A DNA stretch of 64,000 nucleotides. Origin: an uncultured Chloroflexia bacterium. Lineage in GTDB: Bacteria > Chloroflexota > Limnocylindria > Limnocylindrales > CSP1-4. This document shows, one piece after another, positions 1 to 64,000 of the stretch. Under the pieces are notes generated by a model. The model saw nothing but the letters and a program-made list of their open reading frames with translations, was not told the DNA's origin and made no database searches. The translations under genes and the position numbers were made by a program. The DNA is taken from positions 306,243 through 370,242 of the forward strand of contig CAVOXZ010000011.1 in the NCBI GenBank assembly GCA_963700555.1, written 5' to 3'. Numbering within the stretch: the first letter of the stretch is position 1; every line of letters starts with the position of its first letter.

Positions 1-568
1 CCTTCGGCGCGGCCTTGGCTGCGGTCCTGGTCGTCGCCTTGGCCGCACTCGCCCTGGTCTTCGCGGCCGGAGCGGCCTCGACGGCCGGGGCCGCCGCGGG
101 AGTGGCCTCGGAGCGCGTGGTCTTGGAGAGCGCGGCGCGGGCCTTGCCGGCGGCGGTCTGGGCGCCCTTGGCCTTGACGGCCTTGCCGGCCGCGATCCGG
201 GCCTTGGCAGCCTTCAGGGCGGCAGCCTTGCCGGTGGACTTCGCGACGTGGGCGGCGCTCACGACGGTCGTGCCACCCATCGCGGCATTGACCTTCTTCG
301 CGAGCCGGCTCTTGCGACGCGCGGCGGCGTTCGGGTGGATGGCGCCTGACTTCGCGGCGCGGTCGAGGGCCGAGACGGCCTCGCTCAGCGTGGCGGCGAC
401 ATCGACGCCCTCGGGCTGGGCGGTGGCGACCGAGACGGCCTTGGCAACGAGGGTCTTCGCCGCGGACCGCCGGGGCTGCAGGATCGCGTGCCGGCGCTCA
501 GCCTGGCGGACGCGCTTCAGCCCGGACGGGTTGCGAGCGCCCTGCCATTTCCGGGGCGTTCTAGCCAA
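1..568 (-). CDS. rpsT: 30S ribosomal protein S20. The 3' end is partial and runs off the window. The S20 domain carries a long Ala/Lys-rich C-terminal extension
   Basis: Reverse-strand translation reads ...GLKRVRQAERRHAILQPRRSAAKTLVAKAV...LDRAAKSGAIHPNAAARRKSRLAKKVNA... This matches the S20 pattern (KKR..ERR...N....RS...T....LD.A...G.IH.N.AA..KS.L). The probable start is TTG (complement at 566-568). The A/K-rich tail continues past position 1 without a stop. Confidence 0.75.
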   Translation of the reverse strand, partial: MARTPRKWQGARNPSGLKRVRQAERRHAILQPRRSAAKTLVAKAVSVATAQPEGVDVAATLSEAVSALDRAAKSGAIHPNAAARRKSRLAKKVNAAMGGTTVVSAAHVAKSTGKAAALKAAKARIAAGKAVKAKGAQTAAGKARAALSKTTRSEATPAAAPAVEAAPAAKTRASAAKATTRTAAKAAPK

Positions 569-1072
569 GGTGGCTGATCTCCGTTCCGTGTGTGTGCGGG
601 TGATTCACGACGCGCGCGGGCGTAGCCTGCCCGAGGCGCGACGGCGAATGGTAGCAGAGCCGTTCACGAATCGGCCAGTGGGCACATCGTGGGGCGACGG
701 GGTCAACCCGCCGCCCACCCGCCGTCCCCCTGCGGGTCCGCGTCCATGCGGGTCCGCGTCCCTGGCCGCGCCTCCCAGGCGCGACAACCCAGCTTCGTTC
801 CGTTGGGACCCGCCTCCAAGGCGCGAAGCAGGACCGGATCCAGCCCAAGACATGCGGGATCGAGGCTGTGGCGCGCCTCCCAGGCGTGTTCCTTCGCGCA
901 CGAACGGGGTTTCCGCGCCTGCGAGGCGAGAACGATGCTCGCGCGAGCGATGCTCGGAAGGCTTGGCAAGCATCGCCTCGAGGGCGCCGCGAGGCCGACT
1001 CGGCGCCCACCCGCGCTGACCAACCCGTGCGGACCCGGGCTGCCGATCGGTCGGGCTGCGACGCTCGAGGCG
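569..1072. repeat. Repeat-rich non-coding leader of about 500 bp between pgi and rpsT. It holds tandem and inverted short repeats and has no convincing ORF
   Basis: Tandem gcgggtccgcgtcc x2 near 730-760. ggcgcgcctcccaggcg occurs twice, near 770 and 875. cgatgctcg occurs twice, plus the inverted repeat gatgct...agcatc near 930-990. All ORFs here translate to Arg/Pro-rich low-complexity sequence. Confidence 0.4.
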
Positions 1073-2734
1073 CTAGCCCTCCGGCCGCGTCCGACGGGCG
1101 CGGTATCGCCGGATCAGCGCTGCAGTGGAGCCGTCGTGAGCGGCCGACAGCTCCTCGACGGGGCTCGTCAGCTCACCCGCGATCCGGGTCGCGAGCACCT
1201 TGCCCAGCTCCACGCCCCACTGGTCGAACGTCCCGACGCCCCAGATCACCCCCTGGATGAACACCTTGTGCTCGTAGAGCGCGACGAGTGACCCAAGCAC
1301 CCGCGGCGTGAGCCGATCCGCGAGGATCACGGAGGTGGGCCGGTTGCCCTCGAACACCCGGGCCTCGATCTGGTGCGCCGGCACGCCGTCGGCCACGACC
1401 TCCTCGCGCGTCTTGCCGAAGGCCATCGCCTCGGCCTGCGCGAACAGGTTCGCCATCAGCAGGTCCTGGTGGTCGCCGATCTCGGTGGTCGGGTTGACGA
1501 ACCCGATCAGGTCCGCCGGCACGATCCGGGTGCCCTGGTGGAGGAGCTGGTAGTACGCGTGCTGCCCGTTGGTGCCGGCCGTGCCCCACACGATGGGCCC
1601 CGTGTCGTAGGTCACGCGGGTGCCGTCGAGCCGGACGGACTTGCCGTTGGACTCCATGTCCAGCTGCTGGAGGTAGGCCGGGAACCGGTTGAGCTCCTGC
1701 GAGTAGGGCAGCACGGCGTGGGTCTCGAACCCGAACGCGTTGCCGTACCAGATTCCCAGCAGCGCCATCAGCACCGGCAGGTTGCGCTCGAGGGGGGTAT
1801 CGAGGAAGTGCTCGTCCATCGCCCGGAACCCGGCGAGCATCTCGCGGAAGTCGTCGGGTCCGATGGCCAGCATCAGCGACAGGCCGATCGCGCTGTCCAT
1901 CGAGTACCGGCCGCCAACCCAGTCCCAGAACCCGAACATGTTGACGGTGTCGATGCCGAACTCGGCCACCTTGGCGGCGTTGGTGGACACGGCCACGAAA
2001 TGGCTCGCGACCGCGGCGTCGTCGCGGAGCGCCGAGAGCAGCCAGTCGCGCGCCGTCCGGGCGTTGGTCAGCGTCTCGAGGGTGGTGAACGTCTTGGACG
2101 CCACCACGAACAGCGTCTCGGCCGGATCGAGGTCCAGGGTCGCGTCGCGGATATCGGTGCCATCGACGTTGGACACGAACCGGAAGCGCATGGAGCGCTC
2201 GGAGTAGTGGCGCAGGGCCTCGGCGGCCATCGCCGGGCCGAGATCCGACCCGCCGATGCCGATGTTGACGACGTTGCGGATGGGCTTGCCGGTGAACCCC
2301 TTCCACTCCCCGAGGCGCACCCTGAGCGCGAAGGCCGCCATCCGGTCCAGGACCTCGTGGACGTCGGCGACGACCTCCTGGCCGTCGACCTCGAGCCGCT
2401 CGCCGGCGGGCGCACGGAGCGCGGTGTGGAGAACGGCGCGGTCCTCCGTCCGGTTGACGTGGACGCCGCCGAACATGTCCGACCGCCGGTCCTCGACGCG
2501 CGCGGCCTTGGCCACGTCGAGCAGCAGGGCCATGGTCTGGTCCGTGATCCGGTGCTTGCTGTAGTCGAGGAACAGGCCCGCGCCCTCGGCGGTCAGCCGG
2601 TCTGCCCGGCCGGGATCGCCCTCGAACAGGTCCCGCAGGTGCCGGTCGCGCAGCGTCTCGTGGTGGGCCATGACGGCCTGCCACTCGGGCAGGCGGTCGA
2701 GGGGGGCGGCAAGGGTCGGGTCGTCGGCGGTCAT
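1073..2734 (-). CDS. pgi: glucose-6-phosphate isomerase
   Basis: 553 aa with full-length PGI signatures ([46 protein letters not shown]). Confidence 0.95.
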
Positions 2735-2759
2735 GCCCGCATCGTAGTCCAGGCGTCGG

Positions 2760-5375
2760 TCAGGACGGTCGCGGGTCCGGCCGCGCGCCCCGGCGGAGCG
2801 CCTCCGCCGAGCGCAGGACGCGGTCGCGCATGGCGGCGCGGCGCTCCGGCGAACGCACGGCGGCCAGCCCGTCGAGCCACTCGGCGGTTCCCTCGATGAT
2901 CGTGGCGATGGCGGCCGCGTCGTCGGGCGAGACCAGCGGGCGTCCCGGGACCTCGACGTAGACGGGGGAGGTGTGCGAGGCCATGCTGCTGATGAACGCC
3001 GACTGGAGGTCGTGCGGGCTGCGCGAGCGGGCCGCGATCCACGCCCCCCCGTCCACCGCCACGGGCTCCGCGAGCGCGAGCCCGGTCACCCCGGCCGGCG
3101 CCTCCACGACCGCGACGACCCGGCCGTTGACCACGAGGTCCAGGGCGCTGATCACGGGCTGCGCCGCGCGAACGGAGGCACGCACCTCGAGCCGCCCGCC
3201 ACCGGCGGGCAGGGAGATGACCTCGCCCGGCTCTGCCCCCTCGACCTCGAGCGAGATCAGCGGGCCGGAGGTCGCGAACGTGCGTCCCGCCCGCACCGCC
3301 GCCGCCCAGGCGTCGGGGGTCGGATCCGCGCCGGGAGCAGCTCGCGCGTAGGTGCGCACGGCGCCCACGGGCACCTCGGAGGTCATCTTGTCGGTCCCGC
3401 CCAGGATCGGCAGCCGGTGGCCGGTGTTGAGGAAGCGGTACCACTCCAGGATGGGCGGTGAGTCCAGCCCGGGCGCGAACGTCTGCATCTCCACGCCGTC
3501 GATCAGCCCCTCCACGATGGCCGACGCGATCTCCGCGTAGGGCAGCGGGAAGTGCGCGCCGATGGTCAGCCCGCCCGCGCCGCGGCAGCGCTCGGCCCAT
3601 TCGGCGAGCAGGCTGGTGACCGCGCCTCCCAGCCCGCCCTCCGGCCCTCCTCCGGATGCCGGGGGCAGGACGGCGCGGCGCGCCCCGAGCAGCGCGAGGT
3701 GGCCAAGGACGTTCTCGCGGTTCTCCGTCCCCAGCACGACGTGGTGGGCGCCCCCCGGAGCCGCCATCGAACCCCACGCCAGGTCGGTGATGTTGGTGAA
3801 CGCGTCGGCCCACTGGGTGGCGAGCAGATGGACGACGTTGACACCCTCCGCGGCCGCCTGGAGGAGTGCCGTCGACGGGGCCAGGAAATGGACGTGGGAG
3901 TCCGAGGCGACCCAGCCCTCCGAGGCCGGATCAAGCGCCCGCTCCAGGGACAGCTCGAGCGGGCGCCCGCCGCCATCGGGGGCGACCTCCACGCGACGGC
4001 GGAGGGGCACGCAGTCGAAGCCGCGGACCACCTCCACGTCCACGGGGCCGGGTGGGAGGTCGATGTCGAAGGTGCCCGGGACATAGGCGTAGACGTCGCC
4101 GGCGAGCGCAAGATCGGCGCCGGTGTCCTCGTAGAGCCCCGGATTGACGGCGTCCCGGTGGGCGACCGGCGGCAGGTAGCGGCCATCGGCCGCCACGAAC
4201 CGGACGCGGGCCGGCGTCTCCGCGCCGTCGACCGTGACCCGGACCTGGGTGCGGATGGTCCTCGGCGCCAGGGGACGGATGGTCACCCCGCCGATCGTCG
4301 CTCCCTCGCCCACGTCGCGAGCTCGAAACACGGCGCCGCCGAAGCGCATCCGGGCATCCGGGCTGACCGTGACGTCGACGATCCGGGTGCCGTCGTCCTC
4401 GACCGCGGGGTGAGCAGGTCCCCAGCCGATCGGCCGCCCGGGCTCGGGCGACCCGACCGCGCCCCCGGTGGCCCGTACCGGGCGGCGGCTCCGGATCGCC
4501 ACGCCCAGGTCCACGTCCGGCAGGCGGTCCGGCGCGCCGGTGACCAGGAGCTCCACGCGTGGCGCAGGCGCGAGCGGGTTGGCCGTTCCAGCGAACAGCG
4601 TCATCCCCGCGACGACGACGGCCCGGCCGGGTGACGGACCGGCAAGGGGTCGGAGCTGGAGGCACACCACGTCGCCCACGCCGGCGAGCGGGATGGCGTG
4701 GAGCCAGACGGTGAGGTCGTCGTCGGGTGTCGGCAGGACGTCCGTCACGCCCGTCTGGCTCGCTCCCCACCCGCCGGGCAGCGTGGTCAGCGGGCCTGCA
4801 TGGCCCGCCGGAGCGTAGCGGCCCGGCTCCAGCCGGGGGTGAGGCCCGAGGAAGTCGAGCGGCTCGTTGCCGCGGTGACCGGTGGCGGCGAACGGGAGAT
4901 AGCCCCAGCCGGTGATCCCGTCTCCCACCTCGAACCGGCGCCGGATCGTCACCTCGCGCTCACCCTCGCGTCCGATGATCCGGTACGCCGCGAGCTCCTC
5001 TCCGATCCCGTCAACCCACCCGACCGGCGATCCAGCCGGCCGCTCGCCGGCGGCGTCGCGGCGGCTGTCGCAGAAGTGCGCCACGACCAGCCAGGTGGCT
5101 CCGGTTAAGGACGGCAGGTCCACGTCGTTGCTGCCGTCGACCACCAGCCAGCGCGGTGATCCGCGCTCCCCCAGGCTGAGCGGGAGCCCGCGCCACACCA
5201 CCGGTCCGGCTGGCAGGCGGCGAACGCCACGCTCGTACAGGGGATGGAGACGCGCGGCCAGCGCATCGTCGTCAGCGTTCCACCAGCGGCCCAGGTCGAC
5301 GGGCTGCGCGAGGTCGGTTGCCTGGCCGCCAACGATGTCCACGAGCCGTTTCTCCCCTATTGACGCTGTCGGCAA
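2760..5375 (-). CDS. Large hypothetical protein (871 aa) with a PHP/CehA-like metallo-hydrolase motif ([10 protein letters not shown])
   Basis: Long ORF with high GC3. The DSHVH motif resembles the first His motif of PHP/CehA-type metal-dependent phosphoesterases. The rest is unrecognised. No signal peptide. Confidence 0.55.
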
Positions 5376-5436
5376 TCGAATGGTACGGTCCCGCGATCAG
5401 CGAGCGCAAGCGCTTGCGCGCATCGAGGAGCGAGCG

Positions 5437-6717
5437 ATGCCCGGACCCGGGATCGAGCTGGTCGGCGCCGAGGAGATGGCCGAGGTCCTGGAGGTCATGC
5501 AGAGTGGCTTCCTGAGCCGCTACGGCCCCGCGGACAACCCCGCGTTCCTGGCCAAGACCCACCGGCTCGAGGTGGAGATGGCGGAGTACCTGGGCACCAA
5601 GCACGCCCTCGCGCTGTCGGGTGGTGGGTCCGCCGCGCTGCTGATCGCGATGCTCGCGCTGGGGATCGGGCCCGGCGACGAGGTCATCGTGCCGGGCTTC
5701 ACCTACGTCGCCTCGATCTCGTCGATCGTGTACGCGGGTGCGACCCCCGTGCTCGCCGAGATCGACGACACGTTCACCCTCGACCCGGCCGATGTCGAGG
5801 CCAGGATCACCCCGCGCACGAGGGCCATCATCGTCGTCCACATGCTCGGTGGCATCGGCCAGCTCGACGAGCTCGTCGCCATCGCCGAGCGGCACGGCAT
5901 CGCGCTCATCGAGGACTGCGCGCAGGCCTTCGGCGGGACGTACCAGGGCCAGCGCGTGGGCGGCATCGGCACCATCGGCACGTTCAGCTTCAACGAGTAC
6001 AAGACGATCACCTGTGGCGACGGCGGCATGATCGCCACGAACGACACCGAGCTCTACGAGCGGGCGTTCGCGATGCACGACCAGGGCCACGCGCCGTACC
6101 GCCTCGAGGCGAAGTACGCGCCCCGACCGTTCCTCGGTCTCAACTTCCGGACGACCGAGCTGTCGTCCGCGGTCCTGCTGGCCCAGCTCCCCAAGTCGGA
6201 CCTCATCGTGGCGCACCTGCGCGCGAACAAGGCGATCGTCAAGGACGCCCTCGCCGACATCTCGGGGATCGCCTTCCGCCAGCTGGTGGATCGGGAGGGC
6301 GATATCGCGACCCACCTCGTGGTGACCCTGCCGTCGGCCGACATCGCCCGGGACGTGGCCGTGACCCTGGGGTCCTGCCAGCTGTCCGAGTCGGGCTGGC
6401 ACACCTACAGCCACATGAACCACCTGCTGGACCAGCGCACGGCGTCCAACAAGGGCTGCCCGTTCCACTGCGGGCACACCGACCACGCCCGGCCCAGCTA
6501 CCGGCCCGGGATGCTGCCGCACACGGACGACCTGCTGGAGCGCTCGCTCAGCATCGGGATCGGGGTGCGCGACGCCAACCTCGCGCCGTACGGGCTGAGG
6601 ATGCGGAGCAGCACGGAGGAGGCCACGGAGCTGGCGACCCACGTTCGGGAGGTGATCCAGCGGCACCTGGCCGCGGCCGACGACGACCCTGGCGGGGCCT
6701 CCGGGGTGCCCCGTTGA
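5437..6717 (+). CDS. DegT/DnrJ/EryC1/StrS-family PLP-dependent aminotransferase
   Basis: ATG at 5437 with an AGGAG ribosome-binding site 6 bp upstream. The sequence shows family hallmarks: FLAKTHRLEVEMAEYLG, ALSGGGSAALLIAML, VIVPGFTYVAS, FSFNEYKTITCGDGGM. The N-terminal 175 codons of the track ORF overlap the minus-strand gene and are not coding. Confidence 0.85.
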   Translation: MPGPGIELVGAEEMAEVLEVMQSGFLSRYGPADNPAFLAKTHRLEVEMAEYLGTKHALALSGGGSAALLIAMLALGIGPGDEVIVPGFTYVASISSIVYAGATPVLAEIDDTFTLDPADVEARITPRTRAIIVVHMLGGIGQLDELVAIAERHGIALIEDCAQAFGGTYQGQRVGGIGTIGTFSFNEYKTITCGDGGMIATNDTELYERAFAMHDQGHAPYRLEAKYAPRPFLGLNFRTTELSSAVLLAQLPKSDLIVAHLRANKAIVKDALADISGIAFRQLVDREGDIATHLVVTLPSADIARDVAVTLGSCQLSESGWHTYSHMNHLLDQRTASNKGCPFHCGHTDHARPSYRPGMLPHTDDLLERSLSIGIGVRDANLAPYGLRMRSSTEEATELATHVREVIQRHLAAADDDPGGASGVPR

Positions 6718-7793
6718 CCGACCCGGTGCCCGCCATCGAGCTGCTCGACGCCACCAAGCGCTACGGGGACGCGATCGCGCTCGATCACGTGTCGCTCGAG
6801 ATCGGACAGGGGGAGTTCTTCTGCCTGCTGGGGCCGTCCGGCTGCGGCAAGACGACCACCCTCAACCTGATCGGCGGGTTCATCCCCCTCACCTCGGGCG
6901 AGCTGCGGATCGAGGGCGTGCCGGTGGGCGATCTGCCACCGCACAAGCGGAACGTCAACACGGTGTTCCAGAGCTATGCCCTGTTCCCGCACATGACGGT
7001 CGACCAGAACGTGGCGTTCGGGCTGCGCATGGAGGGCCTGCCCGCGGCCGAGGTCGCCACCCGGATCGACCAGTACCTCGAGCTGGTCGGCCTGGCCGGG
7101 CTCGGCGCCCGCCTGCCTGCCCAGCTGTCCGGCGGCCAGCAGCAGCGCGTGGCCCTGGCTCGGGCGCTGGCCAAGCGCCCCGCCGTGCTCCTGCTCGACG
7201 AGCCATTGGGAGCGCTCGACCTCAAGCTCCGCAAGCAGATGCAGGAGGAGCTGGCGCGCATCCATCGCCAGGTCGGCACCACCTTCGTGTTCGTCACCCA
7301 CGACCAGGAGGAGGCGCTGTCGATGGCGACCCGGGTCGCCATCATGGCCGAGGGCCGGGTCGCCCAGGTCGGCACGCCGCGCGAGGTCTACGAGCGGCCG
7401 GTCAACCGGTTCGTCGCGGACTTCGTGGGCGAGACCAACTTCCTCGACGGCAGCGTGCGGGCATCGGACGGCCACCCGGTCTTCGAGCCCGCCGGCAGCG
7501 GACAGGCCGTGGCGGCGCCCGGTGGAGCGCCAGCCGGCCCGGCCACGCTCATGATCCGCCCCGAGTTCCTGCGCGTCGACGCCGTGGGGGCGGCGCCGCC
7601 CGACGCCGGCCTGGTGGGGCACGTGGTGAACGTCGCGTTCCTGGGCGCGTACTCGCGCGTCTCGATCGCGACGACGGCCGGGGAGCTGGTCGCCGTGCAC
7701 TCGCACGATGGCGGCCCGGACCCCGAGGTGGCAATTGGTGAGGAGGTGTGCGTGTGGTGGCCGCCGGATCGTGCGGCCGTCCTCAGTCCGTGA
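6714..7793 (+). CDS. ABC transporter ATP-binding protein, PotA-like (spermidine/putrescine type)
   Basis: Walker A GPSGCGKTT, signature LSGGQQQRVALARAL, Walker B LLLDEPLGALD, and a C-terminal TOBE-like domain. The TTG start overlaps the upstream stop (TTGA). Confidence 0.9.
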   Translation: MTDPVPAIELLDATKRYGDAIALDHVSLEIGQGEFFCLLGPSGCGKTTTLNLIGGFIPLTSGELRIEGVPVGDLPPHKRNVNTVFQSYALFPHMTVDQNVAFGLRMEGLPAAEVATRIDQYLELVGLAGLGARLPAQLSGGQQQRVALARALAKRPAVLLLDEPLGALDLKLRKQMQEELARIHRQVGTTFVFVTHDQEEALSMATRVAIMAEGRVAQVGTPREVYERPVNRFVADFVGETNFLDGSVRASDGHPVFEPAGSGQAVAAPGGAPAGPATLMIRPEFLRVDAVGAAPPDAGLVGHVVNVAFLGAYSRVSIATTAGELVAVHSHDGGPDPEVAIGEEVCVWWPPDRAAVLSP

Positions 7794-7831
7794 GTTGACG
7801 ACAAGGGTTCCTGGAGGAGGAGGAGGTTGAC

Positions 7832-8968
7832 ATGGCAGAAGCGAACGGGATCACCCGGCGGCAGTTCCTCGCGGCGGCCGGTGCGGCCGGTGCGGTGGTC
7901 GGGCTGGGAGGGGTGCTCGCCGCGTGCGGAGGCGGCGGGGCAGCGACCGCGGCGCCGAGCACCGGCGGTGGCGGCGGTGCCACCGGCACGTTCAACTGGA
8001 TGACCTGGAGCGATCACTGGTACCAGGAGCAGCTGGACGCCATCACCGCGGCCATCAGCATCACGCCCAAGACCACCGACCTGTCCGACAACGCGGACGG
8101 GTTCTCGAAGCTCAAGGAGGGCGGCTCGTCGCTGGACCTGATCTCCGGCGACGCGCTGTGGGTGCCCCGCTACTACGAGGACGGCCTCATCGAGGCCTGG
8201 GACATCAACGAGCTCGCGGTGTCCAAGCAGCTCTACTCCATCGCGCGCGAGTTCGACATCTGGACGACACCCGCCGGCTACCTGGGCTACCCGTTCGGCT
8301 GGTCGCCGGTCCAGATCTACTACGACCCGGCCAAGGTCAGCCCCGCCCCCGACTCGTGGGAGGTGCTGTGGGATCCCAAGTACGCCAAGAAGGTCATCGT
8401 TGAGGACCAGCCGGTCGAGATCATGGCCTACATGGGCAAGGCGACCGGCGCCAAGGACCCCTACAACATGACCGACGCGGAGCTCGCGACCGCGAAGGAC
8501 GCGGCCATGAAGCTCAAGCCCAACGTCGTCAAGCTCGCACCGCAGAACACGGACACGATCTCGGCGCTGGTGAGCGGCGAGGCCTGGCTCGCCACCTCGA
8601 ACCTGGGCACCGAGGAGCGGGTCAAGGAGGCGGGTGGCCCCGAGCTCAAGGTCTTCACCCCCAAGGAGGGGACCATCGGCTGGATGGACGCCGAGATGAT
8701 CATCACGGGCGGACCCGGCAACGCCCTGATCATGCCGTTCCTCGAGGCTGCCGAGGTGGCCGAGCACATCGCGGAGAACTTCGTGCGCTACGGGCGTCCG
8801 CTGTTCAACGAGGCGGCCTACAAGGTGCTCGTGGACAACGGCCAGCAGGACCGTGCCGACCGGTTCCTGTACAACAAGCCCGAGACGGTGCTGACCATGA
8901 CCCTCAAGGGCCCCGGCAGCTCCACCGAGGGTGCCATCGAAGCGTTCAACGAGGTGTTCGGGAGCTAG
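7832..8968 (+). CDS. Extracellular solute-binding lipoprotein, PotD/PotF family, with Tat signal RRQFLAAAGAAGAVVG...AACGG
   Basis: Twin-arginine motif plus a lipobox-like LAAC. A GGAGGAGGAGG ribosome-binding site lies upstream of the ATG. The sequence looks like a periplasmic polyamine-type binding protein. Confidence 0.85.
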   Translation: MAEANGITRRQFLAAAGAAGAVVGLGGVLAACGGGGAATAAPSTGGGGGATGTFNWMTWSDHWYQEQLDAITAAISITPKTTDLSDNADGFSKLKEGGSSLDLISGDALWVPRYYEDGLIEAWDINELAVSKQLYSIAREFDIWTTPAGYLGYPFGWSPVQIYYDPAKVSPAPDSWEVLWDPKYAKKVIVEDQPVEIMAYMGKATGAKDPYNMTDAELATAKDAAMKLKPNVVKLAPQNTDTISALVSGEAWLATSNLGTEERVKEAGGPELKVFTPKEGTIGWMDAEMIITGGPGNALIMPFLEAAEVAEHIAENFVRYGRPLFNEAAYKVLVDNGQQDRADRFLYNKPETVLTMTLKGPGSSTEGAIEAFNEVFGS

Positions 8969-8994
8969 GCGCCCCGGACCCCGGGAGGCTGGTC

Positions 8995-9909
8995 ATGACC
9001 GCCGAACCCGCCGCCGGCACGGAGCTCCGGTCGGCGGCGGGTGCACGCGCACGAGGCCGGGACGTGGCGCGCCGCGGCTGGCCGCTGCTGCCCGCGCTGC
9101 TCACGCTCGGCCTGCTGTTCATCCTCCCGATGCTGTTCATGTTCATGTTCAGCCTCTGGGACACCCAGGACTTCAACCTGGTCCCGGTCTGGAACCTGGA
9201 CAACTACGTCCGGTTCTTCACGGTGGGGACGTACATCCGGACGTTCGTCAAGACGCTCCTGATGGCGGGCCTGGTGATGGTGGTGGGCATCAGCCTCGCG
9301 CTGCCGTTCGCCTTCTTCCTGGTCCGCTACACCACCCGCCGCTGGCAGCGCATCGCGCTGCTCCTCGTCATCGTGCCGTTCTGGACGAGCTACCTGCTGC
9401 GTGTCTATGCGTGGACCGCGATCCTCGGCGAGCAGGGTGCCCTGAACCAGGGCCTGCAGCTGCTGGGGATCATCAAGGAGCCGCTGCAGGTCTTCGTCTA
9501 CAACGACGCCAGCGTGTTCATCGTGCTGCTGTACCTGTACTTCCCGTTCGCCGCGCTGGCGCTCTACTCGGCGCTCGAGAAGTTCGACTTCACCCAGATC
9601 TATGCCGCCCAGGACCTGGGGGCCTCGACGTGGCGCGGCTACCGGTACATCCTGCTGCCCCAGATCCGGCCCGGCCTCATCACGGCCTGCATCTTCGTGT
9701 TCATCCCGATCATGGGCGAGTTCCTCGCGCCGACCCTGGTGGGCGGTGCGGAGGGTGGCCTGATCGCCAACCTGATCGTCCGCTTCTTCAGGGGCGCGCA
9801 GTTCGCCGAGGGCGCCGCGCTGGCCATGGTCGTGGCCGCGTTCGTGATCACGGTGCTGGTGCTGCTCCGGAAGTCGCTGCGGGTGGAGGACGTCGTCGCC
9901 CGTGGATAG
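8995..9909 (+). CDS. ABC transporter permease, PotB-like
   Basis: Six predicted TM segments and an EAA-like loop (YAAQDLGASTWRGYRYILLPQIRPG). Confidence 0.85.
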   Translation: MTAEPAAGTELRSAAGARARGRDVARRGWPLLPALLTLGLLFILPMLFMFMFSLWDTQDFNLVPVWNLDNYVRFFTVGTYIRTFVKTLLMAGLVMVVGISLALPFAFFLVRYTTRRWQRIALLLVIVPFWTSYLLRVYAWTAILGEQGALNQGLQLLGIIKEPLQVFVYNDASVFIVLLYLYFPFAALALYSALEKFDFTQIYAAQDLGASTWRGYRYILLPQIRPGLITACIFVFIPIMGEFLAPTLVGGAEGGLIANLIVRFFRGAQFAEGAALAMVVAAFVITVLVLLRKSLRVEDVVARG

Positions 9910-10744
9910 CCGCATCAACCCGATCGAGCTGATGCCAGTCAGCCGCCACGCCCGGCTGACGCGGAACCTGCTGATGCTGCTCGCCTTCGTGCTGCTGGTG
10001 TTCCTCTACGTCCCGATCGCATTCATGATCCTGTTCTCGTTCGAGACCTCCCGCACGCCGGGCCTCCCGATCACCGGCCTCACCCTGCACTGGTACGAGG
10101 TGATGGTGGGGGACAAGCTGATCCACGAGGCGGTCTTCAACTCGGTGCTGGTCGCGATCGTCGTCGCCACCCTGGCCACGGTCATCGGGACCATGGCGGC
10201 GTTTCCGCTGGTGCGGGGCCGGCTGCGGTTCGCCGACGGCTTCCGGCTGCTGTCCACCATGCCGATGATGATCCCGGGCTTCCTGCTCGGGATCGCGTTG
10301 CTCCTGTTCTTCCGGCGGGTCCTCAACGTCGACCTGTCGCTGGTGACCGTTACCGCGGGCCACCTGGTGTTCACGACCCCGTTCGTGGTCCTGCTGGTCG
10401 CCGCGCGGTTGCAGGGGTTCGACCGGAGGCTCGAGTGGGCGGCCGCCGACCTCGGGGCGGACGGACCACGTACCCTTCGCCACATCGTGCTGCCCCTGCT
10501 GTTCCCGGCGATCATGGCCGGCTTCCTGCTGTCGATCACGCTCTCGATCGACGAGTTCGTGGTGACCTTCTTCACCATCGGACCCGAGCGGACGCTGCCC
10601 CTGTTCATCTACACCCAGGTGAAGTTCGGGGTGACGCCTGAGGTCAACGCCGTGGCCACCTCGATCCTGCTCGCGAGCCTGCTCATCTTCGGCCTGGGGG
10701 GCCTGGCCCTGACCGGCTGGCAGCGGCTCGGCCGCCGCCGCTGA
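9902..10744 (+). CDS. ABC transporter permease, PotC-like
   Basis: TM-rich, with an EAA-like loop ([24 protein letters not shown]). It overlaps the upstream permease by 8 nt. Confidence 0.85.
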   Translation: MDSRINPIELMPVSRHARLTRNLLMLLAFVLLVFLYVPIAFMILFSFETSRTPGLPITGLTLHWYEVMVGDKLIHEAVFNSVLVAIVVATLATVIGTMAAFPLVRGRLRFADGFRLLSTMPMMIPGFLLGIALLLFFRRVLNVDLSLVTVTAGHLVFTTPFVVLLVAARLQGFDRRLEWAAADLGADGPRTLRHIVLPLLFPAIMAGFLLSITLSIDEFVVTFFTIGPERTLPLFIYTQVKFGVTPEVNAVATSILLASLLIFGLGGLALTGWQRLGRRR

Positions 10745-10745
10745 G

Positions 10746-11711
10746 GTGTCGCTCCGGATCGGGTTCCAGGTGTGGGGCCAGCACGTCTCCTGGGACGAGC
10801 TCATGGCGGAGGCACGATCCATCGAGGCGCTGGGGTTCGCCAGCCTGTGGTCCAACGACCACTTCTGGCCGGCGGCGGGCGCCGCAGCCCCATCGCCCGA
10901 GGGCGTCCCGGGCGGGTTCCTGGAGGGCTGGATCACCCTCGCCGGCTTCGCGGCCTCCACCCGGCGGATCCCGCTCGGGATCATGGTCTCCTGTGCGGGC
11001 TACCGCAATGTCGGGCTGCTGGTGAAGCAGGCGACCGCCCTCGACCACATGTCCGGGGGCCGCATGACGCTGGGTCTCGGCGCGGGCTGGCACGAGCGTG
11101 AGCACCGGGCCTTCGGGTTCGAGTTCCCGGGGATCGGAGACCGCATCTCGCGGCTGGAGGAGCAGGCGTCCGTCATCCGCCCGCTGCTCGACGGCGAGAC
11201 GGTCACCCGGCACGGCGCATGGGTCCACCTCGAGGGCGCCCGCAACGAGCCGGCACCCGTGGGCCCGCTGCCGCTGCTCATCGCCGGCAGTGGCGAGCGG
11301 CGGACGATCCCGGTGGTCGCCCGGTATGCCGACGCCTGGAACGGCGAAGGTGACCCGTCCTCCTACCGGCGCCGGAATGCCCTGCTGACCGAACGCTGCG
11401 AGGCGTCCGGCCGCGACCCCGCATCCATCATCCGGACCGTGGGGCTGCCGCCCCTGTGCATCCGTGAGACCCGCGCCGAGGCCGTGGGTGTCCTGGCCAG
11501 GATCCTGGAGCACAACGCGCTGGCGCCCGACGAGGCTCGTGCGATGGCCGAGGCCACGCCCCTCGTGGGCACGGAAGCCGACGTCCTCGAGGCGCTCGAG
11601 GCCTGGGCCGATGCCGGGGCGGCCGAGGCGGTCATCGACCGGCCCGCTCCCTTCGACGACGAGTCCCTGCAGCGGCTGGCGGCCGCCTGCGCGCTGCCCG
11701 CGACGTCATGA
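10746..11711 (+). CDS. LLM-class (luciferase-like) flavin/F420-dependent oxidoreductase
   Basis: IGFQVWGQHVSWDELMAEARSIEALGFASLWSNDHF ... LGLGAGWHEREHRAFGFEFP are typical LLM motifs. GTG start. Confidence 0.8.
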   Translation: MSLRIGFQVWGQHVSWDELMAEARSIEALGFASLWSNDHFWPAAGAAAPSPEGVPGGFLEGWITLAGFAASTRRIPLGIMVSCAGYRNVGLLVKQATALDHMSGGRMTLGLGAGWHEREHRAFGFEFPGIGDRISRLEEQASVIRPLLDGETVTRHGAWVHLEGARNEPAPVGPLPLLIAGSGERRTIPVVARYADAWNGEGDPSSYRRRNALLTERCEASGRDPASIIRTVGLPPLCIRETRAEAVGVLARILEHNALAPDEARAMAEATPLVGTEADVLEALEAWADAGAAEAVIDRPAPFDDESLQRLAAACALPATS

Positions 11712-12739
11712 CGGCCGACGACCCCGGCGCTCCGTCGCGCCGGGCCACCCTGCGCGAGGTCGCGGCCGCGGCCGGTGTTGCCACGTCCACGGTGTCGCGC
11801 TCGCTGCGTGACGACCCGCAGATCAGCCAGCGCACGCGCGACGCGGTCAAGCGGATCGCGGCCGAGTTCCAGTACATCCCGAACGCGTCCGCACGGACCC
11901 TCGCCGGCAGCGCGAGCCGGATGCTGGGCCTGGTGGTGCCGGACGTCACGGATCCTGTCCACGGCCAGATCGTCCACGGGTTCGAGGCCGCCGCCCGCCG
12001 GCAGGGGTACACGGTGATCATCGCGAGCTCCGGCTATGACGCCGGGCAGGAGCTCCTCGCGCTCCACGCGTTCACCGCCAACCAGGTCGAGGGCATGGCT
12101 TCCTTCGGCGGCACGCTCAGCCCGGGTGCGGTGCGGTCAGAGCCGGTCGGCAACGTCGTGTTCATGAACCCCGAGAACCTCGGCGACGCTGGTCCCCCGG
12201 CGGCGCGAGGGCTCATCACCTTCGACGACGAGGGAGGCATCGAGGAGGCCGTGAGGACCGCGGTGTCGATGGGCAACCGCCGCCTCGGGTTTCTCGTCGG
12301 CCCCCCCCGCGCGAGCGGTGTCCGGCGCCAGTCGGCCGTGCTGCGTGTCGCGGCGGAGCTGGGGCTGCCACCGGTCAGGCTGATCGAGGGCGCGGATGCC
12401 CGCCCCGACGCGGCGGGCCGGCGCATCCGGCGCGAGCGGCTGGACGTGGTGCTGTGCTACGACGACCAGCGGGCCCTCGTCCTTCTCGACGCCCTGCGCA
12501 ATGCCGACATCCGGGTCCCCGAGGATGTCGGCGTGATCGGGTTCGATGACATCCCGCAGGCCGCGATCAGCAACCCGCGGCTGACCACCGTGTCCGTGCC
12601 GCACGCCGACATCGGCATGCTCGCGGCGGAAGCCCTGATCGAGGGCCGGAGCGGGCAGCTACCGGCATCCACCCGGTTTCCGGCCCGTCTCGTGGTGCGG
12701 GAGTCGCTCGGAAGGGGTTCCCCGGCCGAGGCGCGCTAG
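11708..12739 (+). CDS. LacI-family transcriptional regulator
   Basis: N-terminal HTH ATLREVAAAAGVATSTVSRSLRDDPQISQRTRDAVKRIAAEFQYIPNASARTL, followed by a periplasmic-binding-fold effector domain. ATGA overlap with the upstream gene. Confidence 0.85.
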   Translation: MTADDPGAPSRRATLREVAAAAGVATSTVSRSLRDDPQISQRTRDAVKRIAAEFQYIPNASARTLAGSASRMLGLVVPDVTDPVHGQIVHGFEAAARRQGYTVIIASSGYDAGQELLALHAFTANQVEGMASFGGTLSPGAVRSEPVGNVVFMNPENLGDAGPPAARGLITFDDEGGIEEAVRTAVSMGNRRLGFLVGPPRASGVRRQSAVLRVAAELGLPPVRLIEGADARPDAAGRRIRRERLDVVLCYDDQRALVLLDALRNADIRVPEDVGVIGFDDIPQAAISNPRLTTVSVPHADIGMLAAEALIEGRSGQLPASTRFPARLVVRESLGRGSPAEAR

Positions 12740-12781
12740 ACCCCTCGAGGGCGAGCAGCCCGCGAGGCAGGGAGGCATCGC

Positions 12782-13414
12782 TCATCGCGGGGGACGGTGG
12801 CCGCCCGGCGCGGGCACGACCGAGAACACCCGTGCGTCCAGCCGCTCCCGGTCCTCGAGGATCGTCGTGGTGCGGACCTCGTAGCGGGCGAGCTCGACGA
12901 GGCCCCCGGCCTCCGGGTCGGGCAGGTACAGGCGGCCCGGGTCGCCGACCAGGACACGGGTGCCGGCCGCCGCGGCCGCGCTCAGCCACGGCGTGATCCG
13001 GCTCGCCAGCGGCCCCTCGTACCACGCGTCGGCGCAGAGGATGACGTCGGTCGCCGGGGGCGCCTCGTCGAGCAGGTCCCGCCCCGTGAAGGCGAGATGG
13101 ACGCCGTTCGCGCGGGCGTTGAGGCGGACGGCTGCCTCGGCGAACGGGTCGATGTCGGCCGCGGTGACCGCGTCCGCGCCCGCCTGGGCGGCTGCGATCG
13201 CCACCAGCCCGCTGCCGGTGGCGACGTCGAGCACGCGCCGCCCGCGCACCTCGTCGGGATGCTCTCCGAGGTACCGGGCGAGGGCGAGACCGCCGGCCCA
13301 CGCGAACGCCCAGAACGGGATCGGGGCGCCGTCGATCCCCAGCGCACGCTCGGTGGCCGGCCACAGCGTCTCGATCTCGTCGGCGAGGTGGAGGCGCACG
13401 CGCGTCCAGCCCAT
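12782..13414 (-). CDS. Class I SAM-dependent methyltransferase (small, PrmA/ETFB-KMT-like)
   Basis: SAM-binding motif RVLDVATGSGLVAIAAAQAGADAVTAADIDP, and acidic motif DVILCADAWY. Confidence 0.7.
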   Translation of the reverse strand: MGWTRVRLHLADEIETLWPATERALGIDGAPIPFWAFAWAGGLALARYLGEHPDEVRGRRVLDVATGSGLVAIAAAQAGADAVTAADIDPFAEAAVRLNARANGVHLAFTGRDLLDEAPPATDVILCADAWYEGPLASRITPWLSAAAAAGTRVLVGDPGRLYLPDPEAGGLVELARYEVRTTTILEDRERLDARVFSVVPAPGGHRPPR

Positions 13415-13530
13415 CGACCACGCGCAGCCGCGTGTGGCGGGTCACGAAGGACCGCCGGCCCGCCGGCGAGAGCGCGCGCGGAACCTCGCCGGCGTGCGAC
13501 GGGTCGATCCGGCCGGCCCGTCGGCGCATC

Positions 13531-15927
13531 TCAGGACGTCCGCTCACGGACGATCCTGCCCAGCTCCAGGTGGCGGACCGCCCGCATTGCCGGGACCTGG
13601 GACAGCAGCCCGGTCACGATGATCGCGAGGGACGTGAACAGCAGCGTCGTCGGCTGCATCTCGAGGTCGAAGCGGAACATGTCCGACGAGAACGAGGCCA
13701 TGAACACCGCCGACACCACGTACCCGATCACCAGCCCGGGCACCAGCCCGATCACGGTGAGCAGCAGGTTCTCGCCGGTGATCAGGCGGGAGATGGTGCT
13801 GCTCGGCATCCCCAGCGTCCGCAGCACCGCGATCTCCGTGGCCCGTTCCGAGATGCTGGCGACGAGGGTGTTGTAGATCAGCGCGAAGGCCAGGATCCCG
13901 CCCAGCACGACCATGACCCCGATGAACACGTAGAACAGGCCGAGGAACTGGGTCATCAGGTCGAACAGCCCGCGATTGTCGATCACCGCGGCCACGCCGC
14001 CGACCGCCCGCAGGTTCGCGGTGACGGTTTCGTGCTCGGCGTCCGGCTCGAACCTGACGTAGGCCACGTTGCGGAGGACCGGGGCGAGCGCGGGACCGAC
14101 GACGCTGGTGAGGTAGGGCAGCGACGCGTATGCGGATGTCCCCAGGGGCTCCTTCACGAACCCGGCGACCCTGACCTCCAGCGAGATCGACTGGCCGGCA
14201 GGACCCGCAAGCCCGGGCTGCGTGGTGAGGCTCAGCCGCACCGTGTCCCCGGCGGACACGTCGAGGCGGTCGCGGAGGGCCAGCCCCAGCAGGACGCCCG
14301 TTTCGGGCAGCCCGGTCCGATCCCCATCGGGAGCGTAGAAGCCGTGCATCGTGGTGCCCGGCTCGAACCCGACCACCTGGGTCAGGTAGCTGTCCGTCGA
14401 GGACGCGACCGCCACGCTCCACTCCGCCGCGGGCTCGGCAGCCTCGACGCCGTCCACCTCCCGGATCCGGGACAGCTGCGCGTCGGTCAGGGGCGCCGAC
14501 GGGTACACGGACGCATCCTGGCGCGCGACGTCCACGAACTGGCGGTTCAGGAGGATGTTGACGGTGTCGATCATCCCCCACGAGGCGAGGATCAGGGTAG
14601 AGGCCAGCACGACGCCGGCGATCGTGGCCAGGCTGCGCCGCGGATGCCGGGTGATGCCCCGCAGGGCCACTCGCCAGCGAACCGGCAAGCGCCGGACCGG
14701 CGGCAGCAGGCGCTCGAGGACGCTTGGGCGGCCGGTGCCGGTGGGCGAGACGCCGCGCATCGCCTCTGCGGGGCCGATCGAGGTGGCGTGGCGCGCCGGG
14801 AAGAACGCCGCGGCCACCGAGGCCAGCATGCCGATCGCGATCCCGGCGGCCACGGTCGTCGGGCGCACGTCCGTGACGCGGCTGGGGATCCCGAGCTCGC
14901 CCGTGTAGAGGGTGCTGATGATGCCGGCCAGCAGGGCTCCGAGCAGGGCGCCGAGCAGCGACCCCACGAGTCCGACCACGAGCCCATATCCCGTGTAGTG
15001 GGCGACGACCGCCCGCCGGCCCATGCCATTGGCGCGCAGCGTCCCGATGATCGCCCGCTGCGACGCGATCATCCGGCCCAGCAGCACGAAGGTCGCGAAG
15101 GCGGCGGCCCCGAGGAACATCGCCGGGAACGCGAGCGACAGCTCGCCGAACCCGCTGACATCCGCCTGGAGCGCGGCATTGGACGGCTGCTCGGCCCGGG
15201 TCATGACGTCGAGTGCGCCGGCGCCGAGCATCGCCTCGCGGATCGCGTCCGTGGCGGCCGACGCAGCGTCTGGCGGTGCGTAGGCGAGGCCCTGGTCCCG
15301 GACGGTGGCGGGCGACAGGCCCGCGACCAGCGGCTCCGGGGCGAAGATCACGCCGAAATCGTCGGGCAGGACGAACACCTCCTGGCGGCTGCGTGCCGGC
15401 CAGATGTACTCGGACGAGAACACCGTCCCGAGCACCCGGAGCGGTTGCCAGCCGCGGTCGCCGAGGATCTCGATGGTGTCGCCGGGCACGAGGCCGAAGT
15501 GGTCGGCCATGTGCCGCTCCACCAGGATCCCGTTGGGCACGGCCGCATCAAGCCGCCCGCCGGACAGGATCAGCACGTCGTCCACGGCCGCGGCGCTGCC
15601 GTCCGCGGGCATGCCGATCGCGCGACCGAACAGCTGGTGGTCTCCGACCCGGATCGGCGTGTCCGCCACGGAGCGCGTGCCGGTCGCCGTCACGCCCGGG
15701 ATGCCCGCGGCGGACTCGGCGACGGCAGCGGAGTCGCCGCCGACGGCAGTGACGGTCGCGAACCGGGTCTCCTCGTAGAGCTGCTCGTACGAGGACGTCA
15801 GGTTGAGGAAGGCGTCGTAGGAGGCCCCGAACAGCGCGACACCCAGGACGACGGTCACGATGACCGCCAGGAAGGGTCCCCGCCGGGCCCGGAGCTCCCG
15901 GAGCATGGACCGACCGAGGAGGTTCAC
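13531..15927 (-). CDS. ABC transporter permease with two FtsX domains (MacB-like efflux permease)
   Basis: About 800 aa with duplicated FtsX-type 4-TM modules. The probable GTG start is preceded by GGAGGAGG and overlaps the ATPase stop by GTGA. The upstream 70 codons of the track ORF are out-of-frame readthrough. Confidence 0.8.
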   Translation of the reverse strand: MNLLGRSMLRELRARRGPFLAVIVTVVLGVALFGASYDAFLNLTSSYEQLYEETRFATVTAVGGDSAAVAESAAGIPGVTATGTRSVADTPIRVGDHQLFGRAIGMPADGSAAAVDDVLILSGGRLDAAVPNGILVERHMADHFGLVPGDTIEILGDRGWQPLRVLGTVFSSEYIWPARSRQEVFVLPDDFGVIFAPEPLVAGLSPATVRDQGLAYAPPDAASAATDAIREAMLGAGALDVMTRAEQPSNAALQADVSGFGELSLAFPAMFLGAAAFATFVLLGRMIASQRAIIGTLRANGMGRRAVVAHYTGYGLVVGLVGSLLGALLGALLAGIISTLYTGELGIPSRVTDVRPTTVAAGIAIGMLASVAAAFFPARHATSIGPAEAMRGVSPTGTGRPSVLERLLPPVRRLPVRWRVALRGITRHPRRSLATIAGVVLASTLILASWGMIDTVNILLNRQFVDVARQDASVYPSAPLTDAQLSRIREVDGVEAAEPAAEWSVAVASSTDSYLTQVVGFEPGTTMHGFYAPDGDRTGLPETGVLLGLALRDRLDVSAGDTVRLSLTTQPGLAGPAGQSISLEVRVAGFVKEPLGTSAYASLPYLTSVVGPALAPVLRNVAYVRFEPDAEHETVTANLRAVGGVAAVIDNRGLFDLMTQFLGLFYVFIGVMVVLGGILAFALIYNTLVASISERATEIAVLRTLGMPSSTISRLITGENLLLTVIGLVPGLVIGYVVSAVFMASFSSDMFRFDLEMQPTTLLFTSLAIIVTGLLSQVPAMRAVRHLELGRIVRERTS

Positions 15928-16706
15928 CACGTCACCTCCTCCGGCCTGGCGGGCTGGGGCTGCCGGACGTCTTCCACGATCCGACCCGAGCGGAGGCGGA
16001 GCACGCGGTCGGCCATGGCGGCGATCGCGGAATTGTGGGTGGCAAGCAGGACCGTTCGGCCGCCGCTTCGGGCCAGCTCGTGCACGACGCCGAGGACGAC
16101 GCGCCCGACGTCGGCGTCGAGCGAGCCGGTCGGCTCGTCGCACAGCAGGATCTCGGGTGACTTGACCAGCGCCCGCGCGATCGCCACCCGCTGCTGCTCG
16201 CCACCCGACAGCGCGCTCGGGAAGTGATCCACGCGATCGCCCAGCCCCACGGCCTCGAGCGCGGCGTGGGCCTCGGGCTCGCCCTTGCCCACCAGCTCCG
16301 CGACGAGGGCCACGTTCTCGATCGCGGTGAGGGTCGGCACCAGGTTGAAGAACTGGAAGATGAAGCCGACATCCTCGCGGCGGTAGCCCGTCAGCGCCCG
16401 GTCATCGAGCCCGGCGAGGTCCCTGTCGCCGACCAGGACCCGGCCCGCCGTCGCCGTCTCGATCCCGCCGATGATGTTCATGAGCGTCGTCTTGCCCGAC
16501 CCGCTGGGCCCCAGGACCACGACGAACTCGCCGGGCGCGATCTCGAGGTCGAGGGCGCGAAGGGCATGGACCGCCACATCACCGGCACCGTAGGTCTTGG
16601 ACATGCCCTCGAGCCGGACGCGTGCTCCAGCCCGCGTCGGGCCGCCCGGTCCCGGCTGCGACGGCGCTGTCTCGGGCGCGAGGGCCTGGGCGGGTTCGTG
16701 GGTCAT
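15924..16706 (-). CDS. ABC transporter ATP-binding protein (MacB/LolD-like)
   Basis: Walker A GPSGSGKTT, Q-loop, signature LSGGEQQRVAIARAL, Walker B LLCDEPTGSLD, and an H-loop. Confidence 0.85.
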   Translation of the reverse strand: MTHEPAQALAPETAPSQPGPGGPTRAGARVRLEGMSKTYGAGDVAVHALRALDLEIAPGEFVVVLGPSGSGKTTLMNIIGGIETATAGRVLVGDRDLAGLDDRALTGYRREDVGFIFQFFNLVPTLTAIENVALVAELVGKGEPEAHAALEAVGLGDRVDHFPSALSGGEQQRVAIARALVKSPEILLCDEPTGSLDADVGRVVLGVVHELARSGGRTVLLATHNSAIAAMADRVLRLRSGRIVEDVRQPQPARPEEVTW

Positions 16707-17356
16707 GACGAGCCTCCTGGGGCGGCGGCAGCGGGCTCGCGGGCGAGCCGGAGCAGCAGGTCACGGACACCTGCGGAGTCGGTGGCCGGATCGACGATGC
16801 GCTGGAAGAGCAGCCCGTCGAGCGTGGCGGCGATGAGGGCTCCGGCTGCCTCCGGCGGCACGTCGGGCGCGACCTCGCCGGTGGCCGCGGCCGCGCGCAC
16901 GCGCGCCGTGACCAGGTCCCGAAACGCCCGGAGGGGTTCGACCACGGCTGCCGCGATCTGCGGGTCCCGCATCGCCCGGACCATCGCCTCGATCAGCAGG
17001 ACCGCGGACGGCGAGCCCGGGTCGAACCGCCCCACGGCGTCGATCGAACCGCGCAGCCCCGACGCGAACGTCCCCTCCGCGAACGGCCTCGCCGCAGCCG
17101 CGGTCTCCGACCCGAGGGCTGCGACGACCGCGGCCCGGAGGAGCGCGTCCATGGATTCGAAGTGGTAGTGGATCAGCGCGGGGTTGACCCCGGCTCGCGA
17201 TGCGACCACGCGGGTCGTCACCGCATCCCAGCCCAGCTCGGCGACCAGCTCCGCCGCCGCGATGGTGATCTTGAGGCGCGTCGCATGCCCACGCCCTGGG
17301 CTGCCGTTCCCGTCAATCTTGGGCATTTGCCCAATATTGTGCCACACGAGCGCCAC
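16703..17356 (-). CDS. TetR-family transcriptional regulator
   Basis: N-terminal [46 protein letters not shown]. It is the first gene of the tetR-ABC-FtsX operon, with ATGA overlap to the ATPase gene. Confidence 0.7.
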
Positions 17357-17383
17357 TCACGCGACCCGCTACACTCCCGCCTC

Positions 17384-19195
17384 GTGATCATCCCCCAGGC
17401 CCGCGTGCGGAACTTCTCGATCATCGCCCACATCGATCACGGCAAGTCCACGCTCGCGGACCGGCTGCTGGAGACGACCCACACGATCGAGGGCCGGCAG
17501 ATGATGAGCCAGGTCCTCGATTCGATGGACCTGGAGCGCGAGAAGGGAATCACGATCAAGGCCCGCGCGGTCCGCCTCGAGCACACCGCCGAGGATGGCC
17601 TGCTGTACGCCCTCAACCTGATCGACACCCCAGGCCACGTCGACTTCAGCTACGAGGTCAGCCGCAGCCTCCAGGCCTGTGAGGGCGCGATCCTCGTCGT
17701 CGACGCCGCGCAGGGAATCGAGGCCCAGACGCTGGCCAACGTCCACCTCGCCCTGCGGGAGGGGCTCACGATCATCCCGGTGCTCAACAAGATCGACCTC
17801 CCGTCGGCGCAGCCCGACGTCGTGATGGACGAGCTGGAGAACGTGCTGGCGATCCCGCGCGAGGAGGTCATCCTCGCGTCGGCCAAGGAGGGGATCGGGA
17901 TCGCCGAGATCCTCCAGGCGATCGTGGACCGGGTGCCACCGCCAGCGGGTGACCCCGCTGCCCCATTGCGCGCCCTGGTGTTCGACTCGCACTACGACGC
18001 CTACAAGGGCGTGGTCTGCTACCTGCGCCTCGCCGAGGGCACGCTCCACGACCACGACGTCATCCGCCTGATGGCGAGCGGCGCCGAGACCGAGCTGCTG
18101 GAGTTGGGGGTCTTCCGGCCGCAGCTGGTGCCGGTGAACCAGCTGGTGGCGGGCGAGGTCGGCTACGTCGCCACCGGCCTCAAGAACGTCCGCCAGGCGC
18201 AGGTCGGCGACACGGTGACCACCGTCGCCAAGCCCGCGACCGTCCCGGTGCCCGGCTACCAGGAGGCGAAGAGCCTGGTGTTTGCCGGGCTCTACCCGCT
18301 CAGCGGCCCGGACTACCCGCTGCTGCGCGACGCGCTCGAGAAGCTCCACCTCAACGACGCGAGCCTGACCTACGAGCCCGAGAGCTCGGTGGCGCTCGGC
18401 TTCGGGTTCCGGTGCGGGTTCCTCGGCCTGCTGCACATGGAGATCGTCCAGGAGCGGCTGGAACGAGAGTTCGACCTGGACCTGATCGCCAGCGCCCCGT
18501 CGGTGGAGTACCGGGTGGAGCTGACGATGAACCGGGGAGTCGTGACCGTCGACAACCCGGCCAAGTTCCCGGACGTCGGCGAGATCGAGTCCATCGAGGA
18601 GCCGTGGGTCAACCTGGGCGTCGTCACCCCGGACCGCTACATCGGCAGCCTGATGGAGCTCACCACGGGCCGCCGCGGGACGTTCAGGAACATGGAGTAC
18701 CTGGATCCCCAGCGCGTCCACATGCACTTCGAGCTGCCGCTCGCGGAGCTGATCGTGGACTACTACGACCAGCTCAAGAGCCGGAGCCAGGGCTACGCCT
18801 CGATGGACTACGAGGAGACCGGGTATCGCGCCGCGAACCTGGTCAAGCTCGACGTGCTCGTCAACGGCGAGCCCGTCGACGCCCTCAGCCTCATCGTCCA
18901 CCGCGACCGCGCGCAGACGACGGGGCGGCTGTTGACCGACAAGCTCAAGCAGCTCATCCCGCGCCAGATGTTCGAGGTCCCCGTCCAGGCCGCGATCGGC
19001 AGCCACGTCGTCGCCCGCGAGACCATCCGGGCCATGCGCAAGAACGTGCTTGCGAAGTGCTACGGTGGCGACATCAGCCGGAAGCGCAAGCTGCTCGAGA
19101 AGCAGAAGGAGGGCAAGCAGCGGATGAAGCGCGTGGGATCGGTCGAGATCCCGCAGGAGGCGTTCCTCGCGATCCTCCGCATGGGCGAGGAATGA
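17384..19195 (+). CDS. lepA: Elongation factor 4 (LepA)
   Basis: [36 protein letters not shown], and a conserved C-terminal LepA domain. The probable GTG start is at 17384. The track ORF N-terminus overlaps tetR and is not coding. Confidence 0.9.
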
Positions 19196-19225
19196 CGCCA
19201 CCCACGCCTCGCTGACGCACGCCTG

Positions 19226-20026
19226 ATGCCGGATCTGCCCTTCCCCGACCTCCTCGAGCTGCTGGACCAGGTCCCGGACACCCTCCGGGTCCTGATGGTG
19301 CTCGGGCTGGTGGGGATCCTCGTCATCCTGCGCTTCGACGCGGAGCGGTTCAACGCGGCCGAGTACGACGATGTCGACCGCTGGGGCCGCGAGCCGTCGC
19401 TCCTCCGCCGCCTGGCCTGGTACGTCCTGGGCATCGGCGGGATCCTGCTCCTGCTCGAGGTCCACCCGGCGCCAGCCGTGGAGCTCTACCTCTCGCTGGG
19501 AGACCGCCTCGGGACGGTGATCCTGGGGTTGGCGTACGGCTCGATCGGGGTGGCCGTGGCCGTCGGGATCGCGCTGTACCGGTATCGCCGGGTGCGCTTT
19601 CCGCCGGTGTCGCTGTATCCGGCCAAGCTGACCAACGCGATCGCGACCGCGTTCATCGACGAGGCCGTGTTCCGCGGGGCCGTGTTCGGGTTCCTTGTGC
19701 TCACCTCGATGGACGCGAACCTCGCGAACGTGACCCAGGCGCTGCTGTACGGGCTCGCGACCCGGCTCGGGGCGCCGGGCCGGCCCTGGTACATGCTGGT
19801 GACGGTCCTCGTGATCGGCCTCGCCGGGGGCTGGCTGACGGGGATCACGGGCGGCATCGGAGCGGCATTCCTGGGCCATGCCATCACCCGGATCGCGATC
19901 TTCCTGACCACCGGTCACGCGGCCATCCCCAAGGCTCGTGGGACGGAGGAGGAGGAGGTCGAGCGGCGGCGCCAGACCCCCGAGGGCTGGCAGGTGCTGG
20001 GTCCGGGCGAGGCAGGCGACCGCTGA
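19226..20026 (+). CDS. CPBP-family (CAAX) intramembrane metalloprotease
   Basis: Polytopic membrane protein with the EExxxR-type motif FIDEAVFRGAVFGF and a later His motif (FLGHAITRI). Confidence 0.7.
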   Translation: MPDLPFPDLLELLDQVPDTLRVLMVLGLVGILVILRFDAERFNAAEYDDVDRWGREPSLLRRLAWYVLGIGGILLLLEVHPAPAVELYLSLGDRLGTVILGLAYGSIGVAVAVGIALYRYRRVRFPPVSLYPAKLTNAIATAFIDEAVFRGAVFGFLVLTSMDANLANVTQALLYGLATRLGAPGRPWYMLVTVLVIGLAGGWLTGITGGIGAAFLGHAITRIAIFLTTGHAAIPKARGTEEEEVERRRQTPEGWQVLGPGEAGDR

Positions 20027-20127
20027 CGGCGAACGACACGGTCGCGAGCGCCAGTCCGCCAACCGAGGCGCCCGGCGACGCCCCGCTCCCGGCGGCGCCC
20101 GCGGCTCGGCCCCCCGTCGCCCTCTAC

Positions 20128-21324
20128 GTGCACGTCCCGTTCTGCGTGTCGTTGTGCCCGTACTGCGATTTCGTGGTCTACGCGGGTTCGGCTGCGCGCG
20201 GGCCGGCATCACGGGTCGCGGCGTTCACCGAGGCCCTGCTCGCCGAGGTCTCGCTCCGAGCCGACGCGGTCGAGGCGGCCTTCGGGCCGGAGCGCGCCCC
20301 GCTACGGACCGTGTACCTCGGCGGAGGCACGCCGACCCTCCTGCCCTCGGCGTCGATCTCCGCGATCCTCGACCTCGTCCGCTCGCGGTTCGGCATCGCC
20401 GCCGGGGCCGAGGTGACGATAGAGGCGAACCCCGGGCCCGACGAGCGGGGCATCGCCGGCGACCTCGTCGCGGCCGGGGTCAACCGGATCTCCCTCGGGG
20501 CGCAGTCGTTCGACCCAGTGCTGCTCCGCCGGCTGGGCAGGCGCCACCGTCCGGCGGATGTGGTGGACGCGGTTCGCGAGGCACGGAGGGCCGGGATCGC
20601 TTCCCTCTCCGTTGACCTGCTCTACGACGTGCCCGGACAGTCGATGGACGTGTGGGCCGCGAGCCTGGATGCGGCGATCGACCTCGGCGTGGACCACGTC
20701 TCGGCGTACGCGCTGACGCTGGACGACCCCGACGCCGAGGGGATCACCGGCCCGACGGGCGACCACCTGCCGACGAGCGCCGGTGCCCGGCGATGGCGGG
20801 CGGCGGCCGGCTTGGAGCAGGACGAGGATCGGGCTGCGGCGCAGTACCGGCTCGCGGTCGAGCGGCTGGGACGTGCCGGGTTCCGCGGCTACGAGATCTC
20901 CAACTGGGCGCGACCCGGGTACGAGAGCCGGCACAACCTCGCCTACTGGCACCGTGATCCGTACGAGGCCGTGGGCCCGGGAGCGCACGCGTTCGACGGG
21001 GTCACCCGGCGGTGGAACGCGGCCCGCCTGGACGGGTACCTTGCAACCCTCGCACCCGGCAGCGGGGGATCGCCGTGCCTGCCTCCGGGAGGCTCGGAGC
21101 CGGTGGATGCCGACGGGGCTGCGGCCGAGGCGGTGATCCTGGCCCTGCGACTTGACGAGGGAATGGCGTGCGACGAGGCGGCTCAAAGCCCACTCGGGCC
21201 ACACGTGGGATGGGCGATCGAGACCGGGCTCCTCGAGCGCACCGAGCGACCGGACGGCGACCACCTGCGCCTGACCACCCACGGGCGGCTGCTGTCCAAC
21301 GAGCTGTTTGCACGGCTCATCTGA
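20128..21324 (+). CDS. hemW: Radical SAM heme chaperone HemW (HemN-like)
   Basis: CxxxCxxC radical-SAM motif (LYVHVPFCVSLCPYCDF) plus a HemN C-terminal domain. GTG start. Confidence 0.85.
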   Translation: MHVPFCVSLCPYCDFVVYAGSAARGPASRVAAFTEALLAEVSLRADAVEAAFGPERAPLRTVYLGGGTPTLLPSASISAILDLVRSRFGIAAGAEVTIEANPGPDERGIAGDLVAAGVNRISLGAQSFDPVLLRRLGRRHRPADVVDAVREARRAGIASLSVDLLYDVPGQSMDVWAASLDAAIDLGVDHVSAYALTLDDPDAEGITGPTGDHLPTSAGARRWRAAAGLEQDEDRAAAQYRLAVERLGRAGFRGYEISNWARPGYESRHNLAYWHRDPYEAVGPGAHAFDGVTRRWNAARLDGYLATLAPGSGGSPCLPPGGSEPVDADGAAAEAVILALRLDEGMACDEAAQSPLGPHVGWAIETGLLERTERPDGDHLRLTTHGRLLSNELFARLI

Positions 21325-21334
21325 GGAGTTGGCA

Positions 21335-21721
21335 ATGACGACTGGATCGATCGCCGCCATCGTGTTCGCGCTGGCAACGCTCGTTGTCATCGGGTTCCAG
21401 GCGGCCCTTGCCGCGGGCGCCCCATGGGGGTCGTACGCGATGGGCGGGAGCCGTCCCGGTCAGTTTCCGCCGGCGATGCGCGCTGCGGCCGTGATCCAGG
21501 CGGTCCTGCTGGCGGTGCTCGCGATCGTCGTGCTCGACGCCGGCGCCGTCCTTGCCCTTGGCTGGACGGTGGCGATCCCGTGGCTCGCGTGGATCCCGGT
21601 GCTCGTCTCGCTCGCGAGCGCCATCGCGAACGCCGCGACGAGGAGCGTCGTGGAGCGCCGGCTGTGGCTACCGGTCGCGATCGTGATGCTGCTCTCGAGC
21701 GTCGTCGTCGCCACTCGCTAG
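21335..21721 (+). CDS. Small hypothetical membrane protein (about 128 aa, 3-4 TM)
   Basis: ATG at 21335 with a GAGGAG ribosome-binding site 6 bp upstream. The protein is hydrophobic and Ala/Val/Leu-rich. Confidence 0.5.
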   Translation: MTTGSIAAIVFALATLVVIGFQAALAAGAPWGSYAMGGSRPGQFPPAMRAAAVIQAVLLAVLAIVVLDAGAVLALGWTVAIPWLAWIPVLVSLASAIANAATRSVVERRLWLPVAIVMLLSSVVVATR

Positions 21722-21749
21722 TCGGCGGGCCGACCGGGGCGACCCGGCG

Positions 21750-21779
21750 TTGACACTCGCGACGGGCGATTGCTAGACT
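21750..21779 (+). promoter_or_regulatory. Sigma-70-type promoter for hrcA (TTGACA-18-TAGACT)
   Basis: TTGACA at 21750-21755 and TAGACT at 21774-21779. The promoter sits immediately upstream of the CIRCE operator. Confidence 0.6.
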
Positions 21780-21792
21780 TCCAGCAACACTG

Positions 21793-21819
21793 TTAGCACT
21801 CTCAAGGTGCGAGTGCTAA
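21793..21819 (+). promoter_or_regulatory. CIRCE operator (HrcA binding site), TTAGCACTC-N9-GAGTGCTAA
   Basis: Perfect match to the CIRCE consensus inverted repeat, 19 bp upstream of the hrcA start. Confidence 0.9.
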
Positions 21820-21837
21820 CCAACGCAGGAGAGCCCT

Positions 21838-22902
21838 ATGGCGCGTCGCGTGCGTCGCTCCAGCGGCCCCCTTGACCTTCGCTCCCAGGCGATCCTTCGG
21901 GCCGTCATCGAGGAATATGTCACCACCGCGCAGCCCGTGGGCAGCCATGCCCTCGTGGAGCGCTATCGGCTGGGCGTGTCCAGCGCCACCGTCCGGGCTG
22001 TCCTCGCGGAGCTCGAGGCGGCCGGGCTGCTCATGCATCCGCACACGTCGGCCGGTCGAGTCCCCACCGAGCACGGCTACCGGTACTACGTCGAGTCCAT
22101 CGTGGAGTCCGTGCCGCTGCCGCCGGTCGAGCAGCTGATGATCCGCCACCAGTTCGGGCAGATCGAGTACGCGAGCGAGCACTGGTTCCGCCTCGCGGCC
22201 ACGACCCTCGCCTCGGTGACCCGCGCGGCCGGCATCGCGACGCCCGCCAAGCCCAGCGCGGCCCACCTGCGGCGCCTGGACCTGGTGAGCATCTCCGACC
22301 GCCTCGCCAGCCTGATCCTCGTCCTGCGCGAAGGGGCGCTCAAGCAGGTCCTCGTGACGCTCGACCACCCTGCCGACCAGGATGCGCTGTCGGTGGTCGC
22401 CAACCGGCTCAACGAGCTGCTCGACGATCACACGGCCGACGAGGCCGAGCGAGTCCTCGCCTCCCTCGACGGCGAGGACCCCGCCACGGATCTGCCGCGC
22501 CGCGTCGGCGAGCGCGTCGTCCGGGCGCTCCAGGAGTTCGACGGGGCCGCGATCGAGGAGCTGTTCAGCGACGGCCTGCTCAACGTGATGGCCGCGCCCG
22601 AGTTCGCCCAGAGCGAGAAGCTTCGCCGCGTGTTCGCGGCCCTCGAGAACCGTGTCTACCTCGCGGAGCTCATCGGCGACGTGGCCGGGAGCGGCCGCGT
22701 CTGCGTCTTCATCGGCTCCGAGAACCCGGCCGAGGAGATGGCGGACGTCTCCCTGGTGCTCGCCCCCTACGGACGGCCCGGCGGCGCCGTGGGCGTGGTC
22801 GGCGTGCTGGGTCCCACCCGGATGGCCTACCCCCACGCCATCGGCACGGTCCGCTTCGTGTCCGGCCTCATGAACGAGCTCACCGAACACCTGTATGCCT
22901 GA
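21838..22902 (+). CDS. hrcA: Heat-inducible transcription repressor HrcA
   Basis: Full-length HrcA (LRAVIEEYVTTAQPVGS...), preceded by CIRCE. Confidence 0.9.
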   Translation: MARRVRRSSGPLDLRSQAILRAVIEEYVTTAQPVGSHALVERYRLGVSSATVRAVLAELEAAGLLMHPHTSAGRVPTEHGYRYYVESIVESVPLPPVEQLMIRHQFGQIEYASEHWFRLAATTLASVTRAAGIATPAKPSAAHLRRLDLVSISDRLASLILVLREGALKQVLVTLDHPADQDALSVVANRLNELLDDHTADEAERVLASLDGEDPATDLPRRVGERVVRALQEFDGAAIEELFSDGLLNVMAAPEFAQSEKLRRVFAALENRVYLAELIGDVAGSGRVCVFIGSENPAEEMADVSLVLAPYGRPGGAVGVVGVLGPTRMAYPHAIGTVRFVSGLMNELTEHLYA

Positions 22903-23503
22903 CCACCACGGCCCTGCGACCCGGAGACCCATGAACCGCAAGACCCGCGCCCAGGAGCGCATCGACGAGCTGGACACCTCACCGGCCGCCCTGCTCGAGC
23001 AGCTCGAAGCCGTCAAGGCCGAGAAGGACGAGGCGATCGCCAAGGCGGACGAGTATCTCGGCGCGCTCCAGCGCGAGCGTGCCGAGTTCACCAACTTCAA
23101 GCGTCGGACGGCCGAGGAGCGCCAGCGGGACCTGGGCCTGGCCGGCGTGGATCTCATCTCCAAGGTGATCAACCTGGCCGACGACTTCGACCGGGCGATC
23201 GAGACCCGGCCCTCCGACCTGGACGGCAGCGCCTGGGCCGATGGCGTCGCTGCCATCGACCGCAAGCTGCGCCTGCTCCTCGAGAGCGAAGGCGTCAGCG
23301 TTGTCGAGGCCTCTCCCGGCACCGCGTTCGACCCACGCGAGCACGAGGCCGTGGTGACGGTTCCCGGAACCGGCCACGCCGAGGGCGAGATCGTGGACGA
23401 GGTCCGCCGTGGCTACCGGCTCCGTGACCGGGTGATCCGCCCCGCGCTCGTCGCGGTCGCCGCGGCCGGTGACGAAGCCGCGCCGGCCGGTCCCATCAAC
23501 TAG
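22895..23503 (+). CDS. grpE: Nucleotide exchange factor GrpE
   Basis: GrpE coiled-coil plus beta-domain ([22 protein letters not shown]...DPREHEAVV). An alternative ATG lies at about 22931. Confidence 0.9.
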
Positions 23504-23556
23504 CCAACCCACCCTTCGATTTCGATCCGGACACCACGATCAGGAGACACCCACGA

Positions 23557-25494
23557 ATGGGCAAGATCATCGGCATCGACCTCGGTACGACCAACAGCGT
23601 CGTCGCGGTGATGGAGGGCGGCGAGCCCACCGTCATCCCGAGCTCCGAGGGCAATCGCACCGTCCCGTCCGTCGTCGGCTTCCCCAAGACGGGCGAGCGC
23701 GTCGTCGGTCAGCTGGCCAAGCGCCAGGCCGTCACCAACCCGACCAACACCGTCTACTCGATCAAGCGCTTCATGGGCCGTCGCTGGGACGACCCGGAGG
23801 TCCAGCGCTCGAAGGGCTTCGTCCCGTACAACGTGGAGAAGGACCCCAAGAGCGACGGCATCCGCGTCGTGGCGGGCGAGCATCACTACACGCCGCCCGA
23901 AGTCAGCGCCATGGTCCTCCAGAAGCTCAAGGCCGACGCCGAGGCCTACCTGGGCGAGAAGGTCACCGAGGCGGTGATCACCGTTCCCGCCTACTTCGAC
24001 GACACGCAGCGCCAGGCCACCAAGGACGCCGGCAGGATCGCGGGCCTCGATGTCAAGCGGATCATCAACGAGCCCACGGCGTCGGCCCTTGCCTACGGCC
24101 TGGACAAGAAGCACGACGAGAAGATCGCCGTGTACGACCTGGGTGGCGGCACGTTCGACATCTCGATCCTCGAGCTGGGCGAGGGCGTGTTCGAGGTCAA
24201 GGCGACCAACGGCGACACGCACCTCGGCGGCGACGACTTCGACCAGCGGGTCATCGACTGGCTGCTGGCCGAGTTCAAGAAGGACCAGGGCATGGACCTC
24301 TCGAAGGACCAGCAGGCCCTGCAGCGGCTCAAGGAGGCCGCCGAGAAGGCGAAGATCGAGCTGTCCTCGACGGCCACGACCGAGATCAACCTGCCGTACA
24401 TCACCGCGGACGCCACCGGACCCAAGCACCTCGTGATCAGCCTGTCACGGGCCAAGCTCGAGGACCTCGTCCGCGACCTGATCGAGAAGACCAAGAACCC
24501 CGTCCTGGCGGCGCTCAAGGATGCCGGCCTCAAGCCGGCCCAGATCGACGAGGTGATCCTCGTCGGCGGCATGACCCGCATGCCGGCCGTCCAGGAGATG
24601 GTCAAGAGCCTGTTCGGCAAGGAGCCGCACCGCGGCGTCAACCCGGACGAGGTGGTCGCCATCGGGGCCGCGATCCAGGCGGGCGTGCTGGGCGGTGAGG
24701 TCAAGGACGTCCTGCTCCTCGATGTCACGCCGCTGTCGCTGGGCATCGAGACCCTGGGCGGCGTCATGACCCGGCTCATCGATCGCAACACGACCATCCC
24801 GACCAGCAAGTCCCAGGTGTTCTCGACCGCGTCGGACAACCAGAGCCAGGTCGAGATCCACGTCCTCCAGGGCGAGCGCGACTTCGCGACCGACAACAAG
24901 ACCCTGGGCCGGTTCATCCTCGACGGCATTCCCCCCGCTCCCCGGGGCGTCCCGCAGATCGAGGTCACGTTCGACATCGACGCCAACGGCATCCTCGATG
25001 TCCGGGCCAAGGACCGTGCCACCGGCAAGGAGCAGCAGGTCCGGATCACGGCCTCGTCCATGCTCAGCAAGGACGACGTGGACAAGATGGTCCGCGACGC
25101 CGAGAGCCACGCCGACGAGGACAAGAAGCGGCGCGAGGAGGTCGAGCTCCGCAACCAGGCCGAGCAGCTGGGCTACCAGGCCGAGCGCACGCTCACCGAC
25201 CTGGGCGACAAGGTGCCGGCCGAGGACCGAGCGGAGATCGAGGCCCAGGTGTCCGCCCTGCGCGAGGCGCTCAAGGGCACTGACACCGAGCTCATCTCGG
25301 CGGGCATGGCCAAGGTCATGGAGACGCTCAACCGCGTGTCCGCGGCCGCGTACCAGGCGTCTGCGTCCGAGGCATCCGCCGGAGACGGGGACGGCACCGG
25401 GCCCGATGGCGACGGAACCTCCGACGACCGAGGGGCCGGGACCCCGGACGGCGCCGCCGATGAGACCGTCGAGGGCGAGTTCAAGGAGGTCTAG
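23557..25494 (+). CDS. dnaK: Molecular chaperone DnaK (Hsp70)
   Basis: [32 protein letters not shown], and an acidic C-terminal tail ending EEV-like (EFKEV). Confidence 0.97.
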
Positions 25495-25517
25495 CCTCCA
25501 CGTCCCGGACCCCCCGC

Positions 25518-25544
25518 CGGTCCGCCAGCCCTGCTGGCGGACCG
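25518..25544 (+). terminator. Stem-loop after dnaK (11-bp perfect stem cggtccgccag / ctggcggaccg, 5-nt loop), with no U-tract
   Basis: Perfect inverted repeat 24 bp after the dnaK stop. This fits a GC-rich I-shaped terminator. Confidence 0.45.
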
Positions 25545-25578
25545 CCTCGCGCGCGGGGACACCGCTAGACTCCGATGC

Positions 25579-27000
25579 GTGAAGCTTCAGGGCCGCCGGC
25601 CCGGTGACCTCCGCGTCCGGGTCGAGCGCGTTCGCCCGGTGTCATACCAGGCGGATCCCGTGCGGATCCGCAAGCCTCCGCCGTCGCCGCCCGTGCTCCT
25701 GGCGGCGGGCTTCGCCGTGCTCATCGCCATCGGCACCGCTCTCCTGACCCTGCCCATCTCCTCGAGGACCGGCGACTGGACCCGGCCGATCGACGCCCTG
25801 TTCACGGCCACCTCGGCTGTCTGCGTGACCGGGCTGGTGGTCATGGATACCGGGGTCTGGTGGAGCGGCTTCGGGCAGGCCGTGATCTTCGCCCTGTTCC
25901 AGCTCGGCGGCTTCGGCTTCATGGCCGGCTCGACGTTCTTCCTCCTCCTCCTCGGCGGACGGCGCGGCGGTCTGCGTGACAAGGTCGTGGCCCAGGCCAC
26001 GACCGGCGTGGCCGACCTGGGCTCCGTGATCGTCGTCCTCCGCCGGGTCGCGACCTTCGCGCTGGTGACGGAGGCCGCCGGCGCCGTGATCCTCACAGGC
26101 TGGTTCCTCGGGCAGGGACGCCCGCCGTTCGAGGCGGCCTGGTTCGGCCTGTTCCACGCGGTCAGCGCGTTCAACAACGCGGGCTTCGACCTGTTCGGCG
26201 GCTTCCGCTCGCTGACCGACCATGCCGGCGACCCGCTGCTGCTCGGGACGATCGGTGCCCTCATCATCCTCGGCGGCCTGGGCTACGTCATCGTGTGGGA
26301 CGTGATCTCGAAGCGGGGATGGAGGCGGCTGTCGCTGGAAGCCAAGCTGGTGATCCCGACGACGATCGCGCTGCTCCTGGTCGGGGCGGCCGCGATTGCC
26401 GTGTTCGAGTGGGACAACCCGGCCACGCTCGGCACGATGCCGCCCCCGCAGCGCCTGTTCAACGCCCTGTTCGAGTCCACGACGCTGCGTACCGCCGGCT
26501 TCTCCGCGCTGCCCACGGGCGAGCTCGCGGTGGCCTCGCTGTTCGTGGTGATCGTGCTGATGTTCATCGGCGGGGCGTCCGGGTCCACAGCCGGGGGGAT
26601 CAAGGTGAACACGTTCGCGCTGCTGCTTGTCGCGATCATCTCGACGACCCGCAGCCAGCCGTTCGTCGCGGCCTTCGGCCGTCGCGTGTCCAACGTTCTC
26701 GTGTACCGCGCCCTCGCCGTGGCCCTGCTGTCGGTGGCCGGCGCGATCGTGGTCGCCCTGGGCCTGGAGGTGTTGACCCAGGCGTCCTTCGTCCAGGTCC
26801 TCTTCGAGTCGATCTCCGCGATCGCGACGGTCGGCGCCTCGACGGGGATCACCAGCGACCTGCCGGACGCGGCTCGACTGTGGCTTGTCCCCGCGATGTT
26901 CGTGGGCCGGCTCGGGCCGCTCACCCTCGTCCTCGCCCTGGCCGCCCGATCCACGAGGGTGCGGTATCGGCCGGCCGAGGAGTCCATCCGCATCGGCTGA
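25579..27000 (+). CDS. trkH: TrkH/KtrB-family potassium uptake protein
   Basis: Multi-TM protein with Trk-type P-loop-like segments (TATSAVCVTGL, FQLGGFGF, GASGSTAGGIKV). Confidence 0.85.
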   Translation: MKLQGRRPGDLRVRVERVRPVSYQADPVRIRKPPPSPPVLLAAGFAVLIAIGTALLTLPISSRTGDWTRPIDALFTATSAVCVTGLVVMDTGVWWSGFGQAVIFALFQLGGFGFMAGSTFFLLLLGGRRGGLRDKVVAQATTGVADLGSVIVVLRRVATFALVTEAAGAVILTGWFLGQGRPPFEAAWFGLFHAVSAFNNAGFDLFGGFRSLTDHAGDPLLLGTIGALIILGGLGYVIVWDVISKRGWRRLSLEAKLVIPTTIALLLVGAAAIAVFEWDNPATLGTMPPPQRLFNALFESTTLRTAGFSALPTGELAVASLFVVIVLMFIGGASGSTAGGIKVNTFALLLVAIISTTRSQPFVAAFGRRVSNVLVYRALAVALLSVAGAIVVALGLEVLTQASFVQVLFESISAIATVGASTGITSDLPDAARLWLVPAMFVGRLGPLTLVLALAARSTRVRYRPAEESIRIG

Positions 27001-27015
27001 GCATGGAGGAGATCG

Positions 27016-27678
27016 ATGAAGCAAGCGGTCCTGGTGATCGGGTTGGGGCGCTTCGGCTCGGCCGCGGCGCGCGAGCTGATGCTGCTGGGCCACGAGGTCC
27101 TGGCGATCGATCGCGACGAGGTGGTCGTGAACGACATCTCCCCGGACATCACGCACGCGGTCCAGGCGGACGCGACCGACGAGGATGCCCTGCGGGCGGT
27201 GGGTGCGGGCGACTTCCAGCACGCCATCGTCGCCATCTCGGGCGAGACGGAGGCCAGCATCTTCGCCACCATGGCCCTCAAGAACCTCGGGGTCGGCAAC
27301 GTGATCGCAAAGGCGGCCACGCCGCTGCACGGTGCCATCCTTGAACGCGTGGGTGCCAGCCGGGTCGTGTATCCGGAGCGCGAGATGGGCCAGCGGGTCA
27401 GCCACTCGTTCATGATCCCGGGCGTCATCGACTACCTCGACGTCGCCCCCAAGTTCGGCATCGTGAAGATCCGGCCGCCGGCCTCGTTCGTGGGTCGCGC
27501 GATCAAGGACGTCGAGCTGCCCGTGCGCCACGGCCTGACGCCCATCGCGCTCCGGCGGGGTGGCGAGGTTGCCGTCAACCCGCACCGTGACGACATCATC
27601 AGGGAGACCGACGAGCTCATCCTCATCGGGCGTGACGACCGGATGGAGGGCCTTGCCGACGAGGTCGGACGCCGGTGA
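27016..27678 (+). CDS. trkA: TrkA/KtrA-family NAD-binding regulatory subunit
   Basis: Rossmann motif VIGLGRFGSAAARELMLLGHEVLAIDRD plus a C-terminal TrkA-C domain. Confidence 0.85.
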   Translation: MKQAVLVIGLGRFGSAAARELMLLGHEVLAIDRDEVVVNDISPDITHAVQADATDEDALRAVGAGDFQHAIVAISGETEASIFATMALKNLGVGNVIAKAATPLHGAILERVGASRVVYPEREMGQRVSHSFMIPGVIDYLDVAPKFGIVKIRPPASFVGRAIKDVELPVRHGLTPIALRRGGEVAVNPHRDDIIRETDELILIGRDDRMEGLADEVGRR

Positions 27679-27731
27679 GCCGGGTTTGGGGCGGTCGTTA
27701 GAATGGCGGCAGTCGTTCCAAGGAGCTTTCG

Positions 27732-27971
27732 ATGACCGATACGACCTGGAAGTGGGCCACCCTCGACGAGAAGGGCCTGGAGCTGGTCCAGGAGGCAGAG
27801 CGGACGATCGGCGCGGACGTCGTGCTCGTCTACGCGGCGGGCAGCCCGCGCACCGATGGCCGGACCCGCGAGGGACTGCGCCCCGCGACCCTCGATGAGT
27901 CCGCGCTCGAGTGCCTCCAGGGGATGGAGCAGCAGCTCGGAGCCGTCGCGGTCGCCTACCACCGGGCCTGA
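27732..27971 (+). CDS. Small hypothetical protein (79 aa)
   Basis: AGGAG ribosome-binding site 8 bp upstream of the ATG. GC3 is high. No recognisable domain. Confidence 0.45.
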   Translation: MTDTTWKWATLDEKGLELVQEAERTIGADVVLVYAAGSPRTDGRTREGLRPATLDESALECLQGMEQQLGAVAVAYHRA

Positions 27972-28015
27972 GCCCGAAGCGGGCAATCGCCCGAGACGGG
28001 CGAGCCGCGGGCACT

Positions 28016-28031
28016 CTGCCCGATCGGGCAG
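28016..28031. promoter_or_regulatory. 16-bp perfect palindrome ctgcccgatcgggcag. A second inverted repeat cgcccgAGAcgggcg lies at about 27988-28002
   Basis: Both lie in the 141-bp gap between the small ORF and the first DUF4157-like gene. Either could be a terminator hairpin or an operator. Confidence 0.4.
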
Positions 28032-28112
28032 CGTGTTCTGCCTGTCGACGGGTTCCTCGCGCCGGAGCGCGTGCCTACTCTCGGTCATCGAGACCCCTGA
28101 TCAGGGACGTCG

Positions 28113-28367
28113 ATGCCCGATCGTCGCTTCCAGCGCGAGCCCGACACGGCTTCGCGACCGCTCCCGGGTTCCGGGACCGTCCGCCGTGCCGGCTCGCCCC
28201 TCGTCGAGGCGGCCCTCGCCCTCCAGCGCCTGGCCGGCAACCGCTCATTCGCCGAGCTCGTCGGCCCCGGTGTCGGCGTGCAGCGCGAGCCGTGCACCGA
28301 CTGCCCCGAACCCGATCCGCTGGCGGCGCCGGACACAGCGCTCCCCGAGTCGGATACGCAGGGGTGA
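28113..28367 (+). CDS. Small protein (84 aa) carrying an N-terminal LQRLAGNRSF motif (DUF4157-like leader signature)
   Basis: ATG start, and GC3 of about 88 percent. The motif PLVEAALALQRLAGNRSFAELV matches the LQRxxGNxAV signature I recall at the N-terminus of DUF4157-family proteins. The stop TGA overlaps the next gene's GTG (GTGA). Confidence 0.5.
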   Translation: MPDRRFQREPDTASRPLPGSGTVRRAGSPLVEAALALQRLAGNRSFAELVGPGVGVQREPCTDCPEPDPLAAPDTALPESDTQG

Positions 28368-31300
28368 GCGCCCCGACCACCGTTGCGGCGCGGGCCCGGC
28401 AGACAGCCCGAGCCGACACGGCGAGCCCCGCTCGATCGCCGTCAGGTCCGGCCGAGGCAGCAGGCCCCAGCGAGGGCGCGTCGCTGCTCGCGGCGGACTT
28501 CGCGGGCCAGCGGTCGTCGGTCCAGGCGGCGGCCTGGGACCCGGGAACCGCGCTCGCGCCTCGTCCGCGAGTCCGTGCCGACGATGCGGGCGCACCTCCG
28601 CTCGCGCGGACCGGGGGCAGCGTCCGCTGGCTGTCGCAGCCGGCGGCGAACGCCAGGGGCCCATTGCTCGATCTGCAGCGGCTCGCGGGCAATGGCGCGG
28701 TCGCCCGGGCCCTGCAGCGTGGCCCGGCTGCACGTCCGCCGCGCGACACCACCCCGCGGGCCGGTCCTTCCGCGGAACCCAGCCTCCAGCGCCTGGAGAT
28801 CCCCGGACTGGGCGATGTCGACATCTCGGGCTACATCAGCCGCGCCCTCTCGATCCTCGGTCCAGCCGAGGAATCCCGGGACAAGGCCCGAACGGATGCG
28901 CGCACCCAGGCCGACGATGCCGCCCAGACAACGGATGCCGCGGTGGCCAGCGGCAACCAGCAGCTCGATGCGGGCAAGATCGCCGCCGAGCAGGCTGGCG
29001 AGACGGGGTTCACGGAGGCGCAGGCCGGGACCGATGCGGCTGCGACCGCCGGCAGGGATGAGACCGCTGCCGGCAAGGCGCACGGCGACCACGTGGCCCA
29101 GGAGATCAGCGGGATCGAGGGCTCGGTCGAGGGCATGGTCGACCCGCTCGCCAGGGAGGCGGGCTCCTCCGAGGGCGATGCCGGCCACCAGGCGATCGAC
29201 CAGGCCACCGAACACGCCGTCCAGCCGAGTGGGGCCGCCGACCACACGGCACCCCAGGAACCCGGGATCGAGACCGTTCCCGGCCAGCTGACCCCGACCG
29301 GTGCCGAGCCGGCCGTCTCCCACGGACCCGGGCCGCCCGGCCCTGAAGCCCCGACGCACAACGCCGGAGCGCCGGCGCCAGCGACGGAGCACGGCCCGGC
29401 CCAGGCGGGCGGAGGCGCGGACCACGGCGCCCCCGCACCCGAACCCGGCCAGGCGCCGGCGGCCGGGCCGTCCAGCCCGGCCCAGGCCCCAACCTCCGCG
29501 GTTCCCGGCGGCCAGTCGGCCACGCCTGCGGGCGGCGGGTCGCAACCCAAACCGGCGACGCCGTCGGGTGCCTCGCCGGCTGGTGCCCCGGGACCGAAGC
29601 TCGGCGCCGACGCTGGCGGGGTGGCGGCAGCCGGCGCCCCGACATGTGCGCTCGTCGAGGCCCTCAAGACCGTGACGGGCTGGCGAGACAAGGTGAAGAG
29701 CTTCGCAAGCGGCGTCCTCGCCGAGGTAGGCAAGACACAGATCCCGGGCCTTGGGATCACGGTGGCGGAGCTCGCCGGTAAGGCGAGGCAGGCCGCCCTG
29801 TGGGTCAAGAAGGGCGTCGATGGGATCAAGGACAAGGCCGTCGCCTGGGCCCACAAGAAGGCGGCCGGCATCAAGAAGACCATCACCGACAAGCTCGCCA
29901 CCGCGAAGCGGGTGATCGATGCCACGGTCACCGGGGTCAAGACCGCCATCAAGGGCGCCAGGGAGGTCGTCAGCGGTCTGTGGGACGCCGCGAGGGACGG
30001 CGTCAGCGCCACGATCCAGCAGATCCGGGTCGGCGCTGGGCGCCTTGTGCAGGCGGCGATCGGACGGGTCCGGAGTTTCGTGAACGGACTTCCAGGCCCG
30101 GTCAGGGGGCTTCTTGGTGCCGCGGGCAACCGGATCCGGTCCCTGGTCGGCGGCGATCCGCTGGGGGATGCCGCCGCGTACCTCAGTTCCAGGTGGCAGG
30201 CCGCCAAGGACGGCCTGCGCCGCGCAAAGGAGGGTGCCGTCAAGGTCGCGAAGGCCGTCGCCGACAGCACCGTCAAGGTCGCGGCCACCAAGGTCAAGGA
30301 GGCAACGACCATCGCGAAGGGCGTCGTCGATACCGCCAAGACGGTCGCCCCGTACGTCCTGGGTGTCGCCGCCCCGGGTGCGGTCGCGGTCGCCGGCGCG
30401 GCCAGGGCCGCGGCGGGCCAATGGGGCAAGCAGCTTCGCGACGGCGCCGACCGCGTCAAGAAGGCGATCAAGGGCGAGGCCTGTGAGGCGATCGGCGAGA
30501 CGGTGGGTCCCTGCCTGGACATGTACCTCCCCAAGCCCGACAACAAGGAAAAGGGGTTCGCCAAGCTCAGTGGACAGGCCGACGTCACCGTTCCGCTCCA
30601 CGAAGTCGGCGTCCCGTGCAACGTCAAGGTCGGGCGCGGGGCTTCGGTCTCGGTCGAGCGGACGTCGTCCGGGTACGGCGTGGCCGTCGATGGCGATGCG
30701 TTCGTCTTCGCCAACCTGGCGGCCGGCAAGCAGGGGACCAAGACGGAGGCCAAGGTCGAGCTGCCCACGGGCGGGATGGCCACCGTCTGGGAGCACCTCA
30801 GCGGCGTGCCGGCGGGTCCGCCGGCCGGCGGACCGGCACCTGCGACACCCGCCACGGGCGGCGCACCCGCGGCGCCGGCTCCGACAGGCCCCGCTGCAGG
30901 GGCCCCTGCTGCCCCCAAGCCCAGGGCACCCGGCCAGGCGCCCGGTGGCGGCGGCCCGGACGTCTCGGGCGAGGTTGAAGGTGGCGTCAAGGGCTCCGCG
31001 AACCTCAAGTTCTCCTTCCCGACCGCCGGCGCCACCACCTGCGAGGGTGCAGGGGGCGTGGCGTCGCTGCTCGGGGCGCTCGGGGTGGCGGCATCGCTTC
31101 CGGCGCCGCTCGACGTGCTCGCCAAGTCAGGCGTCGTCGGGGGCTGGGAGGGAAACCTGGTCTCGAACACGGTGACCATGGGAATCGCCGGTGGGGGACA
31201 GGTCGAGGTGTCCGAAGAGGGTCTCGGCGCGCTCAAGGCCCAGGGCCAGGGCGAGACATACATGACCACGGGCGTGGAGCGCCCCGACCAATCGACCCTC

Positions 31301-32002
31301 GGGGGCACGCCGACGCCGGCTGCGGGTGCGGACCCAGGAACGGCTGGCGGCGTCGACAAGAACCTGAGCGGGTCATACGCGAAACCAGCCACGGGATCCG
31401 ACCCCAACGCCCTTCGCCCGGTGCTCAAGATCGGCACCGCGGTCAAGGGGGAGGCGGCGGCTGAGCTGGCCGCCTCCAAGCTCATGCCGGCGAAGGCCGG
31501 CGTCTCGGGGTCTGCCCGGATCGAGGCCCTGCTGCTCTACGACAAGCCGGCCGACCGGATCATCCTGCAGTCCGTCACGGCGTCCGGTGAGCTCGGCGTG
31601 TCCGTCGGCGGGATCAACCCGGCCCTGGTGGCATCTCAGCTCGCGAGCCCGGTCGGTCCCGCGGCTGCGGCGAAGATCACGAGCCTCGGGCTTGCGCACA
31701 GCAACGGGTCGATCAAGGCGTCGGTCACCGGCAAGGCCGACAACCTGCAGAAGTACATCGACACCGTCGGCAAGTACCTGGGCGGCCCCCCGTCGGGAGT
31801 CTCGGCCTCGGGCCTGGCGTCGGCCGTCCGCGCCGTCCATGCCCCGGGGGACTTCTCGACCGCCGTGCAGGTCACGGCGACGCTCAGCGACCGGATCGGG
31901 ATGGAGGGCAAGGTCGAGCAGCTCGGGAAGTCGGGCGAGAAGCTGGGCGCGAGCGCGAAAGGCTCGCTCGAGATCGGCAAGGAGTACCAGCTCTACCCGT
32001 AG
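28364..32002 (+). CDS. Giant low-complexity protein of about 1,212 aa with a second LQRLAGNGAV motif near residue 100. It contains Ala/Lys amphipathic repeats, a Cys-containing module and a Pro-rich linker. Function is unknown
   Basis: The frame stays open for about 3.6 kb with coding-like GC3. The GTG at 28364 is translationally coupled to the upstream ORF. The track ORF start at 27911 is rejected because the first 450 nt overlap the upstream gene and the intergenic palindromes and translate to Arg/Pro-rich sequence. No HExxH motif is present. Confidence 0.6.
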   Translation: MSAPTTVAARARQTARADTASPARSPSGPAEAAGPSEGASLLAADFAGQRSSVQAAAWDPGTALAPRPRVRADDAGAPPLARTGGSVRWLSQPAANARGPLLDLQRLAGNGAVARALQRGPAARPPRDTTPRAGPSAEPSLQRLEIPGLGDVDISGYISRALSILGPAEESRDKARTDARTQADDAAQTTDAAVASGNQQLDAGKIAAEQAGETGFTEAQAGTDAAATAGRDETAAGKAHGDHVAQEISGIEGSVEGMVDPLAREAGSSEGDAGHQAIDQATEHAVQPSGAADHTAPQEPGIETVPGQLTPTGAEPAVSHGPGPPGPEAPTHNAGAPAPATEHGPAQAGGGADHGAPAPEPGQAPAAGPSSPAQAPTSAVPGGQSATPAGGGSQPKPATPSGASPAGAPGPKLGADAGGVAAAGAPTCALVEALKTVTGWRDKVKSFASGVLAEVGKTQIPGLGITVAELAGKARQAALWVKKGVDGIKDKAVAWAHKKAAGIKKTITDKLATAKRVIDATVTGVKTAIKGAREVVSGLWDAARDGVSATIQQIRVGAGRLVQAAIGRVRSFVNGLPGPVRGLLGAAGNRIRSLVGGDPLGDAAAYLSSRWQAAKDGLRRAKEGAVKVAKAVADSTVKVAATKVKEATTIAKGVVDTAKTVAPYVLGVAAPGAVAVAGAARAAAGQWGKQLRDGADRVKKAIKGEACEAIGETVGPCLDMYLPKPDNKEKGFAKLSGQADVTVPLHEVGVPCNVKVGRGASVSVERTSSGYGVAVDGDAFVFANLAAGKQGTKTEAKVELPTGGMATVWEHLSGVPAGPPAGGPAPATPATGGAPAAPAPTGPAAGAPAAPKPRAPGQAPGGGGPDVSGEVEGGVKGSANLKFSFPTAGATTCEGAGGVASLLGALGVAASLPAPLDVLAKSGVVGGWEGNLVSNTVTMGIAGGGQVEVSEEGLGALKAQGQGETYMTTGVERPDQSTLGGTPTPAAGADPGTAGGVDKNLSGSYAKPATGSDPNALRPVLKIGTAVKGEAAAELAASKLMPAKAGVSGSARIEALLLYDKPADRIILQSVTASGELGVSVGGINPALVASQLASPVGPAAAAKITSLGLAHSNGSIKASVTGKADNLQKYIDTVGKYLGGPPSGVSASGLASAVRAVHAPGDFSTAVQVTATLSDRIGMEGKVEQLGKSGEKLGASAKGSLEIGKEYQLYP

Positions 32003-32091
32003 GTGACGATCCGACCCGCATCCCGGCCTCCGCGTTGAAACTCGATACATCCAGGGCGCACGTTGTGGCGACGATCGGTGTAGGATGTCGT

Positions 32092-32115
32092 GACCGACCG
32101 ACCGGTCGGTCGGTC
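32092..32115. promoter_or_regulatory. 24-bp perfect palindrome gaccgaccgaccggtcggtcggtc, 24 bp upstream of tetR. Candidate TetR operator
   Basis: The palindrome is exact and built from gacc repeats. It lies between a possible -35 (TTGAAA at 32035) and the tetR start at 32139. Confidence 0.55.
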
Positions 32116-32138
32116 GCCCTGCGAGGACCCACCTGCCC

Positions 32139-32801
32139 ATGAGCCGCCCCGATCCCGCCGAGCAGAGCCGGAGCCGCCGCGAGCGCATCCTCGATGCCGC
32201 GTTTCATGCCTTTGCGACGCGCGGCTACCGCGAGACGGCCGTCGACGACATCGCGGGCGCGGCGGAGACCTCCAAGGGGGGGATCTACTTCCACTTCCCG
32301 ACCAAGGAGGCGATCTTCCGCGAGCTGATGGGCTCGACGGCGGACAAGCTCGTCGCCAAGGTGGAGCGGTCGGTCGCCCTTGAGACGGAGCCGGTGGCGC
32401 GCGCCGAGGCGGCGATCCGGACGGTGCTGGCCACGTTTGCCGGACATCGGACCATGGCCCGCCTGCTGTTCCTCGACACGGTCGGGGCGGGCCGGATCTT
32501 CCAGGCCGAGGCCAACGCGCTCCACGAGCGGTTCGCACGGCTCATCCAGGGGTACCTCGACGAGGCCGTGGCCGCTGGCGCTGCCCCGCCGATGGATACC
32601 CGGATCACGAGCATCGCCTGGTTCGGGGCGATCAACGAGGTGGTCGGGCGCTGGCTGCTCGCGGACAAGCCGGGCCGCCTCGAGGATGCCTACCCGGCCT
32701 TGCGGGCGGCCCTGCTCCGGTCGGCTGGCGTGCCCGCCGAGCGGATCGGCGACGTCCCTGCGCCTCGCTCGGACTGGGACTTCCCGGAGCCCCAGCCGTG
32801 A
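32139..32801 (+). CDS. TetR-family transcriptional regulator. First gene of the men operon
   Basis: HTH RRERILDAAFHAFATRGYRETAVDDIAGAAETSKGGIYFHFPTKEAIF. The stop overlaps the menF start (ATGA). Confidence 0.85.
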   Translation: MSRPDPAEQSRSRRERILDAAFHAFATRGYRETAVDDIAGAAETSKGGIYFHFPTKEAIFRELMGSTADKLVAKVERSVALETEPVARAEAAIRTVLATFAGHRTMARLLFLDTVGAGRIFQAEANALHERFARLIQGYLDEAVAAGAAPPMDTRITSIAWFGAINEVVGRWLLADKPGRLEDAYPALRAALLRSAGVPAERIGDVPAPRSDWDFPEPQP

Positions 32802-34255
32802 CAACCCTGCAGCGGCCCGCGGTCCGGCCCGAGGAGGAGGCCGCGGCCCTCGGTGAGCGGCTGGCCGGGCTGCACGACGCGGCCCCCCGGGCGTCCACGA
32901 CCTTCCTGTCCGCGACGGTTCCATCGGGCGGGGTCGATCCGATCTCGCTGGTTGCGGCCGCGATCGAGACCGATCTCGAGGTGGCGCTCTGGCTGCGCCC
33001 ATCGGAAGGCCTCGCCCTGGTGGGCGTCGGGCGGGCCTGGGCCGTGGAGCCGGCCGGCCCGGACCGGTTCCACGAGGCTGAGGCCGGCTGGCGAGCCGCC
33101 CTGGCCTCGGCGGCGATCGACCGGGGTGGTTCCGGCGTGCCGGCCGCAGGCCCGGTGCTGGTCGGTGCGCTGGGGTTCGCGGGGCGCGTGCCGGAGGCTG
33201 GCGATCCGTGGGGTCCGTTCGGCGCCAGCTCGCTCGTGCTGCCCGAGCTCATGCTCGCGGTCACACCTCACGGGGCGTTCCTGACCGGCTCGGTCGCCGG
33301 ACCGGGGACGGCCGCGGGGATCCGGGCGCTCGAGCGCCGCTGGGAGCGCCTGGCCGCACGGGCCCGAGCGCTTGCTCCGAACCCCAACGGGATGGTCGCG
33401 ATGCCCGTCTTCGCGCCGCTCACCGTTGATGGCGAGCAGCCGACGCACGAGCACTGGCGCCGCCTGGTGGGCATGTTCTCGGGCGCCGTGGGCCGCGGGC
33501 GGATCGACAAGGTGGTCCTTGCCCGCCGGGTCGACCTTCGCTCGCCGATGGCGCTTGACGTGCCGAACGCCCTCCGCCGCCTCGCCGCGAGCGCACCGGA
33601 GAGCACGACGTACGCCTTCCGGCGCGACGGCCGGATCTTCCTGGGCGCCACGCCGGAGCGGCTCGTGCAGACGGAGGGCCGCACGTTCCGGACCGTGGCG
33701 GTCGCGGGCACGATCCGGCGCGGCGCCGACGCCGGGGAGGACGAGCAGCTGGGACGGGCGCTGCTCGCGTCCGAGAAGGACCGCGAGGAGCACGCCATCG
33801 TCGTGGACTCCATCCGGGCCCTGTTGCGTCCCGTGGCGGACAGCCTCTCGGTGGCTCCGGAACCCGGGGTCATGACCCTGCGCTTCGTCCAGCACCTGGT
33901 GACCGAGATTGCCGGGACCGTGCCCGAGGGCCGCGGGCTGCTCGCGCTCGGTGAGCGGCTCCACCCGACGCCCGCGGTCGGCGGCGAGCCACGTGAGGTG
34001 GCGCTTGCCCTGCTCGATGAGCACGAGGGCTTCGACCGCGGGTGGTACGCGGGCCCCGTCGGCTGGCTCGGGGCCGATGGCGATGGCGAGCTGTGCGTCG
34101 CCCTCCGGTGCGGGATCGTGGACCGGACGCGAGCCACGCTGTTCGCCGGTTGCGGGATCGTCGCGGATTCGGATCCTGACCTCGAGTGGGAGGAGTCCCG
34201 GATCAAGCTGCGAGCGGTGATCAGCTCGCTGGGCATTCCCGGGGACGAGCGATGA
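32798..34255 (+). CDS. menF: Isochorismate synthase (menaquinone-specific)
   Basis: Chorismate-binding domain motifs (GATPERLV, SEKDREEHAIVVD, GWYAGPVGW, FAGCGIVADSDPDLEWEE). Confidence 0.85.
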   Translation: MTTLQRPAVRPEEEAAALGERLAGLHDAAPRASTTFLSATVPSGGVDPISLVAAAIETDLEVALWLRPSEGLALVGVGRAWAVEPAGPDRFHEAEAGWRAALASAAIDRGGSGVPAAGPVLVGALGFAGRVPEAGDPWGPFGASSLVLPELMLAVTPHGAFLTGSVAGPGTAAGIRALERRWERLAARARALAPNPNGMVAMPVFAPLTVDGEQPTHEHWRRLVGMFSGAVGRGRIDKVVLARRVDLRSPMALDVPNALRRLAASAPESTTYAFRRDGRIFLGATPERLVQTEGRTFRTVAVAGTIRRGADAGEDEQLGRALLASEKDREEHAIVVDSIRALLRPVADSLSVAPEPGVMTLRFVQHLVTEIAGTVPEGRGLLALGERLHPTPAVGGEPREVALALLDEHEGFDRGWYAGPVGWLGADGDGELCVALRCGIVDRTRATLFAGCGIVADSDPDLEWEESRIKLRAVISSLGIPGDER

Positions 34256-36018
34256 CGCGAGCGGACGGGCTGCTGGCCTTCACCGATGAGCTGGTGGCGG
34301 CCGGCGTCCGCGACGCGGTGGTGTGCCCGGGCTCGCGCTCGACCCCGATGGCGCTGGCCCTGCGGACGGCGCCGGGGCTCCGGGTCCGGGTGCTGTACGA
34401 CGAGCGGGCGGCGGCCTTCTTCGCGCTGGGCATGGCCCGGACCTCGAGGCGGCCCGTGGCGCTCCTGTCCACGTCGGGCACGGCCGCCGTCGAGTTCGCG
34501 CCGGCGGTCGTGGAGGCGCAGCTGTCCCGGGTGCCGATGGTGGTGCTCACCGCGGACCGGCCGCCCGAGCTGCGTGACCGCGGCGCGCCGCAGACGATCG
34601 ACCAGGTCCATCTCTACGGCCGGGCGGCCAAGTGGTTCGCGGAGCTGCCGCTGCTCGATGGGGCGGACGCGACGCTGGCCCACTGGCGCTGGGTTGCGGG
34701 CCGGGCGGTGGCCGTGGCCGCCGAGGGTCCGGCGGGACCGGTGCATGTGAACGTGCCGTTCCGGGAACCGCTGCTCCCGGACGCGTCTCTGTCCCGTGAT
34801 CGCCTGGAGCCGGCGTACCCGTTTGTAACCGTGGTTCCCGGCCGACGGACGCTGGACGGCGCTTCGCTGGACGCGCTGGTGGCTCGCCTCGCGGGGGCAC
34901 GGCGGGGCCTGATCGTCGCCGGTCCGGACGACGACCCGGTCCTTCCCGCGGCCCTGGTCTCGCTGGCGCGGGTGACCGGCTTCCCGATCCTCGCCGACCC
35001 GCTGTCCGGGCTGCGGACCGGCCCCCACGACCGATCGATGGTCATCGCCAGGGCGGACCAGCTCTGCCGCCGTGGCCCGTGGATGGACGGGCTCGCTCCG
35101 GACCTGGTGATCCGGACCGGCGCCATGCCCACGTCCAAGCCGATCCTGGAGGTGCTCGCGCGGACGCGCCCGGGACTGATCGTGCTCGATGGGGACGCAG
35201 GCTGGCGCGAGGCGGCACTGATCCCGGCCACGTTCGTCCACGCGGATGCGGCGGCGACCGTCGAGGCCCTGACCCTGCAGCTCGCGCGTCAGCCACCCGG
35301 GACGGATCCTGCGTGGGCCCGGGCCTGGCGCGCCGCCGACGACGCGGTGTCGGCGGCGATGGACGGCTGGCTGTCGGAGCTTGGCGAACCGTTCGAGGGT
35401 GCCCCCTGGCCCGCGCTGGCCGATGCGCTCCCGGACGGCGCGACGCTCTGGGCAGCGAGCTCGATGCCGGTCCGCGATCTCGACGCCTGGCTGCCGTCGA
35501 CCGACCGTGCCATCACCGTCCGGTCCAACCGTGGCGCGAACGGCATCGACGGCGTGGTGTCCACGGCGCTCGGATCGGCCGCGGTGGCGGAGGGGCCGGT
35601 CGCCGCGGTCGTGGGCGACATCGCGTTCCTCCACGACCTCAACGCCCTCGTCGCGGCGCGGCTCCACGACCTGTCGGCCACGATCCTGCTCGTGAACAAC
35701 GACGGGGGCGGGATCTTCTCGTTCCTGCCCCAGGCCCGGCCCGGGGTGCCGGTGGAGGGCTCGGGTCTGCCGGAGCACTACGAGGAGCTGTTCGGGACCC
35801 CGCACGGGATCGATGTCGGGCCGGCGGTCGAGGCGCTCGGCGGCGAGCACCGGGTCCTGGAGCCGGGCGACCTCGCCCCCGCGATCCGCGAGTCCATCGG
35901 GCGGCCGGGGATCCAGGTCCTGGAGCTGCGAACGGACCGGGCGCGGAACCTCGAGCTCCACCGCGAGGTCGCCGCCGTCGCCGCGGACGCCCTCGCTGGG
36001 CTGGGAATCCTCCCGTGA
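34252..36018 (+). CDS. menD: 2-succinyl-5-enolpyruvyl-6-hydroxy-3-cyclohexene-1-carboxylate synthase (SEPHCHC synthase)
   Basis: ThDP enzyme with N-terminal VVCPGSRSTPMALAL and a C-terminal ThDP-binding motif (GDIAFLHDLNAL...NNDGGGIFSFLP). ATGA overlap with menF. Confidence 0.9.
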   Translation: MTRADGLLAFTDELVAAGVRDAVVCPGSRSTPMALALRTAPGLRVRVLYDERAAAFFALGMARTSRRPVALLSTSGTAAVEFAPAVVEAQLSRVPMVVLTADRPPELRDRGAPQTIDQVHLYGRAAKWFAELPLLDGADATLAHWRWVAGRAVAVAAEGPAGPVHVNVPFREPLLPDASLSRDRLEPAYPFVTVVPGRRTLDGASLDALVARLAGARRGLIVAGPDDDPVLPAALVSLARVTGFPILADPLSGLRTGPHDRSMVIARADQLCRRGPWMDGLAPDLVIRTGAMPTSKPILEVLARTRPGLIVLDGDAGWREAALIPATFVHADAAATVEALTLQLARQPPGTDPAWARAWRAADDAVSAAMDGWLSELGEPFEGAPWPALADALPDGATLWAASSMPVRDLDAWLPSTDRAITVRSNRGANGIDGVVSTALGSAAVAEGPVAAVVGDIAFLHDLNALVAARLHDLSATILLVNNDGGGIFSFLPQARPGVPVEGSGLPEHYEELFGTPHGIDVGPAVEALGGEHRVLEPGDLAPAIRESIGRPGIQVLELRTDRARNLELHREVAAVAADALAGLGILP

Positions 36019-36839
36019 CGACGGTCCGGAGACCCCCGGCAACCGGATGGTCCGTCACCGAGGGTGGAGCGGGCCAGCCGCTGGTGCTCCTCCACGGCTT
36101 CACCGGGTCGGCGGCGTCCTGGGAGGAGCACTTCGACTCGTTCGCGGACCGGCATCGCGTGATCGCCCCGGATCTCCCGGGACACGGCGGGACTCCGGAG
36201 ACCAGCGCCCTCGACGGCATGACGGTCGAGGCCACCGCGGACGCCCTCGCCACGCTCCTCGCCGAGCTGGGCGCGGCCCCGGCGATCGTCCTCGGCTACT
36301 CCCTCGGGGCCCGGATCGCGCTGCGACTCGCCATCGAGCACCCGGCATCCGTCGGGCGCCTCGTGCTCGAGAGCCCGTCGGCCGGCATCGCGGACCCCGG
36401 TGATCGAGCCGCCCGCCGCGCGGCGGACGCGGCGCTTGCCGACCGCCTCGAGCGCGACGGCATCGCCGGCTTCATCTCCGCGTGGGAGCGCAGCCCGGTC
36501 TTCGCCAGCCACGCCGCCGCCAATCCGCAGCTCCTCGCCCGGCAGCGAGCGATCCGCCTGGCCTCGAACGCTGCGGGGCTCGCAGCCAGTCTCCGGGCCG
36601 CCGGCCAGGGGTCCATGGAGCCGCTCCACGACCGGCTGGGCGAGGTGACGGCGCCCACCCTCGTCATCGCCGGTGCCCTCGACGCCGTCGGCCGCCCCCG
36701 CGCGGAGGAGGTCGCGAACGGGATCCCCGGCGCCCGCCTCGAGATCCTCGACGCCACCGGCCACACCCCGCACCTCGAATCGCCCGACGCCTTCCGCCGT
36801 CTCGTGCTCGACTTCGCCCCGGAGGACCCCGCCGCATGA
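36015..36839 (+). CDS. menH: SHCHC synthase MenH (alpha/beta hydrolase)
   Basis: [10 protein letters not shown], nucleophile elbow GYSLGARIA, and a C-terminal His (ATGHTPHLE). GTGA overlap with menD. The track ORF N-terminus at 35079 is out-of-frame overlap with menD. Confidence 0.8.
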
Positions 36840-37666
36840 CCACGCCCATCACCTGGACCCCCGTCGTCGAGTACCGCGACATCCGGTACGAGCACTCCGG
36901 CACCGGCATCGCCAAGGTCACCATCAACCGCCCCGAGGTCCGCAACGCGTTCCGGCCGCAGACCGTGCGCGAGCTGATCGACGCCTTCGCCCGGATCCGG
37001 GACGACGCCTCGGTCGGCTGCGTCCTGCTCACTGGCGAGGGCGACAAGGCGTTCTGCAGCGGCGGCGACCAGACGTACAAGAGCCATGACGGCGGGTACC
37101 TCGACACGGACGGCATCGCCCGGCTCAACGTGCTCGACCTCCAGCGCCAGATCCGGAGTCTGCCGATCCCGGTGATCGCGCTCGTCAACGGCTACGCCAT
37201 CGGCGGCGGGCATGTCCTCCACATCGTGTGCGACATGTCGATCGCGTCCGACAACGCGATCTTCGGCCAGGTCGGACCGCGGGTCGGCAGCTTCGACGCC
37301 GGGTTCGGGGTAGGCCTGCTCGCGCGGCTGGTCGGCGACAAGCGGGCCAAGGAGATCTGGTTCCTGTGCCGCCAGTACACCGCGGAGGAGGCGCTGGCCA
37401 TGAACCTCGTGAACAGGGTCGTGCCGCTCCCCGATCTCGAGGCCGAGGGCGTGGCGTGGGCCGACGAGATCCTGGACATGAGCCCGACCGCGATCCGGTT
37501 CCTCAAGTCGGCGTTCCTGGTCGCCACCGACGGCCTGGCCGGGCTCCAGGAGTTCGCGGGCAACACCACGGGCCTCTACTACACGACCGACGAGGCGCAC
37601 GAGGGCTCGACGGCGTTCCTCGAGAAGCGCAAGCCGGACTACCGCAAGTACCCGCGCCGCCCGTGA
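36836..37666 (+). CDS. menB: 1,4-dihydroxy-2-naphthoyl-CoA synthase
   Basis: Crotonase fold with MenB-specific motifs (YEDIRYE-like [49 protein letters not shown]). Confidence 0.92.
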
Positions 37667-38649
37667 ACGCCGACCCCGTGCCCCCCGCCGTCCTCGGATC
37701 GCGGCCGTCCGCCGCTTCGATCTGGGTGCATGCCGCCCGCCCGCGGACGCTGCCCGCCGCGGTCGCCGGTGTGGTCGTGGGCCTCGGCGCCGGCCTGGCC
37801 ACCGGGGCTCCGTTCCGTCCCGACACGGCGATCGCGTGCGTGCTGGTCGCGCTGCTCCTCCAGGTGCTCGCGAACTTCGCCAACGACCTGTCCGACCACC
37901 GGCGGGGCGCCGACACGCCCGACCGGGCGGGCCCCGTGCGCGTCGCCGCCGCCGGGCTGGTGACCGAGCGACAGCTCGAGGTGGCGATCGGGATCACGAT
38001 CGCGCTGGCGGGCGTCGTCGGGCTGTATCTCGTCTGGGTGGGCGGCGCGGTGCTGCTCGCGCTGGGTGTGCTGGCGGTGGTCGCCGCGCTCGCGTACACG
38101 GGTGGCCCGTTCCCGTATGGCTACCGGGCGCTGGGCGAGCTGTTCGTGTTCATCTTCTTCGGCCTGGTGGCGGTGGCCGGCAGCGCGTACCTCCAGGCAC
38201 TCCGGTTCGACGGCCTGTTCCTGGTGGTCTCGGTGCCGCCGGGTGCGCTGATCACCGCGATCCTCGTCGTCAACAACCTGCGCGACATCCCGACCGACAC
38301 CGCGGCCGGCAAGCGGACCCTGGCGGTGGTCATCGGGAAGCGGCGCACCCAGGCGGAGTTCGGGGCGCTGCTCGGCGTCGCGTACTTCGTGCCCGCGATG
38401 CTGTTCCTCGCGTTCCTCGGCGGCTGGACGCCGTCGGGGGGCGAGGCGCCGCTGACCCCGTTCGTGCTGCTGCCGATCCTGACCCTGCCGATGACCTCCT
38501 CGCTGCTGGCGAGGGTGCGGGGATTCACCGAGCCCCGGGAGCTCAACCTGGTGCTGGCCGGGACGGCGAAGCTGTCGCTGGCGTTCGGGTTGCTGTTCGG
38601 GCTGGGTCTGGCGCTGGCGGGCTGGGTTCCGGCGGGGCTCGGGTCCTGA
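37663..38649 (+). CDS. menA: 1,4-dihydroxy-2-naphthoate polyprenyltransferase (UbiA family)
   Basis: Polytopic membrane protein with an Asp-rich motif [11 protein letters not shown] and a second motif [13 protein letters not shown] overlap with menB. Confidence 0.85.
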
Positions 38650-39731
38650 TGGGCACGGTCCGCTTCCACCGGGTGCGGGTCCCGTTCCGCGTCCCGTTCG
38701 CGACCGCCGCCGGGTCCTGGACGACGCGCGAATCGTGGCTGGTGCGCATCGCCGATGACGAGGGGCGTGCGGGCTGGGGGGAGGCGGTGCTCGAGGACGA
38801 GGCCGACATCCCGGTGCTCGAGGCGCTCCTCGGTGACCTGGCGGCGGTGGGCCTTGCTCCCTCACCGGCGCTCGTCTCGCGGGCCGGAGGAGCCGGCCAG
38901 GCGTTCCGGGCGGCATTCGACGGGGCGCGGCTGGACGTCCTCGCGCAGGGTCCCCAGGCGACCGCTGCCCGGCCTCCCAGCGTCGGCGTCAACGCGGTCC
39001 TCGCCGCGACCAACGTCGAGGCGGCTGCGGCGGCCGCCGCAGCGGCGGTGGACGCCGGCTTTCGCACCCTCAAGATCAAGGCCGCGCCCGGCGACACGAC
39101 CGCGACCCTGGTGGCGCGGGTGGCGGCCGTGCGGGCCGCGGCCGGGGACCAGGCCGCGATCCGGCTGGACATGAACGGCACCTGGAAGCTCGAGGCAGCG
39201 GTCGAGCGGCTGCGGGCGCTGGCCGGCTTCGACCTGGCCTACGTGGAGCAGCCCCTCCCGCCGAAGGATCTCGCCGGCGCCGCGGCACTGCGCGGGCGGA
39301 CGGGGGTCCCGGTCGCGGCGGACGAGGCGGTCGACTCGGTCGAAGGGGCCAGGGCCGTGCTTGCGGCCGGCGCGGCCGACATCCTGGTCGTCAAGCCGGC
39401 ACGGGTCGGAGGGCCGGTGCCGGTGGCGGAGATCGCCTCGCTGGCGGCGGAGCTGGACGTGCCGGTCGTGGTGAGCTCGATGTTCGAGACGGGGGTGGGC
39501 CTGGCGGTGGCGCTCGCATGTGCCTCGGTCCTTCCGGATGTGCCCGGGTGGCCGGCGATCGAGCGCGACCACGGCCTTGCCACGGCGGACCTGCTCGAGG
39601 ACGACCTCATCCTCGCGCCATTGGCCGTGACCGCCGGGCGCATGCAGGCGCCGTTCGATCCGGGCTGCGGGGGCCTGGGGGTGACGGTGGACGAGGCGGC
39701 CCTGGATCGCTACGGCGTGGACGACGAGTGA
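38649..39731 (+). CDS. menC: o-succinylbenzoate synthase (enolase superfamily)
   Basis: Enolase-superfamily barrel (KIKAAPGD, LDMNGTW, YVEQPL, VVKPARVGG). TGATG overlap with menA. Confidence 0.8.
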   Translation: MGTVRFHRVRVPFRVPFATAAGSWTTRESWLVRIADDEGRAGWGEAVLEDEADIPVLEALLGDLAAVGLAPSPALVSRAGGAGQAFRAAFDGARLDVLAQGPQATAARPPSVGVNAVLAATNVEAAAAAAAAAVDAGFRTLKIKAAPGDTTATLVARVAAVRAAAGDQAAIRLDMNGTWKLEAAVERLRALAGFDLAYVEQPLPPKDLAGAAALRGRTGVPVAADEAVDSVEGARAVLAAGAADILVVKPARVGGPVPVAEIASLAAELDVPVVVSSMFETGVGLAVALACASVLPDVPGWPAIERDHGLATADLLEDDLILAPLAVTAGRMQAPFDPGCGGLGVTVDEAALDRYGVDDE

Positions 39732-41944
39732 CGGCGTGGTTCGCTGACGAGCGTCTGGCGGCCATCGCTCGCGACGCCGGCAATTCGCCGGCGATCGTGG
39801 ACGGCAGCGACGAGCTGACGTGGCGCGAGCTCGACCGCCGGGCATCCGCGGCCGCGACCCTGGTGTCGGTGGGGGGCGTGGGCTCGGGCGAGCGCGTGGC
39901 CCTGCCGGGCGAGGCGTCGGTTGATGCCGTCGCCGCGATCCTCGGTGTCCTGCGTGCGGGGGCGGTGGCGGCGCCCGTGCCGTCGGGCCTCACCGCTCGC
40001 GAGCTGGCCGCTGCGACGAGGTCGCTCGACCCGGCGCTCGTCCTGCGCGCGGTCGACCTCGCGGGCAGGGATGCGTCCGGGGCCACGACGCCTGGGGCAG
40101 CCGGGCGTGATCCCGAGGGCCCCGCGGTGGTGGTCGGGACGTCGGGGACCACCGGCGCGCCGCGGGGCGTGGTGCTCTCGCACCGGGCGATGGCCGCGAG
40201 CGCCGACTCCTGGATGACCGTGCTGCCACCGGCCACGGGCTGGGTGCTGGCCCTCGAGCTGGCACACGTCGCCGGCCTCGGGATCCTGTGGCGGGCGCTC
40301 CGCGACGGAGTCCCGATCCGGATCGTGCCCCGCGGCGACCCGGCCGCCCTGCTCCGCGCCCTGGGGTCCGAGCCGGCTCCCAGTCACGTGTCGCTCGTGC
40401 CCGCCCAGCTCGCCCGCCTCCTCGACATCGCCCCCGGCCCGCCTCCGCGCACGCTCCGGGCGGTGCTCCTCGGCGGCGGCCCGATCCCGCCTGCGCTCGT
40501 GACCACGGCGCTCGGCGCGGGCTGGCCGATCGTGCCCACCTACGGGCTCTCGGAGGCCGCGTCCGGCGCCACTGCGCTCGACCCGGAGGAGGCCTGGGAT
40601 CACCCGGGTTCCGCCGGGCGACCGCTGCCCGGTGTCCACCTCGCCATCGCGGACGAGGGGCCGGACGGTGTCGGGGAGATCGTCCTGCAGTCCACCGCCC
40701 GCTGCTCCGGCTACCTGGGCGACGGGCCGGCGCCCGCGGCGCCCGCGGCGCCTGATGACCCAATCCGCACCGGCGACCTCGGCCGGCTCGACGGCGACGG
40801 CCGCCTGTTCGTCGTGGACCGGCGCCTCGACCGGATCGTCCGCGGCGGGGAGAACATCGCGCCGGCCGAGGTCGAGGCCGTCATCCTCGAGCACCTGGCC
40901 ATCGTCGACGCGGCCGTGGTCGCCCGGCCCGATGCGGAGCTGGGCCAGGTCCCGGTCGCGGCGATCGTGCTCCGCCCCGGCTCCCCGGACCCCGGGGACG
41001 AGGCGCTCGCCGCCCACGCCCGCACGTCGCTGGCCGGGTTCAAGGTCCCGGCAGCCTGGATCCGTCTCGACGTGCTGCCCCGGACCGCCGGCGGCAAGCT
41101 TCGCCGGGGGGCCGTCCGCGCGCTGCTCGCCGGGGAGCCCGCCGGCCAGCTGGCCAGGCCCGGCGGCGATGCGATCGGCTGGCGCGTCACGGGTACCGGA
41201 TCGCGGCACGTGCTCCTGCTGCACGGGACGCTCAGCACGGCGAAGCAGCTGGATCGACTGGCGCAGGCACTCTCGGAGCCCGGGGACATCACGGTCCACG
41301 CCCTTGACCGGCGCGGCAGCGGCTCGAGCCGCCTGTCGGCCCCTCGCCCACTCGACGTCGCCACCCATGTCGACGACGTCCGCGCCTACCTCGACGCCCG
41401 GGCCATCGATCGTGTCGACGTCGCGGGCATGAGCTTCGGGGGAGCGCTCGCGCTCGAGCTCGCGGCGCGGCTTCCGGACAGGGTGCGCGCCGTCGTCGCG
41501 TACGAGCCGCCGTATGGTCCTGCCGCCGACCCCGAGACCCTCGCCTGGTTCCAGGGCCTCGCCGCCGAGACCGCGCGCGCCCACGCCGAACGTGGCCCGG
41601 CCGGCGCGGCGGAGACGTTCCTGCGCGCGGTCGCAGGTGACGCGGCCTGGGACCGGCTCCCCGCGCGGGGTCGGCTGTTCCTCGAGGAGGAAGGCGACGG
41701 CGCCCTGGCCGACGCGGGCCTGACCGGCCTGGACCCCGACGGCCTTGGCCGGATTGCGTGCCCCGTCGCGATCCTGACCGGCGGCGCGTCGGAGCCGTTC
41801 TACGCCCCGATCGCCGATGCCCTCGCCGCGCGGATCCCGGGCGCTCGCCGCGATACCCTCGAAGGCCTCACGCATCCCGCGCCCATCACGCAGCCGGGCA
41901 TCATGGCCGCCGCCATCCGAGCCTGCCTGGAGCCTTCTGAGTGA
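39728..41944 (+). CDS. menE: o-succinylbenzoate-CoA ligase (MenE), fused to a C-terminal alpha/beta-hydrolase domain of about 290 aa
   Basis: The AMP-binding domain shows VGTSGTTGAPRGV, TYGLSEAASG, GDLGRLDGDGRLFVVDRRLDRIVRGGENI and PRTAGGKLRR. The C-terminal domain has LLLHGT, a GxSxG elbow (AGMSFGG) and a distal His (LTHPAPI). Confidence 0.8.
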   Translation: MTAWFADERLAAIARDAGNSPAIVDGSDELTWRELDRRASAAATLVSVGGVGSGERVALPGEASVDAVAAILGVLRAGAVAAPVPSGLTARELAAATRSLDPALVLRAVDLAGRDASGATTPGAAGRDPEGPAVVVGTSGTTGAPRGVVLSHRAMAASADSWMTVLPPATGWVLALELAHVAGLGILWRALRDGVPIRIVPRGDPAALLRALGSEPAPSHVSLVPAQLARLLDIAPGPPPRTLRAVLLGGGPIPPALVTTALGAGWPIVPTYGLSEAASGATALDPEEAWDHPGSAGRPLPGVHLAIADEGPDGVGEIVLQSTARCSGYLGDGPAPAAPAAPDDPIRTGDLGRLDGDGRLFVVDRRLDRIVRGGENIAPAEVEAVILEHLAIVDAAVVARPDAELGQVPVAAIVLRPGSPDPGDEALAAHARTSLAGFKVPAAWIRLDVLPRTAGGKLRRGAVRALLAGEPAGQLARPGGDAIGWRVTGTGSRHVLLLHGTLSTAKQLDRLAQALSEPGDITVHALDRRGSGSSRLSAPRPLDVATHVDDVRAYLDARAIDRVDVAGMSFGGALALELAARLPDRVRAVVAYEPPYGPAADPETLAWFQGLAAETARAHAERGPAGAAETFLRAVAGDAAWDRLPARGRLFLEEEGDGALADAGLTGLDPDGLGRIACPVAILTGGASEPFYAPIADALAARIPGARRDTLEGLTHPAPITQPGIMAAAIRACLEPSE

Positions 41945-42702
41945 CCGCCAGCCTGCCGCCCGACCACACGCCCACCGGTGCCTCCACCGGTGCCGGCAAT
42001 GCCGCCGCGCCGCCCGAGGTCCAGGTCATGTTCGACCGGATCGCACGCCGGTACGACCTGATGAACCTGCTGATCTCCGCGTTCCAGGAGCCTCGCTGGC
42101 GGCGACGCCTCGTTGCGAGGGCGGGACTCCGGCCCGGTGGCGCCGCGCTCGATGTCGCCTCCGGGACGGGCAAGGTCGCAGCCGACCTTCACGCGCAGGC
42201 CCAGCCGTTCGGGCGGGTGCTGGGCGTGGACCTGTCGCCCGGGATGACGGCCGTGGCCCAGGAGCGATACGCGAGTCGGCCCGGTCTCAGCTACGTGGTG
42301 GGGGACGCGCTCGCCCTGCCGACCGAGGACGGCACGTTCGACGCCGCCACGATCGCGTTCGGGATGCGCAACCTGCCCGACTACCGGCGCGGGTTCGCGG
42401 AGATGGCCCGCTCGGTCCGGCCGGGGGGCAAGGTGCTGTGCCTGGAGATCGCGCGTCCGAAGTCGCGCCTGGCCCGGTTCATGCGCTGGTGGTTCGACCG
42501 GGTCGTGCCCCTGATCGGGAAGGTCGCGGGGCACGGCGCCGCATACGGGTACCTGGTCAGGAGCGTGCAGGCCTATCCGGGGCCCGAACGGATCGCGGAG
42601 ATCATGGGCGAGGCCGGGCTGGTCGACGTGACCTGGCAGGGAATGACCGGCGGCATCGTCACCCTGCACGAGGGGACGGTCCCGATGGAGGCCGGTCGAT
42701 GA
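41941..42702 (+). CDS. menG: Demethylmenaquinone methyltransferase (UbiE/MenG family)
   Basis: VQVMFDRIARRYDLMNLLISAFQEPRWRRR, SAM motif LDVASGTGKVA, and an FGMRN motif. Confidence 0.85.
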   Translation: MTASLPPDHTPTGASTGAGNAAAPPEVQVMFDRIARRYDLMNLLISAFQEPRWRRRLVARAGLRPGGAALDVASGTGKVAADLHAQAQPFGRVLGVDLSPGMTAVAQERYASRPGLSYVVGDALALPTEDGTFDAATIAFGMRNLPDYRRGFAEMARSVRPGGKVLCLEIARPKSRLARFMRWWFDRVVPLIGKVAGHGAAYGYLVRSVQAYPGPERIAEIMGEAGLVDVTWQGMTGGIVTLHEGTVPMEAGR

Positions 42703-43034
42703 TCGTGTGCGTGCCGGTGGGCCCCGGAGGCGACGTGGACCCGCGATGGGGGCGGGCGTCGCGCCTGGCGGTTGCGAGGCTGGCGGGCGGGAGGATCGTC
42801 AGCTGGGAGGAGCACGACGTCGCGTGGGACGCGCTCCACGACATCGGTACCGAGGGCGGTCACCACGCCCGCGTCGCCCGGTTCCTCCACGACCACGGCG
42901 TGCAGGTGGTGGTGGCCGGCCACATGGGACCACCCATGGTGCAGATGCTGGGCAAGATGCGGATCGTCGCCAAGCTGGGTGTCGAGGGGGATGCGCGCGC
43001 GGCGGTGGAGTCGGTGGCAGCCCTGGAGAGCTAG
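42699..43034 (+). CDS. NifX/NifB-family (dinitrogenase FeMo-cofactor biosynthesis-like) small protein, terminal gene of the men operon
   Basis: 111 aa. IVCVPVG...GHHARVARFLHDHGVQVVVAGHMGPPMVQMLGKMRIVA matches the NifX/NafY/NifB-C fold pattern (VAVP..G..V..HFG....LL...gv.vvi.g.iG..a...L...GI.v). ATGA overlap with menG. Confidence 0.6.
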   Translation: MIVCVPVGPGGDVDPRWGRASRLAVARLAGGRIVSWEEHDVAWDALHDIGTEGGHHARVARFLHDHGVQVVVAGHMGPPMVQMLGKMRIVAKLGVEGDARAAVESVAALES

Positions 43035-43037
43035 CTC

Positions 43038-43058
43038 CGGCACGGGTCTCGCGTGCCG
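43038..43058 (+). terminator. Hairpin cggcacg-ggtctcg-cgtgccg, 3 bp after the men-operon terminal stop
   Basis: 7-bp perfect stem with a 7-nt loop, followed by a T-containing stretch (ataggcggttg). Confidence 0.45.
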
Positions 43059-43192
43059 ATAGGCGGTTGCGCGGTCTCCGGCCCAGCCGCGGCACCCCGC
43101 ATTTCCGGCAAGTCACCACCGACTGGCCGGGCCGACCACCACGCAGAGCTCGTCACCGCCCCGAGCGTGGGCGTGCGGCGAGCGCCAGTTCG

Positions 43193-44506
43193 ATGGTCGC
43201 GGATCCCAGTCCCACGCGACTCGGCACGTCGTATCCTGCGCCGGTGCCCAACCCCGTGACCGCCATCGCCGAGGCGATCGCACCTGCCCGCCTCGGCCCC
43301 GGCTTCCGCCGGCTGCTGCTCGCGTCCCTGATCACCAACACCGGTGACGGCATCGCGCTGGCCGCCGGGCCGCTGCTCGTCGCGTCGCAGAGCCGGGACC
43401 CGCTGCTGGTGTCGATGGCCCTGCTCGCCCAGAACGTCCCGGTGCTGCTGTTCGGCTTCGCTGCCGGCCTGGTGGCCGACCGGTTCGACCGGCGGCGGGT
43501 GATCGCGGCGGTCAACCTGGTCCGGGCCGTCGTCCTGGCGCTGCTCGCGGTCACGATCACGACCGGGGTCGTCAACATCGCCGTGGTCCTGGGGGCGCTG
43601 TTCGTGCTCGGCACCGCGGAGACCTTCGCCGACGTGGGCAGCGCGAGCATCCTGCCGCGCCTCGTCCGCCGCCAGGACCTCGGCATCGCCAACGCGCGCC
43701 TGACGGGATCGGTGCTGGTGACCAACCAGCTCCTGGCGCCGCCGATCGGGGCATTCGTGTTCGCGGTCGGGATGGCGCTGCCATTCGCCGCCGACGCGGC
43801 CTGCTTCCTCCTGGGCGCTGTGATCGTGAGCCGGCTGCAGTACTCGCAGGGCGAACGCGCCGGTCGCCCCATCTCCCGCGGATGGCGCTCGGACACGGCG
43901 GAGGGCATCCGGTGGCTGATGGCGCACCCGCCGATGCGCACGCTGCTGATCACGATCGTCGCGTTCAACGTCACCTACGGCGCGGCCTGGGGCGTGCTGG
44001 TGCTGTACGCAACCGAGCGGCTGGCGATGGACGAGGTCGGGTTCGGCCTGATCACGACCGCGATGGCGATCGGCGGGATCATCGGGACGGTCATGTACGG
44101 GCGCCTGGAGCGCCGGTTCGCGCTCGCGGACATCATGCGCGTGGGGCTGCTGATCGAGACCTTCACCCACCTGACGCTTGCGCTGACGACACAGCCCGCG
44201 GTGGCGCTGGTCACGTTCGTGGTGTTCGGTACCCATGCGTTCGTGTGGGGCACGACGGCGACGGCGGTCCGCCAGCGCGCGGTACCCGATGCGCTGCTGG
44301 GGCGCGTGACGGGCGTCTACCACGTGGGGGTGATGCTGGGGATCGTGGTCGGGACGCCGATCGGAGGGCTGCTCGCGCGCGGGTACGGGATCACCGCGCC
44401 GTTCTGGTTCGGGTTCGCGGGATCGGCGATCCTCGTGACGCTGCTGTGGCGCCAGTTCACCCACATCGTCCACGCGGGTGACGCTGGCGCGAGTGGCACC
44501 GCATGA
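43193..44506 (+). CDS. MFS transporter
   Basis: 12-TM MFS topology with MFS signature-like loops (GLVADRFDRRRV). Confidence 0.8.
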   Translation: MVADPSPTRLGTSYPAPVPNPVTAIAEAIAPARLGPGFRRLLLASLITNTGDGIALAAGPLLVASQSRDPLLVSMALLAQNVPVLLFGFAAGLVADRFDRRRVIAAVNLVRAVVLALLAVTITTGVVNIAVVLGALFVLGTAETFADVGSASILPRLVRRQDLGIANARLTGSVLVTNQLLAPPIGAFVFAVGMALPFAADAACFLLGAVIVSRLQYSQGERAGRPISRGWRSDTAEGIRWLMAHPPMRTLLITIVAFNVTYGAAWGVLVLYATERLAMDEVGFGLITTAMAIGGIIGTVMYGRLERRFALADIMRVGLLIETFTHLTLALTTQPAVALVTFVVFGTHAFVWGTTATAVRQRAVPDALLGRVTGVYHVGVMLGIVVGTPIGGLLARGYGITAPFWFGFAGSAILVTLLWRQFTHIVHAGDAGASGTA

Positions 44507-44512
44507 CACTGC

Positions 44513-44541
44513 TTGACATGTTCTGGCGCCCCCTTTATCCT
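44513..44541 (+). promoter_or_regulatory. Candidate leaderless promoter TTGACA-17-TATCCT. It ends 7 nt before the antitoxin ATG
   Basis: TTGACA at 44513-44518 and TATCCT at 44536-44541. The ATG at 44549 has no ribosome-binding site, which is consistent with a leaderless transcript. Confidence 0.45.
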
Positions 44542-44548
44542 AGCGGCG

Positions 44549-44995
44549 ATGGATGCAACGCGCTACCTGTCGGCCAAGGAAGCGGCCGAGCGCCTGGGGA
44601 TCAGCCTGCGGACGGTACGGCGGCGGATCGCGGACGGATCGCTGCCCAGCGTGAAGGTCGGCGGGGCCGTGCGAATCCCGACGTCCGCCCTGGAGCCGGC
44701 GGCTGCCGCGTCGGGATCGCACGCCGTCCGCGAGGCGGCTGCGCCATACGCCGCCGATCAGGAGTCACGCGAGGCCTACGTCCGGCGCTGGAACCGGGAC
44801 CACTGGCCGGACAGCTACGAGCGCATGCTGGAGCGTCGACGGGAAGGGTTCGAGCAGCTGGCGGAGGCGAGAAAGCGCACCAAGCCGCCGACCGGTCCGC
44901 ACGACACCGTTGACGCCATCCTCAACCAGGTCCGTGACGAGTTCGGCGCCCGCCTGCTCCAGTTCATCCCCGAGCGCAAGGAGTCCGCGGAATGA
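44549..44995 (+). CDS. Excisionase/MerR-type HTH DNA-binding protein. Probable antitoxin of the adjacent PIN toxin
   Basis: HTH LSAKEAAERLGISLRTVRRRIADGSLPSVKVGGAVRIP. A 4-nt overlap (ATGA) joins it to the downstream PIN gene. The alternative TTG start at 44513 would overlap the promoter. Confidence 0.6.
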   Translation: MDATRYLSAKEAAERLGISLRTVRRRIADGSLPSVKVGGAVRIPTSALEPAAAASGSHAVREAAAPYAADQESREAYVRRWNRDHWPDSYERMLERRREGFEQLAEARKRTKPPTGPHDTVDAILNQVRDEFGARLLQFIPERKESAE

Positions 44996-45444
44996 GCGCA
45001 GCCGTCATCGATGCGAGCGTCGTCCTCCGCTGGGCGTTCGAGGATGAGGCTGACCGCGAGGGAGCCGACCATGTCGCGGCGGCGATCGCGTCAGGTCAGC
45101 TCGATGTCGAAGGCCCGCCGAACTTCCTGCTCGAGGTCTGCGCGGCGCTCGTGATCGGGCTGCGGACGGGAAGGATCGACCGTGTCACCGCCGCTGACGT
45201 GCTCGCCGGGCTGGCCAAGGTGTCGATCCTGGAGGGTGACCCGCACGGGTTCGCCATCACCGCGTTCGAGCTTGCGCTGGACCATGGCATCCGGGTGCCG
45301 GATGCCGCGTACGTCGAGACTGCCCGGCGTTCGCGTGCCGTGCTGATCAGCGCCGACCGTGCACAGCTCCAGGCGGCGGCCGACCTCGGTGTCGCCACGG
45401 TGCCGATCGCGGAGGTCAGGTCGGGCTTTCCTGACAGCTCCTGA
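44992..45444 (+). CDS. vapC: PIN-domain ribonuclease (VapC-like toxin)
   Basis: N-terminal VIDASVVL, conserved acidic residues (E in LLEVCAAL, D in VPDAAYVETARR, D in LISAD), and a size of about 150 aa. Confidence 0.75.
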   Translation: MSAAVIDASVVLRWAFEDEADREGADHVAAAIASGQLDVEGPPNFLLEVCAALVIGLRTGRIDRVTAADVLAGLAKVSILEGDPHGFAITAFELALDHGIRVPDAAYVETARRSRAVLISADRAQLQAAADLGVATVPIAEVRSGFPDSS

Positions 45445-45473
45445 AGCGGGCGCGGCGGTACCATGCCTCACCC

Positions 45474-46418
45474 ATGCCCGATCCGACCATCACGCCCGAA
45501 CCGCTGATCCATGCCCGGAACCTGACCAAGCGGTTCGCCTCGCTCACCGCCGTCGACGGTATCGACTTCGACGTCGCTCGCGGGGAGAGCTTCGGCTTCC
45601 TGGGCCCCAACGGCGCCGGCAAGACGAGCGCGATGCGGATGATCGGATGCGTGTCCCCCGTGAGCGACGGGACCCTGACGATCCTCGGCCTGGACCCGGC
45701 CACCCACGGGCCCGAGATCCGCGCGCGGCTGGGGGTGGTGCCCCAGCAGGACACCCTCGACACGGAGCTCTCGGTCCGCGATAACCTGGTGATCTACGGC
45801 CGCTACTTCGGGCTGACGCGAGCGGAGTCGCGGGCGCGCGCGGACGACCTCCTCGACTTCGCCCAGCTGTCCGAGCGCGCGACCGACAAGGTCGAGCCCC
45901 TGTCGGGTGGCATGAAGCGCCGGCTGACCATCGCCCGGGCCCTGATCAACGAGCCGTCCATCCTCCTGCTCGATGAACCCACGACCGGCCTCGATCCCCA
46001 GGCCAGGCACCTGCTGTGGGAGCGCCTGTACCGGCTCAAGCAGCGCGGCGTGACCCTGGTCATCACGACCCACTACATGGACGAGGCCGAGCAGCTGTGC
46101 GACCGCCTCGTGGTCATGGACAAGGGGCGGATCGCCGCCGAAGGTTCGCCGCGCGACCTGATCGATCGCTACGCGACGCGGGAGGTCACCGAGCTCCGGT
46201 TCCCGGTCGGGGTCCAGGAGACCCTGGACCACCAGCTCGAGGGCCTCGGCGAGCGAGTCGAGCAGCTGCCCGACCGCATCCTCGTCTACTCGGACAACGG
46301 GGACGCGGTGGCCGCCGCCGCCGCGGAGCGCGGTCTCGCTCCCCAGGCCGTCCTCGTCCGGCGCAGCTCGCTCGAGGACGTGTTCCTGCGGCTGACCGGC
46401 CGGACGCTGGTCGACTGA
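45474..46418 (+). CDS. ABC transporter ATP-binding protein (DrrA-like, ABC-2 exporter)
   Basis: Walker A GPNGAGKTS, signature LSGGMKRRLTIARAL, and Walker B LLLDEPTTGLD. Confidence 0.9.
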   Translation: MPDPTITPEPLIHARNLTKRFASLTAVDGIDFDVARGESFGFLGPNGAGKTSAMRMIGCVSPVSDGTLTILGLDPATHGPEIRARLGVVPQQDTLDTELSVRDNLVIYGRYFGLTRAESRARADDLLDFAQLSERATDKVEPLSGGMKRRLTIARALINEPSILLLDEPTTGLDPQARHLLWERLYRLKQRGVTLVITTHYMDEAEQLCDRLVVMDKGRIAAEGSPRDLIDRYATREVTELRFPVGVQETLDHQLEGLGERVEQLPDRILVYSDNGDAVAAAAAERGLAPQAVLVRRSSLEDVFLRLTGRTLVD

Positions 46419-47248
46419 TGGCCGTCCTGGACGCGCCGATCGCGGGCAGCGGCATGCCGACCACCACGACCCGCCAGGCGCTGGTCGCCTCGTACGAGCA
46501 CCAGCTGCTCCTGTACGTCCGCACCTGGCGCGGCTCCATCTTCGCCAACTTCGCCCAGCCGGTCCTGTTCCTGGTTGCGATGGGGATGGGTCTCGGATCG
46601 TTCGTCGATCGCGGCGGCACGGGCGCGCTCGGGGGCGTGCCCTATCTCCAGTTCCTCGCCCCGGCCCTGCTCGTGTCCACGGTCATGCAGGGCTCCGTGT
46701 TCGCGGCGACCTTCCCGGTCATGGACGGCTTCCACTGGTCGCGCCGCTACCACGCCATGTATGCCGCACCCCTGTCCCCGTACGCGATCGCCTTCGGGCA
46801 GGTCGCCTGGATCGCCACCCGGGCGGCGCTGGTCGCGGTGATCTTCGTGCTCATGGTGGTGCTGCTGGGGGCCGCGGCGACGCCCGGGGTGATCCTCGCC
46901 GTGCCCGTCGGGACCCTGACCGGCCTCGCGTTCGCGGGACCGATCGCCGCCTACATGACGACGCAGCGTGACACCACCGCCTTCAACTCGATCTGGCGCT
47001 TCGGGATCACGCCGCTGTTCCTGTTCTCGGGCACGTTCTTCCCGATCACGCAGCTGCCGGACCTCCTGCAGCCGGTGGCCTGGGTGCTGCCCCTCTGGCA
47101 CGGCGTGGACCTTGCCCGCGCGGTCGCGCTGGGCACGGTGATGGACAACCCGCTGCTCCACCTCGCGCACCTGGGGATCCTCGCGACAGGCGCCATCGGC
47201 GGCACCGTAGCGACCTTCGTGATGTTCCGGCGGAGGCTGGAGCGATGA
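46418..47248 (+). CDS. ABC-2 family transporter permease
   Basis: Six-TM ABC-2 permease. ATG overlaps the upstream stop (TGATG). Confidence 0.8.
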   Translation: MAVLDAPIAGSGMPTTTTRQALVASYEHQLLLYVRTWRGSIFANFAQPVLFLVAMGMGLGSFVDRGGTGALGGVPYLQFLAPALLVSTVMQGSVFAATFPVMDGFHWSRRYHAMYAAPLSPYAIAFGQVAWIATRAALVAVIFVLMVVLLGAAATPGVILAVPVGTLTGLAFAGPIAAYMTTQRDTTAFNSIWRFGITPLFLFSGTFFPITQLPDLLQPVAWVLPLWHGVDLARAVALGTVMDNPLLHLAHLGILATGAIGGTVATFVMFRRRLER

Positions 47249-48054
47249 GCGCGCTGCTTGCCGCCGGACGCGTGCTGCCGCTCGCGATCGGCGGACGGCG
47301 CGCCCTCCTCATCATCGAGCGCAACTTCCTGCTCTTCCGCTCGGGCTGGCTGGTGATCCTGGCCGGGTTCTTCGAGCCGCTGTTCTACCTGCTCGCCATC
47401 GGCCTCGGGATCGGCGGGCTGGTGGGCGATGTGCCGGGGCCCGGTGGCGAGCTGATCCCGTACGCCCTGTTCGTGGCACCGGCGCTGCTCGCCTCGGCCT
47501 CGATGAACGGGGCCATCGCCGAGTCCACGTTCAACGTGTTCTTCAAGCTCAACTACCAGAAGACCTACGACGCGATCCTGGCCACCCCGCTGGCGCCGGG
47601 CGATGTCGCCCTGGGCGAGATCGGGTGGGCGGTCATCCGCGCGACCATGTACGCGGTCGGGTTCCTCGTGGTCGTCTTCGTGCTGGGGCTCGTTCGATCG
47701 CCGTGGGCGCTCCTTGCGATCCCTGCCGCAACCCTGCTCGCCTTCGCGTTCTCGGCCGTCGGCATGGCCGCGACCACGTTCATGCGCAGCTGGCAGGACT
47801 TCGACCTGGTGAACCTGGTCGTCCTGCCGCTGTTCCTGTTCTCGGGCACGTTCTTCCCGATCACCGCGTACCCCGAAGCGCTGCAGGGCGTGGTGATGCT
47901 CACCCCGTTGTGGCACGGCGTGGACATGATCCGGTCGCTGATCATGGGCACCGTGGACCTGTCGATCCTGTGGCACGTGGCCTACCTCGGCGCGATGGGC
48001 CTGGCGGGGCTGGCCGTCGTCGCGCGACGCCTCGACCGGATGCTGCTCAAGTAG
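47245..48054 (+). CDS. ABC-2 family transporter permease (second subunit)
   Basis: A paralogous six-TM permease. ATGA overlap. Confidence 0.8.
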   Translation: MSALLAAGRVLPLAIGGRRALLIIERNFLLFRSGWLVILAGFFEPLFYLLAIGLGIGGLVGDVPGPGGELIPYALFVAPALLASASMNGAIAESTFNVFFKLNYQKTYDAILATPLAPGDVALGEIGWAVIRATMYAVGFLVVVFVLGLVRSPWALLAIPAATLLAFAFSAVGMAATTFMRSWQDFDLVNLVVLPLFLFSGTFFPITAYPEALQGVVMLTPLWHGVDMIRSLIMGTVDLSILWHVAYLGAMGLAGLAVVARRLDRMLLK

Positions 48055-48062
48055 CCGGGCTG

Positions 48063-49406
48063 ATGACCGCCGAGCCCGCTCCGAACCCCCACTGGCGGCG
48101 TCACGTCGTGACCTTCATCGGTGGCCAGACGGTCAGCCTGTTCGGGTCGATGCTCGTCCAGTACGCCGTGTTCTGGTACCTGGCGATCGCGTTCCAGTCC
48201 GGCGTGATCATGACGCTCGCGGCCGTGTTCGGCTTTCTGCCCCAGGCCGTGGTCTCGGTGTTTGCCGGCGTATGGGCGGACAGAACCAACCGCAAGTGGC
48301 TGATCATGGGCGCCGACGCCGCGATCGCCCTGTCCACGCTCGCCCTGGCGCTGATCCTGCTCGCGGGCTACGCGGAGCCCTGGGTCATCTTCGCGACGCT
48401 CGCTGCTCGCTCAGCAGGGGCCGGGGTCCAGACGCCGGCGGTCTCATCGCTGATCCCGCAGATCACGCCCGCCAGCCAGCTGATGCGCGTCAACGGATTT
48501 CTCGGCTCGTCGCAGTCCGCGCTCGCGCTCATCGGTCCGGCCGTCGCCGGCGGGATCTACGCCTGGGCAGCGGCCGACTCCGACGGCTCGCCGCTGGCGC
48601 TGCTGCCGATCTTCGCCATCGACATCGTGACTGCGGTGACGGGGATTGCTCTGCTCGCGACGATCCCGGTCAAGGCGGTTCGCACCGCGGCCGAGGCGGC
48701 GACGGGCTACCTCGACGACCTGGTCGAGGGCGTGCGCTACGTCGCCGGCCACGGCTTCGTGCGCTGGCTGCTGATCGTGTACGCGATCGTGTTCGTGCTC
48801 GCGGTCGCGCCCTCGAACCTCACCCCGCTCATGGTGGTCCGTTCCTTCCCGTCGGACGAGCAGGGGAACGTGGTCAACCTCGCGATCCTCGAGATGGCGT
48901 TCAGTGTCGGCATGGTGGGCGGCGGGATCCTCGTGGCGACGCTGGCCGGTGGCTGGAACCGCATCGCCCTGATCGCGGGGTCGTCGCTGGTCTTCGGTGT
49001 GCTGTCGATCGGGCTGGGGCTCGCGCCGAACCTGTGGGTCTTCTTCGCGATCATGCTGCTGGTCGGGGTCGCGGTCCCGTTCTTCTCGACGCCGTCGATG
49101 ACCCTGCTCCAGGAGACCGTCGAGCCGGAGCGCCAGGGTCGGGTGTTCGGCTTCGTCGGGATCGTGATGGCGCTTGCGATGCCGATCGGGATGCTGGTCT
49201 TCGGGCCGCTGGCGGACGCGGTGCGGATCGAGACGATCCTGGTGGGCGCCGGCATCCTGATGTTCGTGGTCATCGGGCTCGCGCTGGGGCTGCCGGCGGG
49301 GCGTCGAGCCGTGGCCGCTGCCAACGCGGCATCCGCGGCGGCGATCGCGGCGACGGCGACGCCGGTGGGCGTGCCGGGGACAGATCCCGAGTCGCCGTCG
49401 GCCTAG
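48063..49406 (+). CDS. MFS transporter (drug:H+ antiporter-like)
   Basis: 12-TM MFS with GVWADRTNRKWL loop motifs. The track ORF N-terminus at 47625 is out-of-frame overlap. Confidence 0.8.
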   Translation: MTAEPAPNPHWRRHVVTFIGGQTVSLFGSMLVQYAVFWYLAIAFQSGVIMTLAAVFGFLPQAVVSVFAGVWADRTNRKWLIMGADAAIALSTLALALILLAGYAEPWVIFATLAARSAGAGVQTPAVSSLIPQITPASQLMRVNGFLGSSQSALALIGPAVAGGIYAWAAADSDGSPLALLPIFAIDIVTAVTGIALLATIPVKAVRTAAEAATGYLDDLVEGVRYVAGHGFVRWLLIVYAIVFVLAVAPSNLTPLMVVRSFPSDEQGNVVNLAILEMAFSVGMVGGGILVATLAGGWNRIALIAGSSLVFGVLSIGLGLAPNLWVFFAIMLLVGVAVPFFSTPSMTLLQETVEPERQGRVFGFVGIVMALAMPIGMLVFGPLADAVRIETILVGAGILMFVVIGLALGLPAGRRAVAAANAASAAAIAATATPVGVPGTDPESPSA

Positions 49407-49413
49407 CTGCTCC

Positions 49414-50188
49414 ATGGTGGCGGGTGCTCCAGGTGGCCGAGGCCGCTACGATCGATCCGTGCCCATCACGGACCCCGTCGGCGCCGCTCGCGCCGCGAGC
49501 GACCTGCCCGCCCTCGACGCGTCGATCGCGACCTGCTCCGCCTGCCCGCGGCTCGTCGCCTGGCGCGAGGCGCAGGCCACGGTCAAGGTCGCCCGCTTCC
49601 GCGACGAGACCTACTGGGGACGCCCGGTTCCCGGCTACGGCGACCCGCGGGCACGGATCCTGCTGGTGGGCCTGGCGCCGGCTGCCCACGGCGGCAATCG
49701 CACCGGGCGCGTGTTCACCGGCGACGCCTCCGGCGACTTCCTGTGGCGCGCCCTCCACGCCGTCGGGCTCGCGGACCGTCCCGCGAGCCGGCGCGCGGAC
49801 GACGGCCTCGAGCTCCGAGGCGTCCGTGTCGTCGCCGCCGTCCGGTGCGCCCCACCGGCCAACAAGCCGACCCCCGCTGAGCAGGCGGCCTGCCGGCCCT
49901 ACCTCGTGCGCGAGATCGAACTCCTCACGGACCTGCGGGTGATCGTCCCGCTGGGCGCCATCGCGCTGGGACGCGACGCTCCGGTCGCTCGCGGGCCTGG
50001 GGCTCGTCGTGCCCGCCCCGAAGCCGCGGTTCGCCCACGGCGCGGAGGCGGTCATCGGCCCGTACGCGCTCGTCGGGACCTACCACCCCAGCCAGCAGAA
50101 CACCTTCACCGGCCGCCTGACGCCCCCGATGATGGAAGCCGTCTTCCTGCGCGCAGCGACGCTCGCCGCGCTCGGCGCCTCCGGATAG
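49414..50188 (+). pseudogene. udg: Uracil-DNA glycosylase (family 4/5 type) with an apparent +1 frameshift near 49966
   Basis: The N-terminal part (frame 1) reads ...TCSACPRL...GYGDPRARILLVGLAPAAHGGNRTGRVFTGDASGDFL...IVPLGAIA. The C-terminal part continues in frame 2 as WDATLRSLAG...ALVGTYHPSQQN (HPS motif) up to TAG 50186-50188. A single extra nucleotide in gcgCtgg would cause this. Confidence 0.55.
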
Positions 50189-50209
50189 CCGATAGACTCA
50201 CGCTCGCCC

Positions 50210-51326
50210 ATGACCGCCGAACGCGACTTCTACGAGGTGCTGGGCGTCGAGCGCTCAGCGTCCGACGCCGAGATCAAGCGCGCCTTCCGCAAGCTCGCCC
50301 AGCAGTGGCACCCGGACGTGAACGCGGACGGCGAGGCGCAGCAGCGGTTCAAGGAGATCAACGAGGCGTACCAGGTCCTCTCCGACCCGCAGCGCCGCCA
50401 GAGCTACGACATGTTCGGGCGGGCAGGAGTCGGTGGCGGGGCCGGCGCGGATCCGTTCGGCGGCGCGGCGGGGTTCGGCGGCTTCTCGGACATCTTCGAC
50501 GCGGTGTTCGGCGGCGGGATGGCCGGTTCGGCGCGACGCGCCCGGCCGGCCCAGGGCTCCGACCTGCGCTACGACCTCCGGATCTCGTTCGAGGAGGCGG
50601 TCCTCGGCGTCGAGAAGGAGATCGAGTTCCCGGTTCTCGGCCGGTGTGACACCTGCGGCGGCTCGGGCGCGAAGGGGGACGCCGAACCGCTGCAATGCCC
50701 CCAGTGCAACGGACGCGGCGAGATCCGGTCGATCCGCCAGACGATGCTGGGCCAGATGGTCAACGTCACGGCATGCCCTCGGTGCCGGGGCGAGGGCAAG
50801 ATCGTGGAGAACCCGTGCGAGACCTGCCGGGGCGAGGGCCGCACGGAGCGTCGCCGCAGCCTGCGCGTGACGATCCCGGCGGGGATCGACGAGGGGCACC
50901 AGATCCGCCTCACCAACGAGGGCGAGGTCGGGCCGCGCGGCGGCCCGGCCGGCAGCCTGTACGTCGCCGTCCACGTCGCGCGCGCACGCGTCGCTCACGC
51001 GCGAGGGGACCGAGCTCTACTACGAGGCGGACCTCTCGATCGCCCAGGCGGCCCTCGGGACCCGGCTCAGCGTGCCGATGGTCGACGGCGAGGACGCCGA
51101 GGTCGAGATCAAGCCCGGTACCCAGCCGGGGACGGAGATCCGCCTCCGGGGCAAGGGTGTCCCGCACCTGCGCCGGCAGTCGGTTCGGGGCGACCTCCAC
51201 GTGATCGCCAACGTGGTCGTGCCCTCGAAGCTGTCGAAGAAGCAGCGCGAGCTGCTGGAGGCCTACGCGAAGGAAGCGGGCGAGACGGTCTCTGGGCCCG
51301 GGCTGCGCGAGAAGCTGGGCCTGTAG
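50210..51326 (+). CDS. dnaJ: Molecular chaperone DnaJ, with an apparent +1 frameshift near 50980 inside a gcgcgcgcacgcg run
   Basis: The J-domain (HPD: QWHPDVN), G/F region and four CxxCxGxG zinc-finger repeats read in frame 2 up to ...SLYVAVHVA. The conserved C-terminal domain ([20 protein letters not shown]...[24 protein letters not shown]) continues in frame 0 as the separate track ORF 51072-51326. Confidence 0.8.
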
Positions 51327-52360
51327 TGGGCGGGGGAGCCCCCGAGCCTTCTTCGCCGCTCGCCGGCGCCGGAGCGGTCGACGGACTGGACCTCGATGCG
51401 GCGGCCGCCACGCCCGGCGCCTGGCTGGAGCTCTCGGTGGCGGCGGACCACGAAGCGGTCGAGGCCGTGTCGGAGATCCTGTCCCGGGCCGCGCCCGGCG
51501 GCACCAGCGTGGAGCCGGCGTTCGAGCTGGTGGAGGAGGGGCTCGCGGCTCGCGTGGACCTCGCCCGGCCAGCCCTGGTGCGCGCCCACCTGCCGCTGCT
51601 CGATCTCGGAGCCATTCGCGATGCCGTCGCCCGCGTCGAGCGGGACCTGGGGCACCTGCAGGCGTTCGGGCTGCGGCCGATCGGCGACCTCTCCGCCACG
51701 ATCGTCCACGAGGCGGACTGGGCAAACGCCTGGAAGGCGCACTTCCCGGTGCTGCGAATCGGGCGCCGGATCGTGATCCGGCCGACCTGGCGTCGCCACC
51801 GACGACAGCCTGGCGACGTCGTCCTGGCGCTGGACCCGGGGATGGCGTTCGGGACAGGCCTCCATCCCACGACGCGGCTGTGCCTCGCTGCGCTCGAGGG
51901 GCTCGCGGACCGGGGGGTGCTCACGGGGGGCGCGGCCGACGGCGGGCCGACACGCGTGCTCGACGTGGGATCAGGCTCCGGGATCCTCTCGATCGCCGCG
52001 GCCAAGCTGGGCGCGCGCGGGGTCCTGGCCGTCGATGTCGATCCGATCGCGGTGGAGGCATCCGCGGCCAACGCTCGCCGGAACCGGCTGGCCCGCGTGA
52101 TCCGCGCCCGGGAAGGGAGCGCTCCGACCGGCGAGGGCCCGTTCGACGTGATCCTGGCGAACCTGATCGCGTCGCTGCTGGTCACGCTCGCCGACGGGCT
52201 CGTCGCGGATCTGCGTCCGGGTGGCGTCCTCCTCGCGTCGGGGATCTTCGCCAACCGCGAGGCCGATGTCGTGGCGGCGTTCGAGGCGCGTGGCCTGGTC
52301 ATCGACCGGCGCTGGGACGAGGGCGACTGGGTGGCGCTGGAGGCCCGCCTCAGGGCCTGA
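51326..52360 (+). CDS. prmA: Ribosomal protein L11 methyltransferase
   Basis: PrmA motifs ([37 protein letters not shown]). The GTG start overlaps the dnaJ stop by 1 nt. It occupies the downstream part of the 50210-52360 track ORF. Confidence 0.85.
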
Positions 52361-52435
52361 TCGCGTTCCTGCGCTACGATCCGTCCACCCCACGGCGGAC
52401 CCATCCCGACGCCGGGCCACCACGACCAGCAGCTG

Positions 52436-52924
52436 ATGCCTGACCTGTCCAGCCTCTTCCCGTTCATCCTCGCGACGCACATCACGCTCGCGATCGCGCT
52501 GTTCGTGCCCAGCCTCCTGCTGCCCTTCACGCTCCGCAACCGGCTGGTCAGCCCTGGCTACCAGGCGCCGGACCCGGGGCGGTTCGTCCGGTCCCTGCTG
52601 TGGGTCCAGGCGCACGGGACCATCGTGATCGGGGCCGGTCTGGCGCTGACCGGCGGCGCGATGATCGTGGTGCTCGGCCCCCGGATGCTCGAGCAGCCGT
52701 GGCTGCTGGTCTCGCTCGCCACGTACGGCGTCACCGCGGTGGTCGCGTTCGCCGTGCAGCGTCCGACCCTCCGGCGCCTGGTCCGTCGTGACCGGATCGA
52801 GAGCGACCAGGAACGGGAGGCATGGCGGGCGAAGGCCCGCCGCCAGCGATACGTCGCCTACGGGATCACCACGGCGGTTGGCCTGATCGCCTTCCTGATG
52901 TCCACGAAGCCGACGCTGTGGTGA
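52436..52924 (+). CDS. Small integral membrane protein (DUF2269-like, 4 TM)
   Basis: 162 aa and hydrophobic. No catalytic motifs. Confidence 0.55.
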   Translation: MPDLSSLFPFILATHITLAIALFVPSLLLPFTLRNRLVSPGYQAPDPGRFVRSLLWVQAHGTIVIGAGLALTGGAMIVVLGPRMLEQPWLLVSLATYGVTAVVAFAVQRPTLRRLVRRDRIESDQEREAWRAKARRQRYVAYGITTAVGLIAFLMSTKPTLW

Positions 52925-54477
52925 CCCCGGGCACGGTCGCGCGGCGGGCACCCGCTGCGGCCGCCACCACCCAGCCCACCCATCCGCGCTCGGCGGCGAT
53001 CGTCAACCTCGGCTGCAAGGTCAACCAGTCCGAGATGGAGGCGGCCTCCCGGCTGCTGCGCGAGGCCGGCATCCCGCTGGTGGATCCGGCCCGGGGCGCA
53101 GACCTCTTCCTCGTCAACACCTGCACGGTGACCGCCACCGCCGACGAGAAGTCCCGGAGTGCCGTCCGCCGTGCCCGGCGCGCGAACCCGGACGCCCATG
53201 TCGTCGTGACGGGCTGTGCGGTCCAGGTGGACCCGGAGATGTTCACATCCGTCGATGCCACCGCACGCCTGGTGCCCAACGAGGACAAGGCCGCGTTCCT
53301 GTCGGAGCTCGAGGCCCTCCTCCGTGTTGACGATCACGCAGACGACGCGCCCCACGCCCCGCTCGATGCCGCCCTGCCCACCCTGTCCGGGGTGGAGGCC
53401 GTCGTCGCCGTCTCGCTGGACGGGGCGGCCGACGACCGGGCATCGGTGGAGCGGACCCGGGCCTTCGTCAAGGTCCAGGACGGCTGCTCGTTCCACTGCA
53501 CCTACTGCATCATCCCGCGGGCCAGGGGGGCAGAGCGGAGCCTGACGCCGGAGGTCGTCCTTGCCGACGTGGGTCGCGCGCTTGCAGCCGGCCACCGTGA
53601 GATCGTGCTCACGGGGATCAACATCGGCACGTACGACGGCGGCTGGTCCGAGCGCGGCGCCCGCGGATCCCACGTGGCCAGCGCCCTGACCCTCGCCGGG
53701 CTGGTCCGGCGCATCCTCGACGAGACCGCGGTCGAGCGGATCCGCCTCAGCTCCATCGAGCCCCAGCACGTGGACGACGAGCTGCTGCGCACGTGGGTCG
53801 ACGGCGCGCCCCGCACCCTGCCGCATCTCCACCTGCCGCTCCAGAGCGGCGACGATGGCGTGCTGCGCCGGATGGGCCGCCGCTATACCGCGGACGAATA
53901 CGCGGGGATCGTGGATCGGGTCCGTGCTGCCATCCCCGGGGTCGCGGTCCATGCCGACGTCATCGCCGGCTTCCCCACCGAGGACGACGACGCCTTTGCT
54001 CGCTCGGTCGCCTTCGTCCGCGATCTCGGGCCCGCCGGGCTCCACGTGTTCCGCTATAGCCCCCGCCCCGGGACCCCGGCGACCCGGATGGCCGGCCAGG
54101 TCCCGGAGCGCACGAAGAAGCGGCGCGCCGCGGAGCTGCTCGCCCTCGGGGCCGAGACGAAGACCGCATCCGCGCGCCGCAGCCTCGGGACCACGACCCG
54201 GGTGCTCGTCGAGACCCGCCTGCCCGACGGGCGGTGGACCGGTCACGGGGAGGACCACGTGCTCGTGGCGGTGGCGGCCCGAAGCAGCGACCCGGCGGAC
54301 CTCGAGAATGCGATCCTGACCGTGCGCAGGAGCGCGATCGACGACGAGCTCGCTGAGCGCGTCACGGGCGAGATCCTCGAGATCGATCCCGCCCCGCGTG
54401 GGCTGCGGGCGCCACTGCCGGTCATGGCCGGGGCGACTGCCGCATCGATGCCGAACGGAGGGGCTCATGCCCGCTGA
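52918..54477 (+). CDS. mtaB: Radical-SAM methylthiotransferase of the MiaB/RimO/MtaB family (MtaB-like)
   Basis: N-terminal MTTase domain (IVNLGCKVNQSE...NTCTVT), radical SAM motif CSFHCTYCIIP, and a C-terminal TRAM-like domain. GTG start overlapping the upstream stop. Confidence 0.85.
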   Translation: MVTPGTVARRAPAAAATTQPTHPRSAAIVNLGCKVNQSEMEAASRLLREAGIPLVDPARGADLFLVNTCTVTATADEKSRSAVRRARRANPDAHVVVTGCAVQVDPEMFTSVDATARLVPNEDKAAFLSELEALLRVDDHADDAPHAPLDAALPTLSGVEAVVAVSLDGAADDRASVERTRAFVKVQDGCSFHCTYCIIPRARGAERSLTPEVVLADVGRALAAGHREIVLTGINIGTYDGGWSERGARGSHVASALTLAGLVRRILDETAVERIRLSSIEPQHVDDELLRTWVDGAPRTLPHLHLPLQSGDDGVLRRMGRRYTADEYAGIVDRVRAAIPGVAVHADVIAGFPTEDDDAFARSVAFVRDLGPAGLHVFRYSPRPGTPATRMAGQVPERTKKRRAAELLALGAETKTASARRSLGTTTRVLVETRLPDGRWTGHGEDHVLVAVAARSSDPADLENAILTVRRSAIDDELAERVTGEILEIDPAPRGLRAPLPVMAGATAASMPNGGAHAR

Positions 54478-54811
54478 CTGCCTGTTCTGCCGGATGGCCT
54501 CGGGGGAGATCCCCGTGGACAAGGTGCACGAGGACGACCTCGTGTTCGCGATCCGGGACATCAACCCCCAGGCCCCGACCCACGTGCTGGTCATGCCGGT
54601 GGCCCACGTCGGGTCGGCCGCCGAGCTGACCGAGACCCACGGCGCGCTGCTCGGCCGGCTGTTCGAGACGGCAGCGCGGATCGCCCGCGAGGCCGGCCTT
54701 GACGGCGGGTTCCGGCTGGTGGCCAACACCGGCCCGGACGCTGGCCAGTCGGTCCCGCACCTCCACATCCACCTGCTCGGCGGGCGGGCGATGGCCTGGC
54801 CCCCCGGATGA
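54467..54811 (+). CDS. HIT-family (histidine triad) nucleotide hydrolase
   Basis: CLFCRMASGEIP ... histidine triad VPHLHIHLLGG. A GGAGGGG ribosome-binding site lies upstream. Confidence 0.85.
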   Translation: MPADCLFCRMASGEIPVDKVHEDDLVFAIRDINPQAPTHVLVMPVAHVGSAAELTETHGALLGRLFETAARIAREAGLDGGFRLVANTGPDAGQSVPHLHIHLLGGRAMAWPPG

Positions 54812-55398
54812 CCGCCGCGCCCGAGCCGTCCTCGCCGCGCGCCGGCGAACGCCGTGGCGGCCCGCCCGCCTGGTTCACGCTGGTCGCCATCGCCAGCCTG
54901 CTGGTGGCGGTCGTGATCCTCGTCCTCGGGGTGATGGGCATCGGGGTCGGCGTCCGGGTGGCCGATGCGACGATCGCTCCAACCGGCCAGGCCACCGAGG
55001 TGACCCGGTCGCTGGTCGTGCGGGCGCTCGAGACAGCGTCCTTCCAGGTCCGTGACCCGCTCGCCGGCTATCGCCCCGGCGAGAGCCCCGACCTGGTCAG
55101 CGTCCCGCGCATGCTCGTCCAGGCCGTGCTGCCGGAGGACCCGGGCGCGGGCTATGTGGTGATCTACGAGCTGCCGAGCGCCGGCGAGGCCGACCGGGTC
55201 GGCGGCGAGTTCCTGCGCTACCTCGGTGGCGGCACCGGCGCAGTCCAATACCCCCGGGACGCGCGGTTCGTGCTCCAGCGCGCGGGCCCGACCCTCGTGT
55301 TCTTCGCCTGGTCCGTCGAGGCGTCCCCCGACGCACGCGTAGCCGAGCTCGCGGCGGCGCTGGAGACCGTCGGCACCGCAGTGAGGCCAGCGCCATGA
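54808..55398 (+). CDS. Hypothetical membrane-anchored protein (N-terminal TM helix)
   Basis: ATGA overlap with the HIT gene. A single TM (WFTLVAIASLLVAVVILVLGVMGI) precedes a soluble domain. Confidence 0.5.
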   Translation: MTAAPEPSSPRAGERRGGPPAWFTLVAIASLLVAVVILVLGVMGIGVGVRVADATIAPTGQATEVTRSLVVRALETASFQVRDPLAGYRPGESPDLVSVPRMLVQAVLPEDPGAGYVVIYELPSAGEADRVGGEFLRYLGGGTGAVQYPRDARFVLQRAGPTLVFFAWSVEASPDARVAELAAALETVGTAVRPAP

Positions 55399-55850
55399 CC
55401 CAGTCGTTCCGCGCCACCATCATCCAGACCGGCAAGACCGCGTGTGGCATCGAGGTCCCGGAGGCCGTCGTCGTGGCGCTCGGCGGGAGCAAGCGGCCGG
55501 CGGTGGTCGCCACGCTCGACGGGTACACGTATCGCAGCACCGTGGCGCCGATGGGCGGGGAGTGGTGGCTCGGGGTCAACTCGGAGCACCGCGAAGAATC
55601 GGGCCTCAAGGCGGGTGACGCCGTCCAGGTCACGCTTGCGCTCGACACCGCACCGCGCGAGCTGGAGATCCCGCCCGAGCTGGCGGCCGCGCTCGATGCC
55701 GCCCCGGACGCGAAGACGTTCTTCGACGGCCTCTCGTACAGCAACAGGCGGGTGTTCACGCTGTCGGTCGAGGGCACGAGCAACCCCGAGACCAGGGCGC
55801 GGCGCGTCGAGAAGGCAATCGCCCTGATGCGGGAGGGCCGCGTCAGGTAG
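55395..55850 (+). CDS. DUF1905 / YdeI-OmpD-associated family protein
   Basis: ATIIQTGKTACGIEVPEAVVVALGGSKRPAVVATLDGYTYRSTVAPMGGEWWLGV matches the DUF1905 N-terminal pattern, plus a YdeI-like C-terminal half. Confidence 0.6.
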   Translation: MTQSFRATIIQTGKTACGIEVPEAVVVALGGSKRPAVVATLDGYTYRSTVAPMGGEWWLGVNSEHREESGLKAGDAVQVTLALDTAPRELEIPPELAAALDAAPDAKTFFDGLSYSNRRVFTLSVEGTSNPETRARRVEKAIALMREGRVR

Positions 55851-56001
55851 CCGGCGTTGACTGCGAGTGATCGCTTTCGCCCTGGAGCCCCGCACTCGGC
55901 GGCGAACGTTCACTTACCGTCATCAACAGCGGAGCGGGAGATCGTGCCGGACCCGGCTCGCGTCCTGGACGCCGAAAGCGTTCACTTCGCGTCAACGCCG
56001 G
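55851..56001. repeat. Intergenic short repeats between convergent genes. An 11-bp inverted repeat ccggcgttgac...gtcaacgccgg spans about 130 bp, with an imperfect direct repeat cgttcactt(a/c)(c)cgtca(tc)aac(a)gc(c)gg at 55907 and 55979
   Basis: Seen by eye. Both repeat copies lie in a 194-bp convergent 3' gap. Confidence 0.35.
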
Positions 56002-56043
56002 GTGAGCAGGCCTGCCCGGATCCGCCAAGGTAGCTGCAAGCGG

Positions 56044-57744
56044 CTAACTTGAGCCAGCCTCCGGCAACCCGCCCGCGATCGGCAGCTGCGTCTCCACCGC
56101 AGCCCAGGCGCGGACCTCCGCTCGCTTCACCTTGAGCGTGTGGGTTCGCGGGAAATCCGCGTCCGGCCAGGGCCGCCAGCCGGCGATCCGCTGATTGGGC
56201 CCCAGCGACGCGTTGGCGACCTTGACCGCGGCATCGACCTGGCGGCGGAGGTCGTCGGCGGTGCCGTCCCCACCCGCCGCGGCGTCACCGCCCGGCCCAT
56301 CTCCGGATGCCTTGGGAGCACCCGCGGGCGCGACCGGGGCCAGCACGACGGCCTCGATCCGGCCCGGCCGGGTCTCGATGGCGACGGACTCCCGGATCCC
56401 GGCGACCCGGAGCGCGTTCTCGATGTCCTCGGGGTACACGTTGAACCCGTTGGGCAGGACGATGATGTCCTTCTTGCGGCCGTGGAGGTGGAGCCGGCCC
56501 CGCTCGTCGAGCCGCCCGAGGTCCCCGGACCGGTACCAGCCGTCGTCGGTGAAGGCGTCGGCCGTGGCCTGCGGGTTGCTCCAGTAGCCCTTGAACAGGG
56601 TGGGCCCCCGGAACTGGATCTCGCCGTCGTCGGCAAGGCGCATCTCGACGGGCTTCGGCGGCCAGCCCACGCAGCCAAGGGGATGGTCGGCCATCGTCGT
56701 GCATGAACCCGCGGCCGTCTCCGTGGATCCGTACCCCTGGAGGACGATGACCCCCACGTCTTCCCACGCCTGCTGGACGGCGGGCGGGAGGAAGGCGCCG
56801 GCGGTGGCGAACAGGCGCAGCCCGCCACCCAGCTTCGCGTGGACGCTCCGGAACAGCCACCGCCGGGCCCAGAAGGGGAGCCGGCGGGCGATCGAGCGCA
56901 TCCGGTTGAACAACGCGGTGCGTCCCTGCTTGTCGACCTCGCGCTCGACGGCGCTCCAGATCAGCTCCACGTACTGGGGCACCAGGAGCATCGTCGTGAC
57001 GCCGTGATCACGCAGGGCGTCGAAGATGACGCGTGGGCTCCGGCTCCGGACGTACAGGATGTCCGCTCCGACGTCCATCGCATAGAACAGGCTGACCGCC
57101 TGCTCGAAGCTGTGCGAGAGCGGCAGCAGGGACACCATCCGGTGCTCCATCGGCGTGATGATCCCGTGGAAGCTCTTCACCCCGGCCAGCGTGTTGTCAT
57201 GGGCGAGCATCACGCCCTTGGGGTTGCCGGTGGTGCCACTCGTGAACACGAGCTGGTAGATCTCGTCGGGCGCCGGGCGCTCCCACGTGTCGAGCTGCGC
57301 TTCCCAGTCCGCCGGGAACGCGTCGTCCGGATCCTCCGAGAGCGATTCGATGGTCGTCGTGGGGAACCGCTCCAGCCCGGCCTCACGGGGGTCCGGGGCG
57401 TCACGGCCCGTGCCCAGCAGCAGGCGTACCGCGCCCGAGACCGCGATGATGTTGGCGATGGCCCCGGAGCTCATCCGCGAGTCGAGCGGGACGTAGATCA
57501 GCCGCGCGATCATCGAGCCGTAGTACGCGGCCGGCAGCGCGGGCGTCGACGGCGACCAGGTCAGGACGCGATCGCCGGGCTTGAGCCCGAGGGCACGCAG
57601 GCGCCAGGCGGCCAGGCGGGCGCGGTACCGGACCGCTTCGTACGTCCAATGGGTGGTCGTGCCGTCGTCGAGCCGGAGGCCAAGCGCGTTGCGGGACCCA
57701 TACCGCCGGGCACCTTCATCCAGGAGGTCGAGCAGCGTCTCCAT
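56044..57744 (-). CDS. Long-chain fatty-acid--CoA ligase (AMP-dependent synthetase)
   Basis: AMP-binding motifs (FTSGTTGNPKGV, QGYGSTE, YRSGDLGRLDERGRLHLHGRKKD). Confidence 0.85.
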   Translation of the reverse strand: METLLDLLDEGARRYGSRNALGLRLDDGTTTHWTYEAVRYRARLAAWRLRALGLKPGDRVLTWSPSTPALPAAYYGSMIARLIYVPLDSRMSSGAIANIIAVSGAVRLLLGTGRDAPDPREAGLERFPTTTIESLSEDPDDAFPADWEAQLDTWERPAPDEIYQLVFTSGTTGNPKGVMLAHDNTLAGVKSFHGIITPMEHRMVSLLPLSHSFEQAVSLFYAMDVGADILYVRSRSPRVIFDALRDHGVTTMLLVPQYVELIWSAVEREVDKQGRTALFNRMRSIARRLPFWARRWLFRSVHAKLGGGLRLFATAGAFLPPAVQQAWEDVGVIVLQGYGSTETAAGSCTTMADHPLGCVGWPPKPVEMRLADDGEIQFRGPTLFKGYWSNPQATADAFTDDGWYRSGDLGRLDERGRLHLHGRKKDIIVLPNGFNVYPEDIENALRVAGIRESVAIETRPGRIEAVVLAPVAPAGAPKASGDGPGGDAAAGGDGTADDLRRQVDAAVKVANASLGPNQRIAGWRPWPDADFPRTHTLKVKRAEVRAWAAVETQLPIAGGLPEAGSS

Positions 57745-57912
57745 GGTGGCGAGATCCTAGTCGCTGCGGGTGTCGATGACGAGACCGGACCGTCATCCGA
57801 CCGCACCCGAATCGACGCCCGCAGCCTCCCGGCGTGGCACTTGCCTCGTTCGCGGGTGGCGGGCCGGGCAGTCCCCGATGGGCTGGCGGCATCGTCCTCA
57901 GCGCGGTCCGCG

Positions 57913-59553
57913 CTAGGTCTCCGCTCCCGCAGTTGCCGCTCCCGCAGTTGCATTTCCCGTGGCCGCCGCTCCCGTGGCCGCCGCGAGGCGGTCGGGGATC
58001 GCGGGCGGGCGCTCCGGCACGTGCAGCGCCGTGAACGCCGCCTCGAGCGCCCCGCGGACCTCGGCCGGCTGGCGGGCGTACGTCGCCCGCGACACGACGA
58101 CGATCGCGATGAACGCCGCGGGAACGCTGATCAGCGCGGGCTGATCCCACGTCCACAGGCCGGCAAGCTTGCCGATGACCACCACGGCGGCAATGCCGCC
58201 GCCCACCATCAGGCCGGCGAGGGCCCCCTGCTCGGTCATCCGGCGCCACCAGATCCCGGCCGTGAGGAGCGGGAAGAACGTGCTCGCCGCGACCGCGAAG
58301 GCCAGCCCGACCATCCAGGCGATGTTGACGCCGCGGAAGCCGAGGCCCACCGCGATGGCCAGCACGCCGAACACGACCACGGCGACCTTTGCGGCCCGCA
58401 TCTTCTGCTTCTCGCTCGCGTCCGGGCGGAGGATCGAGCCGTAGAAGTCGTGGGCGAACGCCGAGCTGAGCGCGATCAGGAGCCCGGCCACCGTCGACAG
58501 CAGCGCGGCGATCGCGCCGGCCGCCACCAGGGCGGTTGCCCACCCCCCAGCCTCGCCGCTGGTCACCAGCATCATCGAGTTGGGGTTCGGCGACCCGCCC
58601 TCCACCAGCACCGCTGCCGGTCCGAGGACCATCCGCGCGTACGTGCCCCAGATCGGGGTGACCATGTAGAAGATGCCGATGAAGATCAGGACCCAGACCG
58701 TCGACCAGCGCGCCTTGGACGCGTTCGGGTTGGTGTAGAAGCGGGCCAGGATATGCGGCAGCCCGGCCGTGCCGCATACCAGCGCCACCAGCAGCGAGAT
58801 GCTGCCCGCCAGGTCCCACTGGTTGAACGGCCGGACCCACTGGGCGCCGCTGGAGATGCGTGCCTGCTCGGCCGCCGAGAACGCCGACGCCCCCGTCACG
58901 GTCGTGCCACTGGTGTCGCTCAGCGCGTAGGAGAGCAGGTCCCCGTAGCTGTGCTGCGAGAACAGGATGACCAGGGGGACCAGGATCGCGACGAGCATGA
59001 TCCAGAACTGCAGCATCTGGGTGATCGTGACGCCGGTCATGCCGCCCAGGGCCACGTACAGGATGATCACGCCTCCCAGCAGGATCACGCCCCACGCCCA
59101 CGGGATGCCGGTCACGCTCTCCATCAGCGTCCCGACGCCGACCATCTGGGCCACGATGTAGAGCGCCGAGATGACCACCGTCCACAGGATCCCGACCCGG
59201 CGCAGGCGGATGGATCCGAACCGCCCATGGCAGAAGTCCGGGATCGTGTACTGGCCGAACCGGCGAAGCGGGCTGGCGATGAACAGGAGCAGCAGCACGT
59301 AGCCGGCCGCGAAGCCGGTCGCGTACCAGACCCCGTCGAATCCGTTCGCCCAGATGAAGGCGGCCACGCCCAGGAACGAGGCGGCGCTCAGGTAGTTGCT
59401 CGAGATCGCCGACGCGTTCGTGAACACGCCGACGGACCGGCCCGCCACCCAGAAGTCGTTGAGGGTGGTGGCCCGCCGCGATGCATACAGGCCGATCGCG
59501 ATGGTGGCGACGAGGACGACGAGGGCTGCGAGGAGGGGGAGCTGGCTAGCCAA
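57913..59553 (-). CDS. Sodium:solute symporter family transporter (ActP-like cation/acetate symporter)
   Basis: 13-14 TM SSS topology. It is preceded by a DUF485 gene, as in yjcH-actP pairs. Confidence 0.85.
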   Translation of the reverse strand: MASQLPLLAALVVLVATIAIGLYASRRATTLNDFWVAGRSVGVFTNASAISSNYLSAASFLGVAAFIWANGFDGVWYATGFAAGYVLLLLFIASPLRRFGQYTIPDFCHGRFGSIRLRRVGILWTVVISALYIVAQMVGVGTLMESVTGIPWAWGVILLGGVIILYVALGGMTGVTITQMLQFWIMLVAILVPLVILFSQHSYGDLLSYALSDTSGTTVTGASAFSAAEQARISSGAQWVRPFNQWDLAGSISLLVALVCGTAGLPHILARFYTNPNASKARWSTVWVLIFIGIFYMVTPIWGTYARMVLGPAAVLVEGGSPNPNSMMLVTSGEAGGWATALVAAGAIAALLSTVAGLLIALSSAFAHDFYGSILRPDASEKQKMRAAKVAVVVFGVLAIAVGLGFRGVNIAWMVGLAFAVAASTFFPLLTAGIWWRRMTEQGALAGLMVGGGIAAVVVIGKLAGLWTWDQPALISVPAAFIAIVVVSRATYARQPAEVRGALEAAFTALHVPERPPAIPDRLAAATGAAATGNATAGAATAGAET

Positions 59554-59797
59554 TGCCGGCCTCCCCCTGGTCCTTGAGGTTCCGCTCCCAGCGGTTGGAG
59601 AAGACCGTGTACAGGATCGCGATGGCCCAGAACTCGAGGTGGAGCCACACGCCGACGTATAGCCACACGAACGGGATCCCCAGCACCGGCGTCAGCATCG
59701 CGTCCGGGGCCAGTTGATTCAGCACCGGGATGGTGAACACGCTGACCAGGAACACGGCGGCCAGGGCCAGGCTGAGTCGCAGCTGTCTGCGCTGCAT
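59546..59797 (-). CDS. DUF485 small membrane protein (YjcH-like partner of ActP)
   Basis: 83 aa with two TM helices. It overlaps the actP start by 8 nt. The upstream 350 codons of the track ORF are non-coding or antisense. Confidence 0.7.
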   Translation of the reverse strand: MQRRQLRLSLALAAVFLVSVFTIPVLNQLAPDAMLTPVLGIPFVWLYVGVWLHLEFWAIAILYTVFSNRWERNLKDQGEAGIG

Positions 59798-60024
59798 GGT
59801 CTCGAACGTCACGGTCACGCTCCACACGTCGCTGTCATTCGTTGCGCGGGACGCCGTCTGAATGCGGTGCGCCGCGTGGACAGGTGCGGCGAGCTCCGGG
59901 GACTCCCCGAGTCTGCCAGACGCGGAGCCGCCCGGGACGGTCGGCCAGTCACCGTTCAGCGATGACCTCCGGCACGTCTCCTGCGCGTGGACCCGGTGCG
60001 GCGTCCCTCGGCGCCAGGCCGCCG

Positions 60025-61255
60025 TCAGGCCGGCGCGGGCGGCTCCGGCGACGCTGCTCCCCGCGCGCTGACGTGCCGCGTCTCGGGCAGGAGGGCGATG
60101 AAGGGCAGAGCCAGCAGCGCGACGCTCGCCCCCACGATGAGGGCGATCTGGAGCCCGACGACCTCCCCGAGGGCTCCGATCGCGACGGTGCCGAGGGCGC
60201 TGGTCATCGTGATCGCAAAGATGCTGAGCCCGACCGCGGCTCCCCGGTTGTCGGGCATCAGCTCCTGCATCAGCACCAGCTGGACAGGCCCAGCGCTGAG
60301 AAGCACCACCCCGGCCAGGCCCAGGACGGCCAGCATGAGCGGACCCACCGGCATCGCGAGCGCGAAGACCAGGAGCGGAGCTCCCAGGCCGGCGGCGATC
60401 GCGAGCATCCGTCGGCGGCCGATCCGGTCCGACAGCGTGCCCCCGGCGAACGCGCCGATCGCGCCCCCGATCTCGAACGCGGTCACCGCCGCCCCGGCGA
60501 GCACGAGCCCGGACCCGGACCGGGTCAGGTACGTGGGGATGAACACGATCAGGCCAACGGTCGCCATCGAGAGCATCCCGCTGGCCGCGGCGAGGAGCAG
60601 GAAGCCGCGGCGCGCCGAGCGCAGGGCGGCCCGGATGGAGCCTGTCGGGTGACGGGCGTGGATCATGGGGCGGCTCGCGATGCGCAGGTACAGGAGCCCG
60701 GACACGACGACCCCGGGCACGATGGCGATCCAGCTCCAGCCGAGGCCGACGACCGACAGCACCGCGGCGATGAGGATCGGCCCGATGGCGCGCCCCGATT
60801 CGCCGCCCGCCATGAAGATGGAGGTCCCGCGGCCCCACCGGGTCCCGGACGAGCGGGTGACGAGGGCCGCCGCGGCCGGATGGAACACGGACGAGCTGAT
60901 GCCGGCAAGCACCAGCAGCAGCCCGGCGGCGACGACCCCGGGCGCGACCCCGAGCAGGCTGACGGCGATCGCGGTGGTGGTGGGGGCGAGGATGATCCAG
61001 TACCGGGTGTCGGCCCGGTCCGCCAGGTGACCGAGGATCGGCTGGACGGCCGTTGCCAGCCGGAACGAGGCCGCCAGCAGCCCGGCGACGGCGAGGCTGA
61101 TCCCGAGCTTGGGGATCAGCAGCGGCAGCAGGACGCCCACGAACGCGGGGTAGGCATCGTGGACGAGGTGGGCGGCAGACAGCGACAGGATCGTCGGGGT
61201 GTCGAATGGCGGGGCGGTGGGCGTGCGCGGCTCGTCGATGTCGGGAGGGGTCATG
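60025..61255 (-). CDS. MFS transporter
   Basis: 12-TM MFS. ATG at 61255 (MTPPDIDEPRTP...). The track ORF upstream extension is Arg/Gly-rich. Confidence 0.8.
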
Positions 61256-61336
61256 GAGCGCCTATTGTCGCCGGTTCGACCCTCGCCATGGCGGGAACGC
61301 CCCGCCAATCCGCGGACCTCCCATCCCGCGAGGCGT

Positions 61337-61365
61337 TTGACCACCCCTTGGTGCCCGCGTACACT
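61337..61365 (+). promoter_or_regulatory. Sigma-70-type promoter TTGACC-17-TACACT upstream of rpsU, followed by a structured leader of about 120 nt that contains the palindrome gcctgccggcaggc
   Basis: Near-consensus hexamers with 17-bp spacing. Confidence 0.55.
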
Positions 61366-61490
61366 CCGGCGGCCTGCCGGCAGGCTTGGCGTGCCTCGTG
61401 CGCGCACGGCCTCCGGGACGCCCTCTGCGCCGTCGGGCATCGCGCGCGGGAGGCGGGTACGAGACCCCTGCCCGAGGAGGTGAACCGGAT

Positions 61491-61676
61491 TTGGCCGAAG
61501 TCCGAGTGGGTGAGAACGAGACGTTCGAGAGCGCCCTCCGCCGCTTCAACAAGAAGATCCAGCAGAGCGGGATCCTTGCCGAGGCTCGTCGTCGTGAGCA
61601 CTACGAGAAGCCGTCGGTGAAGCGCAAGCGGAAGGAAGCGAAGCGCAAGAAGAACGCGCGCGCGAGCCAGGGCTGA
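61491..61676 (+). CDS. rpsU: 30S ribosomal protein S21
   Basis: TTG start with a GAGGAGG ribosome-binding site. [54 protein letters not shown] is a classic S21 sequence. Confidence 0.85.
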
Positions 61677-61848
61677 GCCTCCCGGGCGCCGCGGCGGGTC
61701 GGATGACGATGATGCCGCCGCGGTCCCCATGGCCCACCCGAAGCGTCGGATCGGGGACCCGTCCCGGAACCCACCATCGGCGCAGCTCGCCGGCACGGAA
61801 CGACGTCGGGGCACAACGACGACGCCGTGACGCCCGAGGAGCCATCCG

Positions 61849-62325
61849 GTGACCCTTCGCGAACGACTGCATGACGACACGATCGCCGCGATGCGATCGG
61901 GTGACGCGCTGCGCCGCGACGTGCTGCGGATGGTGCAGAACGCGATCTACAACGTCGAGAAGAGCAAGCGGATCACCCTCTCCGACGAGGATCTGCTCGC
62001 CGTGCTCACGCGTGAGACCAAGACGCGCCGGGAGAGCGTCGAGGCCTTCCGCGGCGGAGGCCGCGAGGACCTGGTGGCGAAGGAGGAGGCGGAGATCGCC
62101 ATCCTCGCCGAGTACCTCCCCCAGCCCCTCACCGATGTCGAGCTGCGCGCCCTGGTGGAGCAGGGCGTGGCCGAGACAGGCGCCGCCTCGGCGCGGGACC
62201 TGGGCAAGGTGATGGGCTGGCTGTCGCCGCGGACCCGTGGCCGGGCCGATGGCAAGGTCGTGGCCGGCCTCGTGGCGCAGGCGCTCGCCAGCTCGGACCT
62301 GGCCGCACACGACACGGAGCATTGA
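61849..62325 (+). CDS. yqeY: GatB/YqeY domain protein
   Basis: LRERLHDDTIAAMRSGDALRRDVLRMV...EAEIAILAEYLPQPL is a typical YqeY sequence. It follows rpsU, as in Firmicutes. Confidence 0.85.
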   Translation: MTLRERLHDDTIAAMRSGDALRRDVLRMVQNAIYNVEKSKRITLSDEDLLAVLTRETKTRRESVEAFRGGGREDLVAKEEAEIAILAEYLPQPLTDVELRALVEQGVAETGAASARDLGKVMGWLSPRTRGRADGKVVAGLVAQALASSDLAAHDTEH

Positions 62326-62344
62326 CCTCCTGCGTCGGAGGGGC

Positions 62345-64000
62345 ATGACCATGCTCTCCAGATCTGCGGAGCACAGCAACCGCTTCACCCGCCGCGATTT
62401 CCTGCGCCTGATCCTGGCGTCCGTCCTGCTGGTCGCCGCGATGTCGCTCATCCTGGGCCTGGACTTCCTGCCCGCCCAGTCGCAGCTCGAGGTTGACAAG
62501 CCCGCACCGGCCAACGTCCAGGCGCCACGGGCGGGCCAGTACACGAGCATCATCCTCACCGGACAGGAGCGCCAGGCGGCCCGCGATGCCGTCGAGCCCC
62601 AGTACGACTACACGATCGAGCGGGGCGCGACGGTGGCCGCGGCGCAGCTGCGGGAGTTCGAGCGCAAGCTCAGCCCCATCGATGCCGCGTTCCGGCCGGA
62701 GGTCAACGCCGACGACCGCTCCCTGATCCTGAACGCGGTCCAGGTGAGCGGGCTGAGCGATGACGATCGGGCCACCCTGGTCGACCTGTCCGCCACGCGA
62801 TGGGAGGCTGTCCGCGCCGAGGCCTCCAGGGTGCTCGACACGGCCGAACGCTCCGAGCTCCGCGACACGGAGGTCGCGATGATGCGCGACGGCCTCGAGA
62901 GCCGGTTCGCGGGCGACCTCTCGACCGCCGAGGTGTCGCTGGGCGCCTCGCTCATCCGCCCGCTCGTCGTCCCCAACTCGTCGTTCTCCGAGGAGCTCAC
63001 GGCGCAGGCACGCGATCGGGCCGCCGAAGGCGTTGCGGACGTCGTCAGGACGTGGCAGCGCGGCGAGACCATCGTCCGCAGCGGCGACCGCGTGGACACG
63101 GTCGCGTTCGAGGCCATTGAGCACTTCAACCTCAACGAGGGTGGCCTCGACGTCGCCCGCCTCGGCGGCTTCGTGGTGCTCTCGCTGCTGGTCGTCGGCC
63201 TGATGCTCACCTGGCTCTGGCGGTTCCGGCGCGAGTTCTGGCATCGCAACAACGTCCTCCTCCTGCTGAGCCTGCTGCTGCTGGTCGCGGTGTTCGCCCT
63301 CAAGCTGACTGCCGGCCGAGCCTGGATGCCGTACGCGCTGCCGCTGGCGGCGGTGGGCATGCTGGTCACCGTCCTGCTCGATGCGGGCGTCGCGATGGTG
63401 CTCACGGCCCTGGTCGCGATCCTCGCCGCCACCGTCAACGGCGTGGCCGGGGGCAGCGCCGCGGGGCTCGAGCTGGCGGCGTACACGATGCTCGGTGGGG
63501 TGGCCGGGATCGTGGGCGTCCGTCGGGGTGACCGCCTCGCGGTGTTCGTGCAGGCGGGCGTCGGCGTGTTCGCCGTCCAGGCCCTGACGGTGGGCGTCTT
63601 CGCGCTGCTGGGCGACCAGGACATCCGGGGGATCCTGGAGCTCGCCGGGGCGGCCGCGGTGTCGGCAGGCGGCTCCGCCGTGGCGGCTGTCGGGTCGTTC
63701 GCCGTCATCGGATCCCTGTTCGGGATCGTGACCGTGTTCCAGCTCCTGGAGCTGGCCAACCCGTCGCAGCCGCTCCTCCGACGACTGCTGGTGGAGACGC
63801 CCGGGACGTATCACCACAGCCTGATGGTGGGCAACCTGGCCGAGCGGGCCACCGAGGTCATCGGCGGCGATCCGCTCCTCGCCCGCGTGGCGGCGTACTA
63901 CCACGACGTCGGCAAGCTCTCCAATCCGGCGGCATTCATCGAGAACCAGGCCGGTGGCGACAACGTGCATGACGAGCTGGACCCCGAGACCTCCGCGCAG
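62345..64000 (+). CDS. 7TM-receptor with HD/HDIG phosphohydrolase domain (YqfF/PgpH-like). The 3' end is partial at the window edge
   Basis: The ORF is open from ATG 62345 to the window end, so it is absent from the ORF track. It has an extracellular N-terminal domain, a 7-TM block and an HD motif (TYHHSLMVGNLAERA...AAYYHDVGK). Confidence 0.8.
   Translation, partial: MTMLSRSAEHSNRFTRRDFLRLILASVLLVAAMSLILGLDFLPAQSQLEVDKPAPANVQAPRAGQYTSIILTGQERQAARDAVEPQYDYTIERGATVAAAQLREFERKLSPIDAAFRPEVNADDRSLILNAVQVSGLSDDDRATLVDLSATRWEAVRAEASRVLDTAERSELRDTEVAMMRDGLESRFAGDLSTAEVSLGASLIRPLVVPNSSFSEELTAQARDRAAEGVADVVRTWQRGETIVRSGDRVDTVAFEAIEHFNLNEGGLDVARLGGFVVLSLLVVGLMLTWLWRFRREFWHRNNVLLLLSLLLLVAVFALKLTAGRAWMPYALPLAAVGMLVTVLLDAGVAMVLTALVAILAATVNGVAGGSAAGLELAAYTMLGGVAGIVGVRRGDRLAVFVQAGVGVFAVQALTVGVFALLGDQDIRGILELAGAAAVSAGGSAVAAVGSFAVIGSLFGIVTVFQLLELANPSQPLLRRLLVETPGTYHHSLMVGNLAERATEVIGGDPLLARVAAYYHDVGKLSNPAAFIENQAGGDNVHDELDPETSAQ

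Follow-up and report, generated by a model that had tools for sequence, protein, structure and literature searches.

We have found that a menaquinone operon in a group of uncultured Chloroflexota carries a real and conserved fusion of MenE with an alpha/beta hydrolase. The N-terminal module is, judging from its sequence, a MenE-type o-succinylbenzoate (OSB)-CoA ligase; the C-terminal module could plausibly be a serine hydrolase that serves only menaquinone synthesis. The best explanation of its role, plausible and tentatively held, is that of a DHNA-CoA thioesterase, to which guilt by association and an unfilled pathway step both point. We infer the substrate, and hence the whole functional assignment of the hydrolase.

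The window (the whole 64-kb stretch of DNA analysed) contains the following genes of the operon, all on the forward strand.

32139..32801, + strand: TetR-family regulator at the operon head, kept in relatives
32798..34255, + strand: menF (isochorismate synthase), TIGR00543 310 bits, above cutoff
34252..36018, + strand: menD (SEPHCHC synthase), TIGR00173 432 bits
36015..36839, + strand: genuine menH (SHCHC synthase), TIGR03695 209.2 bits, cutoff 208.55
36836..37666, + strand: menB (DHNA-CoA synthase), NF005637 445 bits
37726..38649, + strand: menA (DHNA polyprenyltransferase), profile match
38649..39731, + strand: menC (o-succinylbenzoate synthase; MR/MLE family), best matches all OSB synthase, scores under equivalog cutoffs
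39728..41944, + strand: MenE::alpha/beta-hydrolase fusion ORF, 738 aa, GTG start, TGA stop
41941..42702, + strand: menG/ubiE (demethylmenaquinone methyltransferase), profile match

The menF, D, H, C, E, B, A and G steps of the classical pathway are thus represented by exactly one gene each, and the thioesterase step by none. An earlier note on this DNA had described MenH as a separate gene and the operon as free of a hotdog-type MenI, and both statements hold: the menH at 36015-36839 keeps nine of the ten MenH invariant residues, and Pfam searches detected no hotdog/4HBT domain in the operon or in any scanned gene of the window. No hotdog gene adjoins menE in any relative examined. The slot downstream of menE in hydrolase-less and outgroup loci is taken by DinB, UbiE-type methyltransferase, MFS or KARI genes and never by a hotdog gene; therefore the slot offers no evidence of displacement in situ. 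A hotdog MenI may be encoded outside the operon, by analogy with E. coli, whose ydiI lies away from the men operon.

Overlaps of 4 nt join the fusion ORF to both of its neighbors, its GTG start to the menC stop and its TGA stop to the GTG start of menG. The coding phase is continuous, with third-position GC of ∼0.9 in one phase from ∼39,760 to ∼41,800, and a search by third-position GC for a phase change near 41,200 found none. It had been proposed that the MenE ORF runs without a stop into a hydrolase domain of ∼290 aa, unless a frameshift or stop at ∼41200 had been missed and the two were separate genes. We confirm the single 738-aa ORF; the unbroken phase and the presence of the fusion in outside assemblies speak against separate genes, and the hydrolase module is somewhat shorter, ∼270 aa. 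An identical 738-aa gene call (P0280) already exists in public data, with automatic annotation only. The Pfam domains follow in the anticipated order: AMP-binding at aa 14-330 (PF00501, E 1.3e-52), AMP-binding_C at aa 381-457 (PF13193, E 6.7e-16) and Abhydrolase_1 from aa 494 (E 7e-15), with Hydrolase_4 also matched. We divide the protein as follows.

39767..41098, + strand: MenE module, aa 14-457 (Pfam, NCBIfam and PDB matches)
41099..41140, + strand: junction, aa 458-471 (AF2 model and start-codon check)
41141..41941, + strand: alpha/beta-hydrolase module, aa 472-738, with a helical lid at aa ∼597-675

The full-length AF2 model shows no flexible linker: the first hydrolase strand follows directly on the last MenE helix (aa 460-468), with junction pLDDT of 74-81. 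No in-frame start codon was found between aa 455 and 494. The junction peptide is kept in other fused orthologues, those on k141/NODE-type contigs among them.

The MenE module has an intact P-loop, TSGTTG (aa 138-143, nt 40139-40156), and an intact A10 lysine, Lys457 (nt 41096-41098); 32 orthologues show no variation at T138, S139, G140 and T141, and conservation of at least 90% at K457. The top NCBIfam family is TIGR01923 (menE) at 282 bits, below the equivalog cutoff of 330.15, and the best PDB matches are the MenE enzymes of B. subtilis and S. aureus. Membership in the MenE family is further indicated by the two-domain AMP-binding/AMP-binding_C architecture and by the setting in a men operon with overlapping stop and start codons.

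Since frameshift-type anomalies and frame switches occur elsewhere in the window, in the dnaJ/UDG region, outside confirmation of the fusion was needed. Conservation in related lineages, which the earlier note had left to be checked, proved extensive: the fusion is present in 76 of 87 related loci, in 35 of the 67 classifiable MenE-seeded loci and in 118 of the 120 closest MenE relatives, drawn from four data sources. Thirty-six fused loci lie outside the long-read MFD/ERZ assemblies, and 35 fused loci are on independent JGI metagenome contigs. These figures rule out a sequencing artefact. In the long-read relatives many genes are broken or spuriously joined; one such joining, a hydrolase-MenG ‘fusion’ (P0112), we regard as an artefact.

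Unfused relatives have a separate hydrolase gene whose start overlaps the menE stop; the overlaps (ATGA/GTGA) indicate that the split genes are translationally coupled. In a minority (L091 and nine MenE-seeded loci) the hydrolase is lost, and the MenE tree places such losses repeatedly among close relatives whose operon is otherwise retained, so the hydrolase must be dispensable or replaceable. A neighbor-joining tree of the hydrolase was first read as making the split form ancestral; we have withdrawn this reading, because the MenE tree has fused forms at basal positions too. In all contexts examined the hydrolase family occurs only in the slot ...menC-menE-[hydrolase]-menG, and the gene order F-D-H-B-A-C-[E::hydrolase]-G is found in 63 loci. 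The association with menE persists down to 44% MenE identity (L162). The nearest outgroup hydrolase (∼130 bits; protein named Aliiroseovarius sp.) stands in an unrelated gene context.

The AF2 model of the hydrolase domain (pLDDT 90.6, pTM 0.91) and its Foldseek matches to many alpha/beta hydrolases (probability 1.0, TM 0.6-0.76) identify the alpha/beta-hydrolase core fold with a lid. All the motifs pointed out previously are present: LLLHGT (aa 496-501), AGMSFGG (aa 566-572, with Ser569) and a distal histidine, His716, in LTHPAP (aa 714-719). The predicted catalytic residues are as follows.

41432..41434, + strand: Ser569 (AGC), nucleophile in the G567-M-S569-F-G571 elbow, invariant in 53/53 full-length orthologues
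41504..41515, + strand: E-P-P-Y motif, aa 593-596, immediately following strand beta6, with Glu593 as alternative candidate acid
41792..41794, + strand: Glu689, candidate acid of the triad, in the canonical place after beta7, Glu/Asp in 45/53 and Gln/Leu/Ala in 8/53
41873..41875, + strand: His716, catalytic His after the last core strand, invariant in 53/53

Glu689 follows an invariant Ser688 and aligns with MenH Asp210; the position of Glu593 is acidic in all 53 orthologues (52 Glu, 1 Asp). With its serine and histidine invariant, the module appears catalytically intact. Its conservation equals that of MenE, the mean top-residue frequency being 0.72 in the hydrolase versus 0.67 and 0.75 in MenE.

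Family searches give a less specific picture. The window protein matches Pfam Thioesterase (PF00975) with 21.6 bits (E 2.8e-4), below the gathering threshold of 26.4, and similar sub-threshold matches recur in relatives; a match to Pfam DLH (dienelactone hydrolase) is weak. The best curated families are enol-lactonases, NF051488 (75.7 bits) and TIGR02427 (66.9 bits against a cutoff of 255.85, N-terminal half only). Foldseek matches in the PDB include the PcaD structure 2xua, and the hydrolase family profile finds a chain deposited as ‘Esterase YbfF’ (E 2.6e-12); both searches of the PDB, by Foldseek and by profile, returned only generic esterases/lactonases and gave no functional resolution. 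A profile-profile comparison of A1 with A2 was uninformative because A2 contains A1 members.

The thioesterase reading, already offered in the earlier note, is the best one because, of all the pathway steps, hydrolysis of DHNA-CoA alone lacks an operon gene. In the mechanism we propose, MenE would make OSB-CoA, which MenB would cyclise to DHNA-CoA; Ser569, activated by His716 together with Glu689 or Glu593, would then attack the DHNA-CoA thioester. Hydrolysis of the acyl-enzyme would yield DHNA for the membrane enzyme MenA and would free CoA beside the ligase that uses it, so that one polypeptide would carry both the entry and the exit enzymes of the CoA-dependent segment. Lacking the hotdog fold, the hydrolase would be at most a functional analogue of MenI/YdiI and not a member of that family. 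In favor of a thioesterase are the restriction of the family to the slot after menE, the linkage to menE, physical in the fusion and otherwise through translational coupling, and the invariant Ser569 and His716 in a domain conserved to the same degree as MenE, together with the weak recurrent PF00975 matches and the weak YbfF profile match. DHNA-CoA thioesterases have been recruited independently several times (PMC5299476, PMC6189191, bioRxiv 10.1101/2020.12.21.423900) and the step is still without assignment in some lineages (PMC5299476, PMC6189191); its repeated independent filling is consistent with a new recruitment in these bacteria and equally with the repeated losses.

Several observations count against a thioesterase. 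The hydrolase is linked to menE and to neither menB nor menA, and any thioesterase tied to the ligase in this way would need strong discrimination against OSB-CoA, since otherwise ATP would be wasted. The best curated similarities are to enol-lactonases/esterases, not to thioesterases, and lie far under the cutoffs; the predicted third triad residue is not strictly conserved at its canonical position; and the hydrolase is lost repeatedly in relatives that retain the rest of the operon.

An alternative that we consider unlikely, and that is inseparable in silico from the thioesterase, is an OSB-spirodilactone esterase acting in metabolite repair. OSB-CoA is unstable at physiological pH and gives rise to the spirodilactone (PMC6210188); the esterase, postulated in the literature and never identified, would open this dead-end lactone, which arises spontaneously, and hand OSB straight back to MenE. 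The hydrolase always adjoins or is fused to menE specifically, and the product of such an esterase would be the MenE substrate, consecutive steps being the usual logic of fusions. The best family matches are to enol-lactonases (NF051488, TIGR02427, PcaD 2xua), with the weak Pfam DLH match besides, and repeated loss is expected of an accessory repair enzyme. Such an enzyme is, however, purely hypothetical; the lactonase scores, far under the cutoffs, are typical of any generic alpha/beta hydrolase; the obligatory thioesterase step would be left without an operon gene; and conservation like that of MenE would be strong for a repair function. If true, this reading would make the hydrolase a dedicated vitamin-K repair enzyme tethered to the very enzyme whose product generates the damage.

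Type II thioesterases proofread for the adenylation systems of NRPS and PKS, and a quite unlikely possibility is that the hydrolase does other CoA- or acyl-adenylate housekeeping for MenE, for example by proofreading as a thioesterase, removing stalled intermediates or acyl-CoAs activated by mistake. An adenylation domain followed by an alpha/beta hydrolase resembles the A-(T)-TE logic, and this would agree with the weak PF00975 matches, with the tight attachment to the C-terminal MenE subdomain, which is mobile, and with the dispensability of the hydrolase in some lineages. However, the protein has no carrier domain, MenE enzymes of other organisms need no such partner and nothing specific supports the role.

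It is decidedly improbable that the hydrolase is a hitch-hiking esterase without a menaquinone role, or that the ORF is an artefact of two genes joined by a sequencing frameshift. The frameshift-type errors in the window and the broken and joined genes of the long-read relatives would allow an artefact, but the independent assemblies given above exclude it. In favor of hitch-hiking is Rv0554, a hydrolase considered for a menaquinone role that may have none demonstrated (PMC3097144); against it stand a linkage that is exclusively to menE and holds to 44% MenE identity, the translational coupling, the invariant Ser and His and the MenE-like conservation.

The suggestion of the earlier note that the hydrolase is a second MenH, whether redundant with the standalone SHCHC synthase or replacing it, fails the signature-residue test. 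Ten residues are invariant in MenH: Ser86, His232, Asp210, Tyr85, Arg90, Arg124, Asp128, Trp147, Arg168 and Lys212 (PMC3630204). Aligned to MenH, the fused domain is without Tyr85, Arg90, Arg124, Asp128, Arg168 and Lys212, six of the ten; Tyr85 is replaced by Met/His/Val and Arg90 by Ala/Val. Common to both are the serine, the histidine, the candidate acid (as Glu) and, in one alignment (MAFFT), possibly a Trp in the Trp147 column. MenH itself (E. coli 4gdm/4myd, S. aureus 2xmz) was once mis-assigned as a DHNA-CoA thioesterase (PMC3097144). The shared fold and operon, that Trp and 28% identity to the operon MenH notwithstanding, there is hardly any chance of a MenH paralogue in view of the missing residues, a TIGR03695 score of 36.6 bits against a cutoff of 208.55, genuine MenH co-occurring with the hydrolase in 69 loci and the absence of MenH structures from the top 60 PDB matches of the hydrolase family profile.

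DHNA-CoA hydrolysis was the last classical step of menaquinone/phylloquinone synthesis to be assigned. The enzymes known to catalyse it, MenI/YdiI (E. coli, Listeria, S. aureus), Slr0204 (Synechocystis) and DHNAT1/2 (plants), are all small hotdog-fold proteins (PMC8918352). In contrast, the domain described here, fused or coupled to MenE, is a ∼270-aa alpha/beta hydrolase with a Ser-His nucleophile system, and neither its sequence nor its fold is related to theirs. That its fold can hydrolyse acyl-CoA thioesters is known from E. coli YbfF (3bf7/3bf8), which has acyl-CoA thioesterase activity, and from type II thioesterases (PF00975); the similarity to these is at the superfamily level only, below the Pfam gathering score, and none of them is known to act in the synthesis of menaquinone. 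The men gene cluster of Mycobacterium tuberculosis contains Rv0554 (BpoC; PDB 3e3a and others), which is a distant relative only and stands unfused to MenE; functional assays by Johnston et al. in 2010 reportedly gave no support for any menaquinone role. PcaD, the 3-oxoadipate enol-lactonase of TIGR02427, is a close structural match whose opening of a lactone is relevant to the spirodilactone esterase, but its genomic context is completely different. A precedent for fused men enzymes is PHYLLO, the MenF-MenD-MenC-MenH fusion of plants and algae (PMC5299476, PMC6189191), which is eukaryotic, joins other steps and includes neither MenE nor a thioesterase. Our literature searches for a MenE-hydrolase fusion, and for Limnocylindria together with menaquinone, found no paper.

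If the thioesterase reading is true, this would be the first DHNA-CoA thioesterase built on the alpha/beta-hydrolase fold. The hydrolase could represent a third way, unrelated in structure, of achieving DHNA-CoA hydrolysis, or else an esterase recycling OSB-spirodilactone. Either role would provide a further case of non-orthologous displacement or metabolite repair, and would improve pathway annotation, because genome-based calls of menaquinone synthesis as complete or incomplete routinely stumble on the thioesterase step. The fused, split and lost forms are three natural states that offer a ready comparative test, and the hydrolase, which is met only beside MenE or fused to it across an entire class of uncultured Chloroflexota abundant in soil and fresh water, is a concrete, cheaply testable candidate.

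The earlier note had described an o-succinylbenzoate-CoA ligase gene, menE, that runs without a stop into an alpha/beta-hydrolase domain. Because long spurious ORFs are common at the ~72% G+C of the window, codon-position composition was used as the criterion, and the reading frame was judged by third-position G+C in each phase. The value stays near 0.9 in a single plus-strand phase from ~39,760 to ~41,800, with no phase switch near 41,200, where the note had allowed for a missed frameshift or stop; ligase and hydrolase share one ORF. The sequence motifs that the note had named were all recovered (LLLHGT, aa 496-501; AGMSFGG, aa 566-572; LTHPAP, aa 714-719), and Pfam places the domain boundaries as follows:

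39728-41944 (+), GTG at 39728 to TGA at 41944: menE::hydrolase ORF, 738 aa
aa 14-330: AMP-binding (Pfam)
aa 381-457: AMP-binding_C (Pfam)
from aa 494: Abhydrolase_1/Hydrolase_4 (Pfam)

Overlaps of 4 nt link this ORF to both neighbours, to the stop of menC at its start and to the start of menG at its stop. By NCBIfam and Pfam the operon reads TetR, menF, menD, menH, menB, menA, menC, menE::hydrolase, menG, a 111-aa Nitro_FeMo-Co-domain protein and an MFS transporter, with overlapping stop and start codons at nearly all junctions. Three of its genes are needed below:

32139-32801: TetR regulator gene (NCBIfam/Pfam)
36015-36839 (+): menH, a separate gene as the earlier note had said (NCBIfam/Pfam)
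41941-42702: menG (NCBIfam/Pfam)

All classical pathway steps have a gene in the operon, DHNA-CoA hydrolysis excepted. The hotdog-type MenI that the note had reported missing from the operon is indeed not there: Pfam finds no hotdog/4HBT domain in the operon or in any scanned gene of the 64-kb window.

Several neighbouring genes deserve mention. The Nitro_FeMo-Co gene (42699-43034, +; PF02579, NifX/NifB-like) is translationally coupled to the end of menG and occurs only in the closest related loci (L008, L009 and L014), being absent from the others. Downstream of menG, loci of the split type (hydrolase as a separate gene after menE) and some others (L003, L006, L007, L090) carry a conserved opposite-strand pair, DUF3090 and His_Phos_1 (histidine phosphatase), whose place in the window is taken by transporters. 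Two genes with good coding statistics (28943-32002, +, 1019 aa; 2760-5201, −, 813 aa) lack any Pfam match at E 1e-4; the 1019-aa one sits just upstream of TetR and the men operon. A comparable gene of 991 aa, also lacking Pfam matches, is present in locus L002. A second AMP-binding (ANL family) gene (56044-57513, −, 489 aa as called) has no relation to the men operon; its Pfam match begins at profile position 69, and the gene may be wrongly called, or cut short, at its N-terminal end.

The window alone is insufficient as proof of the fusion, since frameshift-type indels, probably from long-read assembly, occur elsewhere in it. In the dnaJ gene the coding phase changes at ~50,910 and reverts at ~51,340. 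The anomalies span 49414-52360: a family-4 UDG-like ORF upstream of dnaJ loses coding phase at ~49,930, and the ‘dnaJ’ ORF (50210-52360, 716 aa) is a chimera, with the DnaJ N-terminus in one phase to ~50,910, the true frame shifted thereafter (51072-51326 encodes a DnaJ_C fragment of 84 aa) and, from ~51,370, a PrmA-like part back in the first phase. This pattern suggests indel errors of a long-read assembly or, possibly, pseudogenes.

Independent data resolve this caveat, and the MenE::hydrolase fusion is genuine. When GTDB species genomes were scanned with the hydrolase as seed, 269 of them proved to hold relatives; by record title the best 80 are nearly all Chloroflexota MAGs, many of them named Limnocylindrales. 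Complete or near-complete genomes with the hydrolase include OY970306.1 and OY969796.1. In 76 of 87 loci one in-frame tblastn match crosses from MenE into the hydrolase; of these 76, 36 lie outside the long-read MFD/ERZ250395xx set. In the protein database the hydrolase is on the same polypeptide in 118 of the 120 closest MenE relatives, drawn from JGI, ENA, NCBI and Logan; the public call for the window's own protein (P0280) is already 738 aa long. JGI metagenome contigs scanned with MenE as seed gave 67 classifiable loci, of which 35 were fused, 16 split, nine hydrolase-less and seven other. The junction peptide …GKLRRxAVRALLAGExxGxLARPGGDxIGWR… is kept in other fused orthologues, k141/NODE-type contigs included, and the stretch from aa 455 to 494 has no in-frame start codon. 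AlphaFold modelling of the full-length protein (pLDDT 86.4, pTM 0.71) has the last MenE helix (460-468) leading directly into the first strand of the hydrolase (472-476); pLDDT at the junction is 74-81. Connector length varies across the family, as the hydrolase has no N-terminal beta-hairpin in the fused orthologues at L064, L076 and L086 (…LTP runs straight into …VLLLH…) and the junctions of L058 and L045 carry insertions of 10-25 residues. Database calls also give hydrolase-MenG, MenH-MenB and MenA-MenC fusions (L004 9001-10287, protein P0112; L091 5313-6956; L005 5638-7719); all are of ERZ250395xx long-read origin with many broken genes, and, unlike the genuine fusions, are probably frameshift artefacts.

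In all contexts examined the hydrolase lies between menE and menG, and split loci have overlapping menE stop and hydrolase start codons (ATGA or GTGA). The order F-D-H-B-A-C-(E::hydrolase)-G was seen at 63 loci, a separate MenH accompanies the hydrolase at 69, and the association extends down to 44% MenE identity (locus L162). At L091 (ERZ25039602 contig_46202), where the wider synteny is that of the window, menE overlaps menG directly with no hydrolase remnant; nine further loci are likewise hydrolase-less, and the lineage of L094 and L096-L098 is among the relatives that lost the hydrolase. Such forms are interleaved with fused ones on the MenE tree, which implies that the hydrolase has been lost repeatedly and secondarily. 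No hotdog gene was found in the corresponding slot of hydrolase-less or outgroup loci.

The isolated domain is confidently modelled as an alpha/beta hydrolase with a helical lid (pLDDT 90.6). Matches in the PDB, by Foldseek and by profile search, are confined to esterases, enol-lactonases and perhydrolases of generic type with identities of 15-27%, the top profile match being an uncharacterised Sphaerobacter protein (3r0v); NCBIfam matches all fall far below cutoffs, the best being to a PcaD-type enol-lactonase. Exhaustive searching of 1.84 billion representatives with the profile delineates a distinct family of ~40-50 clusters (50% identity) above ~195 bits, of which at least 15 are fused proteins at full length (745-875 aa). 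Generic hydrolases of ~270 aa form a tail lower down, near 130 bits. Genomic context bounds the family, as a protein of intermediate score (P0164) also lies within a men operon and an outgroup protein named Aliiroseovarius sp. does not. Ser569 and His716 are invariant in 53 full-length orthologues; Glu or Asp fills the canonical acid position (Glu689) in 45 of the 53, and all 53 have an acidic residue at Glu593, part of an invariant E-P-P-Y motif that follows beta6. The hydrolase domain, as conserved as MenE itself, is predicted from these residues to be catalytically intact.

The best-supported model, still a tentative one, is that the hydrolase would be a DHNA-CoA thioesterase, a functional analogue and not a homologue of hotdog MenI; the folds differ, and the two would share the step by proposal only. 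The model draws on the sole unfilled step of an otherwise complete operon, on an apparently intact and exclusively men-linked hydrolase, and on the evolutionary lability of the step, which suits fresh recruitment and repeated losses. Cyanobacteria, E. coli/Firmicutes and plants each recruited a thioesterase for this step independently, and in green algae the step has no assigned enzyme (PMC5299476, PMC6189191, PMC8918352, bioRxiv 10.1101/2020.12.21.423900). For DHNA-CoA the Listeria MenI has a kcat/Km of ~1e6 per M per s (bioRxiv 10.1101/2020.12.21.423900).

The main rival, which comes from the literature and which we think unlikely, is an esterase recycling OSB spirodilactone. OSB-CoA, the MenE product, forms the spirodilactone spontaneously, and its recycling would call for an esterase not identified to date (PMC6210188). 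Such an activity would explain the tie to menE specifically, the lactonases as nearest curated relatives and the dispensability of the hydrolase. A proofreading role is less probable again, and a role outside the menaquinone pathway slightly more doubtful still; sequence tools cannot separate these four models.

A second MenH, as the earlier note had also proposed, is ruled out: against the ten invariant MenH residues catalogued in PMC3630204, the fused hydrolase keeps Ser, His, the acid and possibly Trp147 and lacks Tyr85, Arg90, Arg124, Asp128, Arg168 and Lys212, scoring 36.6 bits with TIGR03695 (cutoff 208.55). The standalone MenH retains nine of the ten; among structures, S. aureus MenH matches it best, with E. 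coli MenH ranking lower. Genuine MenH proteins of the lineage (36015-36839, +; L003 1415-2245; L006 3590-4405) themselves lack Lys212, having Val or Pro/Ala there and Arg two to three residues on, and lineage MenH clears the TIGR03695 cutoff by only 0.65 bits.

In the open-access literature searched, we found no paper on a MenE-hydrolase fusion or on a non-hotdog DHNA-CoA thioesterase. Public annotation is automatic, either ‘O-succinylbenzoic acid--CoA ligase’ or ‘alpha/beta fold hydrolase’. The men operon and the MenE enzyme are known; what is new is a conserved, uncharacterised catalytic module on MenE.
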